From positions 4,522 to 68,521 of the forward strand of contig JAEEOM010000076.1 in the NCBI GenBank assembly GCA_016284265.1: 64,000 bases of DNA. The letters run 5' to 3'. This DNA comes from Bacteroidales bacterium. GTDB lineage: Bacteria > Bacteroidota > Bacteroidia > Bacteroidales > UBA932. The notes beneath the pieces are model-generated. The model did not search any database, was not told the origin of the DNA, and saw only the letters and a list, made by a program, of their open reading frames with translations. Of this stretch, positions 1 to 64,000 are shown in pieces; position 1 is the stretch's first letter; every line of letters begins with the position of its first letter. A program made the translations under genes and the position numbers.

Positions 1-467
1 GCCGCCGACTGCGTGACCGTCACACCGGAGGCCTTGCCGGCCAGGGAGGTAATCATATTGGCAGCGCGGTTGCCGGCGATTTCCTCGGAGGAAACCACCT
101 GTTCGGCATACGTCAGGGATTTCGCCGCACGGGTGATACCGAGGGCGGAAACAACGGCCTCTTCAAGGACGTTGTCGCTGTTCATGGCGACGTCCACGAC
201 ACTTCTTCCGGCTACTTCGACAATGACTTCGTCATAACCGACCGAAGAGAAGCGGAGGGATGCGTTGGCAGGAACGTTGATTGCATAACGGCCGTCTGCG
301 TCTGCCGAGACAGCATTGCCTGTGCCGTTCTGAATCACCGTCACGAAGGAGACAGGATCTCCTGTCTTGGCATCTTTCACCTGGCCGGTCACCCGCGTGT
401 TCTGTGCAAAAGCGACGGAACCCATGAGCAGGCAGGTCAGGATGAGAATGAATCGGTTGATTTTCAT
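1..467 (-). CDS. SusC/RagA-type TonB-dependent outer-membrane receptor, N-terminal part (gene continues beyond window start)
   Basis: Absent from the ORF track because it is open at the window edge. The reverse complement from ATG 467-465 reads MKINRFILILTCLLMGSVAFAQNTRVTGQVKDAKTGDPVSFVTVIQ... (signal peptide plus carboxypeptidase-regulatory-like domain), then ...ALGITRAAKSLTYAEQ, typical of a SusC plug start. Confidence 0.8.
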   Translation of the reverse strand, partial: MKINRFILILTCLLMGSVAFAQNTRVTGQVKDAKTGDPVSFVTVIQNGTGNAVSADADGRYAINVPANASLRFSSVGYDEVIVEVAGRSVVDVAMNSDNVLEEAVVSALGITRAAKSLTYAEQVVSSEEIAGNRAANMITSLAGKASGVTVTQSA

Positions 468-497
468 AATGGTTTTGATTGTAGGTTGTTTGTTTAG

Positions 498-1814
498 TTA
501 TTGTGTCTTGTAATCAATGGCGAGCAACTGCCCGAAATGGGCGCGCAGGTCTTTCCATTTATAATAAGGTCCTTTCCAGGGCTTGAGGGAAGGGATGACG
601 ACCTCTTTCTCGTTGCGGAGAATCTTGACAATGATGTCGTCCTTGCGGTTCTTGTAGAAAATCATCTGAAGGTTGGAGCCCATGGGCATCTCGCTGAAAC
701 AGTTCCAGCCCAGGGCGGGGCCGTCAGCCATGTGCCCGGGAACCTCACAGCCTTCCATCCGCAGGAACGTCCAGAGAGACATCAGTCCGGAATCATGTCC
801 GAAACGGAGGTCGGCAGCCACGCCGCTGCCCTCGGCCAGGGCCCGGTCGGCTTTCTCCACGATGTCGACCAGGACGCCCTGGCCGGTCATGTCGTAGCGG
901 TTGAGGTTCTCGATCGTATTGGCGAAGTAGTTGTAATTGGCGGCATCATCGACGTACCAGAGCGCATAAAGCTCGTCTTCCGTGAAATGGCGATAGATGT
1001 CCGGTACGTTGTAATCCAGATTCAGGCACTGGCAGATCTGGCCGGCGTAGTAGATGTAGTAGATAAAGTCGCGTACTTTGAAAGGGCCCAGATGGAGGCT
1101 GGCATCCCAGGGATCGGTGAACCAAGCGTTCATGATCCGGGCCGGATCGAGCCGGGCCACCAGCATCGAATCGACGATCGTATCGTGCGATTCGTTGAGA
1201 GGGATGGTCGATCCGGGCGCAAGATAGCGGAGAAACCGGTCGCCGGCATAAACGGTGTAATGGAGTTCCGGTGCGTTTCCGGAGAGTGCCAGCGTGAAAT
1301 TGGCCAGGCTCTGGATGCAGCGCTGGCTGGGACTGGACACGGCCACTACTTCTTTGCGGTCATTCTGGTGGAACAGGGAGGGGACTCTATCGTACAGCCG
1401 CCGGGAGATACCCTGGTGTTCCAGACCGCCGCGCGTGGTCAGGCATCCCGCCTGGCCTACATGAAACAGGGCAAGGCTGTCGAGTTCATCCCGAAGCGCC
1501 TTCCCTTCTTCTGTCAGGAATCCCAGCATTCCGAGCGTGTCGAGAATTGTAGAAACGCGTGTGACGGCACGCATGGAAGTATGGTAACGGCTGCCATGAC
1601 GGCCGTAATGGCTGAGGTAAAAAGGCTCGTATCCATCCGGAGCCGGGGTATCGACCATTGCCTCGGGCGGTTCGTAACTGTGGTGGATGTTGGAAAGCCG
1701 TTCCGGATTCTCCCTGAGCAAGGTCCGGGCGTCCTGGGCGTTCAGCGGAAATCCGCCCACCAGCAAGGAAACCAGTGACAGACACAGGAAAACGGAGAAG
1801 AAGGACTGCTTCAT
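498..1814 (-). CDS. secreted histidine acid phosphatase (branch-2 histidine phosphatase, Minpp/phytase-like)
   Basis: 438 aa with a signal peptide. Catalytic RHGxR motif (SHYGRHGSRYH) near the N-terminus and a C-terminal HD motif (RFGHDSGL). Confidence 0.8.
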   Translation of the reverse strand: MKQSFFSVFLCLSLVSLLVGGFPLNAQDARTLLRENPERLSNIHHSYEPPEAMVDTPAPDGYEPFYLSHYGRHGSRYHTSMRAVTRVSTILDTLGMLGFLTEEGKALRDELDSLALFHVGQAGCLTTRGGLEHQGISRRLYDRVPSLFHQNDRKEVVAVSSPSQRCIQSLANFTLALSGNAPELHYTVYAGDRFLRYLAPGSTIPLNESHDTIVDSMLVARLDPARIMNAWFTDPWDASLHLGPFKVRDFIYYIYYAGQICQCLNLDYNVPDIYRHFTEDELYALWYVDDAANYNYFANTIENLNRYDMTGQGVLVDIVEKADRALAEGSGVAADLRFGHDSGLMSLWTFLRMEGCEVPGHMADGPALGWNCFSEMPMGSNLQMIFYKNRKDDIIVKILRNEKEVVIPSLKPWKGPYYKWKDLRAHFGQLLAIDYKTQ

Positions 1815-1893
1815 TTGCGTTCAGGCACAATTAACCATTACAAAAATAAATAATGCGTTCTTGAGCAAGATTTTAATTTGCGTAATAATATAC

Positions 1894-3054
1894 TCAATTT
1901 GCGTTTTTCTGATTTCGCCATTCGGAGGGTGTGCACCCTTTCAACTCCTTGAAACGGCGGCAGATGCTCTTGGCATCGTCTTCTCCCAACTTGTAGGCAA
2001 TCTCTTGGATGGAGTCGTTGGTCTCGAGCAGCAGTTCCGAAAAGCGCCCGATCCGCTGCTGGGAGATATACTGGTAGATCGACTCGCCGATCACGTTTTT
2101 GAACCGGACCTCGAGAAGCCTGCGCGAGAGCGGGACCTGTTCCAATACATCGCTGACAGAGAGTTTTTTGTCGAGGTTCTGCCGGATATACTGCAATGCA
2201 GCCAGCACCTCCTTGTCGGAGGTGGCGTAGGCAGAAGTGGAAACGCGGTGGACGAGTCGTTTGGGCTGGAGCGTGATATCGGCACCCTTAAAAAAAGGAT
2301 CGCGAATCATACGGACGGCCATCTGTGCCGTCTCGAAGCCGCCCTGTTCGATATCCACCATGATGCTGGACAGGGTGGGATGGGAGAGGGTACAGATCAC
2401 TTCGTCATTGTCGACGCCGATGACCGACAGTTCGGAAGGAATCTTCACGCCTGCCGAGTTGCAGGCTTCGATCAGCGCGTTGCCCTGATTGTCGTCGCAT
2501 GCCATGACGGCTACCGGTTTGGGCAAGTCTAGCAGCCATTTCCGGAGTTCGGCCGCCTCGTAGTACCACAGGTTGTCGATCACCTGCTTGTCGTAGAGGT
2601 AGAAATGGTCGCCGAATCCTGCCTCTTCGATCCGCTGCCGGAATCCGTCGCAACGCTCCTCCGACCAACAGACGTCCTTGTAGCCGAAAAAGGCGAAATT
2701 GCGGAATCCCTTGTGGAGGTAAAGGTCGGCGGCCATGCGCCCGGTCTTGATGTAATCGCCCGTGATGTTGGGGATGGAAGTGAACTTGGACTTGTAGTCC
2801 TGCGCCAGGGCCACGATGCCGTTGCGGCGGAAAAGCTCCACCTTGTCGGTCTCTTCGAATTGTCCGATCACCACGTCGGCACCCCATTTCTTCGCCCACT
2901 TGATGACGCCCTTGAGTCCCAGTTTCCGTTTGTAGGCAGGAGGCATGCGGCAGACCACCCATTGCTCGGTCTGATTGGAATAACGGATGATGCCCCGCAG
3001 CAGCGCATAGGCGAAAGATTCGGTAAAATCGGTTATAAAGAGGAGTCTGACCAT
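1894..3054 (-). CDS. XylR-like transcriptional regulator (LacI-type sugar-binding fold plus C-terminal AraC HTH)
   Basis: 386 aa. N-terminal periplasmic-binding-protein-like domain (VAVMACDDNQGNALIEAC, VIGVDNDE). C-terminal AraC-type HTH (ESIYQYISQQRIGRFSELL...CRRFKELKGCTPSEWR). Overlaps the upstream gene end by 22 nt. Confidence 0.8.
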   Translation of the reverse strand: MVRLLFITDFTESFAYALLRGIIRYSNQTEQWVVCRMPPAYKRKLGLKGVIKWAKKWGADVVIGQFEETDKVELFRRNGIVALAQDYKSKFTSIPNITGDYIKTGRMAADLYLHKGFRNFAFFGYKDVCWSEERCDGFRQRIEEAGFGDHFYLYDKQVIDNLWYYEAAELRKWLLDLPKPVAVMACDDNQGNALIEACNSAGVKIPSELSVIGVDNDEVICTLSHPTLSSIMVDIEQGGFETAQMAVRMIRDPFFKGADITLQPKRLVHRVSTSAYATSDKEVLAALQYIRQNLDKKLSVSDVLEQVPLSRRLLEVRFKNVIGESIYQYISQQRIGRFSELLLETNDSIQEIAYKLGEDDAKSICRRFKELKGCTPSEWRNQKNAN

Positions 3055-4505
3055 CTGAATCCAACTTTTGTTCTTTCATCGCTGTTATACAGGCGTACGG
3101 CGGCATTGCCGTCGAAGTCGGCTTTTCCTGAAACGAATTCAGGCACGTTGTAAGACCTTACGCTGCTGTCGTAAAAGTCACGCGGGCTCTTCTGGGGCAG
3201 CATGAAGGGTTTGGCACACACACCGTCCGGATCGATGTGGCAGATATAGGCCCGGGTGTAGAGCCCGTCGTCCCTCCGGCTGCCGAAAACAAACCAGCGG
3301 GAGTTGGAACTCCAGCTGTGGGCGCTCTCTGCATCGTCGCTGTTTACTCCGTCGAGCGGTCGGGTCTTCCCGGTCTGGAGGTCGAGGAGCCACAGGTCCG
3401 ATTCGTGGTGCCAGGCACCAAAACACCCGTAGTCCGCCAGTTGATACAGGATCCATCGTCCGTCATAGGACGGTTTTGGGAAGGAGATGCTCTTGCCCAT
3501 CGCTTCGGCGAAGATCACGGTATCTACCTTATGGCCGATGTCGCCGGTCTCGGGGTTGAAGTCCACGCGGCAGAGATTGTACCGGACTTCCGTCACGTTT
3601 CGGGGGATTTCCTGTTCCGTGCAGGATGTAAAGTAGATGGAGCGGCCATCGGCCGAGAAGACCGGCATATTCTCGTTCACGCCGTCCACCTTCACTTCGG
3701 GCGAAGTGATCAGCACGTTTTCCTCGGTGTCGTACACCTGCAGGTCCGACTTGAGGTCGTACACCTCCAGGACTTTGTCCGGGCGCTGGTGGAAACCCTG
3801 CCGGTTCACATTGGTGGAGTAAGCGATGAATCTTCCGTCGGGATGCCAGCAAGGATAGACGCAGGCGGCCAGCGTAGAGTCTGTCTTCATGTCATACGCA
3901 ACCGTCTTGCCGTTTTTGCGGATAAACGTTGCACCTCTTTCCCCCCTGACATGCAGGCTGAAGTACTCGGGCCGGGTGCGATTGAAGGAGTGGCAGTTCA
4001 CGCAACCGTCGAAGTTCCTGCCTCCGATCAGGCAGACCTCGTCGAAGGACGACAAATCCCGTTCATAGATACCGATGTGGGAGAAGGACTGGTAACCCGG
4101 GGCGATGAGCCGGTAGGCGATGCCGTAGTCGATGGCGTCTTCGCTGACATAAATATCAAAAGGCTCGAACCGTTTCCATGTTCCGTCGATCTTCCCACAC
4201 GCCGTGACCTTGACCGTCCCGCCTCGGGATGCGTCCAACAGCCGGTGCCAGGCCTTGATGGGAAAATTGGCGCTTTTTCCGGATACCTTGAGGGTTTTTC
4301 CGTCCGCTCCTTCTGCGATGGCGATGACCTTCGTGGCTCCATTGATGTCAAAGTCGAGCGGGGCGATGGTGGCAGGAACGGTTACGCCGATGTAATCGGG
4401 ATAGATGTCCGGTTGCAGACCTGCTTTCGTGAATCTGTCCGGATTGCCGGTACACGAGAGGACTGCGAGCAACAGCGGCAAGGATAGGATGATGCTCTTT
4501 TTCAT
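3033..4505 (-). CDS. beta-propeller (PD40/TolB-like) lipoprotein with conserved CxxCH motif, copy A
   Basis: The ORF was trimmed to MKKSIILSLPLLLAVLSC (lipobox), ATG at 4505. That ATG forms ATGA with the upstream stop at 4502. CVNCH lies at residues 168-172. Propeller-like repeats follow (YSTN, FSADGRSIYF, PSYDGRWILY, WSSNSRWFVFGSRRDD). Paralogue of 6223-7689. Confidence 0.75.
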   Translation of the reverse strand: MKKSIILSLPLLLAVLSCTGNPDRFTKAGLQPDIYPDYIGVTVPATIAPLDFDINGATKVIAIAEGADGKTLKVSGKSANFPIKAWHRLLDASRGGTVKVTACGKIDGTWKRFEPFDIYVSEDAIDYGIAYRLIAPGYQSFSHIGIYERDLSSFDEVCLIGGRNFDGCVNCHSFNRTRPEYFSLHVRGERGATFIRKNGKTVAYDMKTDSTLAACVYPCWHPDGRFIAYSTNVNRQGFHQRPDKVLEVYDLKSDLQVYDTEENVLITSPEVKVDGVNENMPVFSADGRSIYFTSCTEQEIPRNVTEVRYNLCRVDFNPETGDIGHKVDTVIFAEAMGKSISFPKPSYDGRWILYQLADYGCFGAWHHESDLWLLDLQTGKTRPLDGVNSDDAESAHSWSSNSRWFVFGSRRDDGLYTRAYICHIDPDGVCAKPFMLPQKSPRDFYDSSVRSYNVPEFVSGKADFDGNAAVRLYNSDERTKVGFRWSDSSL

Positions 4506-6211
4506 TGTCCCAGTCGATAGAAATAATAATACCAGTAAGTATTGCCGAACCGCTTGGCGAGGGTTTCGGCCGGAGTTCCGCCGCCGCGCTCCTGCATGAA
4601 CAGGCTGAATGAAGTTACGACGGCCGGATTGATGAAAGCGGGAACATTTTCCAGGCTTTGGGTCGTGTTGGCGAAGTCCAGCAGGAAAGCCTCCTGATAA
4701 CAGCGCGGTACGCCGCCCGAATAGGCTTCGAAGGGACAATAGTTCACGAAACCTTTCAGGTTCTTGTCGAGAAGGTTCCAGGCAAGCAGGTATTCCAGCG
4801 CCATGTGGTTTGCGGGATTCTCCTGGACCAGATAGCCAAGCATGGTCTCCATAGCCTGCCGGTTGAAAAGGAAGTCGTGGTCGTGGAGCCTGACACTGCG
4901 GAGGTATCCATATCCCGGATCCGCGTCGATGGCCTCATCGTTGCCGCAAAGCGCCATTTTGGATTTGGCCCAGCTCCGGTAAAACAGTGTTTTTTCGAGA
5001 GCCTTCAGATATTTTTCAGCCACTTGGTAGTTACGGTTGACCAGGTTGGTTTCCGCCAGCCGCTTGTAGGCCCGGACACTCTTCTGGAAGTCGGGAATCA
5101 GTTCCTGTGCCTCGAAGGTATAACGCTGGCTGGCGTTGACCATGCCGAGCTGGAAATAGGCTTCAGAAGGAATCAGCGGATGGAGGTAGTCGTTGGTGTA
5201 TTTCGGAAGCAGGCCGTCCGGACCGTTTTGGTAGAATTCAAACATCCTGTGGGCGTTTCCCGTCTTGACAAGCGCCAGGTTTACGCTGGCCATTTCAAAG
5301 GGTTTCTGGGGATTGTCTTTCCGGGCCTCCGCGAGGATGGCGTTCCACTGGAACCTTCGTGTGAGGAAGTCGTATTTGAAGTAAGTCTCTTTTTCGCCGT
5401 CATAGGCCAGGACGACGCCCAGTGCGCCGAGGACCAGGATCGCACCGAAGGCTCCGATCCCTTCCCAAACCTTGCCTTGCCGCTTGATGCAGGGAGCAAT
5501 CATCAGGACCAGCGCTTCTGCCGCAGCGGCTGCCCAGGGCCACACCGGCAGATGATGGTGGAACCGGTAGTAATTGATTCCGTACAGGAGCCGGTAGTAA
5601 GGATATCCCATCGTCTTGTGCAGACAAACGACACACAGGGCGAAAACGATCCCCATCATAAGGCCAGGCAACAGTTTCCGCTCGTGGGCCAGGAAGGCGA
5701 TGATAAACAGGATCGAAAGCGACCCCAGCAGAAAATAGAGCAGGGCGGTCGCGACGACGGCCACGATGTTCCGAAGAACGGCGGGTCGGATGCGGATGAC
5801 GGCCAGGGCGCAGAGCAGCGACAGCAGAATTGCCACCAGTGTGCCGGGCATGGCATCGGCATCGCAGAAGAAGACCAGCAGCAGGACCGGCGGGATAAAA
5901 GTCAAGGCGTATCCTGTGGGTGACAGGTTTTTTGCAAGCGCCGCCGTAGAAAGCTGTATCGCGGCGAGCAGTAATGCAAGGATGAAGCTGCCCGCCGCCG
6001 AGTAGTAGAAGAACTGCGTCAGGAACCGGCCGCACCAATCGGCAAGTCCGCCGGGAACCGCCAAAGTTTCCGCCAGATATCGCCAGGAGAACTGGAAGAG
6101 CTGGAACTGCTCCTGGTTGTAAACATGGTAGGGGTATGCCAACCAGAAGAAGAAGAATGTCGCCAGGGTAAACAATCCCGGGAACAAGTATCGATCGGTT
6201 TTGCTTTTCAC
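4502..6211 (-). CDS. polytopic inner-membrane protein with soluble helical (TPR-like) C-terminal half, copy A (DUF6057-like by recollection)
   Basis: 569 aa. About 8-9 hydrophobic segments in the first ~290 aa, then a soluble half (NYQVAEKYLKALEKTLFYRSWA...). Paralogue of 7693-9432 (shared PGGxAD..GRFLTQFFY, YFQLGMVN). Coupled to the downstream lipoprotein gene. Confidence 0.7.
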   Translation of the reverse strand: MKSKTDRYLFPGLFTLATFFFFWLAYPYHVYNQEQFQLFQFSWRYLAETLAVPGGLADWCGRFLTQFFYYSAAGSFILALLLAAIQLSTAALAKNLSPTGYALTFIPPVLLLVFFCDADAMPGTLVAILLSLLCALAVIRIRPAVLRNIVAVVATALLYFLLGSLSILFIIAFLAHERKLLPGLMMGIVFALCVVCLHKTMGYPYYRLLYGINYYRFHHHLPVWPWAAAAAEALVLMIAPCIKRQGKVWEGIGAFGAILVLGALGVVLAYDGEKETYFKYDFLTRRFQWNAILAEARKDNPQKPFEMASVNLALVKTGNAHRMFEFYQNGPDGLLPKYTNDYLHPLIPSEAYFQLGMVNASQRYTFEAQELIPDFQKSVRAYKRLAETNLVNRNYQVAEKYLKALEKTLFYRSWAKSKMALCGNDEAIDADPGYGYLRSVRLHDHDFLFNRQAMETMLGYLVQENPANHMALEYLLAWNLLDKNLKGFVNYCPFEAYSGGVPRCYQEAFLLDFANTTQSLENVPAFINPAVVTSFSLFMQERGGGTPAETLAKRFGNTYWYYYFYRLGQ

Positions 6212-6222
6212 GCTTCAGGCAT

Positions 6223-7689
6223 TTAGGGATTCGTACTATATTGGAACTGCGCTTTCTTTCCCCGCTTGAGCAGGCGCCAGGCCTTGTGGCTGTTCAGGGG
6301 CACGGGCTCCGTCACGAATTCGGGGATGTTGAAACTCCGCAGCATGGTGTCGTAGTATTCGCGGGGATTCTTCTGGGGCAGCATGAAAGGTTTGGCGGGT
6401 ACGCCGTCCGCATCGATATGGCAGAGATAGGCGCGCGTGTGGATACGGTCGTCGCGGCGGCTTCCGAAAACGAACCAGCGGCTGTTGCTGCTCCAGTTGT
6501 GGTAGCTTTCCGCAGCGTCGGGGTTGTTCACCCCCTGGAGGTCGCGTGTCTTGCCTGTTGCCAGGTCAAGCAGGAGCAAGTCCGCGTCGTTGTGCCAGAT
6601 CGTGAAGTTGCCGAACGACGAGGCGGTGTACATCAGGTATTTTCCGTCAAAAGACGGACGCGGGAACGAGACGCTGAATCCGCGCGGGGCAGCCAGGACC
6701 AGCGTATCGACCTGGTCGCCGAAACGGCCGTTTTCCGGATCGAAGGCGATGCGGCAGAGATTGTAGCGGATGGCATTCAGTTGCTTGGGGATCGCCCTGG
6801 GCTCGGCGCTGCAGAAATAGAGCGTCCGGCCGTCCGGGGAGAAAGCCGGGAAGGTTTCCCAGGCGCCGTCGCTTTTCAGCTGGGGGCACGAAAGGAGCCG
6901 GTTGTTCCGGATATCGTACACCACGATGTCGGATGCGTAGTCAAACACTTCCAGAACATTCTCGGCCCGCTGGTAGAACCCCTGCCGGGTGGTGTTGGTA
7001 GAGTAGGCGATGTAGTCGCCGGAAGGATGCCAGTACGGGTACACGCAACTCGAAATCGTGGAGTCGGTCTTGGTGTTGAACGCCTTCAGTTTCGCGTGCT
7101 GCCGGATCAGGGTGGCCCCGTTTGCGCCCCGCACGTGCAGGCTCAGGTCTTTGGGATCGCACTGGTTGAAGGAATGGCAGTTGAGGCAGCCGTTGACCTC
7201 CTCGGTGCTGATGAGTTCTTTCTGTCGGAAAGAGGACAGATCTCTCTCGTAAATGCCGAGTTTCCCCATCCCTTCATAGGAGGGCAGGATGAGCCGGTAG
7301 GCCAGCCCGTAGTCGATGGTGTCCTCGCTGACATAGATGTGGAACGGGGCGTCCTGAAACCACTGTCCATCGACGAACTCGTAGGTATCGACCAGAATCG
7401 AAGCGCCCGTGTTGGCGCGGAGCAGTTTTCGCCAGGCTCTTTGGGGAAAACGGGCCATGGAGCCGCGGACGTACAGGACGGTGCCGTCATCGCCTGTGAG
7501 CGTCACGGCGAGGCGCTCGGCCTTGTCGATGGAGAAGTTGAGCGGCGCAATGGTGGCGGGGACCGTCACGTCCCGGTAGTCCGGAAAAATACGGGGCGAC
7601 CTTCCGGAGTAAACGGAATCACTCACGTCGCGTCCGCAGGAAAGGACCGTGAGCAAAGTCAGCACCAACAAGGGAAATCTTGCACGCAT
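6223..7689 (-). CDS. beta-propeller (PD40/TolB-like) lipoprotein with conserved CxxCH motif, copy B
   Basis: 488 aa with lipobox MRARFPLLVLTLLTVLSC. CLNCH at residues 168-172, the same position as copy A. Long identical blocks with copy A (YVSED.IDYG.AYRLI, GIYERDLSSF, WSSNSRWFVFGSRRDD). Confidence 0.75.
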   Translation of the reverse strand: MRARFPLLVLTLLTVLSCGRDVSDSVYSGRSPRIFPDYRDVTVPATIAPLNFSIDKAERLAVTLTGDDGTVLYVRGSMARFPQRAWRKLLRANTGASILVDTYEFVDGQWFQDAPFHIYVSEDTIDYGLAYRLILPSYEGMGKLGIYERDLSSFRQKELISTEEVNGCLNCHSFNQCDPKDLSLHVRGANGATLIRQHAKLKAFNTKTDSTISSCVYPYWHPSGDYIAYSTNTTRQGFYQRAENVLEVFDYASDIVVYDIRNNRLLSCPQLKSDGAWETFPAFSPDGRTLYFCSAEPRAIPKQLNAIRYNLCRIAFDPENGRFGDQVDTLVLAAPRGFSVSFPRPSFDGKYLMYTASSFGNFTIWHNDADLLLLDLATGKTRDLQGVNNPDAAESYHNWSSNSRWFVFGSRRDDRIHTRAYLCHIDADGVPAKPFMLPQKNPREYYDTMLRSFNIPEFVTEPVPLNSHKAWRLLKRGKKAQFQYSTNP

Positions 7690-7692
7690 GGT

Positions 7693-9432
7693 TTATTTGA
7701 AAAAATAATAAAACCAGTAAGTGTCTCCATATCGCTGTTGCATCGTGGCGAGGGGGACGTTGGCGTTGAAATCGCGGGAGAAGTCCTCCAAGTGCGCGGC
7801 ATTGGCCGGCGTGATGAAGTCCGGGAGCTCTTCAGACGAGAATCTCGACTGGTTCCAGTCGAGCAGGAACCCTTCCTGCCAGGCTTTGGGAACAGCCGTA
7901 GTAAACCCTTCGAAAGGGCAGGTCGCCACAAAAGCGCCCAGGTCTTTTTGGAGAAGGTACCACGCGAGCAGGTAATTCAGGGCCGTGAGGTTGCCCGGAT
8001 GCTCAGACAGCAGCTGCCGGAGCGAGACATCGGCATGGTTGTAGTCGAAAATGTAGTCTTCGCCTTTGTACCGCTCGAAGCGCTTCTCGGTATATTCGTT
8101 GCGGACGAAGGGTCCGGCGGGATCTTTCAGCAGCGCGAGCTGCTCCTTCGCCCACTTCCGGTAGAACAGAGTATGGCTGAGCGATGTCAGGTATTTCCGG
8201 GCCATTTCAAAATTTTCGTTGACCAGACTGATTTCCGCCAGCAATTTGAAGACGGCAGCGCTGTTCTGGTAGTCCGGAATTACATTGAGGGCCTCGAAGC
8301 AGTGCCGTCTTGCGTTGTTCACCATACCCAACTGGTAAAAAATTTCCGCGGTGGAAAGTCCGTCGTGGTGGGGTGTGTTCTCGTTGGGCAAGAGTGTCTC
8401 GGGACCGTCCTGCAGGAAATCGAACATGTGGCTTCCCAAGTGGCCTGTCTTACAGAGCGCGAGATTGAGACAAGCGGTTTCCCCATAGGTTTTCGGGGCC
8501 TTGCGGGTAGCTTCGGTCACGATGCGGTTCCAGGCCCGCTTGCCTGCCAGGATATTGTATTTCAAGCTTTGTTCGTCGTTCCGGCTGCTGCAGAGCAAGA
8601 CAGCCGGGACGGCCAGGACGAAGAGGATACCGTAAGTGATCGGCCAGGCTGGGACAGTTCGGCCAGCGGTCCGGGATTCGGCGAAGGCGATGGCGGCCGC
8701 GGTAACCAGTGCCGCAATCCAGGGCCAGACAGGCATCAGGATGTGTACCTTGTAGTAGTTGAGTCCGTAAAAAAGCCTTCCGAGCGGATAGGGGAGAATC
8801 ATCCAGGCGACCAGCGGACAGAGCAGTGCCAACACGAGAATCGTGCCGCCGAAAACCTTGTTCCGCTCCTTGACGGCCAGGATGGCGGCAAAGACGATGG
8901 AGAAACTGCCCAGCAGCAGGTAGAGGACAGGAATCAGGACGAGTGCGACGATGCGACGGGATTTGGTCCCGGCCATGCGGGAGACCGCCAGGGCTGCGGC
9001 GAGCATGAGGGAGAAGGACGTCAGCAGGCTGACGGTCGGGAAACGGTAGCACATGACCATCCCCAGCAGGATGGAAGGAACGAAGGACAGCGAGCCGGTC
9101 AGCGCGTCCTTCCGGGAGCAGAGCAACCAGACTAGCCAGCGGATCAGGACCAGCAGCCCGGCCAGGATGAAGGCGCCGGACCAGGCTTGGTAAAAGAACT
9201 GGGTCAGGAAACGGCCGAGATAATCGGCGAATCCACCCGGACGGGTGACGATTTCCGCAAAATAAGTCAAAGTTCCCTCAAAAAGCTGCAGTTGTTCCAG
9301 GTTGAGGGTGTGAAATCCGTAAGGGACGGAAAAATAGAGCGTCACGGAAGCAAATAGCAGCAGGGAGGCTGACCAGTCTATGACTCTTTGCAGGCGGTTC
9401 ATCTCTGATGCGGTTGACAACAACATATTCAC
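7693..9432 (-). CDS. polytopic inner-membrane protein with soluble helical C-terminal half, copy B (DUF6057-like by recollection)
   Basis: 579 aa. The track start at 9432 is GTG; an ATG two codons in (9426) is an alternative. Same architecture and motifs as 4502-6211. 3-nt gap to the downstream lipoprotein gene. Confidence 0.7.
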   Translation of the reverse strand: MNMLLSTASEMNRLQRVIDWSASLLLFASVTLYFSVPYGFHTLNLEQLQLFEGTLTYFAEIVTRPGGFADYLGRFLTQFFYQAWSGAFILAGLLVLIRWLVWLLCSRKDALTGSLSFVPSILLGMVMCYRFPTVSLLTSFSLMLAAALAVSRMAGTKSRRIVALVLIPVLYLLLGSFSIVFAAILAVKERNKVFGGTILVLALLCPLVAWMILPYPLGRLFYGLNYYKVHILMPVWPWIAALVTAAAIAFAESRTAGRTVPAWPITYGILFVLAVPAVLLCSSRNDEQSLKYNILAGKRAWNRIVTEATRKAPKTYGETACLNLALCKTGHLGSHMFDFLQDGPETLLPNENTPHHDGLSTAEIFYQLGMVNNARRHCFEALNVIPDYQNSAAVFKLLAEISLVNENFEMARKYLTSLSHTLFYRKWAKEQLALLKDPAGPFVRNEYTEKRFERYKGEDYIFDYNHADVSLRQLLSEHPGNLTALNYLLAWYLLQKDLGAFVATCPFEGFTTAVPKAWQEGFLLDWNQSRFSSEELPDFITPANAAHLEDFSRDFNANVPLATMQQRYGDTYWFYYFFK

Positions 9433-9436
9433 AGTA

Positions 9437-9444
9437 CAAAAATA
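9437..9444 (-). promoter_or_regulatory. candidate Bacteroidota -7 promoter box (TATTTTTG) for the 9432->3033 gene array
   Basis: The reverse complement of 9437-9444 is TATTTTTG, matching TAnnTTTG. It lies only a few nt upstream of the GTG/ATG start, implying a very short leader. Confidence 0.3.
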
Positions 9445-9475
9445 GAAAAAGTAAGCGGATTGTTTTACACGATTT

Positions 9476-9491
9476 GAGTATTCTAATACTC
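9476..9491. promoter_or_regulatory. perfect 7-2-7 palindrome GAGTATTctAATACTC in divergent intergenic region
   Basis: Read directly from the sequence. It sits between the divergently transcribed membrane-protein array and ispE. Possible operator; no cognate regulator identified. Confidence 0.2.
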
Positions 9492-9586
9492 ATTTTGCGC
9501 AAACCGACAACAGCTGTTTATTGTTTTGTTGAAAAAAAGCCGGGGACATCCGTTGCGGAAAAGCCGATTTGCCGTACCTTTGAATT

Positions 9587-10327
9587 ATGCTATTGTATCC
9601 CAATGCAAAGATAAACCTGGGCCTCAATGTCATACGGAAGCGTTCCGACGGGTATCATGACATTGAGACCCTTTTTTATCCGGTTCCTGATCTGTGTGAT
9701 ATCCTGGAGATCGTGCATGCCGATGCGTTCCGGATGCAGGTGTACGGGGCGCAGGTCGAAGGAGAAAACCTCTGTGAAAGGGCCTGGAAGCTCATGCATG
9801 ACCGGTTCGGGATTCCTCCCGTGGCCATTCATCTTTACAAGAAGATTCCGATGGGCGCGGGCCTGGGCGGCGGTTCTTCCGATGCCGCCTTTACCCTGAA
9901 AGGGCTCAATACCTTCTTCAAGATCGACTTGCCTGACGAGGAGTTGTGTGCCCTGGCCGCTACGTTGGGCAGCGACTGTGCCTTTTTCATCTTCAACCGT
10001 CCGATGCTGGCCCGTGGCCGGGGAGAAATCCTCACGCCACTCGATTTTACCCTCGGAGACCATGTTTTGCGCATCTATCCGCAGGAAGAATTCGTTTCGA
10101 CCCGGGAAGCGTATGCGTCGCTCACGCCTCGGGAACCAGTGCGTCACATTGATTCGATCGTCAAGCTGCCGGTTGCCGCATGGCGGGGGCTGCTGGTCAA
10201 CGATTTTGAGGAGACCGTCTTTGCGCGGCACCCGCGTCTGGCGGAAGTCCGCGATGCGCTGTATGCCGGAGGCGCGCTCTATGCTGCCATGTCGGGCAGC
10301 GGATCAGCGCTGTATGCAATATACTAA
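9587..10327 (+). CDS. ispE: 4-diphosphocytidyl-2-C-methyl-D-erythritol kinase
   Basis: 246 aa. N-terminus YPNAKINLGLNVIRKRSDGYHDIETLF and GHMP-kinase motif IPMGAGLGGGSSDAA. Confidence 0.9.
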   Translation: MLLYPNAKINLGLNVIRKRSDGYHDIETLFYPVPDLCDILEIVHADAFRMQVYGAQVEGENLCERAWKLMHDRFGIPPVAIHLYKKIPMGAGLGGGSSDAAFTLKGLNTFFKIDLPDEELCALAATLGSDCAFFIFNRPMLARGRGEILTPLDFTLGDHVLRIYPQEEFVSTREAYASLTPREPVRHIDSIVKLPVAAWRGLLVNDFEETVFARHPRLAEVRDALYAGGALYAAMSGSGSALYAIY

Positions 10328-11122
10328 CAGTTGCTCGAGCGTGGCATCCTTGAGGATGATCCGTTTATCTTCGTCCAGCAAATAAAGAGAGGGAATGGCG
10401 CGGAGCCAGTAGATGGTGTCGCTCTTGAGCACCAGGTCGGGATCGTAGCCGCAGATCCAGTCGGCAGGATAATTGGGCAGATAGTCGAGCCATTCCTGCA
10501 CATTTTCGTCCGGATAGATATTGACCACCAGCAGGTCGCCTGTTCCGATCCTCGCCTGGACCGGTTGGCTTTGCGAAAGGGTTTCGGTGATTTCCTTGCA
10601 GTTGGGGCAGCCCGGGTTGCTGAAGAACAGGATCGTCCGTTTCGGTTTCCGGGCGTCGAGCGTGGCGTACAGGGTGGTGCGCCGGCCCTTGGGTGTGACA
10701 TATTCGAAGTCGTTGGCTGGCTGGCCGGGCCGGTTGAGCAGCAGGTAGGGCTTGAGCCAGGCGGCCCGCTGCTGTTGTTTTTCGGAAGCCATGGGCGAGG
10801 AGAGCTGGCGTTCCAGGACGGGCAGGTAGAGTTCTTCGTTGCGGTAGGGGCTATTGGGGTCAAGCAAGAACGACTCTTCCAAGGAGATGACGCGCTGCCA
10901 TTCGGCACTGTCGCGTTCCGCAGCGGTCAGCACGCTGTCCTGCAAGCGGAGTGCTTCTTCGGCAGGTGCTGTCAGCAGCCTTTGCACATATTGTTCAAAT
11001 TGCACGCGTTGCGTGGCCTGCGACTGGGAACCGTATTCCGAGAGAGAGGGCCCTTTCTCAGGTTTGCAGCCGGAGAGCAAGGTAAAAACGGCTGCCAGGA
11101 CAAGCAAGTGACATTTTGTCAT
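10304..11122 (-). CDS. thioredoxin-fold (TlpA-like) lipoprotein with N-terminal helical domain
   Basis: The ORF was trimmed to MTKCHLLVLAAVFTLLSGC (lipobox) at ATG 11122. CxxC in a thioredoxin context (ILFFSNPGCPNCKEI). 24-nt convergent overlap with ispE. Confidence 0.75.
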   Translation of the reverse strand: MTKCHLLVLAAVFTLLSGCKPEKGPSLSEYGSQSQATQRVQFEQYVQRLLTAPAEEALRLQDSVLTAAERDSAEWQRVISLEESFLLDPNSPYRNEELYLPVLERQLSSPMASEKQQQRAAWLKPYLLLNRPGQPANDFEYVTPKGRRTTLYATLDARKPKRTILFFSNPGCPNCKEITETLSQSQPVQARIGTGDLLVVNIYPDENVQEWLDYLPNYPADWICGYDPDLVLKSDTIYWLRAIPSLYLLDEDKRIILKDATLEQLLVYCIQR

Positions 11123-11147
11123 AATCCGGGGGTTGGCATCTAATTTG
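11115..11147 (+). promoter_or_regulatory. candidate primary-sigma promoter of groES-groEL (-33 TTTG / -7 TAATTTG)
   Basis: TTTG at 11115-11118 and TAATTTG at 11141-11147, 22 nt apart, about 49 nt upstream of the groES ATG. Near match to the Bacteroides TTTG / TAnnTTTG consensus. Confidence 0.35.
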
Positions 11148-11195
11148 CCATAAGCAGGGGCAAAAGTAATCAAAAAACGTATAAAAATAGACATC

Positions 11196-11468
11196 ATGAA
11201 CATCAAACCATTAGCAGACAGAGTGCTGATCGAGGCCAAAGAGGCTGAGACCAAGACCGCAAGCGGACTCTATATTCCGGATTCCGCCAAAGAGAAACCG
11301 CAGCAGGGAACCGTTGTCGCCGTCGGTAACGGCAAGAAGGACGAGCCCATGGAGCTGTGTGTCGGTGACACCGTTCTCTACGGCAAATACGCCGGCACCG
11401 AGATTACCGTGGACGGTAAGAATTATCTGATCATGCGCCAGAGCGACGTGGTTGCAGTTCTTAAATAA
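11196..11468 (+). CDS. groES: co-chaperonin GroES
   Basis: 90 aa: [46 protein letters not shown]... Confidence 0.97.
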
Positions 11469-11474
11469 AGCTAG

Positions 11475-13115
<1,641 letters not shown>

Positions 13116-13130
13116 GCGTCAGAAACGGTA

Positions 13131-13187
13131 CCCCCGGCTGACAGGGGTCTACATATCAACCTTCGTCACCAGTCGGTGGCGGAGGTT
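13131..13187. repeat. left arm of ~57-60 bp inverted repeat (genuine dnaE 3' end plus downstream hairpin)
   Basis: 13131-13187 (cccccggctgacaggggtctacatatcaaccttcgtcaccagtcggtggcggaggttt) matches the reverse complement of 17663-17722, with 3 substitutions and 2 single-base indels. Confidence 0.85.
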
Positions 13188-16100
13188 TTTTCTTTCCAGA
13201 AAATCAATCAGTTCGTAGCCGGGCGAGACGGCGATTTTTTTGGAGAAAAGCGACAGCCGGTCCTCAGCGCCGTCGTGTTCAAAGACCAGGTCGATGAAGA
13301 GGCGGGCTTTCCCCTTGTGGCGCTTGAGCTCTTTGAGCAGGACGCTCCGCAGTTCCGGCGTGGAGAGTTGCAACGGCAATTCGATGTGGAACTCCTTGAT
13401 GAAGTCGTCCTTCGTGTTGGACAACAAGGCCATTTTCAGGATCCGAAGCTCGTACATGTCGCCTTGGGTGTCATCGTCTTTTTTGCGGAAACGCTGGCGA
13501 ACGGTACACTTGACCAGCAGGGCCGCGCCGGGCTGGGTGTACTTCATGAAGTTCTCGTAGTCCTTGCTGAAGATCGAGAAGGTGTGGCTGCCGCTATAGT
13601 CCTCCAGGGTGAAGCGGCACCAGGGCTTGTTGCCGGTCTTGGTGTAGCGGACGTCACATTCCGACACCAGGCCGGCTACGAGGTATTCCTTGTTCTGCAC
13701 CGACGTGTCGGTCTGCATGGTCCGATCGATCTCGTCCAGCCGGGCGATATTGACCGTAGCGAACTGCTCAATCTCGAACTTGAAGCGGTCGAGCGGATGG
13801 GCAGACAGGTACATGCCCACGCATTCCTTCTCTTTCTTGAGGAACTCCATCTCGTTGTATTCGGGCTGCAGCGGCGGGATGGCAGGCCGCACCGGCTTGA
13901 GCTCTTCCATATCGCCGAACAGGCTCATCGACGCAGACATCGTGTCATTTTGGAACTTCTGGGCATAGCGGAGCAGGGCGTCGAGATAGACGTCGTCCTT
14001 GCTGCTGCCGGTCTCATAGAAGAATTGTGGCCGCGTAATCTCGGGGAAACTGTCGAAGGCGCCTGCATAGACCATGCATTCCATGACCTTGCGGTTGATC
14101 AACCCCAGGGGCATGCGTTCGATGAAGTCGAAAATGCCCTGGAACGGGCCGCCCCGACGGCGCTCGGCGATGACCGCGTCGATCACGCCGGCACCCACGC
14201 CCTTGATGCCGCCCATGCCGAAGCGGACGTTGCCGGCTTTGTTGACCGTGAACTCCGTGGAACTCTCGTTGACGTCGGGGCCGAGCACCTGGATCTGCCA
14301 GCGGCGGCAGTCGTCCATGATCTTGGTGATCTCGTCCATGTTGTCGAGATTGCAGCTCAGGTTGGCCGCGAAGAACTCGGCCGGATAGTGGGCTTTCAGA
14401 TAGGCGGTCTGGTAGCTGACCCAGGCGTAGCAAGTGGCGTGCGACTTGTTGAAGGCATATTCGGCGAAGGCCCGCCAGTCCTGCCAGATCTTGTTGAGCA
14501 GGGCGTCATCGTGTCCGTGGGCGCGGCCACCTTCCATGAACTTGACATAGAGTTCCTCCATGTCCTTGATCTTCTTCTTGCCCATTGCCTTGCGGAGCTT
14601 GTCGGCCTGGCCTTTGGTAAAGCCGGCCAGCTTCTGCGAGAGCAACATCACCTGCTCCTGGTACACCGTGATGCCGTAGGTGTCTTTCAGGTATTCCTCC
14701 ATCTCGGGGGTATCGTAGGTGATGGGCTTGATGCCCTGCTTGCGGTCGACGAAATCGGGAATGTAGTCCATCGGGCCCGGGCGGTACAGGGCGTTCATAG
14801 CAATCAAGTCTTCGAAGCGCTCGGGCTGGAGTTTCTGCAGCCACTCCTTCATGCCCGGCGACTCGAACTGGAAGATCGAGGTGGTGTCGCCGCGGCTGTA
14901 AAGTTCGTAAGTCAGCTTGTCGTCGATGGGGATGGCTTCGATGTCGATGTCTATGCCGTGGCCCTGCTTGATCAGGTCGAGCGTCTTGTGGATGATCGAA
15001 AGCGTGTTGAGGCCCAGGAAGTCCATCTTGAGCAGGCCGCACTCTTCGATGTAGTGGCCGTCGTACTGCGAGGTCCACACATCCTGCCCCGTATCCTTGT
15101 CTTTGGACAGGCAGATGGGGATGTAGTCGCTCAGGTTGCCGGGTCCGATGATGGTGGCGCAGGCGTGCATGCCTACCTGGCGGACGCTTCCTTCCAGCTG
15201 CTGGGCGAACGAGAGGACTTCCTTGTTGAGGTCGTTGTTCTCTTTGGCCAGTTCGTCCTTGAACTCCGGAACCAGTCGGAAGCAGTTCTTGAGGGTGATC
15301 TTGACCGATTTTTCTTCGGTCTCGCCCTTGTCGTTCTTCACCCGCTCGCTCAGGCGGTTCGGCACCATCTTCGACAGGCGGTTGCTTTCGTCGATCGACA
15401 CGTGGCTGATGCGCGCCACGTCCTTGATGGCGCCCTTGGCCAGCATGGTGCCGAAAGTGATCACGCGCGATACATGGTCGGCGCCGTAGGTGTCTTCCAC
15501 ATAGCGGTGCGCCGCTTCGAGGTTCTCGAAGTCCACGTCGATATCGGGCATCGAGATGCGCTCCGGATTGAGGAAACGCTCGAACAGGAGCTGGTATTTG
15601 ATGGGGTCGAGGTTCGTGATCCACAAGCAGTAGGCCACCACACTGCCCGCCGCTGAGCCGCGGCCTGGGCCCACGAGCCAGCCTTGGTTGCGCATGGCGC
15701 GGATGTAGTCCTGCACGATGAGGAAGTAGTCGGGGAAGCCCATCGAAGAGATGGTCTTCAGCTCGAAGTCGATGCGCTCGGCCTGCTCGTCGGTGAGGGC
15801 TTCGCCGTAGCGGATTTTTGCGCCTTCGTAAGTAAGGTGGCACAGATAGGCTACGGACTTGCAGAAGTCGTCGCCGCGGTAGTTGCCCTTCGGGTCGTTC
15901 TTGCCGGCTTCGATATAGGGTTTGTATTTCTCCAGATAGGTATCGATGTCGCGCAGGAAGGTTTCGTCGATGTGGTATTTGGGCAGGATGTAGTCGTGGT
16001 CGATCTTATAGAGTTCCACCTTGTCGGCCACTTCGAGCGTGTTGGCGATCACTTCCGGATGGTCGGGGAAAAGTGCGGCCATTTCCTCCTCGCTCTTGAG

Positions 16101-16880
16101 ATACTCCTGCTGTGTGTAGCGCAGCCGCTTGGGATCGTCCACGTCGGAGTTGGTGGTCAGGCAGATGAGGCGGTCGTGGGCCGGGCCGTCTTCCTTGCGG
16201 ATGAAATGCACGTCGTTGGTGGCCACCACCTTGACGCCCTCTTCGCGCGCCAGGTCGAAAAGGACGGGGTTGACTTCCATCTGCGCCCGGTACACGTCGT
16301 CGTCGAGGCCGGGCACTTCGGTCTTGTGCTTCATCACTTCGAGGTAGTAGTCTTCCCCGAACACGCGCTTGTGCCAGCGGAGGGCCTCCCGCGCCGCTTC
16401 CACGTTGCCGTCCAGGATGTCGCGGGGCAGCTCGCCCGCCAGGCACGCGGAGCAGCAGATCAGGTTCTCGTGATACTGCTCGATGATCTCGTGCGAGACG
16501 CGCGGCTTGTAGTACATCCCATGGATATGCCCTTCCGTGCAAATCTTCATCAGGTTCTGGTACCCTGCGTAGTTCTTGGCCAAAAGGGTCAGGTGGTAAT
16601 ACCTGCGGTGGTCGTTGTCCTTGAGCCGGTGGTCGTAGTGCCGCGTCACGTAGACTTCGCAGCCGATGATAGGCTTGACCAAGGGCTTCTTGTCCTCTCC
16701 CAGATTCGCCTTGTCGTAGGCGAACTTGAAGAACTCCTTCACGCCGTACATATTGCCGTGGTCGGTGATGGCCAGGGCAGGCATGCCCAGCTCCCGGGCG
16801 CGGGCGAATAGTTTTTCGATGTCGGACAGACCGTCGAGAATCGAATATTGCGTATGGACGTGAAGGTGTACGAAGGACAT
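13149..16880 (-). CDS. dnaE: DNA polymerase III alpha subunit
   Basis: 1243 aa. PHP domain start MSFVHLHVHTQYSILDGL, ITDHGNMYG, polymerase core and OB-fold regions. Confidence 0.97.
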   Translation of the reverse strand: MSFVHLHVHTQYSILDGLSDIEKLFARARELGMPALAITDHGNMYGVKEFFKFAYDKANLGEDKKPLVKPIIGCEVYVTRHYDHRLKDNDHRRYYHLTLLAKNYAGYQNLMKICTEGHIHGMYYKPRVSHEIIEQYHENLICCSACLAGELPRDILDGNVEAAREALRWHKRVFGEDYYLEVMKHKTEVPGLDDDVYRAQMEVNPVLFDLAREEGVKVVATNDVHFIRKEDGPAHDRLICLTTNSDVDDPKRLRYTQQEYLKSEEEMAALFPDHPEVIANTLEVADKVELYKIDHDYILPKYHIDETFLRDIDTYLEKYKPYIEAGKNDPKGNYRGDDFCKSVAYLCHLTYEGAKIRYGEALTDEQAERIDFELKTISSMGFPDYFLIVQDYIRAMRNQGWLVGPGRGSAAGSVVAYCLWITNLDPIKYQLLFERFLNPERISMPDIDVDFENLEAAHRYVEDTYGADHVSRVITFGTMLAKGAIKDVARISHVSIDESNRLSKMVPNRLSERVKNDKGETEEKSVKITLKNCFRLVPEFKDELAKENNDLNKEVLSFAQQLEGSVRQVGMHACATIIGPGNLSDYIPICLSKDKDTGQDVWTSQYDGHYIEECGLLKMDFLGLNTLSIIHKTLDLIKQGHGIDIDIEAIPIDDKLTYELYSRGDTTSIFQFESPGMKEWLQKLQPERFEDLIAMNALYRPGPMDYIPDFVDRKQGIKPITYDTPEMEEYLKDTYGITVYQEQVMLLSQKLAGFTKGQADKLRKAMGKKKIKDMEELYVKFMEGGRAHGHDDALLNKIWQDWRAFAEYAFNKSHATCYAWVSYQTAYLKAHYPAEFFAANLSCNLDNMDEITKIMDDCRRWQIQVLGPDVNESSTEFTVNKAGNVRFGMGGIKGVGAGVIDAVIAERRRGGPFQGIFDFIERMPLGLINRKVMECMVYAGAFDSFPEITRPQFFYETGSSKDDVYLDALLRYAQKFQNDTMSASMSLFGDMEELKPVRPAIPPLQPEYNEMEFLKKEKECVGMYLSAHPLDRFKFEIEQFATVNIARLDEIDRTMQTDTSVQNKEYLVAGLVSECDVRYTKTGNKPWCRFTLEDYSGSHTFSIFSKDYENFMKYTQPGAALLVKCTVRQRFRKKDDDTQGDMYELRILKMALLSNTKDDFIKEFHIELPLQLSTPELRSVLLKELKRHKGKARLFIDLVFEHDGAEDRLSLFSKKIAVSPGYELIDFLERKNLRHRLVTKVDM

Positions 16881-17028
16881 GGCGCGATGCTTTGAAAAAG
16901 GACAAGCAAGTTAAGGAAAATATCGCGAAGTAAAAAATCATAAGAGAGGCTTCCGGACAATTCAATCTATTTTGTTTTTTCATACATTCTCTCTATATTT
17001 GAAAAGATCGCAACCAATTTATTTCGAA

Positions 17029-17664
17029 ATGAAGAATAGGGTGTTTTTAGGAATCGTGTTTCTGTATTTTTTGTCGGTTGGCTGTATATCAAGGCATAGT
17101 GTTGACGATCAATACAGTTTTGACGGATTGTTCAAATTTCCATTTACGGAATGGTATGCCAGAATGGTCGACATTACAGGAGAGAAATACAAGGCGATCT
17201 ATCTCTCCAAAGATATCAAGGAAATCGACGGTCCCGTTGATAGTATCAATAGTCTTGTAATTTGGATAAATAAAAATCAGGATTATCCGGAATTATTTGT
17301 TTCCAATGATACGATTATCGCAGGTGTTGAGAGTTTCCGGGTGTCAGGAGATACAACTTTTTGCCGTCAAATCAATTCATGTCTTTCTAACGAGTACTTA
17401 ATCAATGATATCGATATAATAAATGAGACGATACAGAAGTATTCATATAGTCGCATACTTCCCAAATACCCCTATATTATTGTAGAATTTGAAACGTGGC
17501 ACAATTCTTTTCGTGTCATTCCGAATTGGGAATATTTGAATCTTGATTCAACAATAATCCACAGAGAAATGGAGCCGCTGACAGCAACGACAAAAACATA
17601 TAGGGAGCAGAACATTAAACCTATGCCACTTGTATGGATTAGGTTGAAAGAATGCTTAAAATAA
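17029..17664 (+). CDS. hypothetical lipoprotein (orphan, AT-rich)
   Basis: The ORF was trimmed to MKNRVFLGIVFLYFLSVGC (lipobox) at 17029. 211 aa, no motif I recognise. Codon composition is far more AT-rich than neighbouring genes. Confidence 0.55.
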   Translation: MKNRVFLGIVFLYFLSVGCISRHSVDDQYSFDGLFKFPFTEWYARMVDITGEKYKAIYLSKDIKEIDGPVDSINSLVIWINKNQDYPELFVSNDTIIAGVESFRVSGDTTFCRQINSCLSNEYLINDIDIINETIQKYSYSRILPKYPYIIVEFETWHNSFRVIPNWEYLNLDSTIIHREMEPLTATTKTYREQNIKPMPLVWIRLKECLK

Positions 17665-17722
17665 ACCTCCGCCACCGGATGGTGACGAAGGTTGAAATGT
17701 AGACCCCTGGTCAGGCCGGGGG
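17663..17722. repeat. right arm of inverted repeat; contains a plus-strand dnaE 3'-terminal fragment (17665-17703, NLRHRMVTKVEM*)
   Basis: The plus-strand reading aac ctc cgc cac cgg atg gtg acg aag gtt gaa atg tag mimics the true dnaE C-terminus KNLRHRLVTKVDM*. It is followed by a G9 run (17718-17726). Confidence 0.85.
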
Positions 17723-17731
17723 GGGGACGAA

Positions 17732-18091
17732 CTATCGGTTGCCGTAAGGTGCTTGGTCCTCCTGAAGCAGGCGGACAATTGCGGTATTGATATATTCGTT
17801 GATGGTAAAACCGTTTGCCGCCGCTTTTGCTGCGACTTGCGCGTGTATTTCGGAGGGCATTCTCAAGTTCAGCTTCCCGCTATAGGGCTTCTCCGGTTCG
17901 ATCCCGTCTGCCTGGCAAGCCTCCAGATACGAATCCACGCCGGCCTGAAAATCCTGCCGCAATTCGTCGAGCGACATCCCCTCATAGAGAATCAGGGACT
18001 TACGTATTCCCTGCACTTTCCCGTGCAAACAATCATCCTGCAGGCTGTATTCCACAGAACCTTTATAGCCTTTGTACTCCAGGTAATCCAT
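17732..18091 (-). CDS. hicB: type II antitoxin HicB (RHH C-terminal domain)
   Basis: 119 aa: MDYLEYKGYKGSVEYSLQDDCLHGKVQGI... and a C-terminal ribbon-helix-helix segment GKLNLRMPSEIHAQVAAKAAANGFTINEYINTAI. 1-nt gap after hicA. Confidence 0.85.
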   Translation of the reverse strand: MDYLEYKGYKGSVEYSLQDDCLHGKVQGIRKSLILYEGMSLDELRQDFQAGVDSYLEACQADGIEPEKPYSGKLNLRMPSEIHAQVAAKAAANGFTINEYINTAIVRLLQEDQAPYGNR

Positions 18092-18092
18092 T

Positions 18093-18347
18093 TTAAATTA
18101 AATTATTGTTCTTCAAATGATTATAAACAGCTTTCATCATCCATTGCCGCATCGTGTTTCCGGGATGAGGACGATGGATGTCGATATAGATGCCCACATC
18201 TTTTCTGAAGCGTATGCGAGAACCGGAGGTAGTACCTTTGTTTTCCAAGACATATCCGAATCCTGCCAATAGTGAACACATTTCTTCAAATGTGAAATCC
18301 GCTGGCATTTGTAAAAACCGTTTTCTCAGTTTCTCTTTTGAACTCAT
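18093..18347 (-). CDS. hicA: type II toxin HicA (mRNA interferase)
   Basis: The ORF was trimmed to MSSKEKLRKRFLQMPADFTFEEMCSLLAGFGYVLENKGTTSGSRIRF...HRPHPGNTMRQW (84 aa), typical of the HicA family. Toxin-first order is typical of hicAB. Confidence 0.85.
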   Translation of the reverse strand: MSSKEKLRKRFLQMPADFTFEEMCSLLAGFGYVLENKGTTSGSRIRFRKDVGIYIDIHRPHPGNTMRQWMMKAVYNHLKNNNLI

Positions 18348-18368
18348 CGCCTCAATCTTTTTCACAAA

Positions 18369-18386
18369 GGTACTAATTTTAGTACC
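18369..18386. promoter_or_regulatory. palindrome GGTACTAAttTTAGTACC upstream of hicA (candidate HicB operator)
   Basis: Perfect 8-2-8 palindrome, 22-39 nt upstream of the hicA ATG on the minus strand. Confidence 0.35.
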
Positions 18387-18403
18387 AATTTCCAAATAAA
18401 CGA

Positions 18404-18440
18404 ATCCGGCCAAGAAATCGCGGGGAAATCTTGGCCGGAT
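18404..18440 (-). terminator. hairpin downstream of gpmI (12-bp perfect stem)
   Basis: ATCCGGCCAAGA (18404-18415) pairs with TCTTGGCCGGAT (18429-18440). On the minus strand it is followed by tcgtttatttgg. Confidence 0.5.
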
Positions 18441-18467
18441 GAGGTGCACGTTCAGGCCGGGGTAACG

Positions 18468-19991
18468 TTAGATCAGCGGTTCGGCCGTCATGGCGGCGGG
18501 CTGGGGGATGCCCATCAGTTTGAGAATGGTCGGGGCGACGTTGCAGAGGGCGCCGTCCTTGACCGTCTTGACTTCATCTCCGGCGCCGATGACGATGAAC
18601 TGCACAACGTTGAGGGAGTGGGCGGTGTTGGGCGTACCGTCGGCGTTGACCGCAAAGTCGGCGTTGCCATGGTCGGCGGTCAGCAGCACCACGTAGTCTT
18701 TCGCAAGGGCTTCTTCCACCACCTTGCCGACCAGCTTGTCGATGCAGGCCACGGCACGGGTGATCGAGTTGTAAACGCCGGTATGACCCACCATGTCGCC
18801 GTTGGCGAAGTTCAGGATGATGAGGTCTTCCTTGCCGGTGCGGATGACGTCGATGAGTTTCTCGGCCACTTCGGGGGCGCTCATTTGCGGAAGCATGTCG
18901 TAGGTCGGCACTTTCGGAGAGGCTACGAGGATGCGGTCCTCGTTCTCGAACTGGGTTTCGCGGCCGCCGTTGAAGAAGAAGGTGACGTGGGCGTATTTCT
19001 CGGTCTCGGCGATGCGGAGCTGGCGCTTGCCGGCCTTGGCGACGGTTTCGCCGAGGGTGTCTTGCACCAGTTCCTTGTCGAAGAGGATGTGGACGCCGGT
19101 GAAGGAGGCGTCGTACGGAGTCAGGCAGCAGTAGTAGAGGGGAATGGTGTGCATGCCTTCCTCGGGCATATCCTGTTGCGTCAGCACGGTGGTGAGCTCG
19201 CGGGCGCGGTCGTTGCGGAAATTGTAGAAGATGATGGCGTCGCCTTCCTCGATCTTGGCCAGCGGGGCACCGGCGGCGTCGGTGACGACGATCGGTTTGA
19301 TGAATTCGTCGGTCACGTCGGCGTCGTAGGAGGCCTGGATGCCTTCGGTGGCGGAGGTGAATGCTGCGCCTTTTCCTTCGACCAGCAGGTCATAAGCTTC
19401 TTTGACGCGGTTCCAGCGCTTGTCGCGGTCCATGGCGTAGAAGCGGCCGCAGACGGAGGCTACCTTGCCGGTGGTTTCTGCCATCTTCTGCTCGAGTTCG
19501 GCGACGAAGCCCTTGCCGCTGCGCGGGTCGGTGTCGCGGCCGTCCATGAAGGCGTGGACAAACACCTTGTCCAGGCCTTGTTCTGCGGCCACGCGCAAGA
19601 ATTCATAAACATGGTTGAGGGAAGAGTGGACACCCCCATGAGAGGTAAGACCCATGAGGTGGAGTTTCTTCCCGGAAGTTTTCACGTAATTGAAGACCGC
19701 GGCGATTTCGGCGTTCTCCAGTAATTTGTGCTCGCGGCAGGCGATGTTGATCTTCACCAGGTCCTGATAGACCACGCGGCCGGCGCCCAGGTTCATGTGG
19801 CCGACTTCCGAATTGCCCATCTGGCCGTCGGGCAGGCCGACGAATTCGCCGCAAGCCTGGAGGTGGCTCATCGGGTATTTTGCACGGAGGGCGTCGATAT
19901 GCGGAGCGCCCTGGGTAAAGATCGCATTGGAATAGTCGTGGCGGCCTTCACCCCAGCCGTCGAGAATCATCAAAAGAACTTTTCTGTCCAT
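18468..19991 (-). CDS. gpmI: 2,3-bisphosphoglycerate-independent phosphoglycerate mutase
   Basis: The ORF was trimmed to [16 protein letters not shown] (ATG 19991), 507 aa. Motifs [13 protein letters not shown] and ADHGNAD. Confidence 0.95.
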
Positions 19992-20044
19992 ATTTTTCGT
20001 ATCTTTGTTAATCATGGTTGGTAGCGTGCAAAAATAAGGAATAT

Positions 20045-22117
20045 ATGGCAATATCGAATCGCAAGAAAGGGAAAAAAGTGAAGTACACCGTCCGGGAGGG
20101 TGCGCTCAAGCGGGCCAAGCGACTGGCCCGGGGGGAACAGGAGCCGGCCCCAGTGCGGGAACGTCGCTCCAAGTCTGTAGAGGAGTTTGAAGGAATCGTT
20201 TCACTGTCGCGCGACGGCTTTGGCTTCGTCAAAGTCGAGGGGCGTCCGGAAGACATCTTCATCCCGATGCGCAAACTGCATTTCGCGCTGAACGGTGACT
20301 TCGTGAAAATCGAAGTATCCAAGCGTCGGGTCCAGGCCGGGGCGAAAGGCCGCAGCCTGGAAGGCGAAGTGGTCAAGATCATCCGGCGAAGCGACAAGCC
20401 GCATATCGGTATCCTGGTCGTGCGTGGCCGTCAGGTCTGGGCCATTGTGGAAGGCAAGAACATGCCTTATGACATACGGATTGACAGCGGTCCCGACCAG
20501 TTGCCTGAAATCGGCGGCAAGCAGGCCGCCAACGGCATCAAGGTGGCGGTGCTGGTGACCGACTGGCCCAAGCGCAGCCTCGAACCGGTGGGCCGGATTG
20601 TCGATGTGCTCGGCGTTCCGGGCGAAAACGACACCGAGATGCACGCTATCCTGGCCGAATACCAGTTGCCCTACCGCTTCGAGCCGGAAGTGGAGCAGGC
20701 AGCCGACAAGATTCCTGACGCCATCACCCCGAAAGAACTGGCGGGACGCCGGGATTTCCGCGACATAACCACGTTTACCATCGACCCGGCCGACGCCAAA
20801 GACTTCGACGACGCCCTTTCGTACCGCAAACTGGAGAACGGGAATGTGGAGGTCGGCATCCACATCGCCGACGTGACACACTATGTGACGCCCGGCTCGC
20901 CGCTCGACAAGGAAGCCTTCGCCCGTGGCACTTCGGTCTATCTGGTGGACCGTACTATCCCGATGCTGCCGGAAAAACTTTCCAACAAACTTTGTTCGCT
21001 GCGTCCGCATGAAGATAAGCTGACCTTCAGTGCCGTTTTCGAAATGAACGCCAAGGCCAAGGTCATCGGGCAGTGGTTCGGCCGGACAGTTATCAATTCG
21101 GACTACCGGTTCGACTATGAGCAGGCCCAACAGATCATCGAAACGAAGGAAGGGCCGCTGGCTGCTGAGATGCTTGATCTGCATGCCCTGGCAGCCATTC
21201 TGCGCAAGCAGCGCTTTGACAAGGGCGCCATTTCCTTTGAACGGCCCGAGATGAAGGTGCTCGTGGATGAGACAGGCAAGCCGGTCGATGTCATCCAGAA
21301 AGAAAGTAAGGAGAGCAACTGGCTCATCGAGGAATTCATGCTGCTGGCCAACCGTTGCGTGGCGGAGTATGCCACCAAGAAATGCAAGGCCAAGAATCCG
21401 ACCTTCGTTTACCGAATCCACGAGAACCCTGATCCCGAGAAACTCGACAGCCTGCGCAGCTTCGCCAAGAATTTCGGTCATAAACTGGGCGATACCTCTG
21501 ATCCGAAGCAGGCAGCTACGGCGCTCAACACACTGATGCAGGAAGCCAAGGGCAAGCCGGAGGAGAATGCATTGCAGCTGCTGGCCCTGCGCAGCATGGC
21601 CCGGGCGCGCTACTCCACAGACAACGTAGGACACTACGGATTGGCATTCCCGTTCTATACCCACTTTACTTCGCCCATCCGCCGTTATCCCGACATCATG
21701 GTCCATCGGTTGCTGGCGATGTATATGGACGGCGCGGCCTCCCAGGACAAACTCTATTACGAAGATTGCTGCGAACACAGCTCTGTACGGGAGCAGATTG
21801 CCACCGATGCTGAAAGAGCCTCCATCAAATATAAGATGGTGGAATTCATGCAGGACAAGATCGGCCGGATGTTCGACGGGCACATCAGTGGCCTGACGGA
21901 ATGGGGCATTTACGTGGAAGTCGAGCCGACGAAGATCGAAGGGATGATTGCGCTCCGCGACATCCACTCGGATTGGTATCAGTTTGATGAAGAGAAATAT
22001 GAAACCTTCGGCAAAGCTTCCGGCCGGGTTTTCCGGTTGGGCGACCCGGTGAAGGTCCGGGTGTTGCGCGCCAATTTGGAACAAAAAGTTTTGGATTATG
22101 AACTGGTGGAAGAATAG
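20045..22117 (+). CDS. rnr: ribonuclease R
   Basis: First ATG in the ORF is at 20045. RNB-domain motifs ([36 protein letters not shown]) and a C-terminal S1 domain. Confidence 0.93.
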
Positions 22118-22976
22118 TATTACGACCGGGCTTCGTGCTCTGGTGTTTTTTGTGTTTTCATGCAGTTGGGTTCAGGCGCAGCCGTCTGGAATCCTGTCTG
22201 TGGCGGAATGGACGGAGGAACCGGTGGCGGAAGGAATCGTCCTGCATCGGGCTTCTTTCTCGGGGAATCTGTTTGACACGAACCAATACTTGTGCGTCTT
22301 GGAGGTAGCGCCTGGTGCCCGGTTCGATATCGTACCGGCAGCCGACGGAACACTTGAGACCACGACGGCACTGGCGGCGCGGAGCGACGCCGTGGCGGCC
22401 GTAAACGGTTCCTTCTTCAATATGCGGGAGCCGTACGGCTCGGTCAACTACTTGCGGGTCGACGGGGCCGAAGTTTCGCCCAATGTGCTGCGCGGTGTCC
22501 GGAACAGCCGCCGCAGCCTGCAGCAGACCGGCGCTGTCGCCACCTGGCAGGGCAGCCTCTATATGCTCAAGGGAGATGTCCTTGCGCGCTGGGAACGCGA
22601 CATTGAAGCCGAAGATATCGTAACCACCGGGCCGATGCTGCTCGTCGGCGGTGAATGTGAACCGGTAGCGAAAGACGGGTTCAACACCAACCGGCATCCC
22701 CGCACGGCCGTCGGCCGCCGGCCCGACGGTACGGTGCTGCTTGTGACGGCCGATGGCCGCAGTTCACAGGCGGCCGGTCTCTCGATGACAGAACTGCAGC
22801 AAGTCATGGCTGCACTCGGTTGTAGCGACGCCATCAATCTCGACGGTGGCGGTTCTACGACGATGGTCGTCCGCGGCGCAGTCGTCAACCATCCTTGCGA
22901 CAACCGGCAGTTCGACGCCGCCGGCGAACGTTCCGTTGCCAACGCCATTATTGTCACCCGGCCGGGAACCCGATGA
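22098..22976 (+). CDS. phosphodiester glycosidase family protein (DUF2233-like), secreted
   Basis: 292 aa with a signal peptide. C-terminal DAINLDGGGSTTMV motif. Overlaps the rnr end by 20 nt. Confidence 0.7.
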   Translation: MNWWKNSITTGLRALVFFVFSCSWVQAQPSGILSVAEWTEEPVAEGIVLHRASFSGNLFDTNQYLCVLEVAPGARFDIVPAADGTLETTTALAARSDAVAAVNGSFFNMREPYGSVNYLRVDGAEVSPNVLRGVRNSRRSLQQTGAVATWQGSLYMLKGDVLARWERDIEAEDIVTTGPMLLVGGECEPVAKDGFNTNRHPRTAVGRRPDGTVLLVTADGRSSQAAGLSMTELQQVMAALGCSDAINLDGGGSTTMVVRGAVVNHPCDNRQFDAAGERSVANAIIVTRPGTR

Positions 22977-23062
22977 TTGCCGGTCACTGGCAGCCTGTGG
23001 CATTTTTCTTGTGGAATCCTATGCTCGTTATGAAAAACAAGTCTAACCAAAACAGGAAAGTC

Positions 23063-23707
23063 ATGAAAAAAACACTATCTATCTTTGTGGCAGCCATGCT
23101 GTTGCTGGCTGCGGTTCCTTCTTTTGCGCAGGTTCAGATCGGCGCCGGGTATGTCAGTTCGTCAGACCGTGTCCGGGTGTCCAACAACACGGAAGTGGAG
23201 AGCACACCCTCGAACGGCGTCTATGGCGGTGTGGGTTTTACTCTTCCGCTGGGTGGAGACCTTGCCGTCACGCCGGGAATCTATTATAGCTACCTGACCA
23301 ACCGCAGTGCCTCTTCCGTCGCTGGCGGTATCATCGCCGTGGCAGGTGAAAAAGAAGAGCACTATGTCAACGTGCCGATCCATTTCAACTACGGCGCCAA
23401 TTTCACGCCCAAGTTCCGTTTCTTCTTCTTCGGCGGTCCGGCTGTTTCGTATGGTGTCATTTCCAGAACTACCGTATCGGGATCCATCCTGGGCTTCTCG
23501 GCGAATACGGTGGTGGACAACTATCGGGATGTCAGCGGCTACGGTCGTTGGGACGTGATGGTTGGCGGCGGCATGGGCTTTGACCTGGTGAATCGTCTCC
23601 GCCTGACGGTCGGCTATGATTTCGGCTTGATGAACCGTTATATCGACGGAGGCGACTACGATCGTCACCGTCAGCAGCTACACGCCGGTCTGGCCTTCCT
23701 CTTCTGA
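23063..23707 (+). CDS. small outer-membrane beta-barrel protein (OmpA-N/OmpW-like porin family)
   Basis: The ORF was trimmed to MKKTLSIFVAAMLLLAAVPSFAQ (ATG 23063), 214 aa. Alternating amphipathic strands, aromatic C-terminus (...LHAGLAFLF). Confidence 0.7.
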   Translation: MKKTLSIFVAAMLLLAAVPSFAQVQIGAGYVSSSDRVRVSNNTEVESTPSNGVYGGVGFTLPLGGDLAVTPGIYYSYLTNRSASSVAGGIIAVAGEKEEHYVNVPIHFNYGANFTPKFRFFFFGGPAVSYGVISRTTVSGSILGFSANTVVDNYRDVSGYGRWDVMVGGGMGFDLVNRLRLTVGYDFGLMNRYIDGGDYDRHRQQLHAGLAFLF

Positions 23708-23731
23708 TCGGCCTCCTCGCCCTGCCGCCTT

Positions 23732-23850
23732 TTTTCGCTGCAACGGACGCAGCAGTAAATCAGCGGCTTACGAAAGTTGATCCCCCCGGAAAAAGAGGGG
23801 ATCACTTTTTATAATCGCCTAACTGTCAATTGCGTCCGTTGCAGCAGAAA
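23732..23850. repeat. nested-palindrome intergenic element, copy 1
   Basis: Outer arms tttcGCTGCAACGGACGCA (23732-23751) and TGCGTCCGTTGCAGCagaaa (23831-23850). Inner hairpin GATCCCC/GGGGATC (23779-23803). Homologous to 31252-31374. Confidence 0.8.
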
Positions 23851-25168
23851 GAATGCGGATGCGGGACCAGACGCTACGACGGGCAACCAGGGTGAGATAG
23901 ACAGAGCGGACTACCAGGTGGACAAAGTAGGCGATGTAGAGCGCCTGGGCACCGTAGCGGGGTGCACACAGATAGAAAGCGGCGATGAAAAGGCCAGCCG
24001 ACCAGATCATGCAGATCATCAGTGAGCGGGAGGCGGTGGCGCCTATGTAGATGCCGTCCCAGATGAAGGCCACGCAGCTGAGAACCGGCATGAGCAACAG
24101 CCAGAACAGATAGGGTTCGCTGGCGCTGATCACCTCGGCGTTGTCGGTCAGGATTCCGATGATCGACCGGGGAAAGATTGCGTAAGCCACGGTAGATACG
24201 ACGCCGATGACCGCGCCCCACAAGAAGACATATTTTACGGTCTCGTTGAGCGACGGCCGGTTCTGTTCGCCGATGAAGCGGCCGGTCAAGGCCTCGCCTG
24301 CGTAAGCAAAGCCGTCGACAAAATAGGAATAGAGCAGCAACAGGTGCATCATCACCGAACTGACGGCCAGTTCCACGTCGCCGAAGCGGGCGGCGAAAAT
24401 CGTGAAGCCTTCATAAACCACCAGCATCAGCAGGGACCGGACGAACAGGAAACTGTTGACCGAGAAGAATCGCCGGAAGTATTTCCATTTCATGCTGTGA
24501 AGGATGGTCGTTCCTTGCATCAGGTCGCGGTATTTTGATCGCATCAGCAGCAGAGCCAGCACCAGGCCCGTCCACTGTGCAATCAGCGTACCCACGGCTA
24601 CACCGCTGATTCCCAGTGGCGTATAGAACGACAGCAACCAGCTGGCCAGCATATTGACGAGATTGACCCATAGGTCGGTGATCATCGGGAAGACGGTGTT
24701 CTGCATACCGATGAACCAGCCTTTGAAAACAAACAGGGACAAGGTCGCGGGGGCGGCCCAGATCCGGATGAAGAAATAGTTGCGGGCAATCCGCTCCACC
24801 TCCGGCGAACAGTCCACCAGCAGCAGCATCGCTTCGGCAAAAAGCCACTGGATGGCCAGCACGATCATCGAAACCACCAGCGAGGTGGCGATGCCCTGGG
24901 AAAAGGTGCCGATCGAGGCCTTCATGTCGCCCCGGCCGTAAGCCTGGGCTGTGATGCCTCCTGTCCCGACCCGCAGGAATCCCATGTTCCAGTAGAGCAA
25001 GTCGAAAAGCATCGTGCCCACGGCGATGCCGCCAATCAGTGCAGCGTCGCCCAAATGGCCGGCGATGGCCGTGTCCACGATGCCGACGAGCGGCACCGTG
25101 ATGTTGGCCAGAATGCTCGGAACGGCGAGGCGGACCACTTCACGGTTGATGGGATTGCGGAAAGCCAT
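23819..25168 (-). CDS. MATE family efflux transporter
   Basis: 449 aa, 12 predicted hydrophobic helices. N-terminus NREVVRLAVPSILANITVPLVGIVDTAIAGHLG is typical of MATE/DinF-type pumps. The last ~10 codons lie inside the repeat arm. Confidence 0.85.
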   Translation of the reverse strand: MAFRNPINREVVRLAVPSILANITVPLVGIVDTAIAGHLGDAALIGGIAVGTMLFDLLYWNMGFLRVGTGGITAQAYGRGDMKASIGTFSQGIATSLVVSMIVLAIQWLFAEAMLLLVDCSPEVERIARNYFFIRIWAAPATLSLFVFKGWFIGMQNTVFPMITDLWVNLVNMLASWLLSFYTPLGISGVAVGTLIAQWTGLVLALLLMRSKYRDLMQGTTILHSMKWKYFRRFFSVNSFLFVRSLLMLVVYEGFTIFAARFGDVELAVSSVMMHLLLLYSYFVDGFAYAGEALTGRFIGEQNRPSLNETVKYVFLWGAVIGVVSTVAYAIFPRSIIGILTDNAEVISASEPYLFWLLLMPVLSCVAFIWDGIYIGATASRSLMICMIWSAGLFIAAFYLCAPRYGAQALYIAYFVHLVVRSVYLTLVARRSVWSRIRILSAATDAIDS

Positions 25169-25169
25169 G

Positions 25170-26087
25170 CTATCGGTACTTCTTTTCTTCTTCGAGCATG
25201 CCGAGATACGAACTGTAACGCTCGGGAGCGAGGGTGCCGGCTTCCAGTGCAGCCTTGACCGCGCAGCCTGGCTCGTGGGTGTGTGTGCAGGGCTTGAAGC
25301 GGCAATGGTCCATGACGCGCAGCATGTCGGGAAAATAAGTGCTCAGTTCTTCGGGAGCGATGTCCACCAGGCCGAAGCCCCGGATGCCGGGGGTGTCGAT
25401 CACAAACCCTCCGCCCGTAAGCGGATGCATCTCATAGAAGGTGGTGGTGTGCTTCCCCTGCAGGTGACTCAGCGAGATTTCGCCGATCTTCGGGTCGAGG
25501 GTCGGATCGAGGGCTTTCAGCAAGGAGGACTTGCCCACGCCGGAGGTTCCGGAGAAGAGTGTCAGGCCCTCGCGGCAGAGCGCCCGCACAGCGGCCAGTC
25601 CCGTCCCTTTGCGGGCAGAGATCTCCAATACCTCATAGCCTGCACCGCGGTAGAGGGCCTTGAAAGCGGCCAGCTGGTCCTGCAGTTCCGGTTCTGTATA
25701 GAGATCGACTTTGTTGATCAGGATGACCGGCCGGAGGCCATAGGCTTCGCAGGTCACCAGGAATCGGTCGACGAAGGCCAGTTTGGTCTCAGGCAGGATG
25801 ATGGTGACGATCAGGAAGACCCGGTCGAGGTTGGCCGCGATGATGTGGCTTTCGCGGCTCAAGTTGGTGGAGCGCCGGATCAGATAGTTCTTGCGGGGGA
25901 GGATTTTCGTGATGGTCTCGCCTTCAAATTCCACCCGGTCGCCCACGGCGACAGGATTGGTGGCCTTCGAACCGGCCAGCCGCAGCTTTCCCCGGATGAC
26001 GGCGGGGAAGGGATCCCATGCGGGCAGACAGGAGAGCAGATAATGGCTTCCCGTATGCTTGACAACCGTGGCAGTTCCTTTTTCCAT
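25170..26087 (-). CDS. rsgA: ribosome small-subunit-dependent GTPase A
   Basis: The ORF was trimmed to MEKGTATVVK (ATG 26087), 305 aa. Circularly permuted GTPase motifs (LINKVDL, FSGTSGVGKSSLL) and a C-terminal zinc knuckle CRFKPCTHTHEPGC. Confidence 0.9.
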   Translation of the reverse strand: MEKGTATVVKHTGSHYLLSCLPAWDPFPAVIRGKLRLAGSKATNPVAVGDRVEFEGETITKILPRKNYLIRRSTNLSRESHIIAANLDRVFLIVTIILPETKLAFVDRFLVTCEAYGLRPVILINKVDLYTEPELQDQLAAFKALYRGAGYEVLEISARKGTGLAAVRALCREGLTLFSGTSGVGKSSLLKALDPTLDPKIGEISLSHLQGKHTTTFYEMHPLTGGGFVIDTPGIRGFGLVDIAPEELSTYFPDMLRVMDHCRFKPCTHTHEPGCAVKAALEAGTLAPERYSSYLGMLEEEKKYR

Positions 26088-26171
26088 CGCCGCAAAGATA
26101 CAAAAGATATTGCCGGTCAAGCCGGGATTGACGCTTTTATTTCATATCTTTGTAAGATAAAAACCTCGTCT

Positions 26172-27149
26172 ATGTACACCCTTGAAGAGATCGACCGCAT
26201 CCTGGAGAACTGTTCCAAACTCCGGCATATCAAGCAGGAACCGGCCAATTTGTATGAACCGCTCGACTATATGATGTCAATCGGCGGCAAGCGCATCCGT
26301 CCCAAACTCTGCCTGCTTGCCTACAACCTGCTGAGCGACGATTTCCGCAATCCGATCGTCTTCCCGGCCATGGCCTTGGAAGTGTTCCACGAATTCACGC
26401 TCATCCACGACGACATCATGGACCGTTCCGATACCCGGCGCGGCTGCCCGACCGTTTACAGGAAGTGGAACGAGAATGTGGCGATTCTCTCGGGCGACGC
26501 GATGTCGATCCTGGCTTATAAGTACCTGGCGTATGCACCACAGACGGTGCTTCCTTCTGTCCTCGACCTTTTCTCCACCACGGCGATGCAGGTGTGCGAA
26601 GGACAGCAGTATGACATGGATTTCGAGGAGATGCCCTTCATCACCATGGAAGATTACCTGGAGATGATCGGCCTGAAGACGGCCGTGCTGCTCGCATGTT
26701 CGGCCAAAATGGGCGCTCTGATCGGCGGGGCTTCAAAGGAGGTCTGCAACGCTTTGTACGAATTCGGCTACCAGTTGGGGATCGCTTTCCAGATTACCGA
26801 CGACTATCTCGATACCTTCGGCAATGAAAAGGTTTTCGGCAAGAAGATCGGCGGTGATATCATGAACAACAAGAAGACCTGGCTGCTGGTGGAAAGTTTC
26901 CGCCGTGCGGACGGTCCCCAGAAGCAACAACTGAAGCAGTTGCTGCAAATGGACGAATCCCGGCGGGACGCCAAGGTCGAGGCGGTCAGGAACCTTTATG
27001 TCGAGCTCGGCGTGAAAGAAGCGGCCGCTTCAGAAATCCTGTCATTCCACAAAAAAGCCGTCGACGCCCTGTCCGCAGCCGGTCTTGAGCCGGGGCGCAC
27101 CCGCGTCCTCGCGCAGTTTGCCGAAGAACTCATCCATCGTGAAAAGTAA
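26172..27149 (+). CDS. polyprenyl (geranylgeranyl/long-chain) diphosphate synthase
   Basis: The real start MYTLEEIDRIL is at 26172, inside a longer spurious ORF. 325 aa. Two Asp-rich motifs, LIHDDIMDRSDTRRG and FQITDDYLD. Confidence 0.88.
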   Translation: MYTLEEIDRILENCSKLRHIKQEPANLYEPLDYMMSIGGKRIRPKLCLLAYNLLSDDFRNPIVFPAMALEVFHEFTLIHDDIMDRSDTRRGCPTVYRKWNENVAILSGDAMSILAYKYLAYAPQTVLPSVLDLFSTTAMQVCEGQQYDMDFEEMPFITMEDYLEMIGLKTAVLLACSAKMGALIGGASKEVCNALYEFGYQLGIAFQITDDYLDTFGNEKVFGKKIGGDIMNNKKTWLLVESFRRADGPQKQQLKQLLQMDESRRDAKVEAVRNLYVELGVKEAAASEILSFHKKAVDALSAAGLEPGRTRVLAQFAEELIHREK

Positions 27150-28410
27150 GCGGCTGGAAATCATGGCGCCGGCAGGCAATTTCGAATGCCTGCACGCGGC
27201 CATCCAGGGTGGTGCCGATTCGGTTTATTTCGGCGTCGGCCAGCTCAATATGCGTTCCCACTCGGCCAACAATTTTGCGCCGGAAGACTTACGGCAGGTC
27301 TGCGACCTCTGCCGGGCGCATGGGCTGCGCAGTTACCTGACCCTCAACATCACTCTCTACGACGAAGACCTGGCTCCGATGCGCGAAGTGCTGGCGGTCG
27401 CCCGGGAAGCGGGCGTCAGTGCTGTCATCGCCTCGGATATCGCAGCCATTGCGGAAGCGCGCCGGCTTGGGCTTGAAGTCCATATCTCCACGCAGCTGAG
27501 CATCTCCAACCTTGAGGCGCTGCGGTTCTACAGCCAGTTCGCTGACGTGGTGGTACTGGCCCGCGAACTGCGCCTGGAACAGGTGCGTGCCCTTTGCGAG
27601 GCCGTGGAGCGTGAGCATTTATGCGGTCCGTCAGGCCGCCCGGTCCAGATCGAGATGTTCTGCCACGGGGCACTTTGCATGGCCGTTTCCGGGAAATGCT
27701 ACCTCTCGTTGCATGCGTACAATACGTCGGCCAACCGTGGCAACTGCTATCAGCTCTGCCGTCGTGCCTATGAGGTGACCGACAAGGAGACAGGCACGCA
27801 GCTGCTGATTGACAACCAATATATCATGTCGCCCAAGGACTTGTGTACCATCGAGTTTCTTGACAAGATGGCCGCTGCGGGCGCTTCGGTGTTCAAGATC
27901 GAGGGACGAGCCCGCAGCAGTGAGTATGTGAAGACAGTCGCGCAGGCTTACCGCGAAGCGGCGGATGCGGTCGAGGCGGGCACGTTCACGCCGGAACTGG
28001 GCGCCGCACTCAAGGAGCGGCTCGCCACGGTTTTCAACCGCGGCTTCTGGGACGGCTACTACCAGGGCGCGCAACTGGGTGAATGGAGTCGGGTTTACGG
28101 CAACCAGGCCACCCGGACCAAAGTGTATGTCGGACGGGTGACCAATTACTACGCCCGGTTGCGCGTAGCAGAAATCCAGGTGGAGACGGGCTCCTTCCGG
28201 GTCGGAGACCCGCTGCTTATCTGCGGTCCGACCACCGGCGTAGTCGAAGTAACGCCTACGGAGATCCGGCTTGATGATACGCACTTACTGGAAGAGGCCG
28301 CCAAGGGCGACCTCTGTTCCATCCCGGTGCCGGAACTGGTCCGGCGGCGCGATAAAGTCTATTTGTTCTCCAGCCACTTGTCCACGGCGTCGCGAAGCTG
28401 CGTGTCGTAA
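27139..28410 (+). CDS. peptidase U32 family protein
   Basis: N-terminus KSKRLEIMAPAGNFECLHAAIQGGADSVYFG is typical of U32. The start is uncertain: GTG 27139 overlaps the upstream stop, and ATG 27163 is the alternative. Confidence 0.8.
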   Translation: MKSKRLEIMAPAGNFECLHAAIQGGADSVYFGVGQLNMRSHSANNFAPEDLRQVCDLCRAHGLRSYLTLNITLYDEDLAPMREVLAVAREAGVSAVIASDIAAIAEARRLGLEVHISTQLSISNLEALRFYSQFADVVVLARELRLEQVRALCEAVEREHLCGPSGRPVQIEMFCHGALCMAVSGKCYLSLHAYNTSANRGNCYQLCRRAYEVTDKETGTQLLIDNQYIMSPKDLCTIEFLDKMAAAGASVFKIEGRARSSEYVKTVAQAYREAADAVEAGTFTPELGAALKERLATVFNRGFWDGYYQGAQLGEWSRVYGNQATRTKVYVGRVTNYYARLRVAEIQVETGSFRVGDPLLICGPTTGVVEVTPTEIRLDDTHLLEEAAKGDLCSIPVPELVRRRDKVYLFSSHLSTASRSCVS

Positions 28411-29942
28411 CGGAGTGCCACGGGAACGGAAGCCCGGTTGAAATAGTAGCAGGTGACGATTTCCTGTTCGACGAGCGGCAGGATTTCTGCCTTCTTGGCC
28501 CGGAGCACGGTTTCCTTGTCCATGTTGACTTTCTTCTGCAGCGCCTCGATCTCTTCTTTGTAATTGTCATAGAGATCTTCCGACTGTGCCGCCTTGATCA
28601 ACTGGTCGAGAGCGGTCTGGGCGGCTGTGCGGGCATCGAAGTCCTGGGTAGCGGCGTATTTCACGAAATCTTCATACTCGGCATCGGTCAGGTGGAAATC
28701 CCGGTCGATGGTCTCATGTTTCAGGAAATATTCAATGGCGTAGGAACCGAGGATGTCGTAATAGACCAGCGAGACAGTGGGACGGCTGAACGGATGACCG
28801 GGCACTTCGATGTCCGGGGCGATACCGCCGTTCGCATCCTTGTCGAGCGTCCCGTCTTCATGGCGGTTGCTGTAGTCGATGGCCTGTACGCAGCGGCCGC
28901 TCGGCGTGTAGTATTTGGCGGTGGTCAGTTTGATCTGGCTGTTGTAGGGCATCGGACGGACCGACTGGATCAGGCCCTTGCCGAAGGAGCGGGTACCGGC
29001 AATCGTGGCACGGCCCAGGTCCTGCAGTGCACCGGCCGTGATCTCGGAGGCGGAAGCGGAATTGCCGTTGACCATGACCAGCAGCGGCATCAGCGTATCG
29101 ACCGGTGTGGAGGCCGTGCGGTATTCACGGTTCAGCTCGGGCACCCGGCCCTTGGACGAGACCACAAGCGTTCCCTTGGGGACAAAGAGTGAGACGATGT
29201 CGATGGCTTCGTCCATCACGCCGCCGCCATTGTCGCGCAGGTCGATGACCAGGCGTTTGGCACCGGCTTCCTTGAGTTTCAGCACCTGCTCTTTGAATTC
29301 CTCGGAAATCTTGGCGGTGAATCCGTTGAGCTGGATGTAACCGATGTCGTCGTGATAGATGCCGGCGTACGCGATGTCGGAGACATGGATCCGTTCGCGG
29401 GTCACCACGACATCGACGGTATCTTTCGTGCGGCCCTTGACCACTTTGAACTTCACGTCGGTGCCCGGCTGGCCTTTCATCCGGCCGGAGCTTTGCTCGG
29501 AAGTCTCGTCATAAACCGGGATGCCATCAATCTCGAGGATCACATCACCTGGCTGCAGGCCGGCTTTGGCGGCCGGAGAATTCTCATAGGGTTCGATGAT
29601 GCGGACGCCTTCCCCCGGCGCTTTTCGGATGAGCGAGCCCACGCCGCCGTAGTTGCCGGTGGTCAGCAGCTCGAAATCTTCTCCTTCTTCTTCGGAGATA
29701 TAGACCGTATAAGGGTCGAGCGTGGCGAGCATCGCCCGCACGCCTGCGACGATCATCTTGTCGTAATTGACCGTATCGACATACGACTGTGCCAGTTCCC
29801 GCAGGACGGCATATTCCAGTTCCAGGCTCTTGCCCAACTTGAAATCCTGGCTCTGCGCCTTTGTCTGGACCGGCAGGACCGTGAACAGCAGCACAAGGGC
29901 AGCCGGTATTCCTTTCATCATTCTTTTCATCTGAGCGAACAT
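28359..29942 (-). CDS. S41 family C-terminal processing peptidase (PDZ domain)
   Basis: 527 aa with a signal peptide. PDZ region (AGLQPGDVILEIDGIPV) and S41 core (VMVNGNSASASEITAGALQD...GTRSFGKG). Confidence 0.88.
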   Translation of the reverse strand: MFAQMKRMMKGIPAALVLLFTVLPVQTKAQSQDFKLGKSLELEYAVLRELAQSYVDTVNYDKMIVAGVRAMLATLDPYTVYISEEEGEDFELLTTGNYGGVGSLIRKAPGEGVRIIEPYENSPAAKAGLQPGDVILEIDGIPVYDETSEQSSGRMKGQPGTDVKFKVVKGRTKDTVDVVVTRERIHVSDIAYAGIYHDDIGYIQLNGFTAKISEEFKEQVLKLKEAGAKRLVIDLRDNGGGVMDEAIDIVSLFVPKGTLVVSSKGRVPELNREYRTASTPVDTLMPLLVMVNGNSASASEITAGALQDLGRATIAGTRSFGKGLIQSVRPMPYNSQIKLTTAKYYTPSGRCVQAIDYSNRHEDGTLDKDANGGIAPDIEVPGHPFSRPTVSLVYYDILGSYAIEYFLKHETIDRDFHLTDAEYEDFVKYAATQDFDARTAAQTALDQLIKAAQSEDLYDNYKEEIEALQKKVNMDKETVLRAKKAEILPLVEQEIVTCYYFNRASVPVALRYDTQLRDAVDKWLENK

Positions 29943-29998
29943 ATAACGTGCAAAAGTAACAATTTTATCTGTATCTTTACCTGATCAAAGCAACTGCG

Positions 29999-30589
29999 AT
30001 GGATATTATCTTTGCCACCAACAATCCCCATAAACAGGAAGAGGCCCAAGCTATTCTCGGGCCGGCGTTCCAGGTGCTCACCCCCGCTGCAAAAGGTCTC
30101 CCCGGCGATCTGCCCGAGACCTGCGACACTTTGCGCGGCAACTCGATCCAGAAGGCCTGCGCTGTCTGGAATTTCTTCCAGAAGGACTGTTTCGCCGACG
30201 ACACCGGTCTCGAGATCGATGCCCTGAACGGTGCGCCGGGTGTCCATACGGCCCGGTATGCCGGTGAAGACAAGGATCCTGCGGCCAACCGGCGCCGGGT
30301 GCTGCAAGAACTCGAAGGCTTGCCTTTCGAAAAACGGACCGCCCGTTTCCGCTGTGTCGTCTCGCTCATCGAAAAGGGCGCCTTGACGGTTTTTGAAGGA
30401 ACTTGTGAGGGACACATCGCCCTGCAGGAGAGCGAGGGGGTCCAAGGTTTCGGCTATGATTCAATTTTTGTTCCAATCGGCCTCGATGTGACGCTCGCCG
30501 AGATTTCCATTGAAGAGAAAAACGCCCTTTCCCACCGCGGAAAGGCCATGCGGATGCTGCAATGTCATCTGTTGCAAAAACACGGATAA
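29999..30589 (+). CDS. rdgB: RdgB/HAM1 non-canonical purine NTP pyrophosphatase
   Basis: 196 aa: MDIIFATNNPHKQEE..., ADDTGLEIDALNGAPGVHTARYAG, FGYDSIF. Confidence 0.9.
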   Translation: MDIIFATNNPHKQEEAQAILGPAFQVLTPAAKGLPGDLPETCDTLRGNSIQKACAVWNFFQKDCFADDTGLEIDALNGAPGVHTARYAGEDKDPAANRRRVLQELEGLPFEKRTARFRCVVSLIEKGALTVFEGTCEGHIALQESEGVQGFGYDSIFVPIGLDVTLAEISIEEKNALSHRGKAMRMLQCHLLQKHG

Positions 30590-31230
30590 TCGTCCTGCAC
30601 CTGACCAAGTATTCCGACCACGCCCTGATCCTGCACACCATCGATTCCGCGGCGGGACGGCGCAGTTTCCTGGTCCGCGGCATCAAGCGGGGCAATGCCG
30701 TGGCCGTGTTCCACCCGCTCAGCGTGCTTGATGCCGTCAGTGCCGAGTCTCCGAAGAGTACCCTGGCCTGGTTGCGCGAATGGGAACCTGCCGTCGCGCT
30801 GCCGGGTATCCGGGGCGACCAGCTCAAGGCCGCCGTGGCCATGTTTGTTTCAGAGGTTCTTTATCGCAGTTTTACCACCGAACTTGCCGACCAGACCCTC
30901 TTTGCCTGGCTCTGCGACACCATCGTCCGGCTCGATGCGACTGACGGCAGCATCGCGAACTTCCATCTCTGGTTCCTGGTAGGTTATGCCGTCCAACTGG
31001 GATTCATGCCCGGCGACACTGTTGAACCCGCTGGCCTGTTCTCTCCCGACGAGACCGCTCTGTTCTACCGGATTCTCCGGGGCACCCTCGAAGAAACCCT
31101 TGCCTTTCCGCTCTCTGCTAACCGCCGCCAGGCTTTCGCCCGCCGGATGCTTCAATACCTCTCCTGGCACCTCGGCACCACCCTCGACGCCCGCAGCCTC
31201 GACGTGCTCCACGCCGTGCTGCAGGACTGA
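30562..31230 (+). CDS. recO: DNA repair protein RecO
   Basis: 222 aa. N-terminal OB-fold start KTRIIVLHLTKYSDHALILHTIDSAAGRRSF. Overlaps rdgB by 28 nt. Confidence 0.85.
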   Translation: MSSVAKTRIIVLHLTKYSDHALILHTIDSAAGRRSFLVRGIKRGNAVAVFHPLSVLDAVSAESPKSTLAWLREWEPAVALPGIRGDQLKAAVAMFVSEVLYRSFTTELADQTLFAWLCDTIVRLDATDGSIANFHLWFLVGYAVQLGFMPGDTVEPAGLFSPDETALFYRILRGTLEETLAFPLSANRRQAFARRMLQYLSWHLGTTLDARSLDVLHAVLQD

Positions 31231-31251
31231 CGGTCCTGCCCGACCGCCTGC

Positions 31252-31374
31252 TTTTTTTCGCTGCAACGGACGCATCAGTCATTCAGGCACTTACGCAAAC
31301 TCCTCCCCCTCAAAACAAGGGGAGGAGTTTACATAATCGGCTGACAATCAATTGCGTCCGTTGCAGCGGAAAAA
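31252..31374. repeat. nested-palindrome intergenic element, copy 2
   Basis: Outer arms tttttttCGCTGCAACGGACGCA (31252-31274) and TGCGTCCGTTGCAGCGgaaaaa (31353-31374). Inner 10-bp hairpin ACTCCTCCCC/GGGGAGGAGT (31299-31328). Confidence 0.8.
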
Positions 31375-31380
31375 GGGCGG

Positions 31381-34350
31381 TTATTCCTTCACGCAGCGGA
31401 CGCTGTTGGCATTCGTGCGGTAAACCGTTTTCCTGCCGTACGGAACGAAATCTGTGTAGTTCAACACACCGGCCGTTTCTGCAAACTCATCCCGGAGCAG
31501 GATACCGTCCGAAGCCCAGATGCGGATATGATAGCCGGAGTTCTGTTCCAACGCGCCATTACCTCGGGCTTCTTGATAGGAAGAGTTGCCTGAGTTTCTC
31601 CAGTAGGCTTGCGTCAAATGATAGCCGGTACTCGGGAACCAACCGTACGCCGTTTCCACCCCAACTTGGTATGTACTTGTATAGCTGTACTGCGTGATGG
31701 ATTCGTACCTGATGGAATTCTCTGTGAAAGCAGAAAGGAATGTCGCATCCCAGTCAGACGTGACAGGGACCTTCCATCCGGGAGGACAGGGGTCGAAGAT
31801 TGTTTTGCTCGCAGCCCACAAATCGTCGGTCATCCCGGAAGCCCAGCTGTTGTTATCAAAGGAGGAACCGTCATAATACTCATAATGGGCCTCGTAAGGT
31901 TTGCTGATCATCGTTGCCAGAGAATACGCCGCTCCCGCTACTACTCCCGCCCCTGTTTCTGACTGACCGAGGACGGCGGGTAAATAGGCCGTCGTGTAAT
32001 TATTGGAAGAAACATATCCAGACCCCCGTCTCACCACGTTATGGAAGGGATCTTTACGTCCCCATTGATACAGCATGCCGAATTCTACGGTGCAGGAGGG
32101 ATCGAAAGAATTGGACAATGCGCCCAGATTCCGGTCCATGAATACCGCGCCGCCGGGATAAGTCTTTTTCAGTCCTTCGATGTTGTCGTTCGTAAACCAG
32201 AGATGCCAGCTCCACAAGATGGTGTTGGAGGCATCCTTGATCGCCACAAGGGCGTTGCCTTTGTGGAAAGAATCTCCCGTTGAGAAGAAAACATATCCGT
32301 CCTTATAGCCTACCCGATGGATCATCTCCCCGGAAACCGGCGCAGTTGAAGTTCCGTAGGTGGCCCAAACCAGCGCGGCTCCGGCAATGCTGGCCGCATC
32401 GGTCGTCTTGCTGATGCCGGCAAGGTCTGCAGCGCCGTTGCCCTTGACCGTTGCCCGGAACTTATAGTCACCGGTTGCGGGAACAATATAACAGTTGGCC
32501 GTTGCCGCTGAACTCAGGTCCGTATAACCGGACAAATCCAGGCTGGACATATCTTCGACGGGCCGGATCGTGTAACCCGATCTCGTGTAATTGTCTACAT
32601 GGCTTGTGCTGAAGTTGCTGCCCCCATACCAGCCCCAAGCATGATTCCGGTCCAAGCCGGTACTTGTCCAATAATAACAGGAACCCGGATTGCCGTACTC
32701 AAAGTCCCCTCGGCAGTTGCCAAGGAATCCGCCGCCGGGCAAGCTGGCGCTCGATTGCCTGACAATGTCCATCTCATCTTTGCTTGGCACTTTCCATCCG
32801 GCCGGGCAGGGATCGTAAATGGTCTTCTGACCGTTCCACCACATCCCCGGAGTATATTCAGACGCTGTTTGCCAATAGTGTTGACTCCAACCATAAGGAT
32901 AAGTCGTAGGGTGGGCTATACTGTAGGCAACTGTCATGCCTTCGGTATCAAAGTTCACAATGCTGAACGCTGTCATCCGGTCGGGGTAATAGCCGGAGGG
33001 CGTATAACTGCCGTTGTAACATCCGGGGAATGGATCTTTTCTTCCCCATTCATAGGCACATCCGCGGTATGGAACACTACCGACACCCAATGCGCCCAGA
33101 TTCCGGTCCAGGATGGTAATATCCCCATATTCGACAACGCCCGGGGTATCAGTAGACCAGATCATCCAGCTCCAGAGAACTTCATCATATTCCTTGTCAT
33201 AGACATGGGCGGTCCCGCCGTTTCCATCCTTGAAGACAGCCACATAGGCGTCGCCCGCTGTGAACGTGTCGGGTGTCCGGAAATAAACATAACCGTCTGC
33301 ATAATAGACTTCGTACTCGTTGTCATACTTGATGGCCTGGCCGCGGTTGGCGAGTTCCCAAAGCACCGTTACGCCGGAAATGTCGCTTGTGCTGATCGGT
33401 GTGGCGGTCGTGCCCGTGACAGGGTCGAGGCCGCCGTTGCCCTTGACCGTAGCCTTGAATTTGTAGGTGCCGGCGTTGGAGACAATGTAGGTGTTCGCCG
33501 TGGCCTTTGCGCTCAGGTCCGTCGCGTCCATCTCCAGGCCGTTGAACGATAGCGAGATATCCGTCATGGCGCTGCGTTCCACGACGATGGCCTTGTTGGC
33601 CGTGCGCGTCTGCTTTCCGCCGTCCGTCGTGACGACGGTGATCTTCAGGTTGCTGTAACTCGCGGCCGGTACCGCCAGATAGAAGGCCGTGGCGCTGGTA
33701 CCGATGGCCGTTCCCGCCGTGCCGCAGTCGAGCGTCACGCCCGCCGTCGTGCCGGAAGGGATGACGGCTGCGTTGTCCGAAATCGTGAAGGTCCCGCTCA
33801 TGCCCTGATTGGCTGACAGGACGATCTTCCGGACTTTCCGGTTGCTGTCGTTGGTGGTTATGTTCAGCCGGACGATACCGCAGAGGTTCTTGAACTTGAG
33901 ACTCTCGTCATTGCTTTCGGCGTACATCGGCGACTGGCCGATGTTGCCGGCCACGTAGGTTTGTGTGGCGGGAAGCGTCAGTGTGCCGTTGTTGTAGAGC
34001 GTTTCAGGATAGTAGGCCTTGTAAGGTGCCGTAGTGGATTCAGCGCCGGACACAAACGTGAAATCGGCCTTGACCGCCGTGCTCGTCGTTGAATAGACGC
34101 CTACGTTCGGCGTCGATGCAGCGTCAACGATCTTGATCTTGTCGCCGCTCTGCCAGTTGACCACATAGCCGTCGGTGTCGTTGCCCGAGAGTTCGGTCTT
34201 CGTGGCGGGACTTTCCGTGGTGGCCGTGAAATGTTTTGCAGCGGAGGTTCCCGAATCGGGCTGATCCACCGGCATCAGCGGGTCCTGGCAGGAGAGGCAG
34301 GCCGCCAGCACGCAAAGGGTTCCGAAGAACCAGGCAAAAAACTTCTTCAT
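31381..34350 (-). CDS. large surface lipoprotein: fimbrillin-like N-domain plus two tandem Ig-like/FISUMP-like modules
   Basis: 989 aa with a lipobox region (LAACLSC). The internal duplication has shared blocks ATAN.YIV...G.YKF.ATVKGNG, ILWSW..W, DRNLGAL, WGRKDPF and DPCP.GWKVP. The C-terminus ends NSVRCVKE, like Fibrobacter-succinogenes-major-paralogous (FISUMP) domains. Confidence 0.75.
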   Translation of the reverse strand: MKKFFAWFFGTLCVLAACLSCQDPLMPVDQPDSGTSAAKHFTATTESPATKTELSGNDTDGYVVNWQSGDKIKIVDAASTPNVGVYSTTSTAVKADFTFVSGAESTTAPYKAYYPETLYNNGTLTLPATQTYVAGNIGQSPMYAESNDESLKFKNLCGIVRLNITTNDSNRKVRKIVLSANQGMSGTFTISDNAAVIPSGTTAGVTLDCGTAGTAIGTSATAFYLAVPAASYSNLKITVVTTDGGKQTRTANKAIVVERSAMTDISLSFNGLEMDATDLSAKATANTYIVSNAGTYKFKATVKGNGGLDPVTGTTATPISTSDISGVTVLWELANRGQAIKYDNEYEVYYADGYVYFRTPDTFTAGDAYVAVFKDGNGGTAHVYDKEYDEVLWSWMIWSTDTPGVVEYGDITILDRNLGALGVGSVPYRGCAYEWGRKDPFPGCYNGSYTPSGYYPDRMTAFSIVNFDTEGMTVAYSIAHPTTYPYGWSQHYWQTASEYTPGMWWNGQKTIYDPCPAGWKVPSKDEMDIVRQSSASLPGGGFLGNCRGDFEYGNPGSCYYWTSTGLDRNHAWGWYGGSNFSTSHVDNYTRSGYTIRPVEDMSSLDLSGYTDLSSAATANCYIVPATGDYKFRATVKGNGAADLAGISKTTDAASIAGAALVWATYGTSTAPVSGEMIHRVGYKDGYVFFSTGDSFHKGNALVAIKDASNTILWSWHLWFTNDNIEGLKKTYPGGAVFMDRNLGALSNSFDPSCTVEFGMLYQWGRKDPFHNVVRRGSGYVSSNNYTTAYLPAVLGQSETGAGVVAGAAYSLATMISKPYEAHYEYYDGSSFDNNSWASGMTDDLWAASKTIFDPCPPGWKVPVTSDWDATFLSAFTENSIRYESITQYSYTSTYQVGVETAYGWFPSTGYHLTQAYWRNSGNSSYQEARGNGALEQNSGYHIRIWASDGILLRDEFAETAGVLNYTDFVPYGRKTVYRTNANSVRCVKE

Positions 34351-34362
34351 CGTTCAGTCCTC

Positions 34363-34536
34363 CTATTCGTCAAAAGAGTCTTCTCCGTAGGAGTTCGTAC
34401 CGGCGCCGAACTTTTCGGTGCCGTTGGTCTCATTGACGCTGAAGCACAGGAAGCCCTGTACGTTAAGGATGGTTACCTCGCTCACGGGGGCGAGGTAGGC
34501 CCGCCTGCGGGCCGCTGACTTGGGGTGCTGGTTCAT
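34363..34536 (-). CDS. small hypothetical protein (57 aa)
   Basis: MNQHPKSAARRRAYLAPVSEVTILNVQGFLCFSVNETNGTEKFGAGTNSYGEDSFDE. G/C-rich third positions like neighbouring genes. It sits 37 nt after the regulator stop and 12 nt before the lipoprotein start. No recognised family. Confidence 0.4.
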   Translation of the reverse strand: MNQHPKSAARRRAYLAPVSEVTILNVQGFLCFSVNETNGTEKFGAGTNSYGEDSFDE

Positions 34537-34573
34537 GGTGGTATTGGTTATGATTTTCTTTAATTGTCTTTTA

Positions 34574-36259
34574 TTATGACTTTTCACACTGCTGCTCCTG
34601 CAGCCATTGCATCGGGGTCATGCCGGTCTGGGCCTTGAAGTTGCGAAAGAAGGTGGATCGGGATGCGAAGCCGGCTTGTTCGGCCACGTCATCCAACAGC
34701 ATGTCGGGATGCTCGCGCAGGATTTGCTGCGCATGACGAATGCGGTAGCCGTTGACCAGGGTTGTGAATCCGGCGCCTGAGATGTTGTTGAGCAGGATGC
34801 TGATGTAGTTGCGGTTGGTGGCCAGTTCAGAAGCGACGTCCTGGATGCGCAGGTCTTTCTGTTTCCAAAGTTCTTTTTCTTCGATGATGGCTGAAATCTG
34901 ATCCAGTAAGTCGGTACGGAGTTTGGCGTCTGTTTCTGACGGAGTTTCTGCCTGATCTGCAACCGGCGTGACGGGATGACGGCTTTTCCAGAACTCGTTG
35001 ATCAGGAAGGCGGCGCCAGCGGCCAGCAGAAAACCGGCCAGCAGCCAGTTCCAGGGTATGCGGGCTTTTTTCGGTGGTTCCGGATGGAATAGCCAGACCG
35101 AAGCGGAAGTTGTGAAATTGTCTTCTCCCACATGGCTGACACGCTCGTCCTGGGCTTTGCCGCCGGTTAGGACCAGACGCCCGTCGGGCAGGAGCAAAGC
35201 CGGATCCATGAAGAAACGCCCTTCCGGACACTCCGCATAAAACAGGTCAAAGGTCGCTTTTCCTCCGTCAAGGATTGCGTCATAATTGATGCGGGCAAAA
35301 TATCGCCGCCCCGTACGGTCTATCCCCTGCAGCCAGGCCAACCGCCGGGGACGATCCACTTGCAGAGGATTGTCCCAATTGATGCTTTCTTCGCCGATTC
35401 CCGTCAGGGGCAGGGGAGTAGCCATGGCCACTTCGGAAAAAACCCCTTCGGTGACTTTCAGGAGGCCGACCGCTCCATCGCTGTTGCGAAAGGCGGACAA
35501 CAAATAGGAATGGTCACCGATACAACAATCTTGTCCGGACACTCTGAAGAAAGAGGAGAGCCACCATTCCTCCAGAAGCGGCTCCCGGAAGGCGTCTCCG
35601 TAAAGACGCTCCACGACTCCGTCTGCGGGTTGTCCGTAATTGGTTTCCCGGCCGAAAACCAGAAAATCGTTTTCTCCGGCCGGAAGGATACAAGGGCTTG
35701 CATAGCCGGAAGGAAAGTCCTTCAGGCAGGAAAAACCTTTCTGTGGATCATAGAGTTCGAACGCATCCTCAGCATACCAGTTGCCGGCGATGACCACTTG
35801 GCCATCCGGCAAGGTCAGCGCCGAAGCATAGGCCCGCTTCCGGTCGAGAACGCCGATGGTTCGTATCTGATGGCCGACAGGATCATAGATCTCCACTGGC
35901 CAGCTTTGGCCGATACCGAAAGGCTCTGCACTGCCACCGCCGATTATCACCGTTCCATCCGGAAGCCGTGCGGCAAATCCACCGTCGTGTGGATAGGCCA
36001 TCGACACTTCGTGCCAGGCCTTGTCCCAGAAATACTCCAGCGTCTCCACCGGCTTGAACCCGTCGGTGTGTCCACCGATGACCGTCAGTTCATCGCCCAG
36101 CAATAGTGTCAGGTGCGCGCCCCGGGGCGTGTTCAGGTCCGGCAGCCGCTCTACGACCATCTTTTGGAACGGGATATCGTCGGCCGCGCCGGCGGCCGGC
36201 GAAAACCAGCCGGCCGTCAGCAGCAGAAGACAGGAGGATATGATTCGCAAGAAGCTCAT
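34574..36259 (-). CDS. membrane-anchored one-component regulator: extracytoplasmic Kelch-like beta-propeller, one TM helix, cytoplasmic AraC-type HTH
   Basis: The ORF was trimmed to MSFLRIISSCLLLLTAGWFSPAAGA (ATG 36259), 561 aa. Kelch-like repeats (TVIGGHTDG, GTVIIGGGS, GQVVIAGNWY, GRLVLTGG). TM helix WNWLLAGFLLAAGAAFLI. C-terminal HTH (LRIQDVASELATNRNYIS...FASRSTFFRNFKAQTGMTPMQW). Confidence 0.8.
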   Translation of the reverse strand: MSFLRIISSCLLLLTAGWFSPAAGAADDIPFQKMVVERLPDLNTPRGAHLTLLLGDELTVIGGHTDGFKPVETLEYFWDKAWHEVSMAYPHDGGFAARLPDGTVIIGGGSAEPFGIGQSWPVEIYDPVGHQIRTIGVLDRKRAYASALTLPDGQVVIAGNWYAEDAFELYDPQKGFSCLKDFPSGYASPCILPAGENDFLVFGRETNYGQPADGVVERLYGDAFREPLLEEWWLSSFFRVSGQDCCIGDHSYLLSAFRNSDGAVGLLKVTEGVFSEVAMATPLPLTGIGEESINWDNPLQVDRPRRLAWLQGIDRTGRRYFARINYDAILDGGKATFDLFYAECPEGRFFMDPALLLPDGRLVLTGGKAQDERVSHVGEDNFTTSASVWLFHPEPPKKARIPWNWLLAGFLLAAGAAFLINEFWKSRHPVTPVADQAETPSETDAKLRTDLLDQISAIIEEKELWKQKDLRIQDVASELATNRNYISILLNNISGAGFTTLVNGYRIRHAQQILREHPDMLLDDVAEQAGFASRSTFFRNFKAQTGMTPMQWLQEQQCEKS

Positions 36260-36466
36260 CCTTGCAAAGATAGTTGATCGTTTTGATTTCTTTGCGGATA
36301 AAGTTACCAACGGCCAGGGTAGCGCACAGTCTCATTCGATGTAATTCGCTGTGTCAAAAAGTATCTTTTTTTGACACTGTAATAAAAACTCCCGAAATAT
36401 TCGTTTTCTTGCAAAAGAATTTGCAAATTTGTGGATTAAATCGGAATTCATTAACAAATCCATACC

Positions 36467-37693
36467 ATGACCATTACCCCCAACGCTCAGAAGTACATCG
36501 ATCTGGAAGATCGGTACGGTGCTCATAACTATCATCCGCTGCCCGTCGTCCTCGCCAAGGGACAGGGCGCCTTCGTCTGGGATGTCGACGGCAAACGCTA
36601 TTTCGACTTCCTTTCGGCTTATTCCGCTGTCAACCAGGGACATTGCCACCCGAAGATTGTCAAGGCCCTCTGCGACCAGGCCCAGAATCTCTGCCTTACC
36701 TCGCGTGCCTTCTACAACGACTGCCTCGGCCCCTATGAGAAGTTCGCCACGGAATTTTTCGGTTATGACAAGCTTCTCCCGATGAACTCTGGCGCCGAAG
36801 CCGTTGAAACCGCCCTGAAGCTGGCCCGCCGCTGGGGTTATGTGGTCAAGGGCATTCCCGAGAACGAGGCCCTGATCATCGTGTGCGAAGGCAACTTCCA
36901 CGGACGCACGATTACCATCGTCACCATGTCGAACGATCCGGACAGCTACTACAACTACGGACCGTTCACCCCGGGCTTCATCAAGATCCCGTACGACGAT
37001 ACCGAGGCCCTGGCCCGCGTCCTCGACGAGAAGGGCGACAAGGTGTGCGCCATGGTTGTCGAGCCCATTCAGGGCGAAGCCGGCGTCTATGTGCCGCACG
37101 ATGGTTACATCAAGAAATGCTACGACCTCTGCCACGCCCACAACGTGCTCTTCGTCGCCGACGAAGTCCAGACGGGTATCGCCCGTACGGGCAAGATGTT
37201 CGCCTGCGACCACGAAGGTGTCCGTCCCGACATGATCACCATCGGCAAAGCCCTTTCCGGCGGCGTGCTTCCCATCTCCGCCGTACTGGCCGACGATGAG
37301 ATCATGCTCACCATCAAACCGGGCGAACATGGTTCCACCTTCGGCGGCTTCCCGCTCGCAGCCAAAGTGGCCGTCGCCGCCCTCGAAGTCATCCGCGACG
37401 AACACCTCACCGAAAAGGCCGCCTATCTGGGCAACATCTTCCGCGAGGAAATCGCCAAGATCAAGTCGCCGTACTTCAAGTCAGTCCGCGGCAAGGGCCT
37501 GCTTAATGCCGTCATCACCGAGCCACAGAATGGCATCGAGGCATGGGACATCTGCCTGAAGATGGCAGAAAAAGGCCTGCTCGCCAAACCGACCCACCGC
37601 CACATCATCCGCTTCGCCCCGCCGTTGGTCATCACCGAGGAACAACTCCGCGAAGCCGTCGCCATCATCCGCGACGTTTTCGAAAATATGTAA
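36467..37693 (+). CDS. rocD: ornithine aminotransferase (ornithine--oxo-acid transaminase)
   Basis: 408 aa: YGAHNYHPLPVVLAKGQGAFVWDVDGKRYFDFLSAYSAVNQGHCHP. PLP lysine context TIGKALSGG. Confidence 0.9.
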   Translation: MTITPNAQKYIDLEDRYGAHNYHPLPVVLAKGQGAFVWDVDGKRYFDFLSAYSAVNQGHCHPKIVKALCDQAQNLCLTSRAFYNDCLGPYEKFATEFFGYDKLLPMNSGAEAVETALKLARRWGYVVKGIPENEALIIVCEGNFHGRTITIVTMSNDPDSYYNYGPFTPGFIKIPYDDTEALARVLDEKGDKVCAMVVEPIQGEAGVYVPHDGYIKKCYDLCHAHNVLFVADEVQTGIARTGKMFACDHEGVRPDMITIGKALSGGVLPISAVLADDEIMLTIKPGEHGSTFGGFPLAAKVAVAALEVIRDEHLTEKAAYLGNIFREEIAKIKSPYFKSVRGKGLLNAVITEPQNGIEAWDICLKMAEKGLLAKPTHRHIIRFAPPLVITEEQLREAVAIIRDVFENM

Positions 37694-37727
37694 AACCAAG
37701 AACTATGACAAGCTGTGCGGAAGTGGA

Positions 37728-37841
37728 GAAGGAATATGCTTTGAAAACCTTAGCCACCCTCGGCTATTAGAGGGAGGGGCCCGCCGCTTTGCGGTGGGAG
37801 GGGTCGCGCTAGCGCGACGGTTTGAAAAGCATATTGCCTTC
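37728..37841 (+). other. multi-hairpin intergenic element (possible structured RNA or DNA cruciform)
   Basis: A closing helix (37728-37749 with 37819-37841; 5+10+5 bp) encloses three hairpins. These are CCACCCTC/GAGGGAGG (37754-37777), CCCGCCGC/GCGGTGGG (37780-37798) and GTCGCG-ctag-CGCGAC (37803-37818). The strand is not established. Confidence 0.35.
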
Positions 37842-37870
37842 GGAACTGGAGCACAGCCTGTCTATGACAA

Positions 37871-37900
37871 AAGAAGGCTGTCCGATCGGGCAGCCTTCTT
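37871..37900. terminator. bidirectional intrinsic terminator between rocD and the coiled-coil gene
   Basis: AAGAAGGCTG...CAGCCTTCTT: a 10-bp perfect stem, extendable to ~13 bp. It is followed by gcttttat on the plus strand and tttgtcat on the minus strand. Confidence 0.7.
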
Positions 37901-37917
37901 GCTTTTATAGGAGTCGT

Positions 37918-38505
37918 TTACTTGCTCAGTTCCTTCATCACTTTCTTGCTCTGCTTGAGATCGTCCTTGGCAGCTTTGACCTGAAGCTTGGCCGCCTTCA
38001 TCTCTTCCTTGTTGCGCGTGATCTCACCCTTGTCGTGCTTGATCTGCTCCTTGATGGCAGCGATTTCCTTGTCGAAACTCTTGATGCGGGCCTCTTCACT
38101 CTTGATCTCTTTCTCCATCTCCTTGAGCCGGTCCTTACGCTCTTTGAGCTGCTCCTTTTCATTGCGGTCGAGACCGTCGTTCTTCAACTGTTTCTCGAGC
38201 TCCTTGTAAGCGGCTTTGGTGGTCTTGAGCTCGGCTTTGCGCAGCTTGACCGTTTCGGACGTCGATTTCTTGGCGGCCTTGGCCTCTTCGATCTGGGCTT
38301 CCGCCCGGCTGATGGAACTCTTGAGACGGTCGATCTCGCGCTCGCAGCGCTTCTCGATGGCCTTTCTGCTGGCTTCGGCATCCTTGACAGCATCTTTCTG
38401 CTTGTCAATGGTCTGCTCGATCTGTTCGGAATAAGACTGAGCGCAGAGCGGCGCTGCGATCAGCAGGGCGGCCGCGAGGGCGGCCCAGGCAATGAGGTGT
38501 TTCAT
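37918..38505 (-). CDS. secreted K/E-rich coiled-coil protein (hypothetical)
   Basis: 195 aa. Signal peptide MKHLIAWAALAAALLIAAPLCAQ, then continuous heptad-like charged sequence. Its start lies 4 nt after the OTC stop. Confidence 0.65.
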   Translation of the reverse strand: MKHLIAWAALAAALLIAAPLCAQSYSEQIEQTIDKQKDAVKDAEASRKAIEKRCEREIDRLKSSISRAEAQIEEAKAAKKSTSETVKLRKAELKTTKAAYKELEKQLKNDGLDRNEKEQLKERKDRLKEMEKEIKSEEARIKSFDKEIAAIKEQIKHDKGEITRNKEEMKAAKLQVKAAKDDLKQSKKVMKELSK

Positions 38506-38509
38506 GGGT

Positions 38510-39511
38510 TTAATCTCCTAAAGTTGCGACCATGACGGCCTTGATGGTGTGCATGCGGTTTTCAGCTTCGTCGAAAACGATGCTGTTTTCACTCTCGAAT
38601 ACCTCTTCGGTCACTTCAATGCCGTCGAGGCCGAATTTCTTGTACACGTCGCGACCCGCCTGGGTCTCGAGGTTGTGGTAAGAGGGCAGGCAGTGCATGA
38701 ACTTGCACTTGGGATTGCCGGTCCGCTCCATCATCTTGGCGTTGACCTGGTAAGGCATCAGCAGATTGATGCGCTCTTTCCAGACTTCGTCGGGCTCGCC
38801 CATCGACACCCAGATGTCGGTGTAGAGGAAGTCGCAGCCCTTCACGCCCGCATCTACGTCGTCGGTCAGCGTAAGGGTGGCGCCGGTTTCCGCGGCAATC
38901 TTGCGGCAGGTTTCCACCAGTTCCGGAGCCGGCCAAAGCGACTTCGGGGCGACGATGCGCACGTCCATGCCCATCTTGCAGCCGCCCACCATCAGGGAGT
39001 TGCCCATGTTGAAGCGGGCATCGCCCAGATAGGCGTAGGAAACCTGGTTCAGGGGCTTGTCCACATGTTCGCGCATGGTCATGAAGTCGGCCAGGATCTG
39101 GGTGGGATGGAATTCATTGGTCAGGCCGTTCCACACCGGGACGCCCGAATACTCAGCGAGTTGTTCGACCGTGGTCTGGGCGAAGCCGCGATACTCGATG
39201 CCGTCGAACATGCGGCCCAGTACGCGGGCCGTGTCTTTCATCGACTCCTTGATGCCGATCTGCGAGCCGGAAGGGCCGAGATAGGTCACATGGGCACCCT
39301 GATCGTAGGCGGCCACCTCAAAAGAGCAGCGGGTGCGGGTGGAGGTCTTTTCGAAAATCAGGGCGATGTTCTTGCCCTTGAGGCGCGGCTGTTCGGTGCC
39401 GGCATATTTGGCACGCTTCAGGTCGCGGGCCAGGTCGAGCAGATACTGGATTTCCTTGGGAGTGAAGTCGAGGAGCTTGAGGAAGCTCCGGTTGCGGAGG
39501 TTGTAAGCCAT
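38510..39511 (-). CDS. argF: ornithine carbamoyltransferase
   Basis: The ORF was trimmed to [21 protein letters not shown] (ATG 39511), 333 aa. Motifs STRTR, HPTQ, DIWVSMG, HCLP. Adjacency to carbamate kinase suggests a catabolic (arcB-like) role. Confidence 0.9.
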
Positions 39512-39539
39512 AGCGTTAAATATAAGATGAGTTTTTGTA

Positions 39540-40478
39540 TTATCGTACGATGCGGGTGCCGCAGGCGGGGTTTTCCAGCTGACTGGCTTCGGTGATGACA
39601 CATTCCGTGCCCCCGTTTTCTACAAAATAGATGCCGGCACGCACTTTCGGCGCCATCGACCCTTCGGTGAAATGGCCTTCGGCCAGGTAGCGTTTCGCTT
39701 CCTCGACGGTGATCACGTCGAGGGCCTGTTCGCCCGGTTTGCGGAAATTGATATAGACCTTCGGCACGTCCGTGAGGATGTAAAGGGCTTCGGCCCGGAT
39801 CTGCGAGGCACAGAGGGCGGAAGCGAGATCCTTGTCGATAACCGCCTCCACGCCGGAGAGTACCCCGTCTTCATCGATGACGGGGATGCCGCCGCCGCCC
39901 ACAGTGATGACAATGTTACCCACTTCCACGAGCTGGCGGATGATCTCAATGTTGTTGATCCGAACCGGTTTGGGGGAGGCTACGACCTTGCGCCATCCGT
40001 TTCCTTTCGGGTCTTCCCGGTAGATGGCGCCGGTCTCCTGATGAAACTTCTCCGCTTCTTCGCGGGTATAGTAGGGCCCGACCGGTTTCGTCGGATTCTG
40101 GAACATCGGGTCATCCTTGCTTACGACCACCTGGGTGATCAGCGAGACGACGCGCCGACGGAGGCCATGCCGCACCAGCACCCGGTTCATGCCCTGCTCG
40201 ATGAGGTAGGCGATGGAGCCTTGGGTCTGCGCGCCGCAGTAGTCCATCGGCATGGCAGCCAGGTTGAAGAGTTGCCGGCCGGCTTCATGTTGCAGCATCA
40301 CTGTCCCGACCTGGGGCCCGTTGCCGTGTCCGATAGCCAGGAAATAGCCGCGTTTGACCAAATTATAAAGCTGTTCGCACGTCTGCTCGACATTGGCCAT
40401 CTGTTCTTGATAAGTGCCTTTCTGTCCGCTGCGAAGCAGGGCGTTCCCGCCAAAGGCGACCATTGCGATTTTTTTCAT
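39540..40478 (-). CDS. arcC: carbamate kinase
   Basis: The ORF was trimmed to [15 protein letters not shown] (ATG 40478), 312 aa. Motifs GHGNGPQVG and [11 protein letters not shown]. Confidence 0.9.
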
Positions 40479-40608
40479 TTTCAGACAGTTTTTCTTACTA
40501 TTTCTTCCTAATTGGGCAGAAACCACGCAAAGTTAGAATATTTTATTATTTTTACGCCACCTTACGCAACAATTTCGCTCGAAAGGCATCTGATAAAGGA
40601 TGGTGTTT

Positions 40609-41340
40609 ATGAAAAAAGGAAAGATGCTTCTTCTGGCCGGATGGCTGGTTTTGTCCTGCTGGCAGCCGGCCAAGGCGCAAGACGATTATGCCCTCTTCCG
40701 GGCTGAAGCCGGCAGTGCCTCCCTGCTCTACAGGGGGCAGCGGGCGTTTGTCCACAATCTGCTTTTCAACGGAACGTATTACTGGTCCGATCCGGGATTC
40801 CGCCCGGGATCGGTCGTGTACAACGGGAAACGCTACGACGACGTATCGCTCAACATCGATGCCGCCCGGCAGGACCTGCTGATCCGCATTCCCGGCAGCA
40901 TCATCGAAAAGGTGGTGGGAGAAAGCTATACCGAAGAATTCATGATTGCTGGAAGCCGCTATCTCAATTTGCGGTTTTTGTTCGGCGAGGAGGCTCCGGC
41001 TGGCTATTGGCGGGTGCTCCATGACGGACCGATCCGTCTCCTGCAGCAGGTTTCCAAGCGCCTGGAACCGGATCTGGACGGGCGCAAGCGTAACGAAACC
41101 GGCTATGACGGAGTTTACCGTCCCAATGTGTATCAGGTCTTTATCCAGAAGATTGACTATTGTTGTCTCTGGGAAGACGGAACCATTGTGCCGGTCCGCC
41201 GTCGCCGGGATCTTCTGAAACAGTTCGACCCGACGCTGCGGCGGGATATTCGCCGGCACGTCAAGCGGCGGGAAGGGTCCGGACTGATGAGTTTGGAAAA
41301 TTACTGCACGGAAGTCCTTCGATACGTAGAAACGCGATGA
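40609..41340 (+). CDS. hypothetical secreted protein, first gene of TonB-receptor cluster
   Basis: MKKGKMLLLAGWLVLSCWQPAKAQ signal peptide, 243 aa from ATG 40609 (alternative 40600). Its stop overlaps the receptor start (ATGA at 41337-41340). No recognised family. Confidence 0.6.
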   Translation: MKKGKMLLLAGWLVLSCWQPAKAQDDYALFRAEAGSASLLYRGQRAFVHNLLFNGTYYWSDPGFRPGSVVYNGKRYDDVSLNIDAARQDLLIRIPGSIIEKVVGESYTEEFMIAGSRYLNLRFLFGEEAPAGYWRVLHDGPIRLLQQVSKRLEPDLDGRKRNETGYDGVYRPNVYQVFIQKIDYCCLWEDGTIVPVRRRRDLLKQFDPTLRRDIRRHVKRREGSGLMSLENYCTEVLRYVETR

Positions 41341-44006
41341 AAAGACGAGTCTTGCTGTTGTTGGGAATCTTGTTCCTGGGTTATCTTCTTCCGTGCGGCG
41401 CCCAGACGCCCGGAGAACCGTTCGGCGTGTACAAGGCCGATATCGACCAGCTCATCCGGTTCATCCGCACGGAAGTTTCCCCCGACGTCTATTTCGTGCG
41501 GGATACTTCCGACCACAAGAACTACACGATCCGCGTTCCGCGGGAATCCTTTCTGCAAAAGGCCTTTGAGGAGTTGCGGGCCAACGGATACACTGTGACC
41601 GAATATGACGGGAAGTTCTTCCTGATCCGGGGGACAGACCTGGCTACGACCCTGCCGTCCGGTTATTTCGAGGACAAGAAGGAAACACGGATCGATACGG
41701 CATTCCAAAAGTATTTGGCCAATCAGGCGGCCGTGATGACTTTTCAGAACAAGGTCTATGAGATCGGAGATCCCGAGCAGGCCCGCAAGAGCGGCAAGTC
41801 GACGGTCCGGGGCTATGTCCGGGACGTAGCGAACGGAGAGCCGCTGGCCGGCGTTTCGGTCTTTCTGGATGACGGACGGACTTACGTGCAGACGGACGCC
41901 TACGGCTTTTATAAGATTGCGATGCCGGTCGGTGCCGGCAAACTGAATTTCAGCGGCTACTCGCTGGAAGACCTGAAGCTCGACCTGATGGTCTATGGGG
42001 ATGGTTCGCTGGATGTGGTGATGAAGGAGAAGGTTTTCTCGCTCAAGGGTGCTGTCATCTCTGCAGAGAGCATGGTACAGCACCGGACGCCGCAGATGGG
42101 TATTGAGAAAGTCCGGATGAATGTCATCAAGAACGTGCCGGTGGTCTTCGGCGAGGCGGATGCCCTGAAGGTGGTCATGACGCTGCCAGGCGTCAAGTCG
42201 GTGGGGGAAGCCTCCAGCGGCTTCAATGTGCGCGGCGGCTCGACCGACCAGAACCTGGTCCTTTTCAATGGCGGCACGGTCTATAATCCGAATCACATGT
42301 TCGGCATCCTGTCGTCGTTCAATCCCGACGTGATCAACGATGTGGAGCTCTACAAAAGTTCGATCCCGGCCCAGTATGGCGGGCGCATTTCTTCTGTTCT
42401 GGAAGTGCGCAGCCGCGACGGCAACAACAAGAAAGTGCAGGGTTCTCTCGGCCTGGGCTTGCTCACCAGCCGGTTGCACCTCGAAGGTCCGCTGGTAAAG
42501 GACCGCACGACCTTCATTCTGGGTGGACGGACCACGTATTCCAACTGGATTTTCAACCTGCTGCCCGAAAACAGCAGCTACGCAGGCGGCAAGGCTTCGT
42601 TCCAGGATGTGAATCTGGGCCTGAGCCACAAGATCAACGAGCGCAACTCGATCCATGCATACGGTTACTTCTCGCGCGACAAGTTCAGTTTCAGCAACGA
42701 CACGACGTTCCGCTACCGCAATATCAACGGTTCGCTGAAGTGGCACAGCATCTTCAGCGACCGGCACACGATGACGGCTACCGTAGGATACGACAGCTAT
42801 CATTATGGCATTGAAGACCGCTTCAACGTCTATACGGCCTATGCGCTGAATACTGCGGTGGACCAGGCTTTTGCCAAAGTTCATTTCACCACGACTGTCG
42901 GCGAGGACCATACGCTGGGATACGGTATCGCTGCCGTCGGATACGATCTGAATCCAGGCTCCTATCATCCTGCCGGCGATTCGTCGCTGGTGCTGTCGCG
43001 CGACCTGGATCACGAAAAGGCCCTGGAAGCGGCCCTGTATGCGGGAGATACCTGGCGCATCAATGACAAATTGTCCCTGGAAGCAGGTTTGCGCTGGTCG
43101 CAGTTCTTCCGGCCGGGCAGCAGCCGGTTCCATGGCGGTCCCGAGTTCCGGCTTTCCGGCAAGTATTCCTTCAACGATGTCACGAGCGTCAAGGCCGGTT
43201 TCAATACGATGCGGCAGTATATCCACATGATCTCCAACAGCATCAATGTGTCGCCGACCGACAGCTGGCGGCTGACCAGCGACAAGATCCGTCCGCAGAC
43301 AGGCTGGCAGGCCGCTGCCGGGTTCTACCGGACCCTGATGGACAATACGCTCGACCTCTCGCTGGAAGCCTACTTCAAGCAGGTGAAGCACTACATCGAC
43401 TACAAGAGCGGCGCGGTGCTGGTGATGAATGAAAACCTGGCCGACGAACTGGTGGAAACGGAAAACCGGGCCTACGGCGTGGAGTTGATGGCCAAGAAAA
43501 CAATCGGCAAACTCAACGGCTGGGTCTCCTACACCTATTCCCGGTCCCGGCTGCGGGAGATGGAAGACCGCGGCGTCGAAACCATCAATGGCGGCCGCTG
43601 GTACAATGCTGCCTACGACAAGCCCCACGATGTGAAAGTGGTGGCCAACTACAAATTCACGCATCGCTACAGCATTTCTGCCAACCTCGACTACGCGACC
43701 GGCCGACCGGTAACAATCCCGGTGGGCCGCTATTCCTACGAAGGCGGCATCCGCCTGGTCTATTCTGAGCGCAACAGCTACCGGATCCCTGATTATTTCC
43801 GGCTCGACCTGGCCCTGATCATCGAACCGGGTCATTATCTGAAACAACTGACCCACTTCTCGATGACGTTCGGCTGCTACAACGTGACCGGCCGCAAGAA
43901 TCCTTATTCCGTCTATTACACCTCCGACGGATATAAGATTTCGGGGCACATGCTCAGTGTCTTTGCTACCCAGATCCCTTACGTCAACTTCAATCTGAAA
44001 TTCTGA
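41337..44006 (+). CDS. TonB-dependent receptor with STN-like N-domain and carboxypeptidase-regulatory-like domain
   Basis: The ORF was trimmed to MKRRVLLLLGILFLGYLLPCGAQ (ATG 41337), 889 aa. VRGYVRDVANGEPLAGVSVFLDDGRTYVQTDAYGFYKI (CarbopepD_reg). Plug (PVVFGEADALKVVMTLPGV). C-terminal aromatic ...NFNLKF. Confidence 0.85.
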   Translation: MKRRVLLLLGILFLGYLLPCGAQTPGEPFGVYKADIDQLIRFIRTEVSPDVYFVRDTSDHKNYTIRVPRESFLQKAFEELRANGYTVTEYDGKFFLIRGTDLATTLPSGYFEDKKETRIDTAFQKYLANQAAVMTFQNKVYEIGDPEQARKSGKSTVRGYVRDVANGEPLAGVSVFLDDGRTYVQTDAYGFYKIAMPVGAGKLNFSGYSLEDLKLDLMVYGDGSLDVVMKEKVFSLKGAVISAESMVQHRTPQMGIEKVRMNVIKNVPVVFGEADALKVVMTLPGVKSVGEASSGFNVRGGSTDQNLVLFNGGTVYNPNHMFGILSSFNPDVINDVELYKSSIPAQYGGRISSVLEVRSRDGNNKKVQGSLGLGLLTSRLHLEGPLVKDRTTFILGGRTTYSNWIFNLLPENSSYAGGKASFQDVNLGLSHKINERNSIHAYGYFSRDKFSFSNDTTFRYRNINGSLKWHSIFSDRHTMTATVGYDSYHYGIEDRFNVYTAYALNTAVDQAFAKVHFTTTVGEDHTLGYGIAAVGYDLNPGSYHPAGDSSLVLSRDLDHEKALEAALYAGDTWRINDKLSLEAGLRWSQFFRPGSSRFHGGPEFRLSGKYSFNDVTSVKAGFNTMRQYIHMISNSINVSPTDSWRLTSDKIRPQTGWQAAAGFYRTLMDNTLDLSLEAYFKQVKHYIDYKSGAVLVMNENLADELVETENRAYGVELMAKKTIGKLNGWVSYTYSRSRLREMEDRGVETINGGRWYNAAYDKPHDVKVVANYKFTHRYSISANLDYATGRPVTIPVGRYSYEGGIRLVYSERNSYRIPDYFRLDLALIIEPGHYLKQLTHFSMTFGCYNVTGRKNPYSVYYTSDGYKISGHMLSVFATQIPYVNFNLKF

Positions 44007-45208
44007 TGAGCACTTACCGGCATATTTGTTTCCTGCTTCTGCTGGCCGCCTTTGCCGCGACTTCCTGTGTCTATGATTTTCGTCCCCAGGTCGACGGAGA
44101 GGGTGGCTACCTGATTGTGGAAGGAGATATCGTGGTAGGGGACAGTTTTGATATTCTGACCAGCTGGTCCTCGTCACTGGTCGATACAACCCAGGGGGAT
44201 GAACGCTGGCAGATCCTGAATACCAACAAAATGCATATAGAAGCCAGCGATGGGACGCGTTATGAGAACCAGTTCTCTTCCGGCTTCTGGTCGCCGGGCG
44301 GCGGAAGTCCACGCGGCCATTTCGACCTGCGGGAGGCCGATCCTTCGCTCCAGTACCGGCTTGTCCTTGAGAACGTCCGGGGAACCTATGTCTCATCCTG
44401 GGCATCTCCCATGTCTCCCGGCCAGATCGACAGCTTGTCGTACCGGATCAGCGAGGACCGGACCACGATGAGTATCCTGGTGGCTGCTCATGCCGACGAT
44501 ACCTCCGAGAGCTATTACCGCTGGTCCGTTGAGGAAACCTGGGAATACCACGCCGATGTACATGCTTACTACAAGTATATAGAAGAGGGCGGAGTGGGTC
44601 AGATCCTGCCAATGCCGGAAAGTGAGAGTCTGTACTATTGCTGGACCGGATCGCGACGCCCCGAGATCATGACCGGCAGTACCCAGGGATTGGTGGAGAA
44701 CCGGTTGGCAGACCACTTGCTCTATACGATGACCAACCGCGACGTGCGGCTTTCCATCCTTTACCGGGCGGATGTCCGACAGATGCGGATTCCGGAAGAG
44801 GCTTATCGGTACTGGCAGGTCATGGAACGGAATTCCAGCGATATAGGCGGACTCTTTTCTCCCGAGCCTTCCGAACTGCGGGGCAATGTCGTCTGTGTCG
44901 AGCGGCCAGAAGAATTGGTATTGGGCTATGTCGGTGTGATGTCGGTGGCCACCCGGCGCCTGCACATCAAAAACTACGAGGCTCGTTTCTATCGGACACC
45001 CAGTCCGATTCTCCCGGCTCCGGATACCTTGGGAACGGATGTGGAATGGTATAAGGCCTTTCGGTCCGGTTATCTTCCGGGCGATGCTGTTTTTACCGAG
45101 AACGGAGACCTGATCGGGTACGAATGGTGGCCTCGTCGTTGTGTGGACTGCCTTTCCAAAGGAGGAACGAAAAACCGGCCGGCCGACTGGCCAAACAATG
45201 ACTATTAG
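44006..45208 (+). CDS. lipoprotein partner of the TonB receptor (DUF4249-like by context and recollection)
   Basis: 400 aa, lipobox AAFAATSC. Its start overlaps the receptor stop by 1 nt. The receptor-plus-small-lipoprotein pairing is common in Bacteroidota. Confidence 0.6.
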   Translation: MSTYRHICFLLLLAAFAATSCVYDFRPQVDGEGGYLIVEGDIVVGDSFDILTSWSSSLVDTTQGDERWQILNTNKMHIEASDGTRYENQFSSGFWSPGGGSPRGHFDLREADPSLQYRLVLENVRGTYVSSWASPMSPGQIDSLSYRISEDRTTMSILVAAHADDTSESYYRWSVEETWEYHADVHAYYKYIEEGGVGQILPMPESESLYYCWTGSRRPEIMTGSTQGLVENRLADHLLYTMTNRDVRLSILYRADVRQMRIPEEAYRYWQVMERNSSDIGGLFSPEPSELRGNVVCVERPEELVLGYVGVMSVATRRLHIKNYEARFYRTPSPILPAPDTLGTDVEWYKAFRSGYLPGDAVFTENGDLIGYEWWPRRCVDCLSKGGTKNRPADWPNNDY

Positions 45209-45212
45209 TACG

Positions 45213-46928
45213 ATGAAAGCGAGATGGTTCTGTCTGGCAGCACTGCTGCTCATACCAGGATGGCTCTTTGCCCAGGGCCGTGTTGTGGAGCGGACGTATG
45301 TGTCCACCGACAAGGATGTCTATGTGGCCGGTGATCCGGTCTGGTATTCCGCCTTCTGCCTGGATGCGGAAAAGGGGACGTTTTCTCCGGTGAGCAGTAT
45401 TGCTTATGTGGAGCTGCATGCACCTGACGCTCTGGTCGGGACAAGCAAGGTTGCCTTGTCGGCCGGTCGCGGCGCGGGTCGGCTGCAACTTCCGGGGAAC
45501 CTGCCTACGGGCAATTACCGGCTGGTTGTCTATACGACCCAGAACAAGGCTGAAGCGGACTATGACTACACGGGTATCGCTTCCAAGACGATCTCGGTCT
45601 TCAATGTCTTTTCGAACGAGCGGGTAAAAGATGGGGTTGAGGTGGTCGAGGCGGAGGATTATGCAAAGCTTGTGGCGGAGAAAGCCTCGGTCAAGCCAAG
45701 GATGACGGGCGATGTCAAGCCGGGTACCGATGGAATCGAAGTGTCCTGGGACGGTAACAGCCTGGTCTTGCGCAATCCGGGCCCCGAGGTAATTACGATG
45801 AGTCTTTCTGTGTGGCATGACGACGGCTTTCTCACCAACGCCAATCCGACGATCGCGGATTTCGTGAGAGGCTGCCGGCAAGTGGGCCCGCGCCGGCTCG
45901 ACAATGCCGTCACGCCTGAATATGAAGGTGAAATCATCCGGGGTCATGTGGCCGGAGCTGACCCGGAAGCCATCGCTTCCCTGACCGGTCGATACGCGTT
46001 CATTTCTACACCCTCCGACAAGTCCGACGTGTATGCTTCTCCCATCGATCCTGCAGGCCGGGTCCGCTTCTTTACCGGCAATATCTATGGCAACAAGGAA
46101 TATGTCTGTGAAATCGAAGGAGTCGATCCTGCGTTTACCGGCTTCATCGAACTGGAATCCCCGTTCGTCGGTGCAAAGGTGGCTGCCGCCGAGCCTTTGA
46201 AGATGAGTGCCTCCCTGCGGGAGCCGCTCCGACGCCGGAGTGTGGCCATGCAGGTTGAGCAGCGGTTTACGGGTGACACGTTACTCGATCTGCTACCTGT
46301 CAGGAGCAATGGCTTGTTCGGTACGGAAGAAGTTGTCTATCTGCTCGATGACTATACCCGTTTTCCGACGATGGAAGAGGTCTTCATCGAATTCGTCAAG
46401 GAAATCCGAGCCCGTCGCTGGGGCGACCGGAAACGGAACATCCAAGTCCGTCTCCAAGACAGGACGGACAACATGTTCTCCCAGGATACGACCCTGATGA
46501 TGCTGGACGGCGTGCCGGTATTCGACCAGCAGAAGATCATGGACTATGACCCGTTGCTGGTCGAGGCCATCCATATCTATCCCAACGTCACGTTTATCGG
46601 CGACAGGTCTTTTGAAGGAATCGTCAATTTCGTGACGTACAAGCGCAACCTGCCTGCTTTCCAGTTCGGGAACAGCGTGCGTGTGGTCGATTACCAGGGC
46701 GCCTCCTGGCCGATGGCCTTCACGGGAGAGTTGCTGCGAGCAGAAGAGGGCTATCCGGATTACCGCCAGACCATTTACTGGCATCCGCTTCTGGTTCTGG
46801 CGCCCGGACAAACCGTGTCGATTCCCTGCAAGTTGCCCGATTACCGGGGCCGTTTCCGCGTCGTGGCGGAAGGCCTGACAACCAGCGGGACACCGCTCCG
46901 GACCGCCACTTCTTTCACGACAGAATAA
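45213..46928 (+). CDS. secreted protein with N-terminal MG2-like (alpha-2-macroglobulin-type) domain
   Basis: The ORF was trimmed to MKARWFCLAALLLIPGWLFAQ (ATG 45213; alternative 45198), 571 aa. YVSTDKDVYVAGDPVWYSAFCLD resembles the start of MG2 domains. Confidence 0.6.
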   Translation: MKARWFCLAALLLIPGWLFAQGRVVERTYVSTDKDVYVAGDPVWYSAFCLDAEKGTFSPVSSIAYVELHAPDALVGTSKVALSAGRGAGRLQLPGNLPTGNYRLVVYTTQNKAEADYDYTGIASKTISVFNVFSNERVKDGVEVVEAEDYAKLVAEKASVKPRMTGDVKPGTDGIEVSWDGNSLVLRNPGPEVITMSLSVWHDDGFLTNANPTIADFVRGCRQVGPRRLDNAVTPEYEGEIIRGHVAGADPEAIASLTGRYAFISTPSDKSDVYASPIDPAGRVRFFTGNIYGNKEYVCEIEGVDPAFTGFIELESPFVGAKVAAAEPLKMSASLREPLRRRSVAMQVEQRFTGDTLLDLLPVRSNGLFGTEEVVYLLDDYTRFPTMEEVFIEFVKEIRARRWGDRKRNIQVRLQDRTDNMFSQDTTLMMLDGVPVFDQQKIMDYDPLLVEAIHIYPNVTFIGDRSFEGIVNFVTYKRNLPAFQFGNSVRVVDYQGASWPMAFTGELLRAEEGYPDYRQTIYWHPLLVLAPGQTVSIPCKLPDYRGRFRVVAEGLTTSGTPLRTATSFTTE

Positions 46929-46941
46929 TTTTGTTCAAAAC

Positions 46942-46975
46942 TTGTTGGCAGTTAGGAATTTTTGTCCTATCTTTG
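46942..46975 (+). promoter_or_regulatory. candidate promoter of rpsL operon (-7 TATCTTTG at 46968-46975; TTG-containing -33 region near 46942-46948)
   Basis: Exact TAnnTTTG match 55 nt upstream of the rpsL ATG. Confidence 0.35.
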
Positions 46976-47029
46976 CATCCCCGCAAAAAGCGGGGATAGT
47001 ACACATAAATAATAGATTTACAACTATTT

Positions 47030-47425
47030 ATGCCAACAATTCAACAATTAGTTCGCAAAGGACGCGAGGTTATCGTCGAGAAAAGCAAATCTCGCGCGCT
47101 GGATGCTTGCCCTCAGCGGCGCGGTGTGTGTGTCCGTGTGTACACCACGACGCCGAAAAAGCCGAACTCTGCCATGCGTAAAGTGGCGCGTGTTCGTCTT
47201 ACCAACCAGAAAGAGGTCAATGCATACATCCCGGGTGAGGGTCACAACCTCCAGGAACACAGCATCGTGCTGGTTCGTGGCGGCCGTGTGAAGGACCTCC
47301 CTGGTGTTCGTTACCACATCCTTAGGGGCGCACTTGACACCGCTGGCGTGGAGGGTCGTACGCAGAGCCGTTCCCTCTATGGCGCCAAACGGCCGAAGAA
47401 AGGCAAGACCGCCGCTAAGAAGTAA
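47030..47425 (+). CDS. rpsL: 30S ribosomal protein S12
   Basis: 131 aa: [12 protein letters not shown]..., [16 protein letters not shown]. Confidence 0.98.
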
Positions 47426-47450
47426 TTCACCTAATTAATTCATTACCACA

Positions 47451-47927
47451 ATGAGAAAAACGAAGCCTAAAAAGAGGATTCTACTTCCTGATCCTAAGTT
47501 TCACGATGTCCAGGTTACCCGTTTCGTGAACAATCTTATGTTGCAGGGGAAGAAGAGTATCGCTTATTCAATTTTTTACGATGCCATCGATATCATCGGC
47601 GAGAAGATGAAAGATTCTGAACAGGCTCCCATCGATATTTGGAAGAAGGCGCTCGAGAACGTCACCCCGCAGGTGGAGGTCAAGAGCCGCCGCGTCGGCG
47701 GTGCCAACTTCCAGGTCCCTATGGAGGTGCGTCCGGAAAGAAAGATCTCCCTTTCGATGAAGAACATGATTGTCTTCGCCCGCAAGCGCTCCGGTCACTC
47801 CATGGCGGAGAAACTGGCTGCAGAAATCATGGCTGCCTACAACTGCGAAGGCGCAGCCTTCAAGCGGAAAGAGGATATGCACAGAATGGCAGAGGCCAAC
47901 AAGGCGTTTGCTCACTTCCGCTTCTAA
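47451..47927 (+). CDS. rpsG: 30S ribosomal protein S7
   Basis: 158 aa: [27 protein letters not shown]... Confidence 0.98.
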
Positions 47928-47948
47928 TCTGCTTTCAATCTGCATTTG

Positions 47949-50072
47949 ATGGCAAGAGACCTACAATATACGCGCAATATCGGTATCATGGCGCACATTG
48001 ATGCCGGTAAGACCACCACGTCCGAACGCATCCTCTATTATACGGGCAAGACCCATAAGATTGGCGAGGTGCATGAAGGCGCTGCGACCATGGACTGGAT
48101 GGTCCAGGAGCAGGAACGTGGCATTACCATCACGTCGGCCGCGACCACGGCCTTCTGGCATTACAATGGCGAACAGTATCAGATCAATCTGATCGACACA
48201 CCGGGCCATGTGGACTTCACGGTCGAAGTAGAGCGTTCGCTTCGCGTCCTCGACGGGACGATCGCCACTTTCTGTGCCGTGGGCCGCGTACAGCCCCAGT
48301 CGGAGACGGTCTGGCGTCAGGCGGACAAATACCATGTCCCCAAGATTGCCTACGTCAACAAGATGGATCGTATCGGCGCGGACTTTCTTGCCGTCGTTGA
48401 GGACATCAACGAAAAACTGGGTGCCCGTTCCATTCCGATCTGTCTCCCCATCGGTGCCGAAGAGAATTTCGAAGGCATCGTGGATCTGATCGCCAAGAAG
48501 GCCTACTACTATGACGGAACCAGCAAAGAGCTCCACAATTTTGAGGAGCGTCCGATTCCCGAAGAGATGGAGGCCGAGGTGGAGGAGTGGAGAGGAAAAC
48601 TCATTGAATCCGTCGCTGAATACAACGACGTGATCCTGGAGAAGTTCTTTGACGATCCCGACTCGATCTCCGATCAGGAGATCATCGACGCACTCCGGAA
48701 GGCGACCCTTTCCATGGCCGTCGTTCCGACCTGCTGCGGCTCGTCGTTCAAGAACAAGGGAATCCAGTTCCTGCTCGATGCCGTGATGCGTTATCTTCCC
48801 TCGCCGCTCGACAAGGGAAGCGTGCATGGCATTGATCCGCGCACCGACAAGCCGGTGGAGCGCAAGCCGGTCAGCACGGACCCGTTCTGCGGTCTGGTTT
48901 TCAAGATCGCGACCGATCCGTTCGTAGGCCGTCTGGCTTTCATCCGCGCTTATTCCGGACGCCTCAATGCCGGCGCCCAGGTGCTCAACACCCGCTCAGG
49001 CAAGAAAGAGCGTGTGGTCCGCCTTTACCAGATGCACTCCAACAAACAGAATCCCATCGACTTTGTCGAAGCTGGCGACATTTGCGCCGCTGTGGGGTTC
49101 AAGGAGCTGCGTACGGGCGACACCGTCTGTGAAGACTCCCATCCCGTGGTTCTCGAATCGATTACCTTCCCCGATCCTGTGATCGGCATCGCGATCGAAC
49201 CGAAGACCCAGCAGGATATCGACCGGCTCGGCATCGCCCTGGGCAAGCTCTCCGAGGAGGATCCCACCTTCACGGTGCAGAGCAACCCGGATACCGGCCA
49301 GACGATTATCAGCGGCATGGGAGAACTTCATCTGGACATCATCGTGGACCGGCTGCGCCGCGAATACGGCGTGGAAATCAACCAGGGTGCTCCGCAGGTC
49401 AACTACAAGGAAGCGGTTACCCGGTCGATCGTCCATCGGCAGGTGTTCCGCAAGCAGACGGGCGGCCGCGGCAAGTTCGCCGATATCCAGGTTGAACTTG
49501 GTCCGACCGATGAAGGTGTCGACGGCCTCCAGTTCATCGACGAGGTCAAGGGCGGAAATATCCCGAAGGAGTTCATCCCTTCTGTCGAGAAAGGGTTCAA
49601 GGCCGCCATGTCCAACGGCGTGCTGGCCGGCTATCCGATGACTGGGCTGAAGGTCCGTCTGCTCGACGGCAGCTTCCATCCGGTCGATTCGGATGCCCTC
49701 TCCTTCGAGATCTGTGCCCGGGTCGCCTTCCGCAACGCGCTTCGCAAATGCGGGCCGGTGCTGATGGAGCCGATCATGTCGCTGGAGGTGGTAACACCGG
49801 AAGATTATATGGGCGACGTGGTGGGCGACCTGAACCGGCGCCGCGGCCAGATCGTGGACATGGATTCCAAGGCCAACGCCCGGATCGTCAAGGCCAAGGT
49901 GCCGTTGGCCGAACAGTTCGGCTATGTGACGGTCCTCCGCACGCTGACCTCGGGTCGTGCCACCAGTTCCATGGAATTCTCGCACTATGCGGAGGTTCCT
50001 GCGAACCTGGCCAAGGAAATCATCGACCGACAGGGAGGTCCTCGCAGATTCTTCGATGATGATGAAGATTAA
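47949..50072 (+). CDS. fusA: elongation factor G
   Basis: The track ORF starts at TTG 47946; the ATG at 47949 gives [29 protein letters not shown]. 707 aa. Confidence 0.97.
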
Positions 50073-50093
50073 AAATGTTAAAAAATCAGTATA

Positions 50094-50399
50094 ATGAGCC
50101 AGAAAATCAGAATTAAACTCAAATCGTACGACCACGCGTTGGTGGACAAGTCCGCCGACAAGATCGTCAAGACGGTGAAGGCTACGGGTGCTGTCGTCAG
50201 CGGTCCGATTCCCCTTCCGACCGACAAGAAGATCTTTACGGTGAACCGTTCGACCTTCGTCAACAAGAAGGCGCGTGAACAGTTTGAACTGAATTCTTTC
50301 CGCCGCCTCCTGGACATCTACAGCTCCACGCCGAAAACCGTGGACGCACTGATGAAACTCGAACTCCCCAGTGGCGTCGAAGTAGAAATCAAAGTGTAA
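50094..50399 (+). CDS. rpsJ: 30S ribosomal protein S10
   Basis: 101 aa: [25 protein letters not shown]... Confidence 0.98.
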
Positions 50400-50419
50400 T
50401 CACCACACAGACCAAAGGT

Positions 50420-50448
50420 AAATTTGCCGGGCAAGGCCCGGCAAATTT
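50420..50448 (+). terminator. 12-bp perfect hairpin directly after rpsJ and abutting the tRNA 5' end
   Basis: AAATTTGCCGGG-caagg-CCCGGCAAATTT. It could be a terminator or attenuator of the rpsL-rpsJ transcript, or a processing structure. Confidence 0.5.
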
Positions 50449-50522
50449 GGTCCCATAGCTCAGTTGGTCAGAGCAGCGGACTCATAATCCGTGGGTCGCA
50501 GGTTCAAGTCCTGCTGGGACCA
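50449..50522 (+). tRNA. tRNA with CAU anticodon (formally Met; features favour lysidine-modified tRNA-Ile2)
   Basis: GGTCCCATAGCTCAGTTGGTCAGAGCAGCGGACTCATAATCCGTGGGTCGCAGGTTCAAGTCCTGCTGGGACCA folds as a cloverleaf. Anticodon CAT at 50483-50485. It is not an initiator, because there are no three G-C pairs closing the anticodon stem. Confidence 0.9.
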
Positions 50523-50546
50523 CAGAAGAAGGCAGAAGCCGCGACG

Positions 50547-52343
50547 CTACGGTGTCGCGGCTTCTACTGTACATTCACAAGTCTGCGTCAAACTGCCTTT
50601 CTGGATGGTAATGGTGCAGGTCCCTTCGGCAACGGCCGTGACCAGGCCGGCATTGGATACCGTGGCTATGGCGGGATCACTGCTGCTCCAAACGGTCGGA
50701 TCGGTCGAATTAGCCGGCCGGAACGTATGGTTCAGCTGGAAGGTCTTGCCTGGCTGCAGGGTAATCTTCGTCGGTGTCAGTATGAGTTCGGTCGCCGGAA
50801 TCAGACGGTAGAATTCGGCCACTTTCATGACGGAACTGTTCATCCAGGTCAGGAATACGGCAACCCGGAATTTGTGGGAGATATCCCAGTCCGCACCACT
50901 TCCGGTGGTAAAGCGGACATCGAAGGTCATGTCGTAGGCGACTCCTGCTTCAAAGGCCGTTGCTGAGAAATGGGTATTGACGACGCTCTCGACATAGCCT
51001 CCGTTGTCCACGGCAATGGCGTCAATCTGGAAATTGGATGCCTGCTGGTAAGCGACATAGTTTGGAAGCACTTCTTTGGAGGAAAGCGTATCCTTTACCA
51101 TGACCAGCATCTGGTAGCGGTACTTCGTTTCGGGCACCACATATGGATACTGGAAAGAGAAACTGAGTGTGGGAACATATTCCCGTGTCCGGGGGAGCCG
51201 GACGACGGTACCGTCCGCCATGGTCAGGATGACAGCCGTCGGATCGGACAGGTCGGCCGCCGTGAAAAAGTCGAGGACGACTTTTCCTGTTGCTTCGACC
51301 GGCTTCCCGTCAGGTCCTTTCATTATTTCAGTCTCGCCGCCTGCGTATGAGATGGTGAAATAGAACGCACCCTTGGATTCGGTGATGCCAATGACCGGGG
51401 TGACATCTTCGTAGCTTACGGAAATCATCTCGCCCTTGTAGCGAAGCCACTCAAAAGCATCGGTGGAACGGCTGCGATAGACCCAATAGTATTTCCCGTC
51501 GGTGTAAGCCTTGGCGCTGAGCAGGACGGAATCCTGGCTGCTGTATCCGTTGCGGATGGTCAGGACCTTGCCATTTTCCAGGGTGATCCGGCAACCTGTT
51601 ACCCCGTTTTCTTCGAATTCGGTCACGGATTTGACGAACGTGTCTCCAGGAATCTTATTGACCAGGTCCGTATAGGTCTGGAATTCATTGTTGAGTTCCT
51701 CGCATTGCCGGGTCAGCTCGTCGAAAGCAAACTGGGTGGGCAGCCGGAAGATATTGTATTCGCCGATGATGAAGGAGACGAAATACGGGTCGGAGGTATC
51801 GATGCTGGAGAACACGGAAGTTCCGGGTTCTCCCTGTGCGGGTCCCCATCCGGCTTTGTTCCAGGAGGTTCCGTCAAAACTGTACCACCAGATGCCGTCC
51901 TCGATCTTCAATTGTGGAACCGTGCCCGTGGCCTTGACTCGCAGGCCGTAGCTATTGGTCATCCAGGTAGGTGTTCCGCTTTCTCCCATCTGGATCGTCC
52001 AGTAATAGGCTTCGTACTGTTCGTTGTAGCGTACGCCCACAATCGGCGTGACGCCGTTGGTCCCACTGGTAAGGACCAGTGTAGACCCACTGGTGAAGGT
52101 AATGCGATAAGCCTTCTGTCCCCCGTCCATAAATTCCGTAATGCTGGAAATATGGTCGTTCTTTTCCAGCGCGGAAACCAGGTCCGAGAGAGCGTTGATG
52201 TTGGTGTTCAGTTTGGATACAATCCCTTCCAACTCTTCCACATCAGCTGTCAGGTTGGCAATCCGCTGGTCCAGCTCCTGGTGGCAGCTCAGCAGCAACA
52301 GGGTGGAGAGTGTCAGAATCAACAGGTGTAATGCTTTTTTCAT
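50547..52343 (-). CDS. coiled-coil surface lipoprotein paralogue 1 with C-terminal Big_2 Ig-like domain (DUF4988-like by recollection)
   Basis: 598 aa, lipobox LLLLSC. N-terminal heptad region (RIANLTADVEELEGIVSKLNTNINALSDLVSALEKNDHISSITEF). Repeated G..G.TP.IGV....YYW modules. C-terminal LTPTKITLQPGKTFQL...SSSDPAIATVSNAGLVTAVAEGTCTIT. Confidence 0.75.
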   Translation of the reverse strand: MKKALHLLILTLSTLLLLSCHQELDQRIANLTADVEELEGIVSKLNTNINALSDLVSALEKNDHISSITEFMDGGQKAYRITFTSGSTLVLTSGTNGVTPIVGVRYNEQYEAYYWTIQMGESGTPTWMTNSYGLRVKATGTVPQLKIEDGIWWYSFDGTSWNKAGWGPAQGEPGTSVFSSIDTSDPYFVSFIIGEYNIFRLPTQFAFDELTRQCEELNNEFQTYTDLVNKIPGDTFVKSVTEFEENGVTGCRITLENGKVLTIRNGYSSQDSVLLSAKAYTDGKYYWVYRSRSTDAFEWLRYKGEMISVSYEDVTPVIGITESKGAFYFTISYAGGETEIMKGPDGKPVEATGKVVLDFFTAADLSDPTAVILTMADGTVVRLPRTREYVPTLSFSFQYPYVVPETKYRYQMLVMVKDTLSSKEVLPNYVAYQQASNFQIDAIAVDNGGYVESVVNTHFSATAFEAGVAYDMTFDVRFTTGSGADWDISHKFRVAVFLTWMNSSVMKVAEFYRLIPATELILTPTKITLQPGKTFQLNHTFRPANSTDPTVWSSSDPAIATVSNAGLVTAVAEGTCTITIQKGSLTQTCECTVEAATP

Positions 52344-52358
52344 TGTCCGTTTCCTCCC

Positions 52359-53816
52359 TTATTGTGCCTGAATGGTTACTACGATGGTTTTCATGGTTCC
52401 ATAGCCGTTGGAAACCAGTAAGTTGAGTCTGCTTGTCGCCGGGGCGGCAAACGCTTCCGGAGAATACACGAAGATATTCCAGGAGATATGGTCGGACGTG
52501 GTGGCCTCCGCATAGAAGCCCTCTTCCGCGATAGGCAGGACTTCGGCCCGTTCATCGGCCTGGCTCAAGGTGCATTTGAAGGAGACAGTCTCTCCGGCGC
52601 CCATGGCCAATTTACCGCCGGATACAGGGGCGGACAGGGAGACGGTAAATGTCCGGGCAAGCGGAATCAGGATGTTCTGGTCTCCATCCAGTGTGATGCA
52701 GACCATGTCATCCCGGACGGATACGACAGATAGGAATACGGGGTCGGGAACATTTACTGAAGCAGGTACCCGTTCCCCTTTGCACAGGAGATAGTCGGGT
52801 TCCTCATCGCCGTAAGCCACAGCCCAGTAATAAATGCCGTCGGCCGGATCTTTCAGGAGTGAAATCGTGGGGGTAAGGCCTTGTGGAGCGTTTGCCCGGA
52901 TTCGATCACCCTTTTCATCCAGGATCCATTCGGCCGGGGTCGAGCCGTACCGGATCGTCCAATACCAGACATCTTCCTGGGTGGCATCTTGCCGGACACT
53001 GATGATCGGTGCGTTCGTGCCCGTTCCGTCATAGAAAGAATAGGAGGTTCCGTCCGAAAGCGACAGGGAACAGCCGATCGTATCCTGGCCGCTCATGATG
53101 GGAATCATCTCGCTGACATAGACTTTGTCGTTCAGGCTGCTGACCAGTTTGGTGTATGTTTCCAGATTCTTGTTCGCCTTGTCAACCGTTTCCTTGAGTT
53201 TTTCATAACTGGACCAGGTAGGCAGCTGGACGTAGGTCCCGTTGAGCAAGTTGAACCGGACATAGTCGCCCAGGTCTTCGACGCTTTTGAAGAAGGAGGC
53301 GCCGTCCTCGCCGGTGGCCCGGCCGACATTGTGCCAGATTTCGCCGCCGTCGTAGGTGACCAGCCAGAAGCCGTTTTCAATCTTGAATTCGGGCGAGGCT
53401 GCCGAGGTCGAGATGCGGACGCCGTAGTTGTCGGTCAGGAAATGGGGTTCCGCGTCGGACGGATACTTCACCGTCCAGTACCAGACACCGTCTTCTCCGC
53501 GCCGGACACCCAGGATCGGCGTTTCGGCATCGGTGCCATTGTAGAGCGTCACCGGATCGGAATGGGTAAAGTGGAGTGTATATCCAATAACCTTACTTCC
53601 TTCGCGGAGAGTTTCTACGCGTTTGAGGAAGTCATAGGTGTCCAGTTTTTCCACGATGGTACGCAGTCCGTCCAGCGTGGTGTTCATTTCCCGGCAGCGC
53701 TGTTCGAGTTTCTCGATGCGGCGTTCGAGCCGGTTGAGTTCGTTTTCAATCTCGTTGAAACAGCCTCCCAGGGGGAGCAGGGAGAGCAGGAGGATGAGTA
53801 AACAGTGCTTCTTCAT
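52359..53816 (-). CDS. coiled-coil surface lipoprotein paralogue 2
   Basis: 485 aa, lipobox LPLGGC. Same N-terminal coiled coil (LNRLERRIEKLEQRCREMNTTLDGLRTIVEKLDTYDFLKRVETL) and repeated ...DG.WYWT modules. Confidence 0.75.
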   Translation of the reverse strand: MKKHCLLILLLSLLPLGGCFNEIENELNRLERRIEKLEQRCREMNTTLDGLRTIVEKLDTYDFLKRVETLREGSKVIGYTLHFTHSDPVTLYNGTDAETPILGVRRGEDGVWYWTVKYPSDAEPHFLTDNYGVRISTSAASPEFKIENGFWLVTYDGGEIWHNVGRATGEDGASFFKSVEDLGDYVRFNLLNGTYVQLPTWSSYEKLKETVDKANKNLETYTKLVSSLNDKVYVSEMIPIMSGQDTIGCSLSLSDGTSYSFYDGTGTNAPIISVRQDATQEDVWYWTIRYGSTPAEWILDEKGDRIRANAPQGLTPTISLLKDPADGIYYWAVAYGDEEPDYLLCKGERVPASVNVPDPVFLSVVSVRDDMVCITLDGDQNILIPLARTFTVSLSAPVSGGKLAMGAGETVSFKCTLSQADERAEVLPIAEEGFYAEATTSDHISWNIFVYSPEAFAAPATSRLNLLVSNGYGTMKTIVVTIQAQ

Positions 53817-53819
53817 GGA

Positions 53820-55277
53820 TCAGTCCTCCTGGGTGATGTGGATGGTCTTGATGACCGTGACGGGAGCATTCTTCGTGGTAAACGTGAAGAAGGCCATGAT
53901 TTTTCCGGAAGGGGCCGTGAAAGAAGATGGCGCCTTGATGCGGATATAGTTCAAACCGGACTGGGTTTCCGTCGTGGCAGTATAACCGCCTTGCGTGGCC
54001 AGTGCTACGGAAGGCGTGGGACCGTTGGCTACGTACATGAGCCGGACCGACGTCCCTTTCTTCATGGACAGGGAACCATCGACGGGAGTTCCCTGTTCCG
54101 TCGAGAGGGAAACAGTATACTGCTTGGGCAGATTGAACCGGGTCGTCGAATCCCTCAGCACAATGACCAGGGAGTCCTGGTAGTTCTTTACCGAAGAGAA
54201 AGCCCTGGAAACCGAGTCGATGGCGCGGGGCGTCCAGGCTTCATCGACCTTGAACCGCAGAAGCTCCGTGTTGTCACCGGTCGTTACGGCCCAGTAATAC
54301 TGTCCGTCCGTGTCGCGCACAACGGAAACCTGGGGAACGCTTACCTCTTCACTGGAAGCGGACATCTTCTCACCGTCCGGGGAGAGGACCCAGTGCTCGG
54401 GAGAATTGCCGATGGTATAGGCCCAGTAGAACTTGCCGTCCGTGTCTTTTTTGATGAAGATGGCCGGGCTGACCGAAGCGGTCCAGTCATGGATGCGGAA
54501 ACTGTTGCCGTTGGAGAGAGAGACCGAAAGGCCCACGGTGTCCTTCCCGGAAAGAATCGGACTGATCCGGGTAATGTAGAGCAGTTTCTCTATGTATGAC
54601 AGCAGCAACCGGCTCTGGGCGTCAGCGTTGTCGTTGATCTTCCCGTATTCCGTCTGGAGGTCCAGATACTTTCGATAGAGGGGAAACTTGAATTGGGAGC
54701 CGTTGGTCAGGGTGATGATCACATAGTCGTCAAAGCTGGTGTTGACCGACTGGAACATCTGGTCGCCGTTCTTGCCGTTGGCTTCACCGAGCTGGATCCA
54801 CTCCGTGCCGTCCAGCGTATAGCAGAACCAGCCATCCCGGATGGCAATGTAAGGCAGGACGCCGATAGACAGCATCTTGCTTCCGTCGGGGGCCAGCAGC
54901 CACTGGACTTCTCCGTCGCCGTATTGGACCGCCCAATACCAGTTTTTGTCGTCCGGATCCTGCCGGCTGGAGACCAGCGGTTTTTTACCGTCGCTTCCGT
55001 TGGTAATGGTAACAGGGTCGTGCTCCACGAAGTTGATCCGGTAGCCGGTGACGGTCGATCCGGAACGGAGTTCCGTAATGCCGGTGACCATATCCTGTTT
55101 CTCCAGGGCGGTCACCAGGTTGCGGAGGGCGGACAAGTCGCCGTTGAGCTTGTCGCAGATGCGCTGCAGTTCTTCGACCCGTTCCTGCAACTCGTCGAGC
55201 TTCTCGTAGTACTGGTTGACGCAACCTGTCGCCAGGAGCGTTCCTGCCAGAAGCATCGTGCAGATGAATCGTTTCAT
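53820..55277 (-). CDS. coiled-coil surface lipoprotein paralogue 3
   Basis: 485 aa, lipobox LLATGC. LDELQERVEELQRICDKLNGDLSALRNLVTALEKQDMVTGITEL, plus repeated modules (DDKNWYWAVQYG, DGKFYWAYTIG, DGQYYWAVTTG). Confidence 0.75.
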   Translation of the reverse strand: MKRFICTMLLAGTLLATGCVNQYYEKLDELQERVEELQRICDKLNGDLSALRNLVTALEKQDMVTGITELRSGSTVTGYRINFVEHDPVTITNGSDGKKPLVSSRQDPDDKNWYWAVQYGDGEVQWLLAPDGSKMLSIGVLPYIAIRDGWFCYTLDGTEWIQLGEANGKNGDQMFQSVNTSFDDYVIITLTNGSQFKFPLYRKYLDLQTEYGKINDNADAQSRLLLSYIEKLLYITRISPILSGKDTVGLSVSLSNGNSFRIHDWTASVSPAIFIKKDTDGKFYWAYTIGNSPEHWVLSPDGEKMSASSEEVSVPQVSVVRDTDGQYYWAVTTGDNTELLRFKVDEAWTPRAIDSVSRAFSSVKNYQDSLVIVLRDSTTRFNLPKQYTVSLSTEQGTPVDGSLSMKKGTSVRLMYVANGPTPSVALATQGGYTATTETQSGLNYIRIKAPSSFTAPSGKIMAFFTFTTKNAPVTVIKTIHITQED

Positions 55278-55298
55278 ATTGTGTGTCTTTTTATTCGC

Positions 55299-56597
55299 TT
55301 AGAACAGATAGCCCGTATTGATGTATAGCGAGCCGCCTTTCCCGTTGTCCTGCCGGTTGAAGGCACGACCGTAATCTACGGCAATGATAAAGTTCTTGTT
55401 GAGGATAAACCGCAGACCGCCGCCGGCGGCCAGGTGGAACCGTTCCGCCGTGCCGGCTGCAAGCTGGGCGGGGAACCGCTCCGGCCATGTGGCCGGCCAG
55501 GACGGATCGACCGAGACGTCTCCGTAGTTCTTCAGGACGCGGCCGCCGTCGAAAAAGGCGTTGGCGCCGAAAGTCAGGTTCTGGTTCAGGACGCGCGTGG
55601 TGTAGAACCGCCAGCGGAGTTCGGTGTTGAAGTAGCAGATGGCCTGGCCCTGGATGCGGTTGCGCATCAAACCGCGGATGGTGCGGTAGCCGCCGAAGCC
55701 GTCGCGATCGAAGCCGGGGCCGAGCACGGATTCGAAAGGCAACGCATAGAAAGCGGGTTTGCCGAGGAACCCCTGGACATTGGCCCGGTAGGCGAAGACC
55801 AGCTTGTCTCCGTTCAACGGGAAATACTGCCGCAGCACGGCGTAGTACTTGCCGTAAGGCTTGTTGGTGCCCATCCACTTGGGCGCCCATTCCATGAATG
55901 CGTCGGCCCAGACGCCACGCGAAGGCGCGTTTTCCACGTCACGGCTGTCATACGACAGGCCGGCCCGCCAGGCGCTGGTCATGCCGCCCTTGAATTCGTC
56001 GGCTCCGATGAACCCCAGGTCCTTGTACCAGGCGAACAGCGTTTTCCCGTAGGGCACTTCATGCAGGCTGTCGTTGGTATACTCGTTGAGAATGAAGTAG
56101 CGGAAGTGATAGCCGAACTTCCAGAAGAAATGGTCGGTGATCCTGCCTGTGAAGTCCAGCTTGCCGTAAGGCATCATGCGGCTCATCTTGTAATAAGCCG
56201 TAGGTAGGGAGGCGTCGTAGGAGGACTGGTAGCCGTTGAATCCGTAGAAATCGAACGCTTTTTCGATGGAGAACTGGGCCGTGAACGAAAAGCGTACGCC
56301 CGGAATCAGGAAACGGTTGTCATAACTGAGCACATAAAGCTGCGATCCCTTCGTGAACCAGGAAGCTTCCACATACAGCTGCTGCCGCGGGTTGGGATAC
56401 CAGCCTTCCTTTCCGAAATCATAGATATTGGCCAAAGCGCCCAACTGGAAACCCTTGTCCTGGTCGAAGGCCACGATCGGAAAGCCTCCGAACGAAAAAC
56501 CTTTCTTGACAATCTCCTTTTCCGTCTTGTCCTGCCCCCAGGCATTGAAAACCAGGGAGAAAAGGACGAGAAGTGTTGTTATATATCTCATTTTCAT
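55299..56597 (-). CDS. Omp85/BamA-family outer-membrane beta-barrel without POTRA domains
   Basis: The ORF was trimmed to MKMRYITTLLVLFSLVFNAWGQ (ATG 56597, forming ATGA with the upstream stop), 432 aa. The barrel starts right after the signal peptide. C-terminal beta-signal ...GGGLRFILNKNFIIAVDYGRAF...YINTGYLF. Confidence 0.75.
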   Translation of the reverse strand: MKMRYITTLLVLFSLVFNAWGQDKTEKEIVKKGFSFGGFPIVAFDQDKGFQLGALANIYDFGKEGWYPNPRQQLYVEASWFTKGSQLYVLSYDNRFLIPGVRFSFTAQFSIEKAFDFYGFNGYQSSYDASLPTAYYKMSRMMPYGKLDFTGRITDHFFWKFGYHFRYFILNEYTNDSLHEVPYGKTLFAWYKDLGFIGADEFKGGMTSAWRAGLSYDSRDVENAPSRGVWADAFMEWAPKWMGTNKPYGKYYAVLRQYFPLNGDKLVFAYRANVQGFLGKPAFYALPFESVLGPGFDRDGFGGYRTIRGLMRNRIQGQAICYFNTELRWRFYTTRVLNQNLTFGANAFFDGGRVLKNYGDVSVDPSWPATWPERFPAQLAAGTAERFHLAAGGGLRFILNKNFIIAVDYGRAFNRQDNGKGGSLYINTGYLF

Positions 56598-57889
56598 AAC
56601 GTTTTCAAAACATTCATCAGCTCTTTCTTCATGTTCCGGATGCGCCCGTTGCAGAGATATCTCCACGAAGAGGCACAGCGGCGAAGTTGCTCAACCCATT
56701 CGTAAACCAGCATCGGGGCCGGGATCAGCAGGACCAGGGCAGCCAGCGCCCAGTACCATTTCACCGTGCATAGCAGGACGATGGCCCATACGACCAGCAG
56801 CAACGTCCAAACGACGATGAGGATACCGCAGCGGAAGGAATTCCGGAAAGCGGGGTCCTTGACGCCGCCGGCAAGCCGTTCGTTCACGCAAAGGACCGGT
56901 GACGCAGCCACGGCCATCGCCAGCACGACCGGCAGGGAGACCAGGGTCTTGAGCGTGCGCCACAGGGCTGCCGCCATCGGATGCTTCGCATAGGTGGCAT
57001 GCAGGCTCACGCGCGCGCGCTTGCGCGCCTGCGTGAATTCGAGCACTTTTTCAAAGAGCTTTCCTGCTTTTTCCGGCTGCTCCCGGCGCAGCTTTCCGAT
57101 TTTTTCCACAGCATCACGGTTGGCTGCGAACCGTCCGCGCAAGTTCCTTTCGGGAATCTGTCCGCTGAGGAGCTTGGCCCCTTCCCAGGTGGCTTCATAA
57201 TCGTCATCGTCCGGGATATAGACGATCAGTTCCTTCATGGCCGCGGCCGTCATCTCGCGGATTTCGTTCAGCAGCATGGCTTCGCTGTGGTCCGCGTGGT
57301 CCGCCACGTAAGCCGAAACATCGATGGGTTTGCCGATCGTCACCAGCAGGGTGGAGGCGCGATAGCGGTAGTAATCTCCGTATTCGCAACCGATCGGCAC
57401 GATGAATACGTGCTTCTGTCCTTTCAGTGCCTTGTCTGCCCCGAGGGCTACACGGGAAATCCCTTTGCCGAGGGGAAGGAGGCTGTGCATCGGACGGTGA
57501 CGTCCCTCCGGTAAGATGCAGAAAGGGACCAGATTGTTGAGTACCTCGATCGATTTTTCGATGGTGTCGTCGGCGCGGAGCACGTTGCGGAAGCCGTCAC
57601 GGACCCGGTAAATCGGCATGATTTTGAAATAGGTCAGGATTTTGCGCAACAGGGGCTTGCTGAAAATATCGGCGCGGGCGACGAAAACCTTCTTCTGGTG
57701 GTTCATGGCCAGCACGGCGAGCGGGTCCATCAGGGCGTCGCAATGGTTCGGGGAAAGGATCACCGCCCCTTCTTTCGGAAGGTTTTCCATCCCCTCGTAG
57801 CGTATTTTTTTGAAAGCACCGTGGATGTAGGGATCTGCGATATAGCGCAGAAGTTCATACCCCAAGGAGTCTTCATATATTTTTTTCAT
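56594..57889 (-). CDS. lysophospholipid/glycerol-phosphate acyltransferase family protein (PlsC-like) with C-terminal TM helices
   Basis: 431 aa. HX4D motif in ILSPNHCDALMDP, plus FCILPEGRH. Three hydrophobic helices near the C-terminus. Confidence 0.8.
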   Translation of the reverse strand: MKKIYEDSLGYELLRYIADPYIHGAFKKIRYEGMENLPKEGAVILSPNHCDALMDPLAVLAMNHQKKVFVARADIFSKPLLRKILTYFKIMPIYRVRDGFRNVLRADDTIEKSIEVLNNLVPFCILPEGRHRPMHSLLPLGKGISRVALGADKALKGQKHVFIVPIGCEYGDYYRYRASTLLVTIGKPIDVSAYVADHADHSEAMLLNEIREMTAAAMKELIVYIPDDDDYEATWEGAKLLSGQIPERNLRGRFAANRDAVEKIGKLRREQPEKAGKLFEKVLEFTQARKRARVSLHATYAKHPMAAALWRTLKTLVSLPVVLAMAVAASPVLCVNERLAGGVKDPAFRNSFRCGILIVVWTLLLVVWAIVLLCTVKWYWALAALVLLIPAPMLVYEWVEQLRRCASSWRYLCNGRIRNMKKELMNVLKTL

Positions 57890-57978
57890 GAACAGACAAA
57901 TCTCCTATTATATAAAAATAACTCGCTAAGATAGGCAAAAGAGGTGACTTTTCACAGATTTTTATTTACATTTGTAGT

Positions 57979-58944
57979 ATGGCTTACACCGTGATGTTCT
58001 ATAACCTGGAGAATCTCTATGACACCATAGACGATCCCCAGACCTGTGACGATGATTTCACGCCCATGGGCGACAAGCGCTGGACCCGCGAAAAGTACAA
58101 CCAGAAGCTGGCCAACCTGAGCGAGATTTTCTCCACGGTCGCTTCTGCGCACAACGGGTTTCCCGTGGTGGCGGGTGTATCGGAGGTCGAGAACCTGAAA
58201 GTGCTTCAGGACCTGGCTGCCCAGAAACGGATGGCGGGCGCCCATTACAAATGCCTGCATTTCGAGTCGAATGACGCACGCGGCGTGGAGGTCGGAATGC
58301 TCTATCGCCCCGACAAGTTCACCCTGATGGGGTGTGAGCCGATCAAGCTGGAGCTTCGCAGCGGACGTGAGTACATCGGGCGGGACATCCTTTCCGCCTG
58401 GGGTGCGATCGACGGGGAGATGTTCGCCTTCTACGTGTGTCATTTCCTCTCCCGCCGGACCGGTGTCGCTTCCTCTTCCGGCTTCCGGCGCGCAGGCGCC
58501 GAGACGGTGCGTGACCACGCTGCAGAAATGCGGCGGCAGTATCCCGATATCAAAGTGGTGATCCTGGGCGACATGAACGACATTCCGTCCGATGAGTCGC
58601 TCTCGGTGCTGCTGCGGGCTCACAAGACCATCTTCAACGTGCCGGAAGGCGAGTATTACAATCCATTCTGGATGCTGTCCGAAGAAGGCAAGGGCACGAG
58701 CATCCACAATCACCGCTGGGTGCTCTACGACAACATCATCGTATCGAACAACATGTTGCCTACATATCCCGGTCTCAAGGGCTTCCGGATCGTACGGCTC
58801 GACAGCAAGAACCATTACGGCGAGATTTTCCGCCGCAACTTCATGATGCGGAAAGGGGCGCCGCGCCGGAGCTACTACGGAAACTCTTTCGACAACGGAT
58901 ACAGTGACCATCTTCCGGTCTTGATCAAGATCGACAGGCGATGA
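57979..58944 (+). CDS. endonuclease/exonuclease/phosphatase (EEP) family protein
   Basis: 321 aa: MAYTVMFYNLENLYD..., ILGDMND, C-terminal GYSDHLPVLI. Confidence 0.8.
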   Translation: MAYTVMFYNLENLYDTIDDPQTCDDDFTPMGDKRWTREKYNQKLANLSEIFSTVASAHNGFPVVAGVSEVENLKVLQDLAAQKRMAGAHYKCLHFESNDARGVEVGMLYRPDKFTLMGCEPIKLELRSGREYIGRDILSAWGAIDGEMFAFYVCHFLSRRTGVASSSGFRRAGAETVRDHAAEMRRQYPDIKVVILGDMNDIPSDESLSVLLRAHKTIFNVPEGEYYNPFWMLSEEGKGTSIHNHRWVLYDNIIVSNNMLPTYPGLKGFRIVRLDSKNHYGEIFRRNFMMRKGAPRRSYYGNSFDNGYSDHLPVLIKIDRR

Positions 58945-59573
58945 TCCGGCATTACGACGATTTCGTGTTCGACATCGACGGCACGCTGCTCGACACGGAG
59001 CGGACGGGCGTGCTTTCCCTCATGCAGACGATCCGGGAGTTGACCGGGGTTGAGGTGCCCTATGAGGAAGCTTATCACTTTTTCGGCGTCCCCAGTTCGA
59101 AAGCGGCCTCGACGCTTGGCTATGCCGACGAGGCGCGTTTCGCCGAAGTGTGGGAAGAGCATTTCCAGGAACTGATGTATCTGGTCCAACCTTTTCCGGG
59201 CGTGGTGGCGGTGCTTGAGGATCTTCGGGCGACCGGGGCACGGCTCGGCGTAGTGACCTCCCGCTCCCGGCAGGAGATTGCTTACGACCCCCATCTGGCG
59301 AAGTTGCTGCCGTTGTTCGACGTGGTGATCAGTTCGGAAGATTCTCTCCTGCACAAACCCTTTCCCGACCCGATGCTGGCCTATCTGGAAAAGGCGGGTG
59401 CCCGGAAAGAGACGACGCTCTATCTGGGCGACACGATGCACGACTGGCGTTGCGGCCACGATGCGGGCTGCGATTTTGCGCTGGCGGACTGGAAGGGAAG
59501 AGGAGATCAGGGGATTCCGGCGGAGTACTGCTTTTCGGATGCGGCGATGATGCGGACAATCCTGGGTCTGTAG
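58941..59573 (+). CDS. HAD-superfamily hydrolase (phosphoglycolate phosphatase-like)
   Basis: 210 aa. Motif I FVFDIDGTLLDTE, motif II VVTSR, motif IV YLGDTMHD. ATGA overlap with the EEP gene. Confidence 0.85.
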   Translation: MIRHYDDFVFDIDGTLLDTERTGVLSLMQTIRELTGVEVPYEEAYHFFGVPSSKAASTLGYADEARFAEVWEEHFQELMYLVQPFPGVVAVLEDLRATGARLGVVTSRSRQEIAYDPHLAKLLPLFDVVISSEDSLLHKPFPDPMLAYLEKAGARKETTLYLGDTMHDWRCGHDAGCDFALADWKGRGDQGIPAEYCFSDAAMMRTILGL

Positions 59574-59577
59574 GGCG

Positions 59578-59988
59578 TCAGCGTGCGGGCTGGCGGTCGC
59601 TTATCCGTTTGTCGCGGCGTTTCTTTTCCTTGCCGTAGGTTGATTTCAGGTATTTCTGCCACTGCTCCTCGGTGAATACTTTTTCAAAGGCTTCGTCGGT
59701 GGCCGCCATCCATTTGTCGGAAATGGACTGGAAGGTTTCATCGTTGCTGGCACCGGTGCGCTTGGTTTTGTTGAGTTCGTCCATCATCGCCGGGTAGTTG
59801 TACTGGAGGATGGAATCGACATAGAACACTTGGACTTCGTCGAGTTTGAACGTCTTGGTCAAATTTTCGACCTGGGTGCTGACAATCTTGTCGATATCGG
59901 GCTCCTGAGGCTCCTGGGCGAAAGCCCCCGGAACGTGGAAAAAGAAGAGCGCTCCGGTCAGGAATAACAGATACAAAGATTTTCTCAT
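59578..59988 (-). CDS. hypothetical secreted protein
   Basis: 136 aa. Signal peptide MRKSLYLLFLTGALFFFHVPGAFAQ, helical charged body, basic tail. No recognised family. Confidence 0.6.
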   Translation of the reverse strand: MRKSLYLLFLTGALFFFHVPGAFAQEPQEPDIDKIVSTQVENLTKTFKLDEVQVFYVDSILQYNYPAMMDELNKTKRTGASNDETFQSISDKWMAATDEAFEKVFTEEQWQKYLKSTYGKEKKRRDKRISDRQPAR

Positions 59989-59999
59989 GGCAAGAATCG

Positions 60000-60377
60000 T
60001 TAGAGTTGGGAAAGGGTGTCGGAGGGTGTTCCTTCCTGAATGATCACAAGAGAACGCAGGATGGCTTCCGACTTGACAGGCACCGTGGCTGTACGCGGTT
60101 CAGGGCCTGGATTCTCCGATACCCGGATGCAGACCGTACTGCTCTGATCCATCCATTCGGGGTTGGCTTTGACCCAGTTGTCGGCATTTTCCGGATAGAT
60201 CGTCGTGATGACGTTGGTCGTGATGACGAGCATCTGGGAATCGGCCGCGGCAGAGAAACGTAGTGTGTCGGACGAGATCGTCAGGTCGGGCAACACGTAT
60301 TTCTCGCACGAAGAAAACTGGGCTGCCAGGACGGCCAGCAGCAGGACGGAAACGAGGATCGTGGCGGTTTTTCGCAC
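60000..60377 (-). CDS. single BACON-like domain lipoprotein
   Basis: 125 aa, lipobox AAQFSSC. ...LTISSDTLRFSAAADSQMLVITTNV...WVKANPEW...TATVPVKSEAILRSLVIIQEG has the BACON pattern. Confidence 0.65.
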   Translation of the reverse strand: MRKTATILVSVLLLAVLAAQFSSCEKYVLPDLTISSDTLRFSAAADSQMLVITTNVITTIYPENADNWVKANPEWMDQSSTVCIRVSENPGPEPRTATVPVKSEAILRSLVIIQEGTPSDTLSQL

Positions 60378-60431
60378 GGTGTTTTCAATTTATGGTGCGA
60401 AGGTATGAAAAAAAACTGATATATTTGTGGT

Positions 60432-61052
60432 ATGAAAAAGTGCCTGATTTTGATTGCGTGGATTGCGCTGCTGGCCGCTTGTACCCAGGAGACCGAGCTG
60501 AGCATCACGCCTGACATAGCGACTTTCCAGTTCGACGCCGACGGTGGATCGTTCGACGCCGTAATTTTCACAAACGGCCACTGGAAAGCGACTTGCGATG
60601 ATCCGACTATCTCGTTCGCACCCGATTCCGGAGACTTTACCGCCCCGATGCACATTGTCGTCGGTCCCAATGAGGAACGTCACACCAAAGCAATCCGAAT
60701 CTCCCTGATCTCGAAACTCGAGAATCTTTCGCGCAGCAGTAAAATCGTCATTTCACAGAAATGCAGACCGTTCATTTTCAGTGAAGAGACGCTTCTGCAG
60801 GCGCCGGCAACCGGTGGGGAAGTCCGTTTCCATGTCAATGCCAACGATTTGTGGAAAGTCGTTGAGACCACTTGCGACGGAGAGTCCGTGGCCCTGCCGG
60901 TCGATCCGCAGGCAGGCGGCCCCAACAGCGAGATGGTTACGGTCCTGATTCCGGAAAACACGACCGGCCGCATCCGCACGTTTGCCGTGAAACTGGCCCT
61001 GGCGTCCTGGCCGGAGCGTTCCGTCGTGCTGACGGTCGTCCAGGAGGCTTGA
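60432..61052 (+). CDS. lipoprotein with two BACON-like domains
   Basis: 206 aa, lipobox LLAAC. FQFDADGGSFDAVIFTNGHWKATCDD... and ...GGEVRFHVNANDLWKVVETTCDG...VVLTVVQEA. Confidence 0.65.
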   Translation: MKKCLILIAWIALLAACTQETELSITPDIATFQFDADGGSFDAVIFTNGHWKATCDDPTISFAPDSGDFTAPMHIVVGPNEERHTKAIRISLISKLENLSRSSKIVISQKCRPFIFSEETLLQAPATGGEVRFHVNANDLWKVVETTCDGESVALPVDPQAGGPNSEMVTVLIPENTTGRIRTFAVKLALASWPERSVVLTVVQEA

Positions 61053-61078
61053 TAAATAGTTATTTATATAATTCGACG

Positions 61079-62455
61079 ATGAAAAAGTTGTTATTCATGC
61101 TGGCAGCATGCCTGTTTGTCCTGGTATCCTGCGAGCCCGAACCCATCCTTTCTCTCGACAAGGAAACCCTCAAGTTCAATGAAAACGCATCGGAGGCAAC
61201 CGTTTACATCACAGCCAACAACGACTGGACCGTCACCGGTGACAACGCTTTTTACAAGATTTCTCCGGTTGCCGGCACCGGTAGCGGCTATATCACGGTG
61301 TCGGTAGACCCGAATACGACGATGTCCAGCCGCAAGGCCATCGTGACCGTTACTTGCTCCAGCCGCAAGGAGTCGGCTTCAAAGACTTTGACCATTGAAC
61401 AGACCTGTGCGGTCGGCGATGCTGTCGTAGATCATTACGAGATCAGCGTGACCACCGGCGCCAACTCCATCCTCCATCCCGAAGGCAGTACCATTACGCT
61501 CTACATCAAAGCGAATGCTCCCTGGACCCTCGACGCTGACGGCACCGAGAGTCTTGAGTCAGTGACTACAAGCGGTTATGACGCCACTGTCAGCGCCACT
61601 GTCGGCCCCTGCCCGGTTTTCGAAGGCCGCAAGATCAAGTTTACGCTGTCCTGCCAGACGGAAGCCGGGGGGAACACCCATACCTATGAGTTCGACCAGG
61701 AAGGCGGCATCATCGTCTATGGCGACGAAATCTACCATGCCGCCAAGATGAAGGACGGCAAGTGGTGGATGATCGAGAACCTCCGTTACATTCCCGCCGG
61801 CATGACGCCCTCCGACGATGTGAGCGCCGTGACCAACGGCATTTGGTATCCACTGGTCATCAACGAGCTGACGCCTGACGCAGCTTCCGTCAAATTCAGC
61901 AAGGAAGCGGCAGACATCCGGGCAAACGGTTATCTCTACAACATGGAAACGGCCCTCGGCTTGAAGACGGGAGACCTGACGGTCGACAACTGCAAGAACT
62001 ACGAAGGCGTGCAGGGCATCTGCCCTTCGGGCTGGCACATCCCGACCAAGGCCGATATCGTTGGCCTGGTGGGCAAGACAAACGACAAGAACGACCTCAA
62101 TCCCAGCGCACCGTATTATGACGCTGAACTCAACGGGGGCAACGGCAGCGTGGCGCTCCTCAACGCCAACGGTTTCAATGCCGGTGCATGGGGAGCCGTC
62201 AGTATCGCCAATACGACCGTGGCCAAAGCTTCGCTGATGGGCGCCGTCAAATCCTATCAGGGAGGCATGAATACCGGCTATATCGCGGGTTCCACCCTGA
62301 TCGACACGGGCAAGAACCTCACCACCAACGGCGACGGTTCACTCAAGAACTGCCAGTTCCTGGGCCTGATGCCTTTCATGGGCAACGGTACGTACAACGG
62401 TGCTTTGAACAACTACCGCAACGGCGTCTCGGTCCGTTGTGTCAAGAACAACTAG
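61079..62455 (+). CDS. lipoprotein with BACON-like domains and C-terminal FISUMP domain
   Basis: The ORF was trimmed to MKKLLFMLAACLFVLVSC (ATG 61079), 458 aa. KDGKWWMIENLRY, GICPSGWHIPTKADIVGL and the ending GVSVRCVKNN are hallmarks of the Fibrobacter succinogenes major paralogous domain. Confidence 0.8.
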   Translation: MKKLLFMLAACLFVLVSCEPEPILSLDKETLKFNENASEATVYITANNDWTVTGDNAFYKISPVAGTGSGYITVSVDPNTTMSSRKAIVTVTCSSRKESASKTLTIEQTCAVGDAVVDHYEISVTTGANSILHPEGSTITLYIKANAPWTLDADGTESLESVTTSGYDATVSATVGPCPVFEGRKIKFTLSCQTEAGGNTHTYEFDQEGGIIVYGDEIYHAAKMKDGKWWMIENLRYIPAGMTPSDDVSAVTNGIWYPLVINELTPDAASVKFSKEAADIRANGYLYNMETALGLKTGDLTVDNCKNYEGVQGICPSGWHIPTKADIVGLVGKTNDKNDLNPSAPYYDAELNGGNGSVALLNANGFNAGAWGAVSIANTTVAKASLMGAVKSYQGGMNTGYIAGSTLIDTGKNLTTNGDGSLKNCQFLGLMPFMGNGTYNGALNNYRNGVSVRCVKNN

Positions 62456-62456
62456 C

Positions 62457-64000
62457 ATGAAACGCGGACGCGCATGCCGGGTCCGCCTCGTGATACTGCT
62501 TGCCCTGTTTGTGGCAGGCAGTATTGCCATTTGCCAGGCTCAAAACACTTCCCGTTTTACGGTTTCGGGCATCGTGGTGGAGCAGGGGACAGGCGTGCCT
62601 GTGGTCATGGCCTCCGTCCTCATCAAAGATCTGGGTCTATGGGCTGTATCCGATGACCAGGGGTGTTTCGCGTTGACGAACGTTCCCGCCGGCCGGCAGA
62701 AGCTGGAATTCGATCTGCTGGGCTATGAGACACGGACTGTGCCTGTCGTCGTCAAAGCTGGCATGCCTGACCTGCGCGTGGAACTGGCCGTTTCGAGTTT
62801 GTCGCTTGACGGCGTCGTGGTGACGGCCCGGGAGGGCGGCGAGATTACCTCCGCCTCGAAGATTACAAAGCAGACCCTCGAACATATCCAGCCCTCCAGC
62901 CTCAAGGATGTGATGCAGCTGCTGCCCGGCGCCATGACGGAGAATCCCTCACTGACCCAGGTGAACGCCTTATCCATCCGTGATATTGGCAACAATGCGG
63001 CCAACGTCGCGGGAACGGCCTTGATCGTGGACGGCGCTTCGTTCTCCAATGATGCCAACCTGCAGATGCTTTCGACTGCGACAGCGATGAGCAGCAGCGA
63101 AAGCAACGTGGCCTCGACGGCCGGCGCGGGCGTCGATACGCGGCAGGTTTCGACCGACAATATCGAATCGGTCGAAGTGATCCGCGGCATTCCTTCGGTG
63201 GTGTATGGCGATCTGACCTCCGGGGCCGTGGTGGTCAAGACCAAAGCAGGCGTTACGCCCTGGGAAATGCGCCTCAAGGCCGATCCCCAGCTCAAGCAGA
63301 TCTCTTTTGGCAAAGGGTTCGACCTGGGTGGGAAGGCCGGCGTGCTGAATTTCGATGCCGACTATGCCCATGCCTTGAGCGATGTGCGCTCGCCTTCGTC
63401 GGCCTACAATCGTTTCAATTTCCAGACAGGCTGGTCGGGCCGTTTCAGCAAGCAGCTGACGGTACATGCGAAACTGCGTGCCAATTGGTCAAACGCCACC
63501 AATGCGAGCGATCCCGACCTGCTGCTCGATGAGCTGTCGCAGCAGCGCGACCGCGGTGTACGGCTCAACGTGAACGGGCGCTGGATCCTCGACAAACCGT
63601 GGCTCACTAATATTGAATATTTGGTTGCGGGCAGCCTGACCGATCAGTTCTCCCGCAGCCGGGTGTATCAGGGATCGGCCGGGCGTACACCGACTTCGGG
63701 AGCGATGTATAACGGGGAGAATGAAGCGTTCTTCACGCCGGCACAGTATTATTCCGATGTGAAAGTCTATGGCCTCCCGGTCGATGCCCAGGCCAAGGTG
63801 ACTGCGCACCAGATAGGCAAATACGGCGTTGTGACCAACCGGTTCCTGGCAGGATTCGAATGGAAGAGCCAGGGCAACCTGGGCGCCGGCAAGGTGTTTG
63901 ATCCCACGATGCCGCCTTCTCCGGGGTCGGCATCGGCTTTCCGGGAGCGCTCGTATCGCGACATCCCGTTCCTGCATTCGCTCACGGGTTATGTGGAAGA
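62457..64000 (+). CDS. TonB-dependent receptor (carboxypeptidase-regulatory-like domain plus plug), 5' part; continues past window end
   Basis: Absent from the ORF track because it is open at the window edge. ATG 62457 lies 1 nt after the upstream stop. It reads MKRGRACRVRLVILLALFVAGSIAICQAQNTSRFTVSGIVVEQGTGVPVVMASV..., with plug motifs LKDVMQLLPG and IESVEVIRGIPSVVYGDLTSGAVVVKTK. I read the frame through to 64000 without a stop. Confidence 0.85.
   Translation, partial: MKRGRACRVRLVILLALFVAGSIAICQAQNTSRFTVSGIVVEQGTGVPVVMASVLIKDLGLWAVSDDQGCFALTNVPAGRQKLEFDLLGYETRTVPVVVKAGMPDLRVELAVSSLSLDGVVVTAREGGEITSASKITKQTLEHIQPSSLKDVMQLLPGAMTENPSLTQVNALSIRDIGNNAANVAGTALIVDGASFSNDANLQMLSTATAMSSSESNVASTAGAGVDTRQVSTDNIESVEVIRGIPSVVYGDLTSGAVVVKTKAGVTPWEMRLKADPQLKQISFGKGFDLGGKAGVLNFDADYAHALSDVRSPSSAYNRFNFQTGWSGRFSKQLTVHAKLRANWSNATNASDPDLLLDELSQQRDRGVRLNVNGRWILDKPWLTNIEYLVAGSLTDQFSRSRVYQGSAGRTPTSGAMYNGENEAFFTPAQYYSDVKVYGLPVDAQAKVTAHQIGKYGVVTNRFLAGFEWKSQGNLGAGKVFDPTMPPSPGSASAFRERSYRDIPFLHSLTGYVE

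Follow-up and report, generated by a model that had tools for sequence, protein, structure and literature searches.

Two M-L pairs, each encoding a DUF6057 membrane protein (M) and a beta-propeller lipoprotein (L), lie in tandem in the 64-kb stretch of Bacteroidales DNA analysed here (the window), and they raise the question of what such a pair does for the cell. We found no mention of DUF6057 in the literature and no paper on the function of the M-L pair. Our preferred reading, to which we assign a probability of roughly 0.35, is that M and L form a periplasm-facing 1:1 complex that is accessory to SusC/SusD-type glycan uptake loci, in which L would bear a cofactor or ligand and M would serve as a scaffold.

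Architecture of the tandem locus

A sequence-only reading of the window had described four co-directional minus-strand genes forming two copies of the same pair, and the ORF list contains all four (Table 1). The junctions are also as it gave them: 3 nt separate the M1 stop from the L1 ATG, 11 nt separate the L1 stop from the M2 GTG, and M2 and L2 share an ATGA overlap. Terminator-like sites, which are fewer overall than in shuffles, number 0 at the gene junctions, and the single transcript proposed for the four genes is plausible on the sequence. The mechanical ORF of L2 extends further upstream than the ATG at 4505. The start of M1 is uncertain, since its orthologue has been called at 569 aa, corresponding to the ATG at 9402; as far as can be judged from the sequence, this ATG is more likely to be the start than the GTG at 9432.

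Table 1. Features of the M-L locus in the window and the basis on which each was assigned
Feature	Position	Strand	Basis
M1, DUF6057 polytopic inner-membrane protein (predicted location), 579 aa from GTG at 9432	7693..9432	(-)	ORF list, PF19529
L1, lipoprotein, 488 aa, N-terminal beta-sandwich and PD40 propeller	6223..7689	(-)	ORF, PD40 match
L1 signal peptide and lipobox MRARFPLLVLTLLTVLSC, Cys18	7636..7689	(-)	sequence
L1 CLNCH, residues 168-172	7174..7188	(-)	motif scan
M2, DUF6057 polytopic inner-membrane protein (predicted location), 569 aa, GTG start	4502..6211	(-)	PF19529
L2, lipoprotein, 490 aa from ATG at 4505, PD40 match	3033..4505	(-)	ORF, AF2 model
L2 signal peptide and lipobox MKKSIILSLPLLLAVLSC, Cys18	4452..4505	(-)	sequence
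L2 CVNCH, residues 168-172	3990..4004	(-)	motif scan
Candidate promoter TATTTTTG just upstream of M1, a match to TAnnTTTG, which we take to be the Bacteroides -7 consensus	9437..9444	(-)	read from sequence
XylR-like regulator, Peripla_BP_3 sugar-binding domain and AraC HTH	1894..3054	(-)	Pfam
Secreted histidine phosphatase (His_Phos_2), next gene of the locus	498..1814	(-)	ORF, Pfam
SusC, cut by the window edge	1..460	(-)	phmmer match to SusC in the window

The co-directional run continues past 3033 into the XylR-like regulator, the histidine phosphatase and SusC. The first 22 nt of the XylR-like gene coincide with the end of L2, an arrangement conserved in the orthologous loci (L001-L006, L083 and L084), and in orthologous contigs SusC is followed by SusD and then by a GH9 gene (the full locus is present in L083 and L084). 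This SusC/SusD polysaccharide utilisation locus (PUL), which the sequence-only reading had missed, is the context that matters most.

BLASTP gives 53% identity over 457 residues between L1 and L2, close to the one half that had been estimated by eye, and 39% over 542 residues (E 2e-124) between M1 and M2. Every shared block that had been quoted was found: PGGxAD..GRFLTQFFY and QLGMVN in M, and YVSED.IDYG.AYRLI, GIYERDLSSF and WSSNSRWFVFGSRRDD in L. The duplication is old and both copies have been retained, as had been supposed: six related species have orthologues of the two copies, and the similarity of L1 to L2 does not exceed that of either to modules of other lineages.

Pairing, co-inheritance and genomic context

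In every one of the 79 L-centred genome loci whose contig extends far enough, M lies directly upstream of L in the same direction. A second, independent survey, centred on M in metagenome contigs, places L directly downstream of 128 of 137 M ORFs; of the remaining nine, five are cut short where the contig ends and four were missed for technical reasons. The sequence-only reading had staked its proposal on the two genes being neighbours in other genomes as well, and the genome and metagenome surveys, in which they are neighbours, do not refute it. In a MAG labelled Planctomycetales, the pair is found in the order L then M.

The identity between M proteins follows that between the adjacent L proteins with r = 0.98 over 124 modules, compared with 0.00 +/- 0.02 for shuffled partners, a co-divergence that is also expected of any two permanently adjacent genes. 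In addition, a natural fusion (two cluster members) joins DUF6057, at HMM positions 39-421, to an L without signal peptide, and adjoins SusD, directly after it. Together with the loop charges of M and the short M forms that are still accompanied by L, both described below, the fusion argues that M and L reside in the same compartment. The module is widespread, occurring in hundreds of species-level genomes and often in two to five copies in each: the genome scan yielded 515 loci, and 386 clusters at 50% identity (E <= 1e-30) and thousands at 90% were recovered.

SusD-like genes are found in 60 and SusC-like genes in 43 of the 79 L-centred loci, usually adjacent and on the same strand. At the module loci they are clustered with carbohydrate-active enzymes (GH5-BACON, GH9, GH26, GH130, GH94, GH3, GH43, GH31 and GH36), the combination by which a PUL is recognised, and these loci are of cellulose/beta-glucan, xyloglucan and mannan type. 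One of them was recovered from many human-gut metagenome assemblies, and the pair is common among the loci through which Bacteroidales of the rumen and gut take up plant glycans. Other modules lie outside SusC/SusD loci, beside waaA, beside FGE-sulfatase genes or after a large TPR protein, so that the module might serve the envelope in some broader way than by handling glycans.

The central model of how plant glycans nourish gut and rumen Bacteroidota is the Sus-like locus, whose components (SusC/D, surface binding proteins, enzymes, sensor and MFS transporter) are to our knowledge generally taken to be the full set. The M-L pair is a further, co-inherited two-protein unit of such loci without an assigned role. 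If L binds haem or a metal, the chemistry would be new to current PUL models, and if M-L scaffolds SusC, the pair would bear on how the transporter is coupled to the inner membrane; either way, DUF6057 gains a partner, a compartment, a context and testable residues.

The regulatory genes of these loci bear on a possible sensory role, in which the L propeller would sense an oligosaccharide in the periplasm and M would pass the signal on to a regulator in the cytoplasm, for instance the product of the overlapping XylR-like gene. In PUL hybrid two-component systems, sensing is done by beta-propellers, and Reg_prop matches occur in neighbouring genes; a XylR-like gene is translationally linked to L2 in the window, and one is adjacent to the module in 8 of the 79 loci. 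Most loci, however, show no linked regulator, several already contain conventional ones (HTCS, XylR-like and ROK), and M has only short cytoplasmic loops, with about 7 cytoplasmic residues in the short forms. L resembles the hybrid sensors as a putatively periplasmic, PUL-encoded propeller whose paralogues diverge locus by locus, but it has neither Reg_prop/Y_Y_Y repeats nor a kinase, receiver or HTH output, and it stands alone as a lipoprotein whose invariant pocket resembles a cofactor site. We regard signalling as the least likely of all the readings considered here.

The L protein and its invariant CxxCH

L1 and L2 had been described as lipoproteins with PD40 repeats, and both indeed have a ...VLSC lipobox and a PD40 match (42-44 bits against a cut-off of 20.9). 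The AF2 model of L2 (pLDDT 86) is all-beta with about 28 strands, composing a beta-sandwich at residues ~28-125 and a propeller at ~128-460; its Foldseek matches in the PDB are generic propellers only, and no haem protein or domain was found beyond these. TolB was tried as an identity for L and rejected: with the equivalog TIGR02800, L1 scores 22.8 bits and L2 20.7 bits, far below the cut-off of 343, with one repeat covered. A lipobox-like motif is present in 149 of 180 L family members, and an acidic stretch follows the Cys in only 3 of those 149. Because this surface-export signal is otherwise absent, L is probably not surface-exposed and would be kept on the periplasmic side.

The CxxCH motif, in the form C-[VMILF]-[NG]-C-H, is found in 170 of 170 and 125 of 125 full-length L proteins, and not one of 180 distinct sequences deviates at C168, C171 or H172. 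Among the ORFs of at least 150 aa in the 64-kb window, the only CxxCH motifs are those of L1 and L2. In all, the 180 sequences show conservation of at least 95% at about 60 positions, many of them Arg, His, Asp or Glu, and the invariant residues of the pocket comprise four Arg, H221, Y217, E247, D250 and D259 in addition to the three motif residues. Their invariance extends across paralogues from loci for different glycans, which speaks against a glycan-specific binding site.

We suppose that the pocket may be a cofactor or metal site. The motif makes a covalently bound haem c possible, at somewhat less than even odds; otherwise, the residues could form a Cys/His metal or redox site. In the preferred reading of an accessory complex, L would be the working subunit, its pocket unchanged between paralogues of different-glycan loci, and would perform one common step on, or responding to, the oligosaccharides that SusC delivers to the periplasm. 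The variable surfaces would give each paralogue its partner or substrate specificity.

The same residues can be read as those of a redox module. L would then be a mono-haem c-type cytochrome lipoprotein, and M would either link it through its cofactor-less polytopic domain to the menaquinone pool, in an NrfD/PsrC-like manner, or mature it as a CcmI/NrfG-like TPR chaperone, both variants adding an electron-transfer step to anaerobic plant-glycan use. Besides the invariance of CxxCH in an exported protein, the invariant Arg and His residues could hold the haem propionates and supply a distal ligand, weak, sub-threshold Paired_CXXCH_1 matches occur in 17 of 48 L proteins (best E 0.026), and neighbours of thiol-redox type recur, namely a DUF4369 lipoprotein between the modules in 22 of the 79 loci and a DUF5106-thioredoxin gene adjoining the window-type locus. 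Nevertheless, AF2 puts CVNCHSFN of L2 in a beta-strand (E168-175, local pLDDT 69-90), while haem-c sites usually lie in a helical turn; L has no significant homology to any cytochrome c family, and no redox substrate is evident in the module loci. M shows no conserved His, no quinone-site signature and no Pfam match to NrfD, CcsA or CcmI, and its polytopic domain is missing from the short forms. It would also be surprising for hosts of this type, which often require external haem, to maintain several paralogues per genome that are costly in haem. Haem attachment itself is feasible in the order, since B. thetaiotaomicron has the System II CcsBA (PMC13645880). Taking both variants together, we consider a redox module rather unlikely.

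A more doubtful proposal is that L represents a new kind of c-type cytochrome, with haem held covalently inside a beta-propeller lipoprotein, and that it constitutes with DUF6057 a PUL-encoded periplasmic redox unit. If this were true, anaerobic gut and rumen Bacteroidales would carry out electron transfer on, or driven by, imported plant oligosaccharides; no model of Sus-like systems at present includes such a function.

Two known haem systems invite comparison. CcmI and NrfG of System I are membrane-anchored TPR chaperones for apocytochromes c, and the M-L pair likewise sets a membrane-anchored, putatively periplasmic TPR-like domain beside an exported CxxCH protein, possibly in a dedicated 1:1 relation. 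However, no sequence relation of M to these chaperones was detected, most M proteins have a large polytopic domain, the propeller of L is unlike any known cytochrome c fold, and Bacteroides uses System II (PMC13645880). Quinohaemoprotein sugar/alcohol dehydrogenases share with L a propeller, a CxxCH, a carbohydrate context and numerous invariant Arg and His residues of the sort that bind anionic cofactors. In L, by contrast, CxxCH is within a beta-rich region instead of a separate helical cytochrome domain, and L matches none of the GSDH and PQQ families of Pfam even at E <= 1. As anaerobes, the hosts would not be expected to produce PQQ.

The propeller of L also recalls the Tol-Pal system (TolB, CpoB/YbgF), in which PD40 repeats with an extra N-terminal domain occur alongside a helical-repeat protein at the envelope. 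By analogy, a TolB-like L and an M serving as a helical arm, like TolA, CpoB or TonB, might reach from the inner membrane to the cognate SusC, contact it on its periplasmic face and stabilise, gate or energise it, with no glycan contact required. Coupling to one particular SusC would explain why the paralogues are locus-specific; modules do lie directly beside SusC/SusD, their paralogues track the loci, and the SusC proteins encoded beside them have CarboxypepD_reg domains at their N-termini, in our view periplasmic extensions that lack an assigned partner. The low TolB score given above weighs against such coupling, as do modules without SusC/SusD nearby, and L differs from TolB in being a lipoprotein with an invariant CxxCH that, like the charged pocket, would be left unexplained. 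Moreover, M is a polytopic DUF6057 protein rather than TolA, TolQ or TolR, no TolQ/R- or ExbB/D-like partner is encoded near the modules, and the module is multi-copy and located in glycan loci. A trans-envelope bridge seems improbable.

The DUF6057 protein M

The assignment of M to DUF6057, which the sequence-only reading had offered tentatively, is confirmed by full-length PF19529 matches of 417.8 bits for M1 (residues 20-579, E 1.2e-124) and 525.2 bits for M2 (residues 9-565, E 3.3e-157), the gathering score being 29.8 bits. M is predicted to reside in the inner membrane with a cytoplasmic N-terminus and about seven TM helices plus a short hairpin, and its periplasmic face would consist of three conserved loops and the C-terminal helical-repeat domain. 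The family-averaged loop charges fit this N-in, C-out topology. Across 128 full-length M proteins, conservation reaches 90% or more at only about 20 positions, chiefly Gly, Pro and aromatic residues; these are found in the periplasmic loops and the helical domain and not inside the TM helices, whose polar residues are poorly conserved. Short paralogues of ~350 aa have one TM helix and the periplasmic helical domain, are still followed by L, and always share their locus with a longer, polytopic M.

The C-terminal half had been called TPR-like, which is only weakly supported: the Foldseek matches between the M2 model (pLDDT 89) and TPR proteins lie at E 0.05-0.5, with low TM-scores over the whole chain, and Pfam TPR matches are sub-threshold and limited to few of the 50 members searched. 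Queried as a whole, with the TM domain included in one chain, the M2 model has 0 matches in the PDB at E <= 1e-3.

The layout of M, with a polytopic N-terminal half, an outer helical-repeat C-terminal half and a conserved first external loop, resembles that of GT-C enzymes (PMT, TMEM260/DUF2723 type), and M had accordingly been likened to a transferase with a periplasmic TPR tail. As a GT-C-like or other enzyme using a lipid-linked donor, it would work with L as acceptor or adaptor. The first periplasmic loop of the canonical subfamilies forms two short helices at the membrane interface (PGGxADWxGRFxTQFFY) with conserved H29, E34, Q35, D58 and R62; Prevotellaceae pair a degenerate M paralogue with a canonical one, as in enzyme/pseudo-enzyme pairs; and the homologue in the Planctomycetales-labelled MAG adjoins a Kdo transferase gene. 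The loop residues are not universal, however: E34 and D58 do not vary among 50 canonical members but drop below 90% conservation when 128 sequences from all subfamilies are compared, this loop does not keep its acidic and His residues in every subfamily, and some modules lack the polytopic domain entirely. No GT-C enzyme is present among the 50 Foldseek matches listed for the whole M2 model, all of which are TPR-type or other helical-repeat proteins. A PDB profile search with M gave no matches, no GT-C family of Pfam was found among 50 M members even at E <= 1, and hhalign against E. coli ArnT gave a probability of 1.5%. These results do not support a GT-C identity for M, and a lipid-linked-donor transferase of any kind appears very improbable.

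A 1:1 combination of a membrane protein with a periplasmic lipoprotein would also suit a binding-protein-dependent importer, with L capturing periplasmic oligosaccharides, the polytopic domain of M importing them, and the short M proteins offering extra docking sites that feed a full-length M nearby. This would account for the constant company of a longer M in the same locus, and poor conservation of TM polar residues is expected if specificity diverges. An MFS_2 sugar transporter, however, is already encoded in the same or an adjacent operon, M is similar to no transporter family (Foldseek, Pfam), its conservation lies in the periplasmic loops and the helical domain rather than in the TM interior, and the invariant pocket of L is unlike a specificity-determining binding site. 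Import by M is quite improbable.

In the accessory complex that we prefer, M would be mainly a membrane anchor and scaffold, its polytopic part being dispensable in some modules. L would dock on the helical domain of M, probably via its near-invariant N-terminal segment (I/L)(Y/F)PDYxxVT(I/V)PxxIAPxxF. As a minor observation, one homologue has been named 'cytochrome c biosynthesis protein' by its submitter, which is a label and not evidence.

Gene organization of the window

The four minus-strand ORFs that the sequence-only reading reported as tandem M-L pairs are confirmed at their coordinates, and the junctions read from the sequence are a 3-nt gap (M1/L1), an 11-nt gap (L1/M2) and an ATGA overlap (M2/L2). 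The co-directional run of four genes stands, but not its end at 3033, since minus-strand genes go on beyond that position. M1 may start at the ATG at 9402, which gives 569 aa, the same as the orthologue gene call. At 9437-9444, TATTTTTG matches the Bacteroides -7 consensus and could be a promoter element. The family that the earlier reading had suggested for the membrane proteins, DUF6057, is the right one; NCBIfam offers no model for either protein. For the lipoproteins L1 and L2 the PD40 repeat is the sole Pfam match, and both (~20 bits) miss the TolB equivalog cut-off of 343 bits. Their signal peptides end in VLSC (Cys18) and both carry CxxCH at residues 168-172, a motif absent from all other ORFs of at least 150 aa in any frame within the 64-kb window.

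With its ATG, the XylR-like regulator gene begins 22 nt before L2 ends, so that both are probably on the same transcript, from which the regulator would be translated. This arrangement is repeated in the homologous loci L001-L006, L083 and L084. The next gene, for a histidine phosphatase, is unusual as a component of a locus with GH9 and SusCD; related contigs have it at the same place. On the other side, an ispE-like kinase gene on the opposite strand separates M1 from the gene of a DUF5106-thioredoxin-like lipoprotein, a neighbour kept in five related loci. Farther away, the DUF4988 paralogues are followed on the same strand, to 57889, by genes for an Omp85-family protein and an acyltransferase, and the 1034-aa ORF is overlapped by a 948-aa ORF on the opposite strand.

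Features of the window and, where a locus is named, of homologous loci
Feature	Position	Strand	Remarks
SusC-like gene start	window edge		after the His_Phos_2 gene
Secreted histidine phosphatase	498-1814	minus	His_Phos_2, branch 2; between XylR-like regulator and SusC
XylR-like regulator	1894-3054	minus	Peripla_BP_3 + AraC HTH
L2	3033-4505	minus	PD40 repeat match
M2	4502-6211	minus	full-length DUF6057 (PF19529)
L1	6223-7689	minus	PD40 repeat match
M1	7693-9432	minus	full-length DUF6057 (PF19529)
Lipoprotein, DUF5106 + thioredoxin-like domain	10304-11122	minus	NPGCPNC; ~900 nt upstream of M1
989-aa ORF	31381-34350	minus	no Pfam match at E <= 1e-5
AraC-type HTH regulator, 578 aa	34574-36310	minus	Kelch-like N-terminal part
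1034-aa ORF	41301-44405	minus	no Pfam match at E <= 1e-5; candidate coding strand
Three tandem DUF4988 paralogues	50547-55277	minus	598, 485, 485 aa; first also Big_2
BACON + Fibrobacter succinogenes major domain protein	60872-62455	plus	Fib_succ_major
L-PSP/RidA protein, examples	L089 6393-7424; L164 1152-2309		
DUF4369-only lipoprotein, example	L080 15743-16285		
Type IIG restriction-modification gene	L046 4869-8612; L058 4863-8606		Eco57I, N6_Mtase, TaqI_C
DUF6057 ORF, Planctomycetales-labelled MAG	L094 11615-13519		recorded gene call (353 aa) truncated

Pairing, inheritance and genomic setting

Scanning one genome per species yielded 515 loci encoding an L relative, and we analysed the best 79 of these, detecting neighbouring M and L genes with HMMs built from our own alignments. 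All 79 are from rumen/gut Bacteroidales (Prevotella and Prevotellaceae, Cryptobacteroides, Muribaculaceae, Bacteroidaceae and isolate KHT7). Wherever the contig allows, a DUF6057 gene lies directly upstream of each L on the same strand; a locus usually holds two or three modules, with an additional locus at another site in some genomes. In the M-centred sample of metagenome contigs, L is directly downstream in 128 of 137 M ORFs, the others being cut by a contig end (five) or artefacts of the distance window used (four). Pairwise M identities follow those of the adjacent L (r = 0.98 over 124 modules; 0.00 +/- 0.02 with shuffled partners), and the modules are therefore passed on and copied whole, with no swapping of partners, although much of this correlation would arise from adjacency alone.

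The duplication in the window is old and both copies have been kept, as had been proposed together with shared sequence blocks, all of which are found in the proteins. L1 and L2 are not mutual nearest relatives: they are 52-53% identical, whereas L2 reaches 55-56% with modules of other lineages. Likewise, M1 and M2 share 38-39% identity (E 2e-124), lower than the 41-43% between M2 and other-lineage proteins. A recent tandem duplication is rejected on this ground. Six related species, as well as two near-identical contigs, have orthologues of both modules with their order kept.

Of the 79 loci, 60 have SusD-like genes within 10 kb and 43 have SusC-like genes; as a rule these adjoin the modules and share their strand. 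The window-orthologous contigs read M1-L1-M2-L2-XylR-like-His_Phos_2-SusC-SusD-GH9. Alternative loci read SusC-SusD-surface lipoprotein-M-L-DUF4369-short M-L-BACON/GH5, adjoining a separate M-L, or short M-L-(L-PSP fusion protein)-SusC-SusD, divergent from M-L; a Prevotellaceae locus has SusC-SusD-small surface lipoprotein-M-L-M-L, then BACON, GH3, SASA/esterase, GH43 and GH31. GH94, GH36, GH92, GH35, hybrid two-component sensor and ROK genes are also found nearby. The common theme of these loci is plant beta-linked glycans, i.e. cellulose/beta-glucan, xyloglucan-like glycans and mannan. A putative Tol/TonB-like coupling of the module to its cognate SusC seems unlikely to us. The order L-PSP-DUF4369-M-L-M-L-GH26-GH130-MFS_2 is found in many human-gut metagenome assemblies, and such MFS genes in the same operons weaken the idea of a binding-protein-dependent importer, to which we give slightly less credence still; M as an inner-membrane sugar importer is likewise disfavoured by the MFS_2 genes.

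The M-L pair is not confined to SusC/SusD glycan loci. In Parabacteroides faecis it stands after SusC-SusD-DUF3823-TPR-carbamoyltransferase and before mlaEF, and in two further contigs it either adjoins four FGE-sulfatase genes or comes after the gene of a 1224-aa TPR protein. A MAG labelled Planctomycetales has the order L, full-length M, waaA; its DUF6057 ORF encodes a 634-aa protein starting 25 nt after L.

Some neighbours recur. A cytoplasmic L-PSP/RidA protein (343-385 aa, domain C-terminal), whose N-terminal half matches no assigned family, is the first or a neighbouring gene of M-L operons in 12 of the 79 genome loci and in most human-gut GH26-GH130 loci. In 22 of the 79, a DUF4369-only lipoprotein (~180 aa) lies between L and the following short M; DUF4369 is otherwise the N-terminal domain of thioredoxin-like proteins, according to its Pfam description. 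The type IIG restriction-modification gene is situated between two Prevotellaceae modules.

Architecture and conserved residues of M and L

Neither M nor L has sequence relatives in the PDB by single-sequence or profile searches, and the names under which homologues are deposited say little about them ('hypothetical', 'PD40 domain-containing', 'TolB family', one 'cytochrome c biosynthesis protein'). Confident AlphaFold2 models were built on 48-50 homologues. The L2 model (pLDDT 86) has an N-terminal beta-sandwich (~28-125) and then an all-beta region of ~28 strands; Foldseek against the PDB returned only generic propellers (acylaminoacyl and prolyl peptidase propellers, tricorn, ROS1) with TM-scores up to 0.48. 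The M2 model (pLDDT 89) is all-helical, its membrane part extending to ~residue 270 before a helical-repeat domain, and Foldseek against the PDB gave nothing at E <= 1e-3, with TPR proteins at E 0.05-0.5 among the matches listed. The likeness of M to GT-C transferases suggested by the sequence-only reading was not borne out: Foldseek and the PDB profile search were negative, no GT-C Pfam match appeared in 50 members at E <= 1, and hhalign against ArnT was also negative. We thus regard a GT-C-like transferase as improbable.

We searched 1.84 billion representatives with a profile covering the N-terminal domain and CxxCH region of L. At E <= 1e-30 it retrieved 386 clusters, and at E <= 1e-10 it retrieved 929; almost all are of ~490 aa with one common layout. 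In one representative, P0391 (563 aa), the N-terminal domain of L is linked to the core of a class II tRNA synthetase, most likely a chimera produced by assembly or gene calling. Another, P0436, whose gene immediately follows SusD, is a natural fusion in which DUF6057 (HMM 39-421) is joined directly to L without a signal peptide; the second member of its cluster has 888 aa. M itself varies: a short subfamily (~350 aa) retains only HMM positions ~230-280 to 576, i.e. one N-terminal TM helix and the helical domain, with L still directly after; another lacks the last ~75 residues, and in Prevotellaceae a degenerate M without the PGGxAD..GRF motif precedes a canonical M.

Family-averaged charges of the M loops are positive at the N-terminus, 94-100, 140-147, 176-181 and 241-247, and negative at 27-54 and 115-122. 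This pattern fits an N-in, C-out arrangement in which segment 148-175, with its conserved Gly(-Pro) in the middle, would form a hairpin. Together with the M-L fusion and the short M forms, the loop charges place the helical domain of M in the periplasm, alongside L. An 8-TM topology with a cytoplasmic helical domain is rejected, since it disagrees with the same charges; moreover, the mid-segment Gly(-Pro) counts against the unbroken helix 144-177 of the AlphaFold2 model, and the natural fusion puts the helical domain together with L. A sensory role of M-L appears very improbable, as the cytoplasmic part of M is almost nil and conventional regulators are already present in the loci; M-L as the locus regulator is similarly disfavoured, given how little of it is cytoplasmic and given the HTCS, XylR-like and ROK genes.

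In Bacteroidota lipoproteins, acidic residues that follow the lipidated Cys serve as the surface-export signal. A lipobox is recognisable in 149 of 180 L family members, only 3 of which (3/149) have such an acidic stretch, and exposure of L at the cell surface is therefore not expected. Over 180 distinct sequences from all subfamilies, ~60 positions of L are at least 95% conserved, including the N-terminal segment PDY..VT.P..IAP..F, W86, R132, R149, R187, Y217, H221, E247, D250, D259, H366, N388, R411, Q438 and N453, while C168, C171 and H172 are at 100% each; full-length proteins read C-[VMILF]-[NG]-C-H in 170/170 and 125/125. In M, only ~20 positions reach 90% over 128 full-length sequences, mostly Gly, Pro and aromatics plus Q66, N311, S378 and D446. 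Conservation being denser in L, this comparison suggests L as the functional subunit, with M as its partner or scaffold.

Proposed role and the CxxCH site

Although its folds are common, the M-L unit, multi-copy and inside glycan loci, fits no kind of system that we could find described; this unassigned status is not proof of new chemistry. The literature searched contained no mention of DUF6057/PF19529, no description of such a unit among PD40, propeller or CxxCH proteins in PULs, and no relevant paper on DUF4369. Such proteins are not mentioned among the components in the rumen cellulolytic PUL paper (Naas et al. 2014).

We tentatively propose, at a probability of roughly one in three (0.35), that M and L form a 1:1 complex facing the periplasm, in which M would anchor L and L would bear a predicted invariant cofactor or metal pocket. 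As a member of the regulon of SusC/SusD loci, the complex would act once outer-membrane import is done.

For this pocket, haem c on L is possible, somewhat short of even odds, and a Cys/His metal or redox site takes most of the remainder. In favour of haem are the strictly conserved CxxCH in an exported protein, the weak Paired_CXXCH_1 matches in 17 of 48 L members (best E 0.026), the invariant Arg and His residues of L, and the System II synthase of Bacteroides (PMC13645880). However, the CxxCH of the L2 model lies in a beta-strand, and cytochrome families show no significant relation to L by Pfam or Foldseek. A putative haem-based redox unit, with M as the quinone-side partner or a dedicated maturation chaperone, seems rather unlikely to us. 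We considered C168, C171, H172 and H185 as a Cys2His2 zinc site and rejected it, since H185 is Tyr in one subfamily and lies outside the universally conserved positions. By eye, CxxCH had seemed to take the place of 'WSPDG' in a degenerate PD40 blade; this too was dismissed, as hhalign of the CxxCH segment against four blades gave less than 1% probability; the PD40 blades of L align to one another at 90% probability (hhalign).
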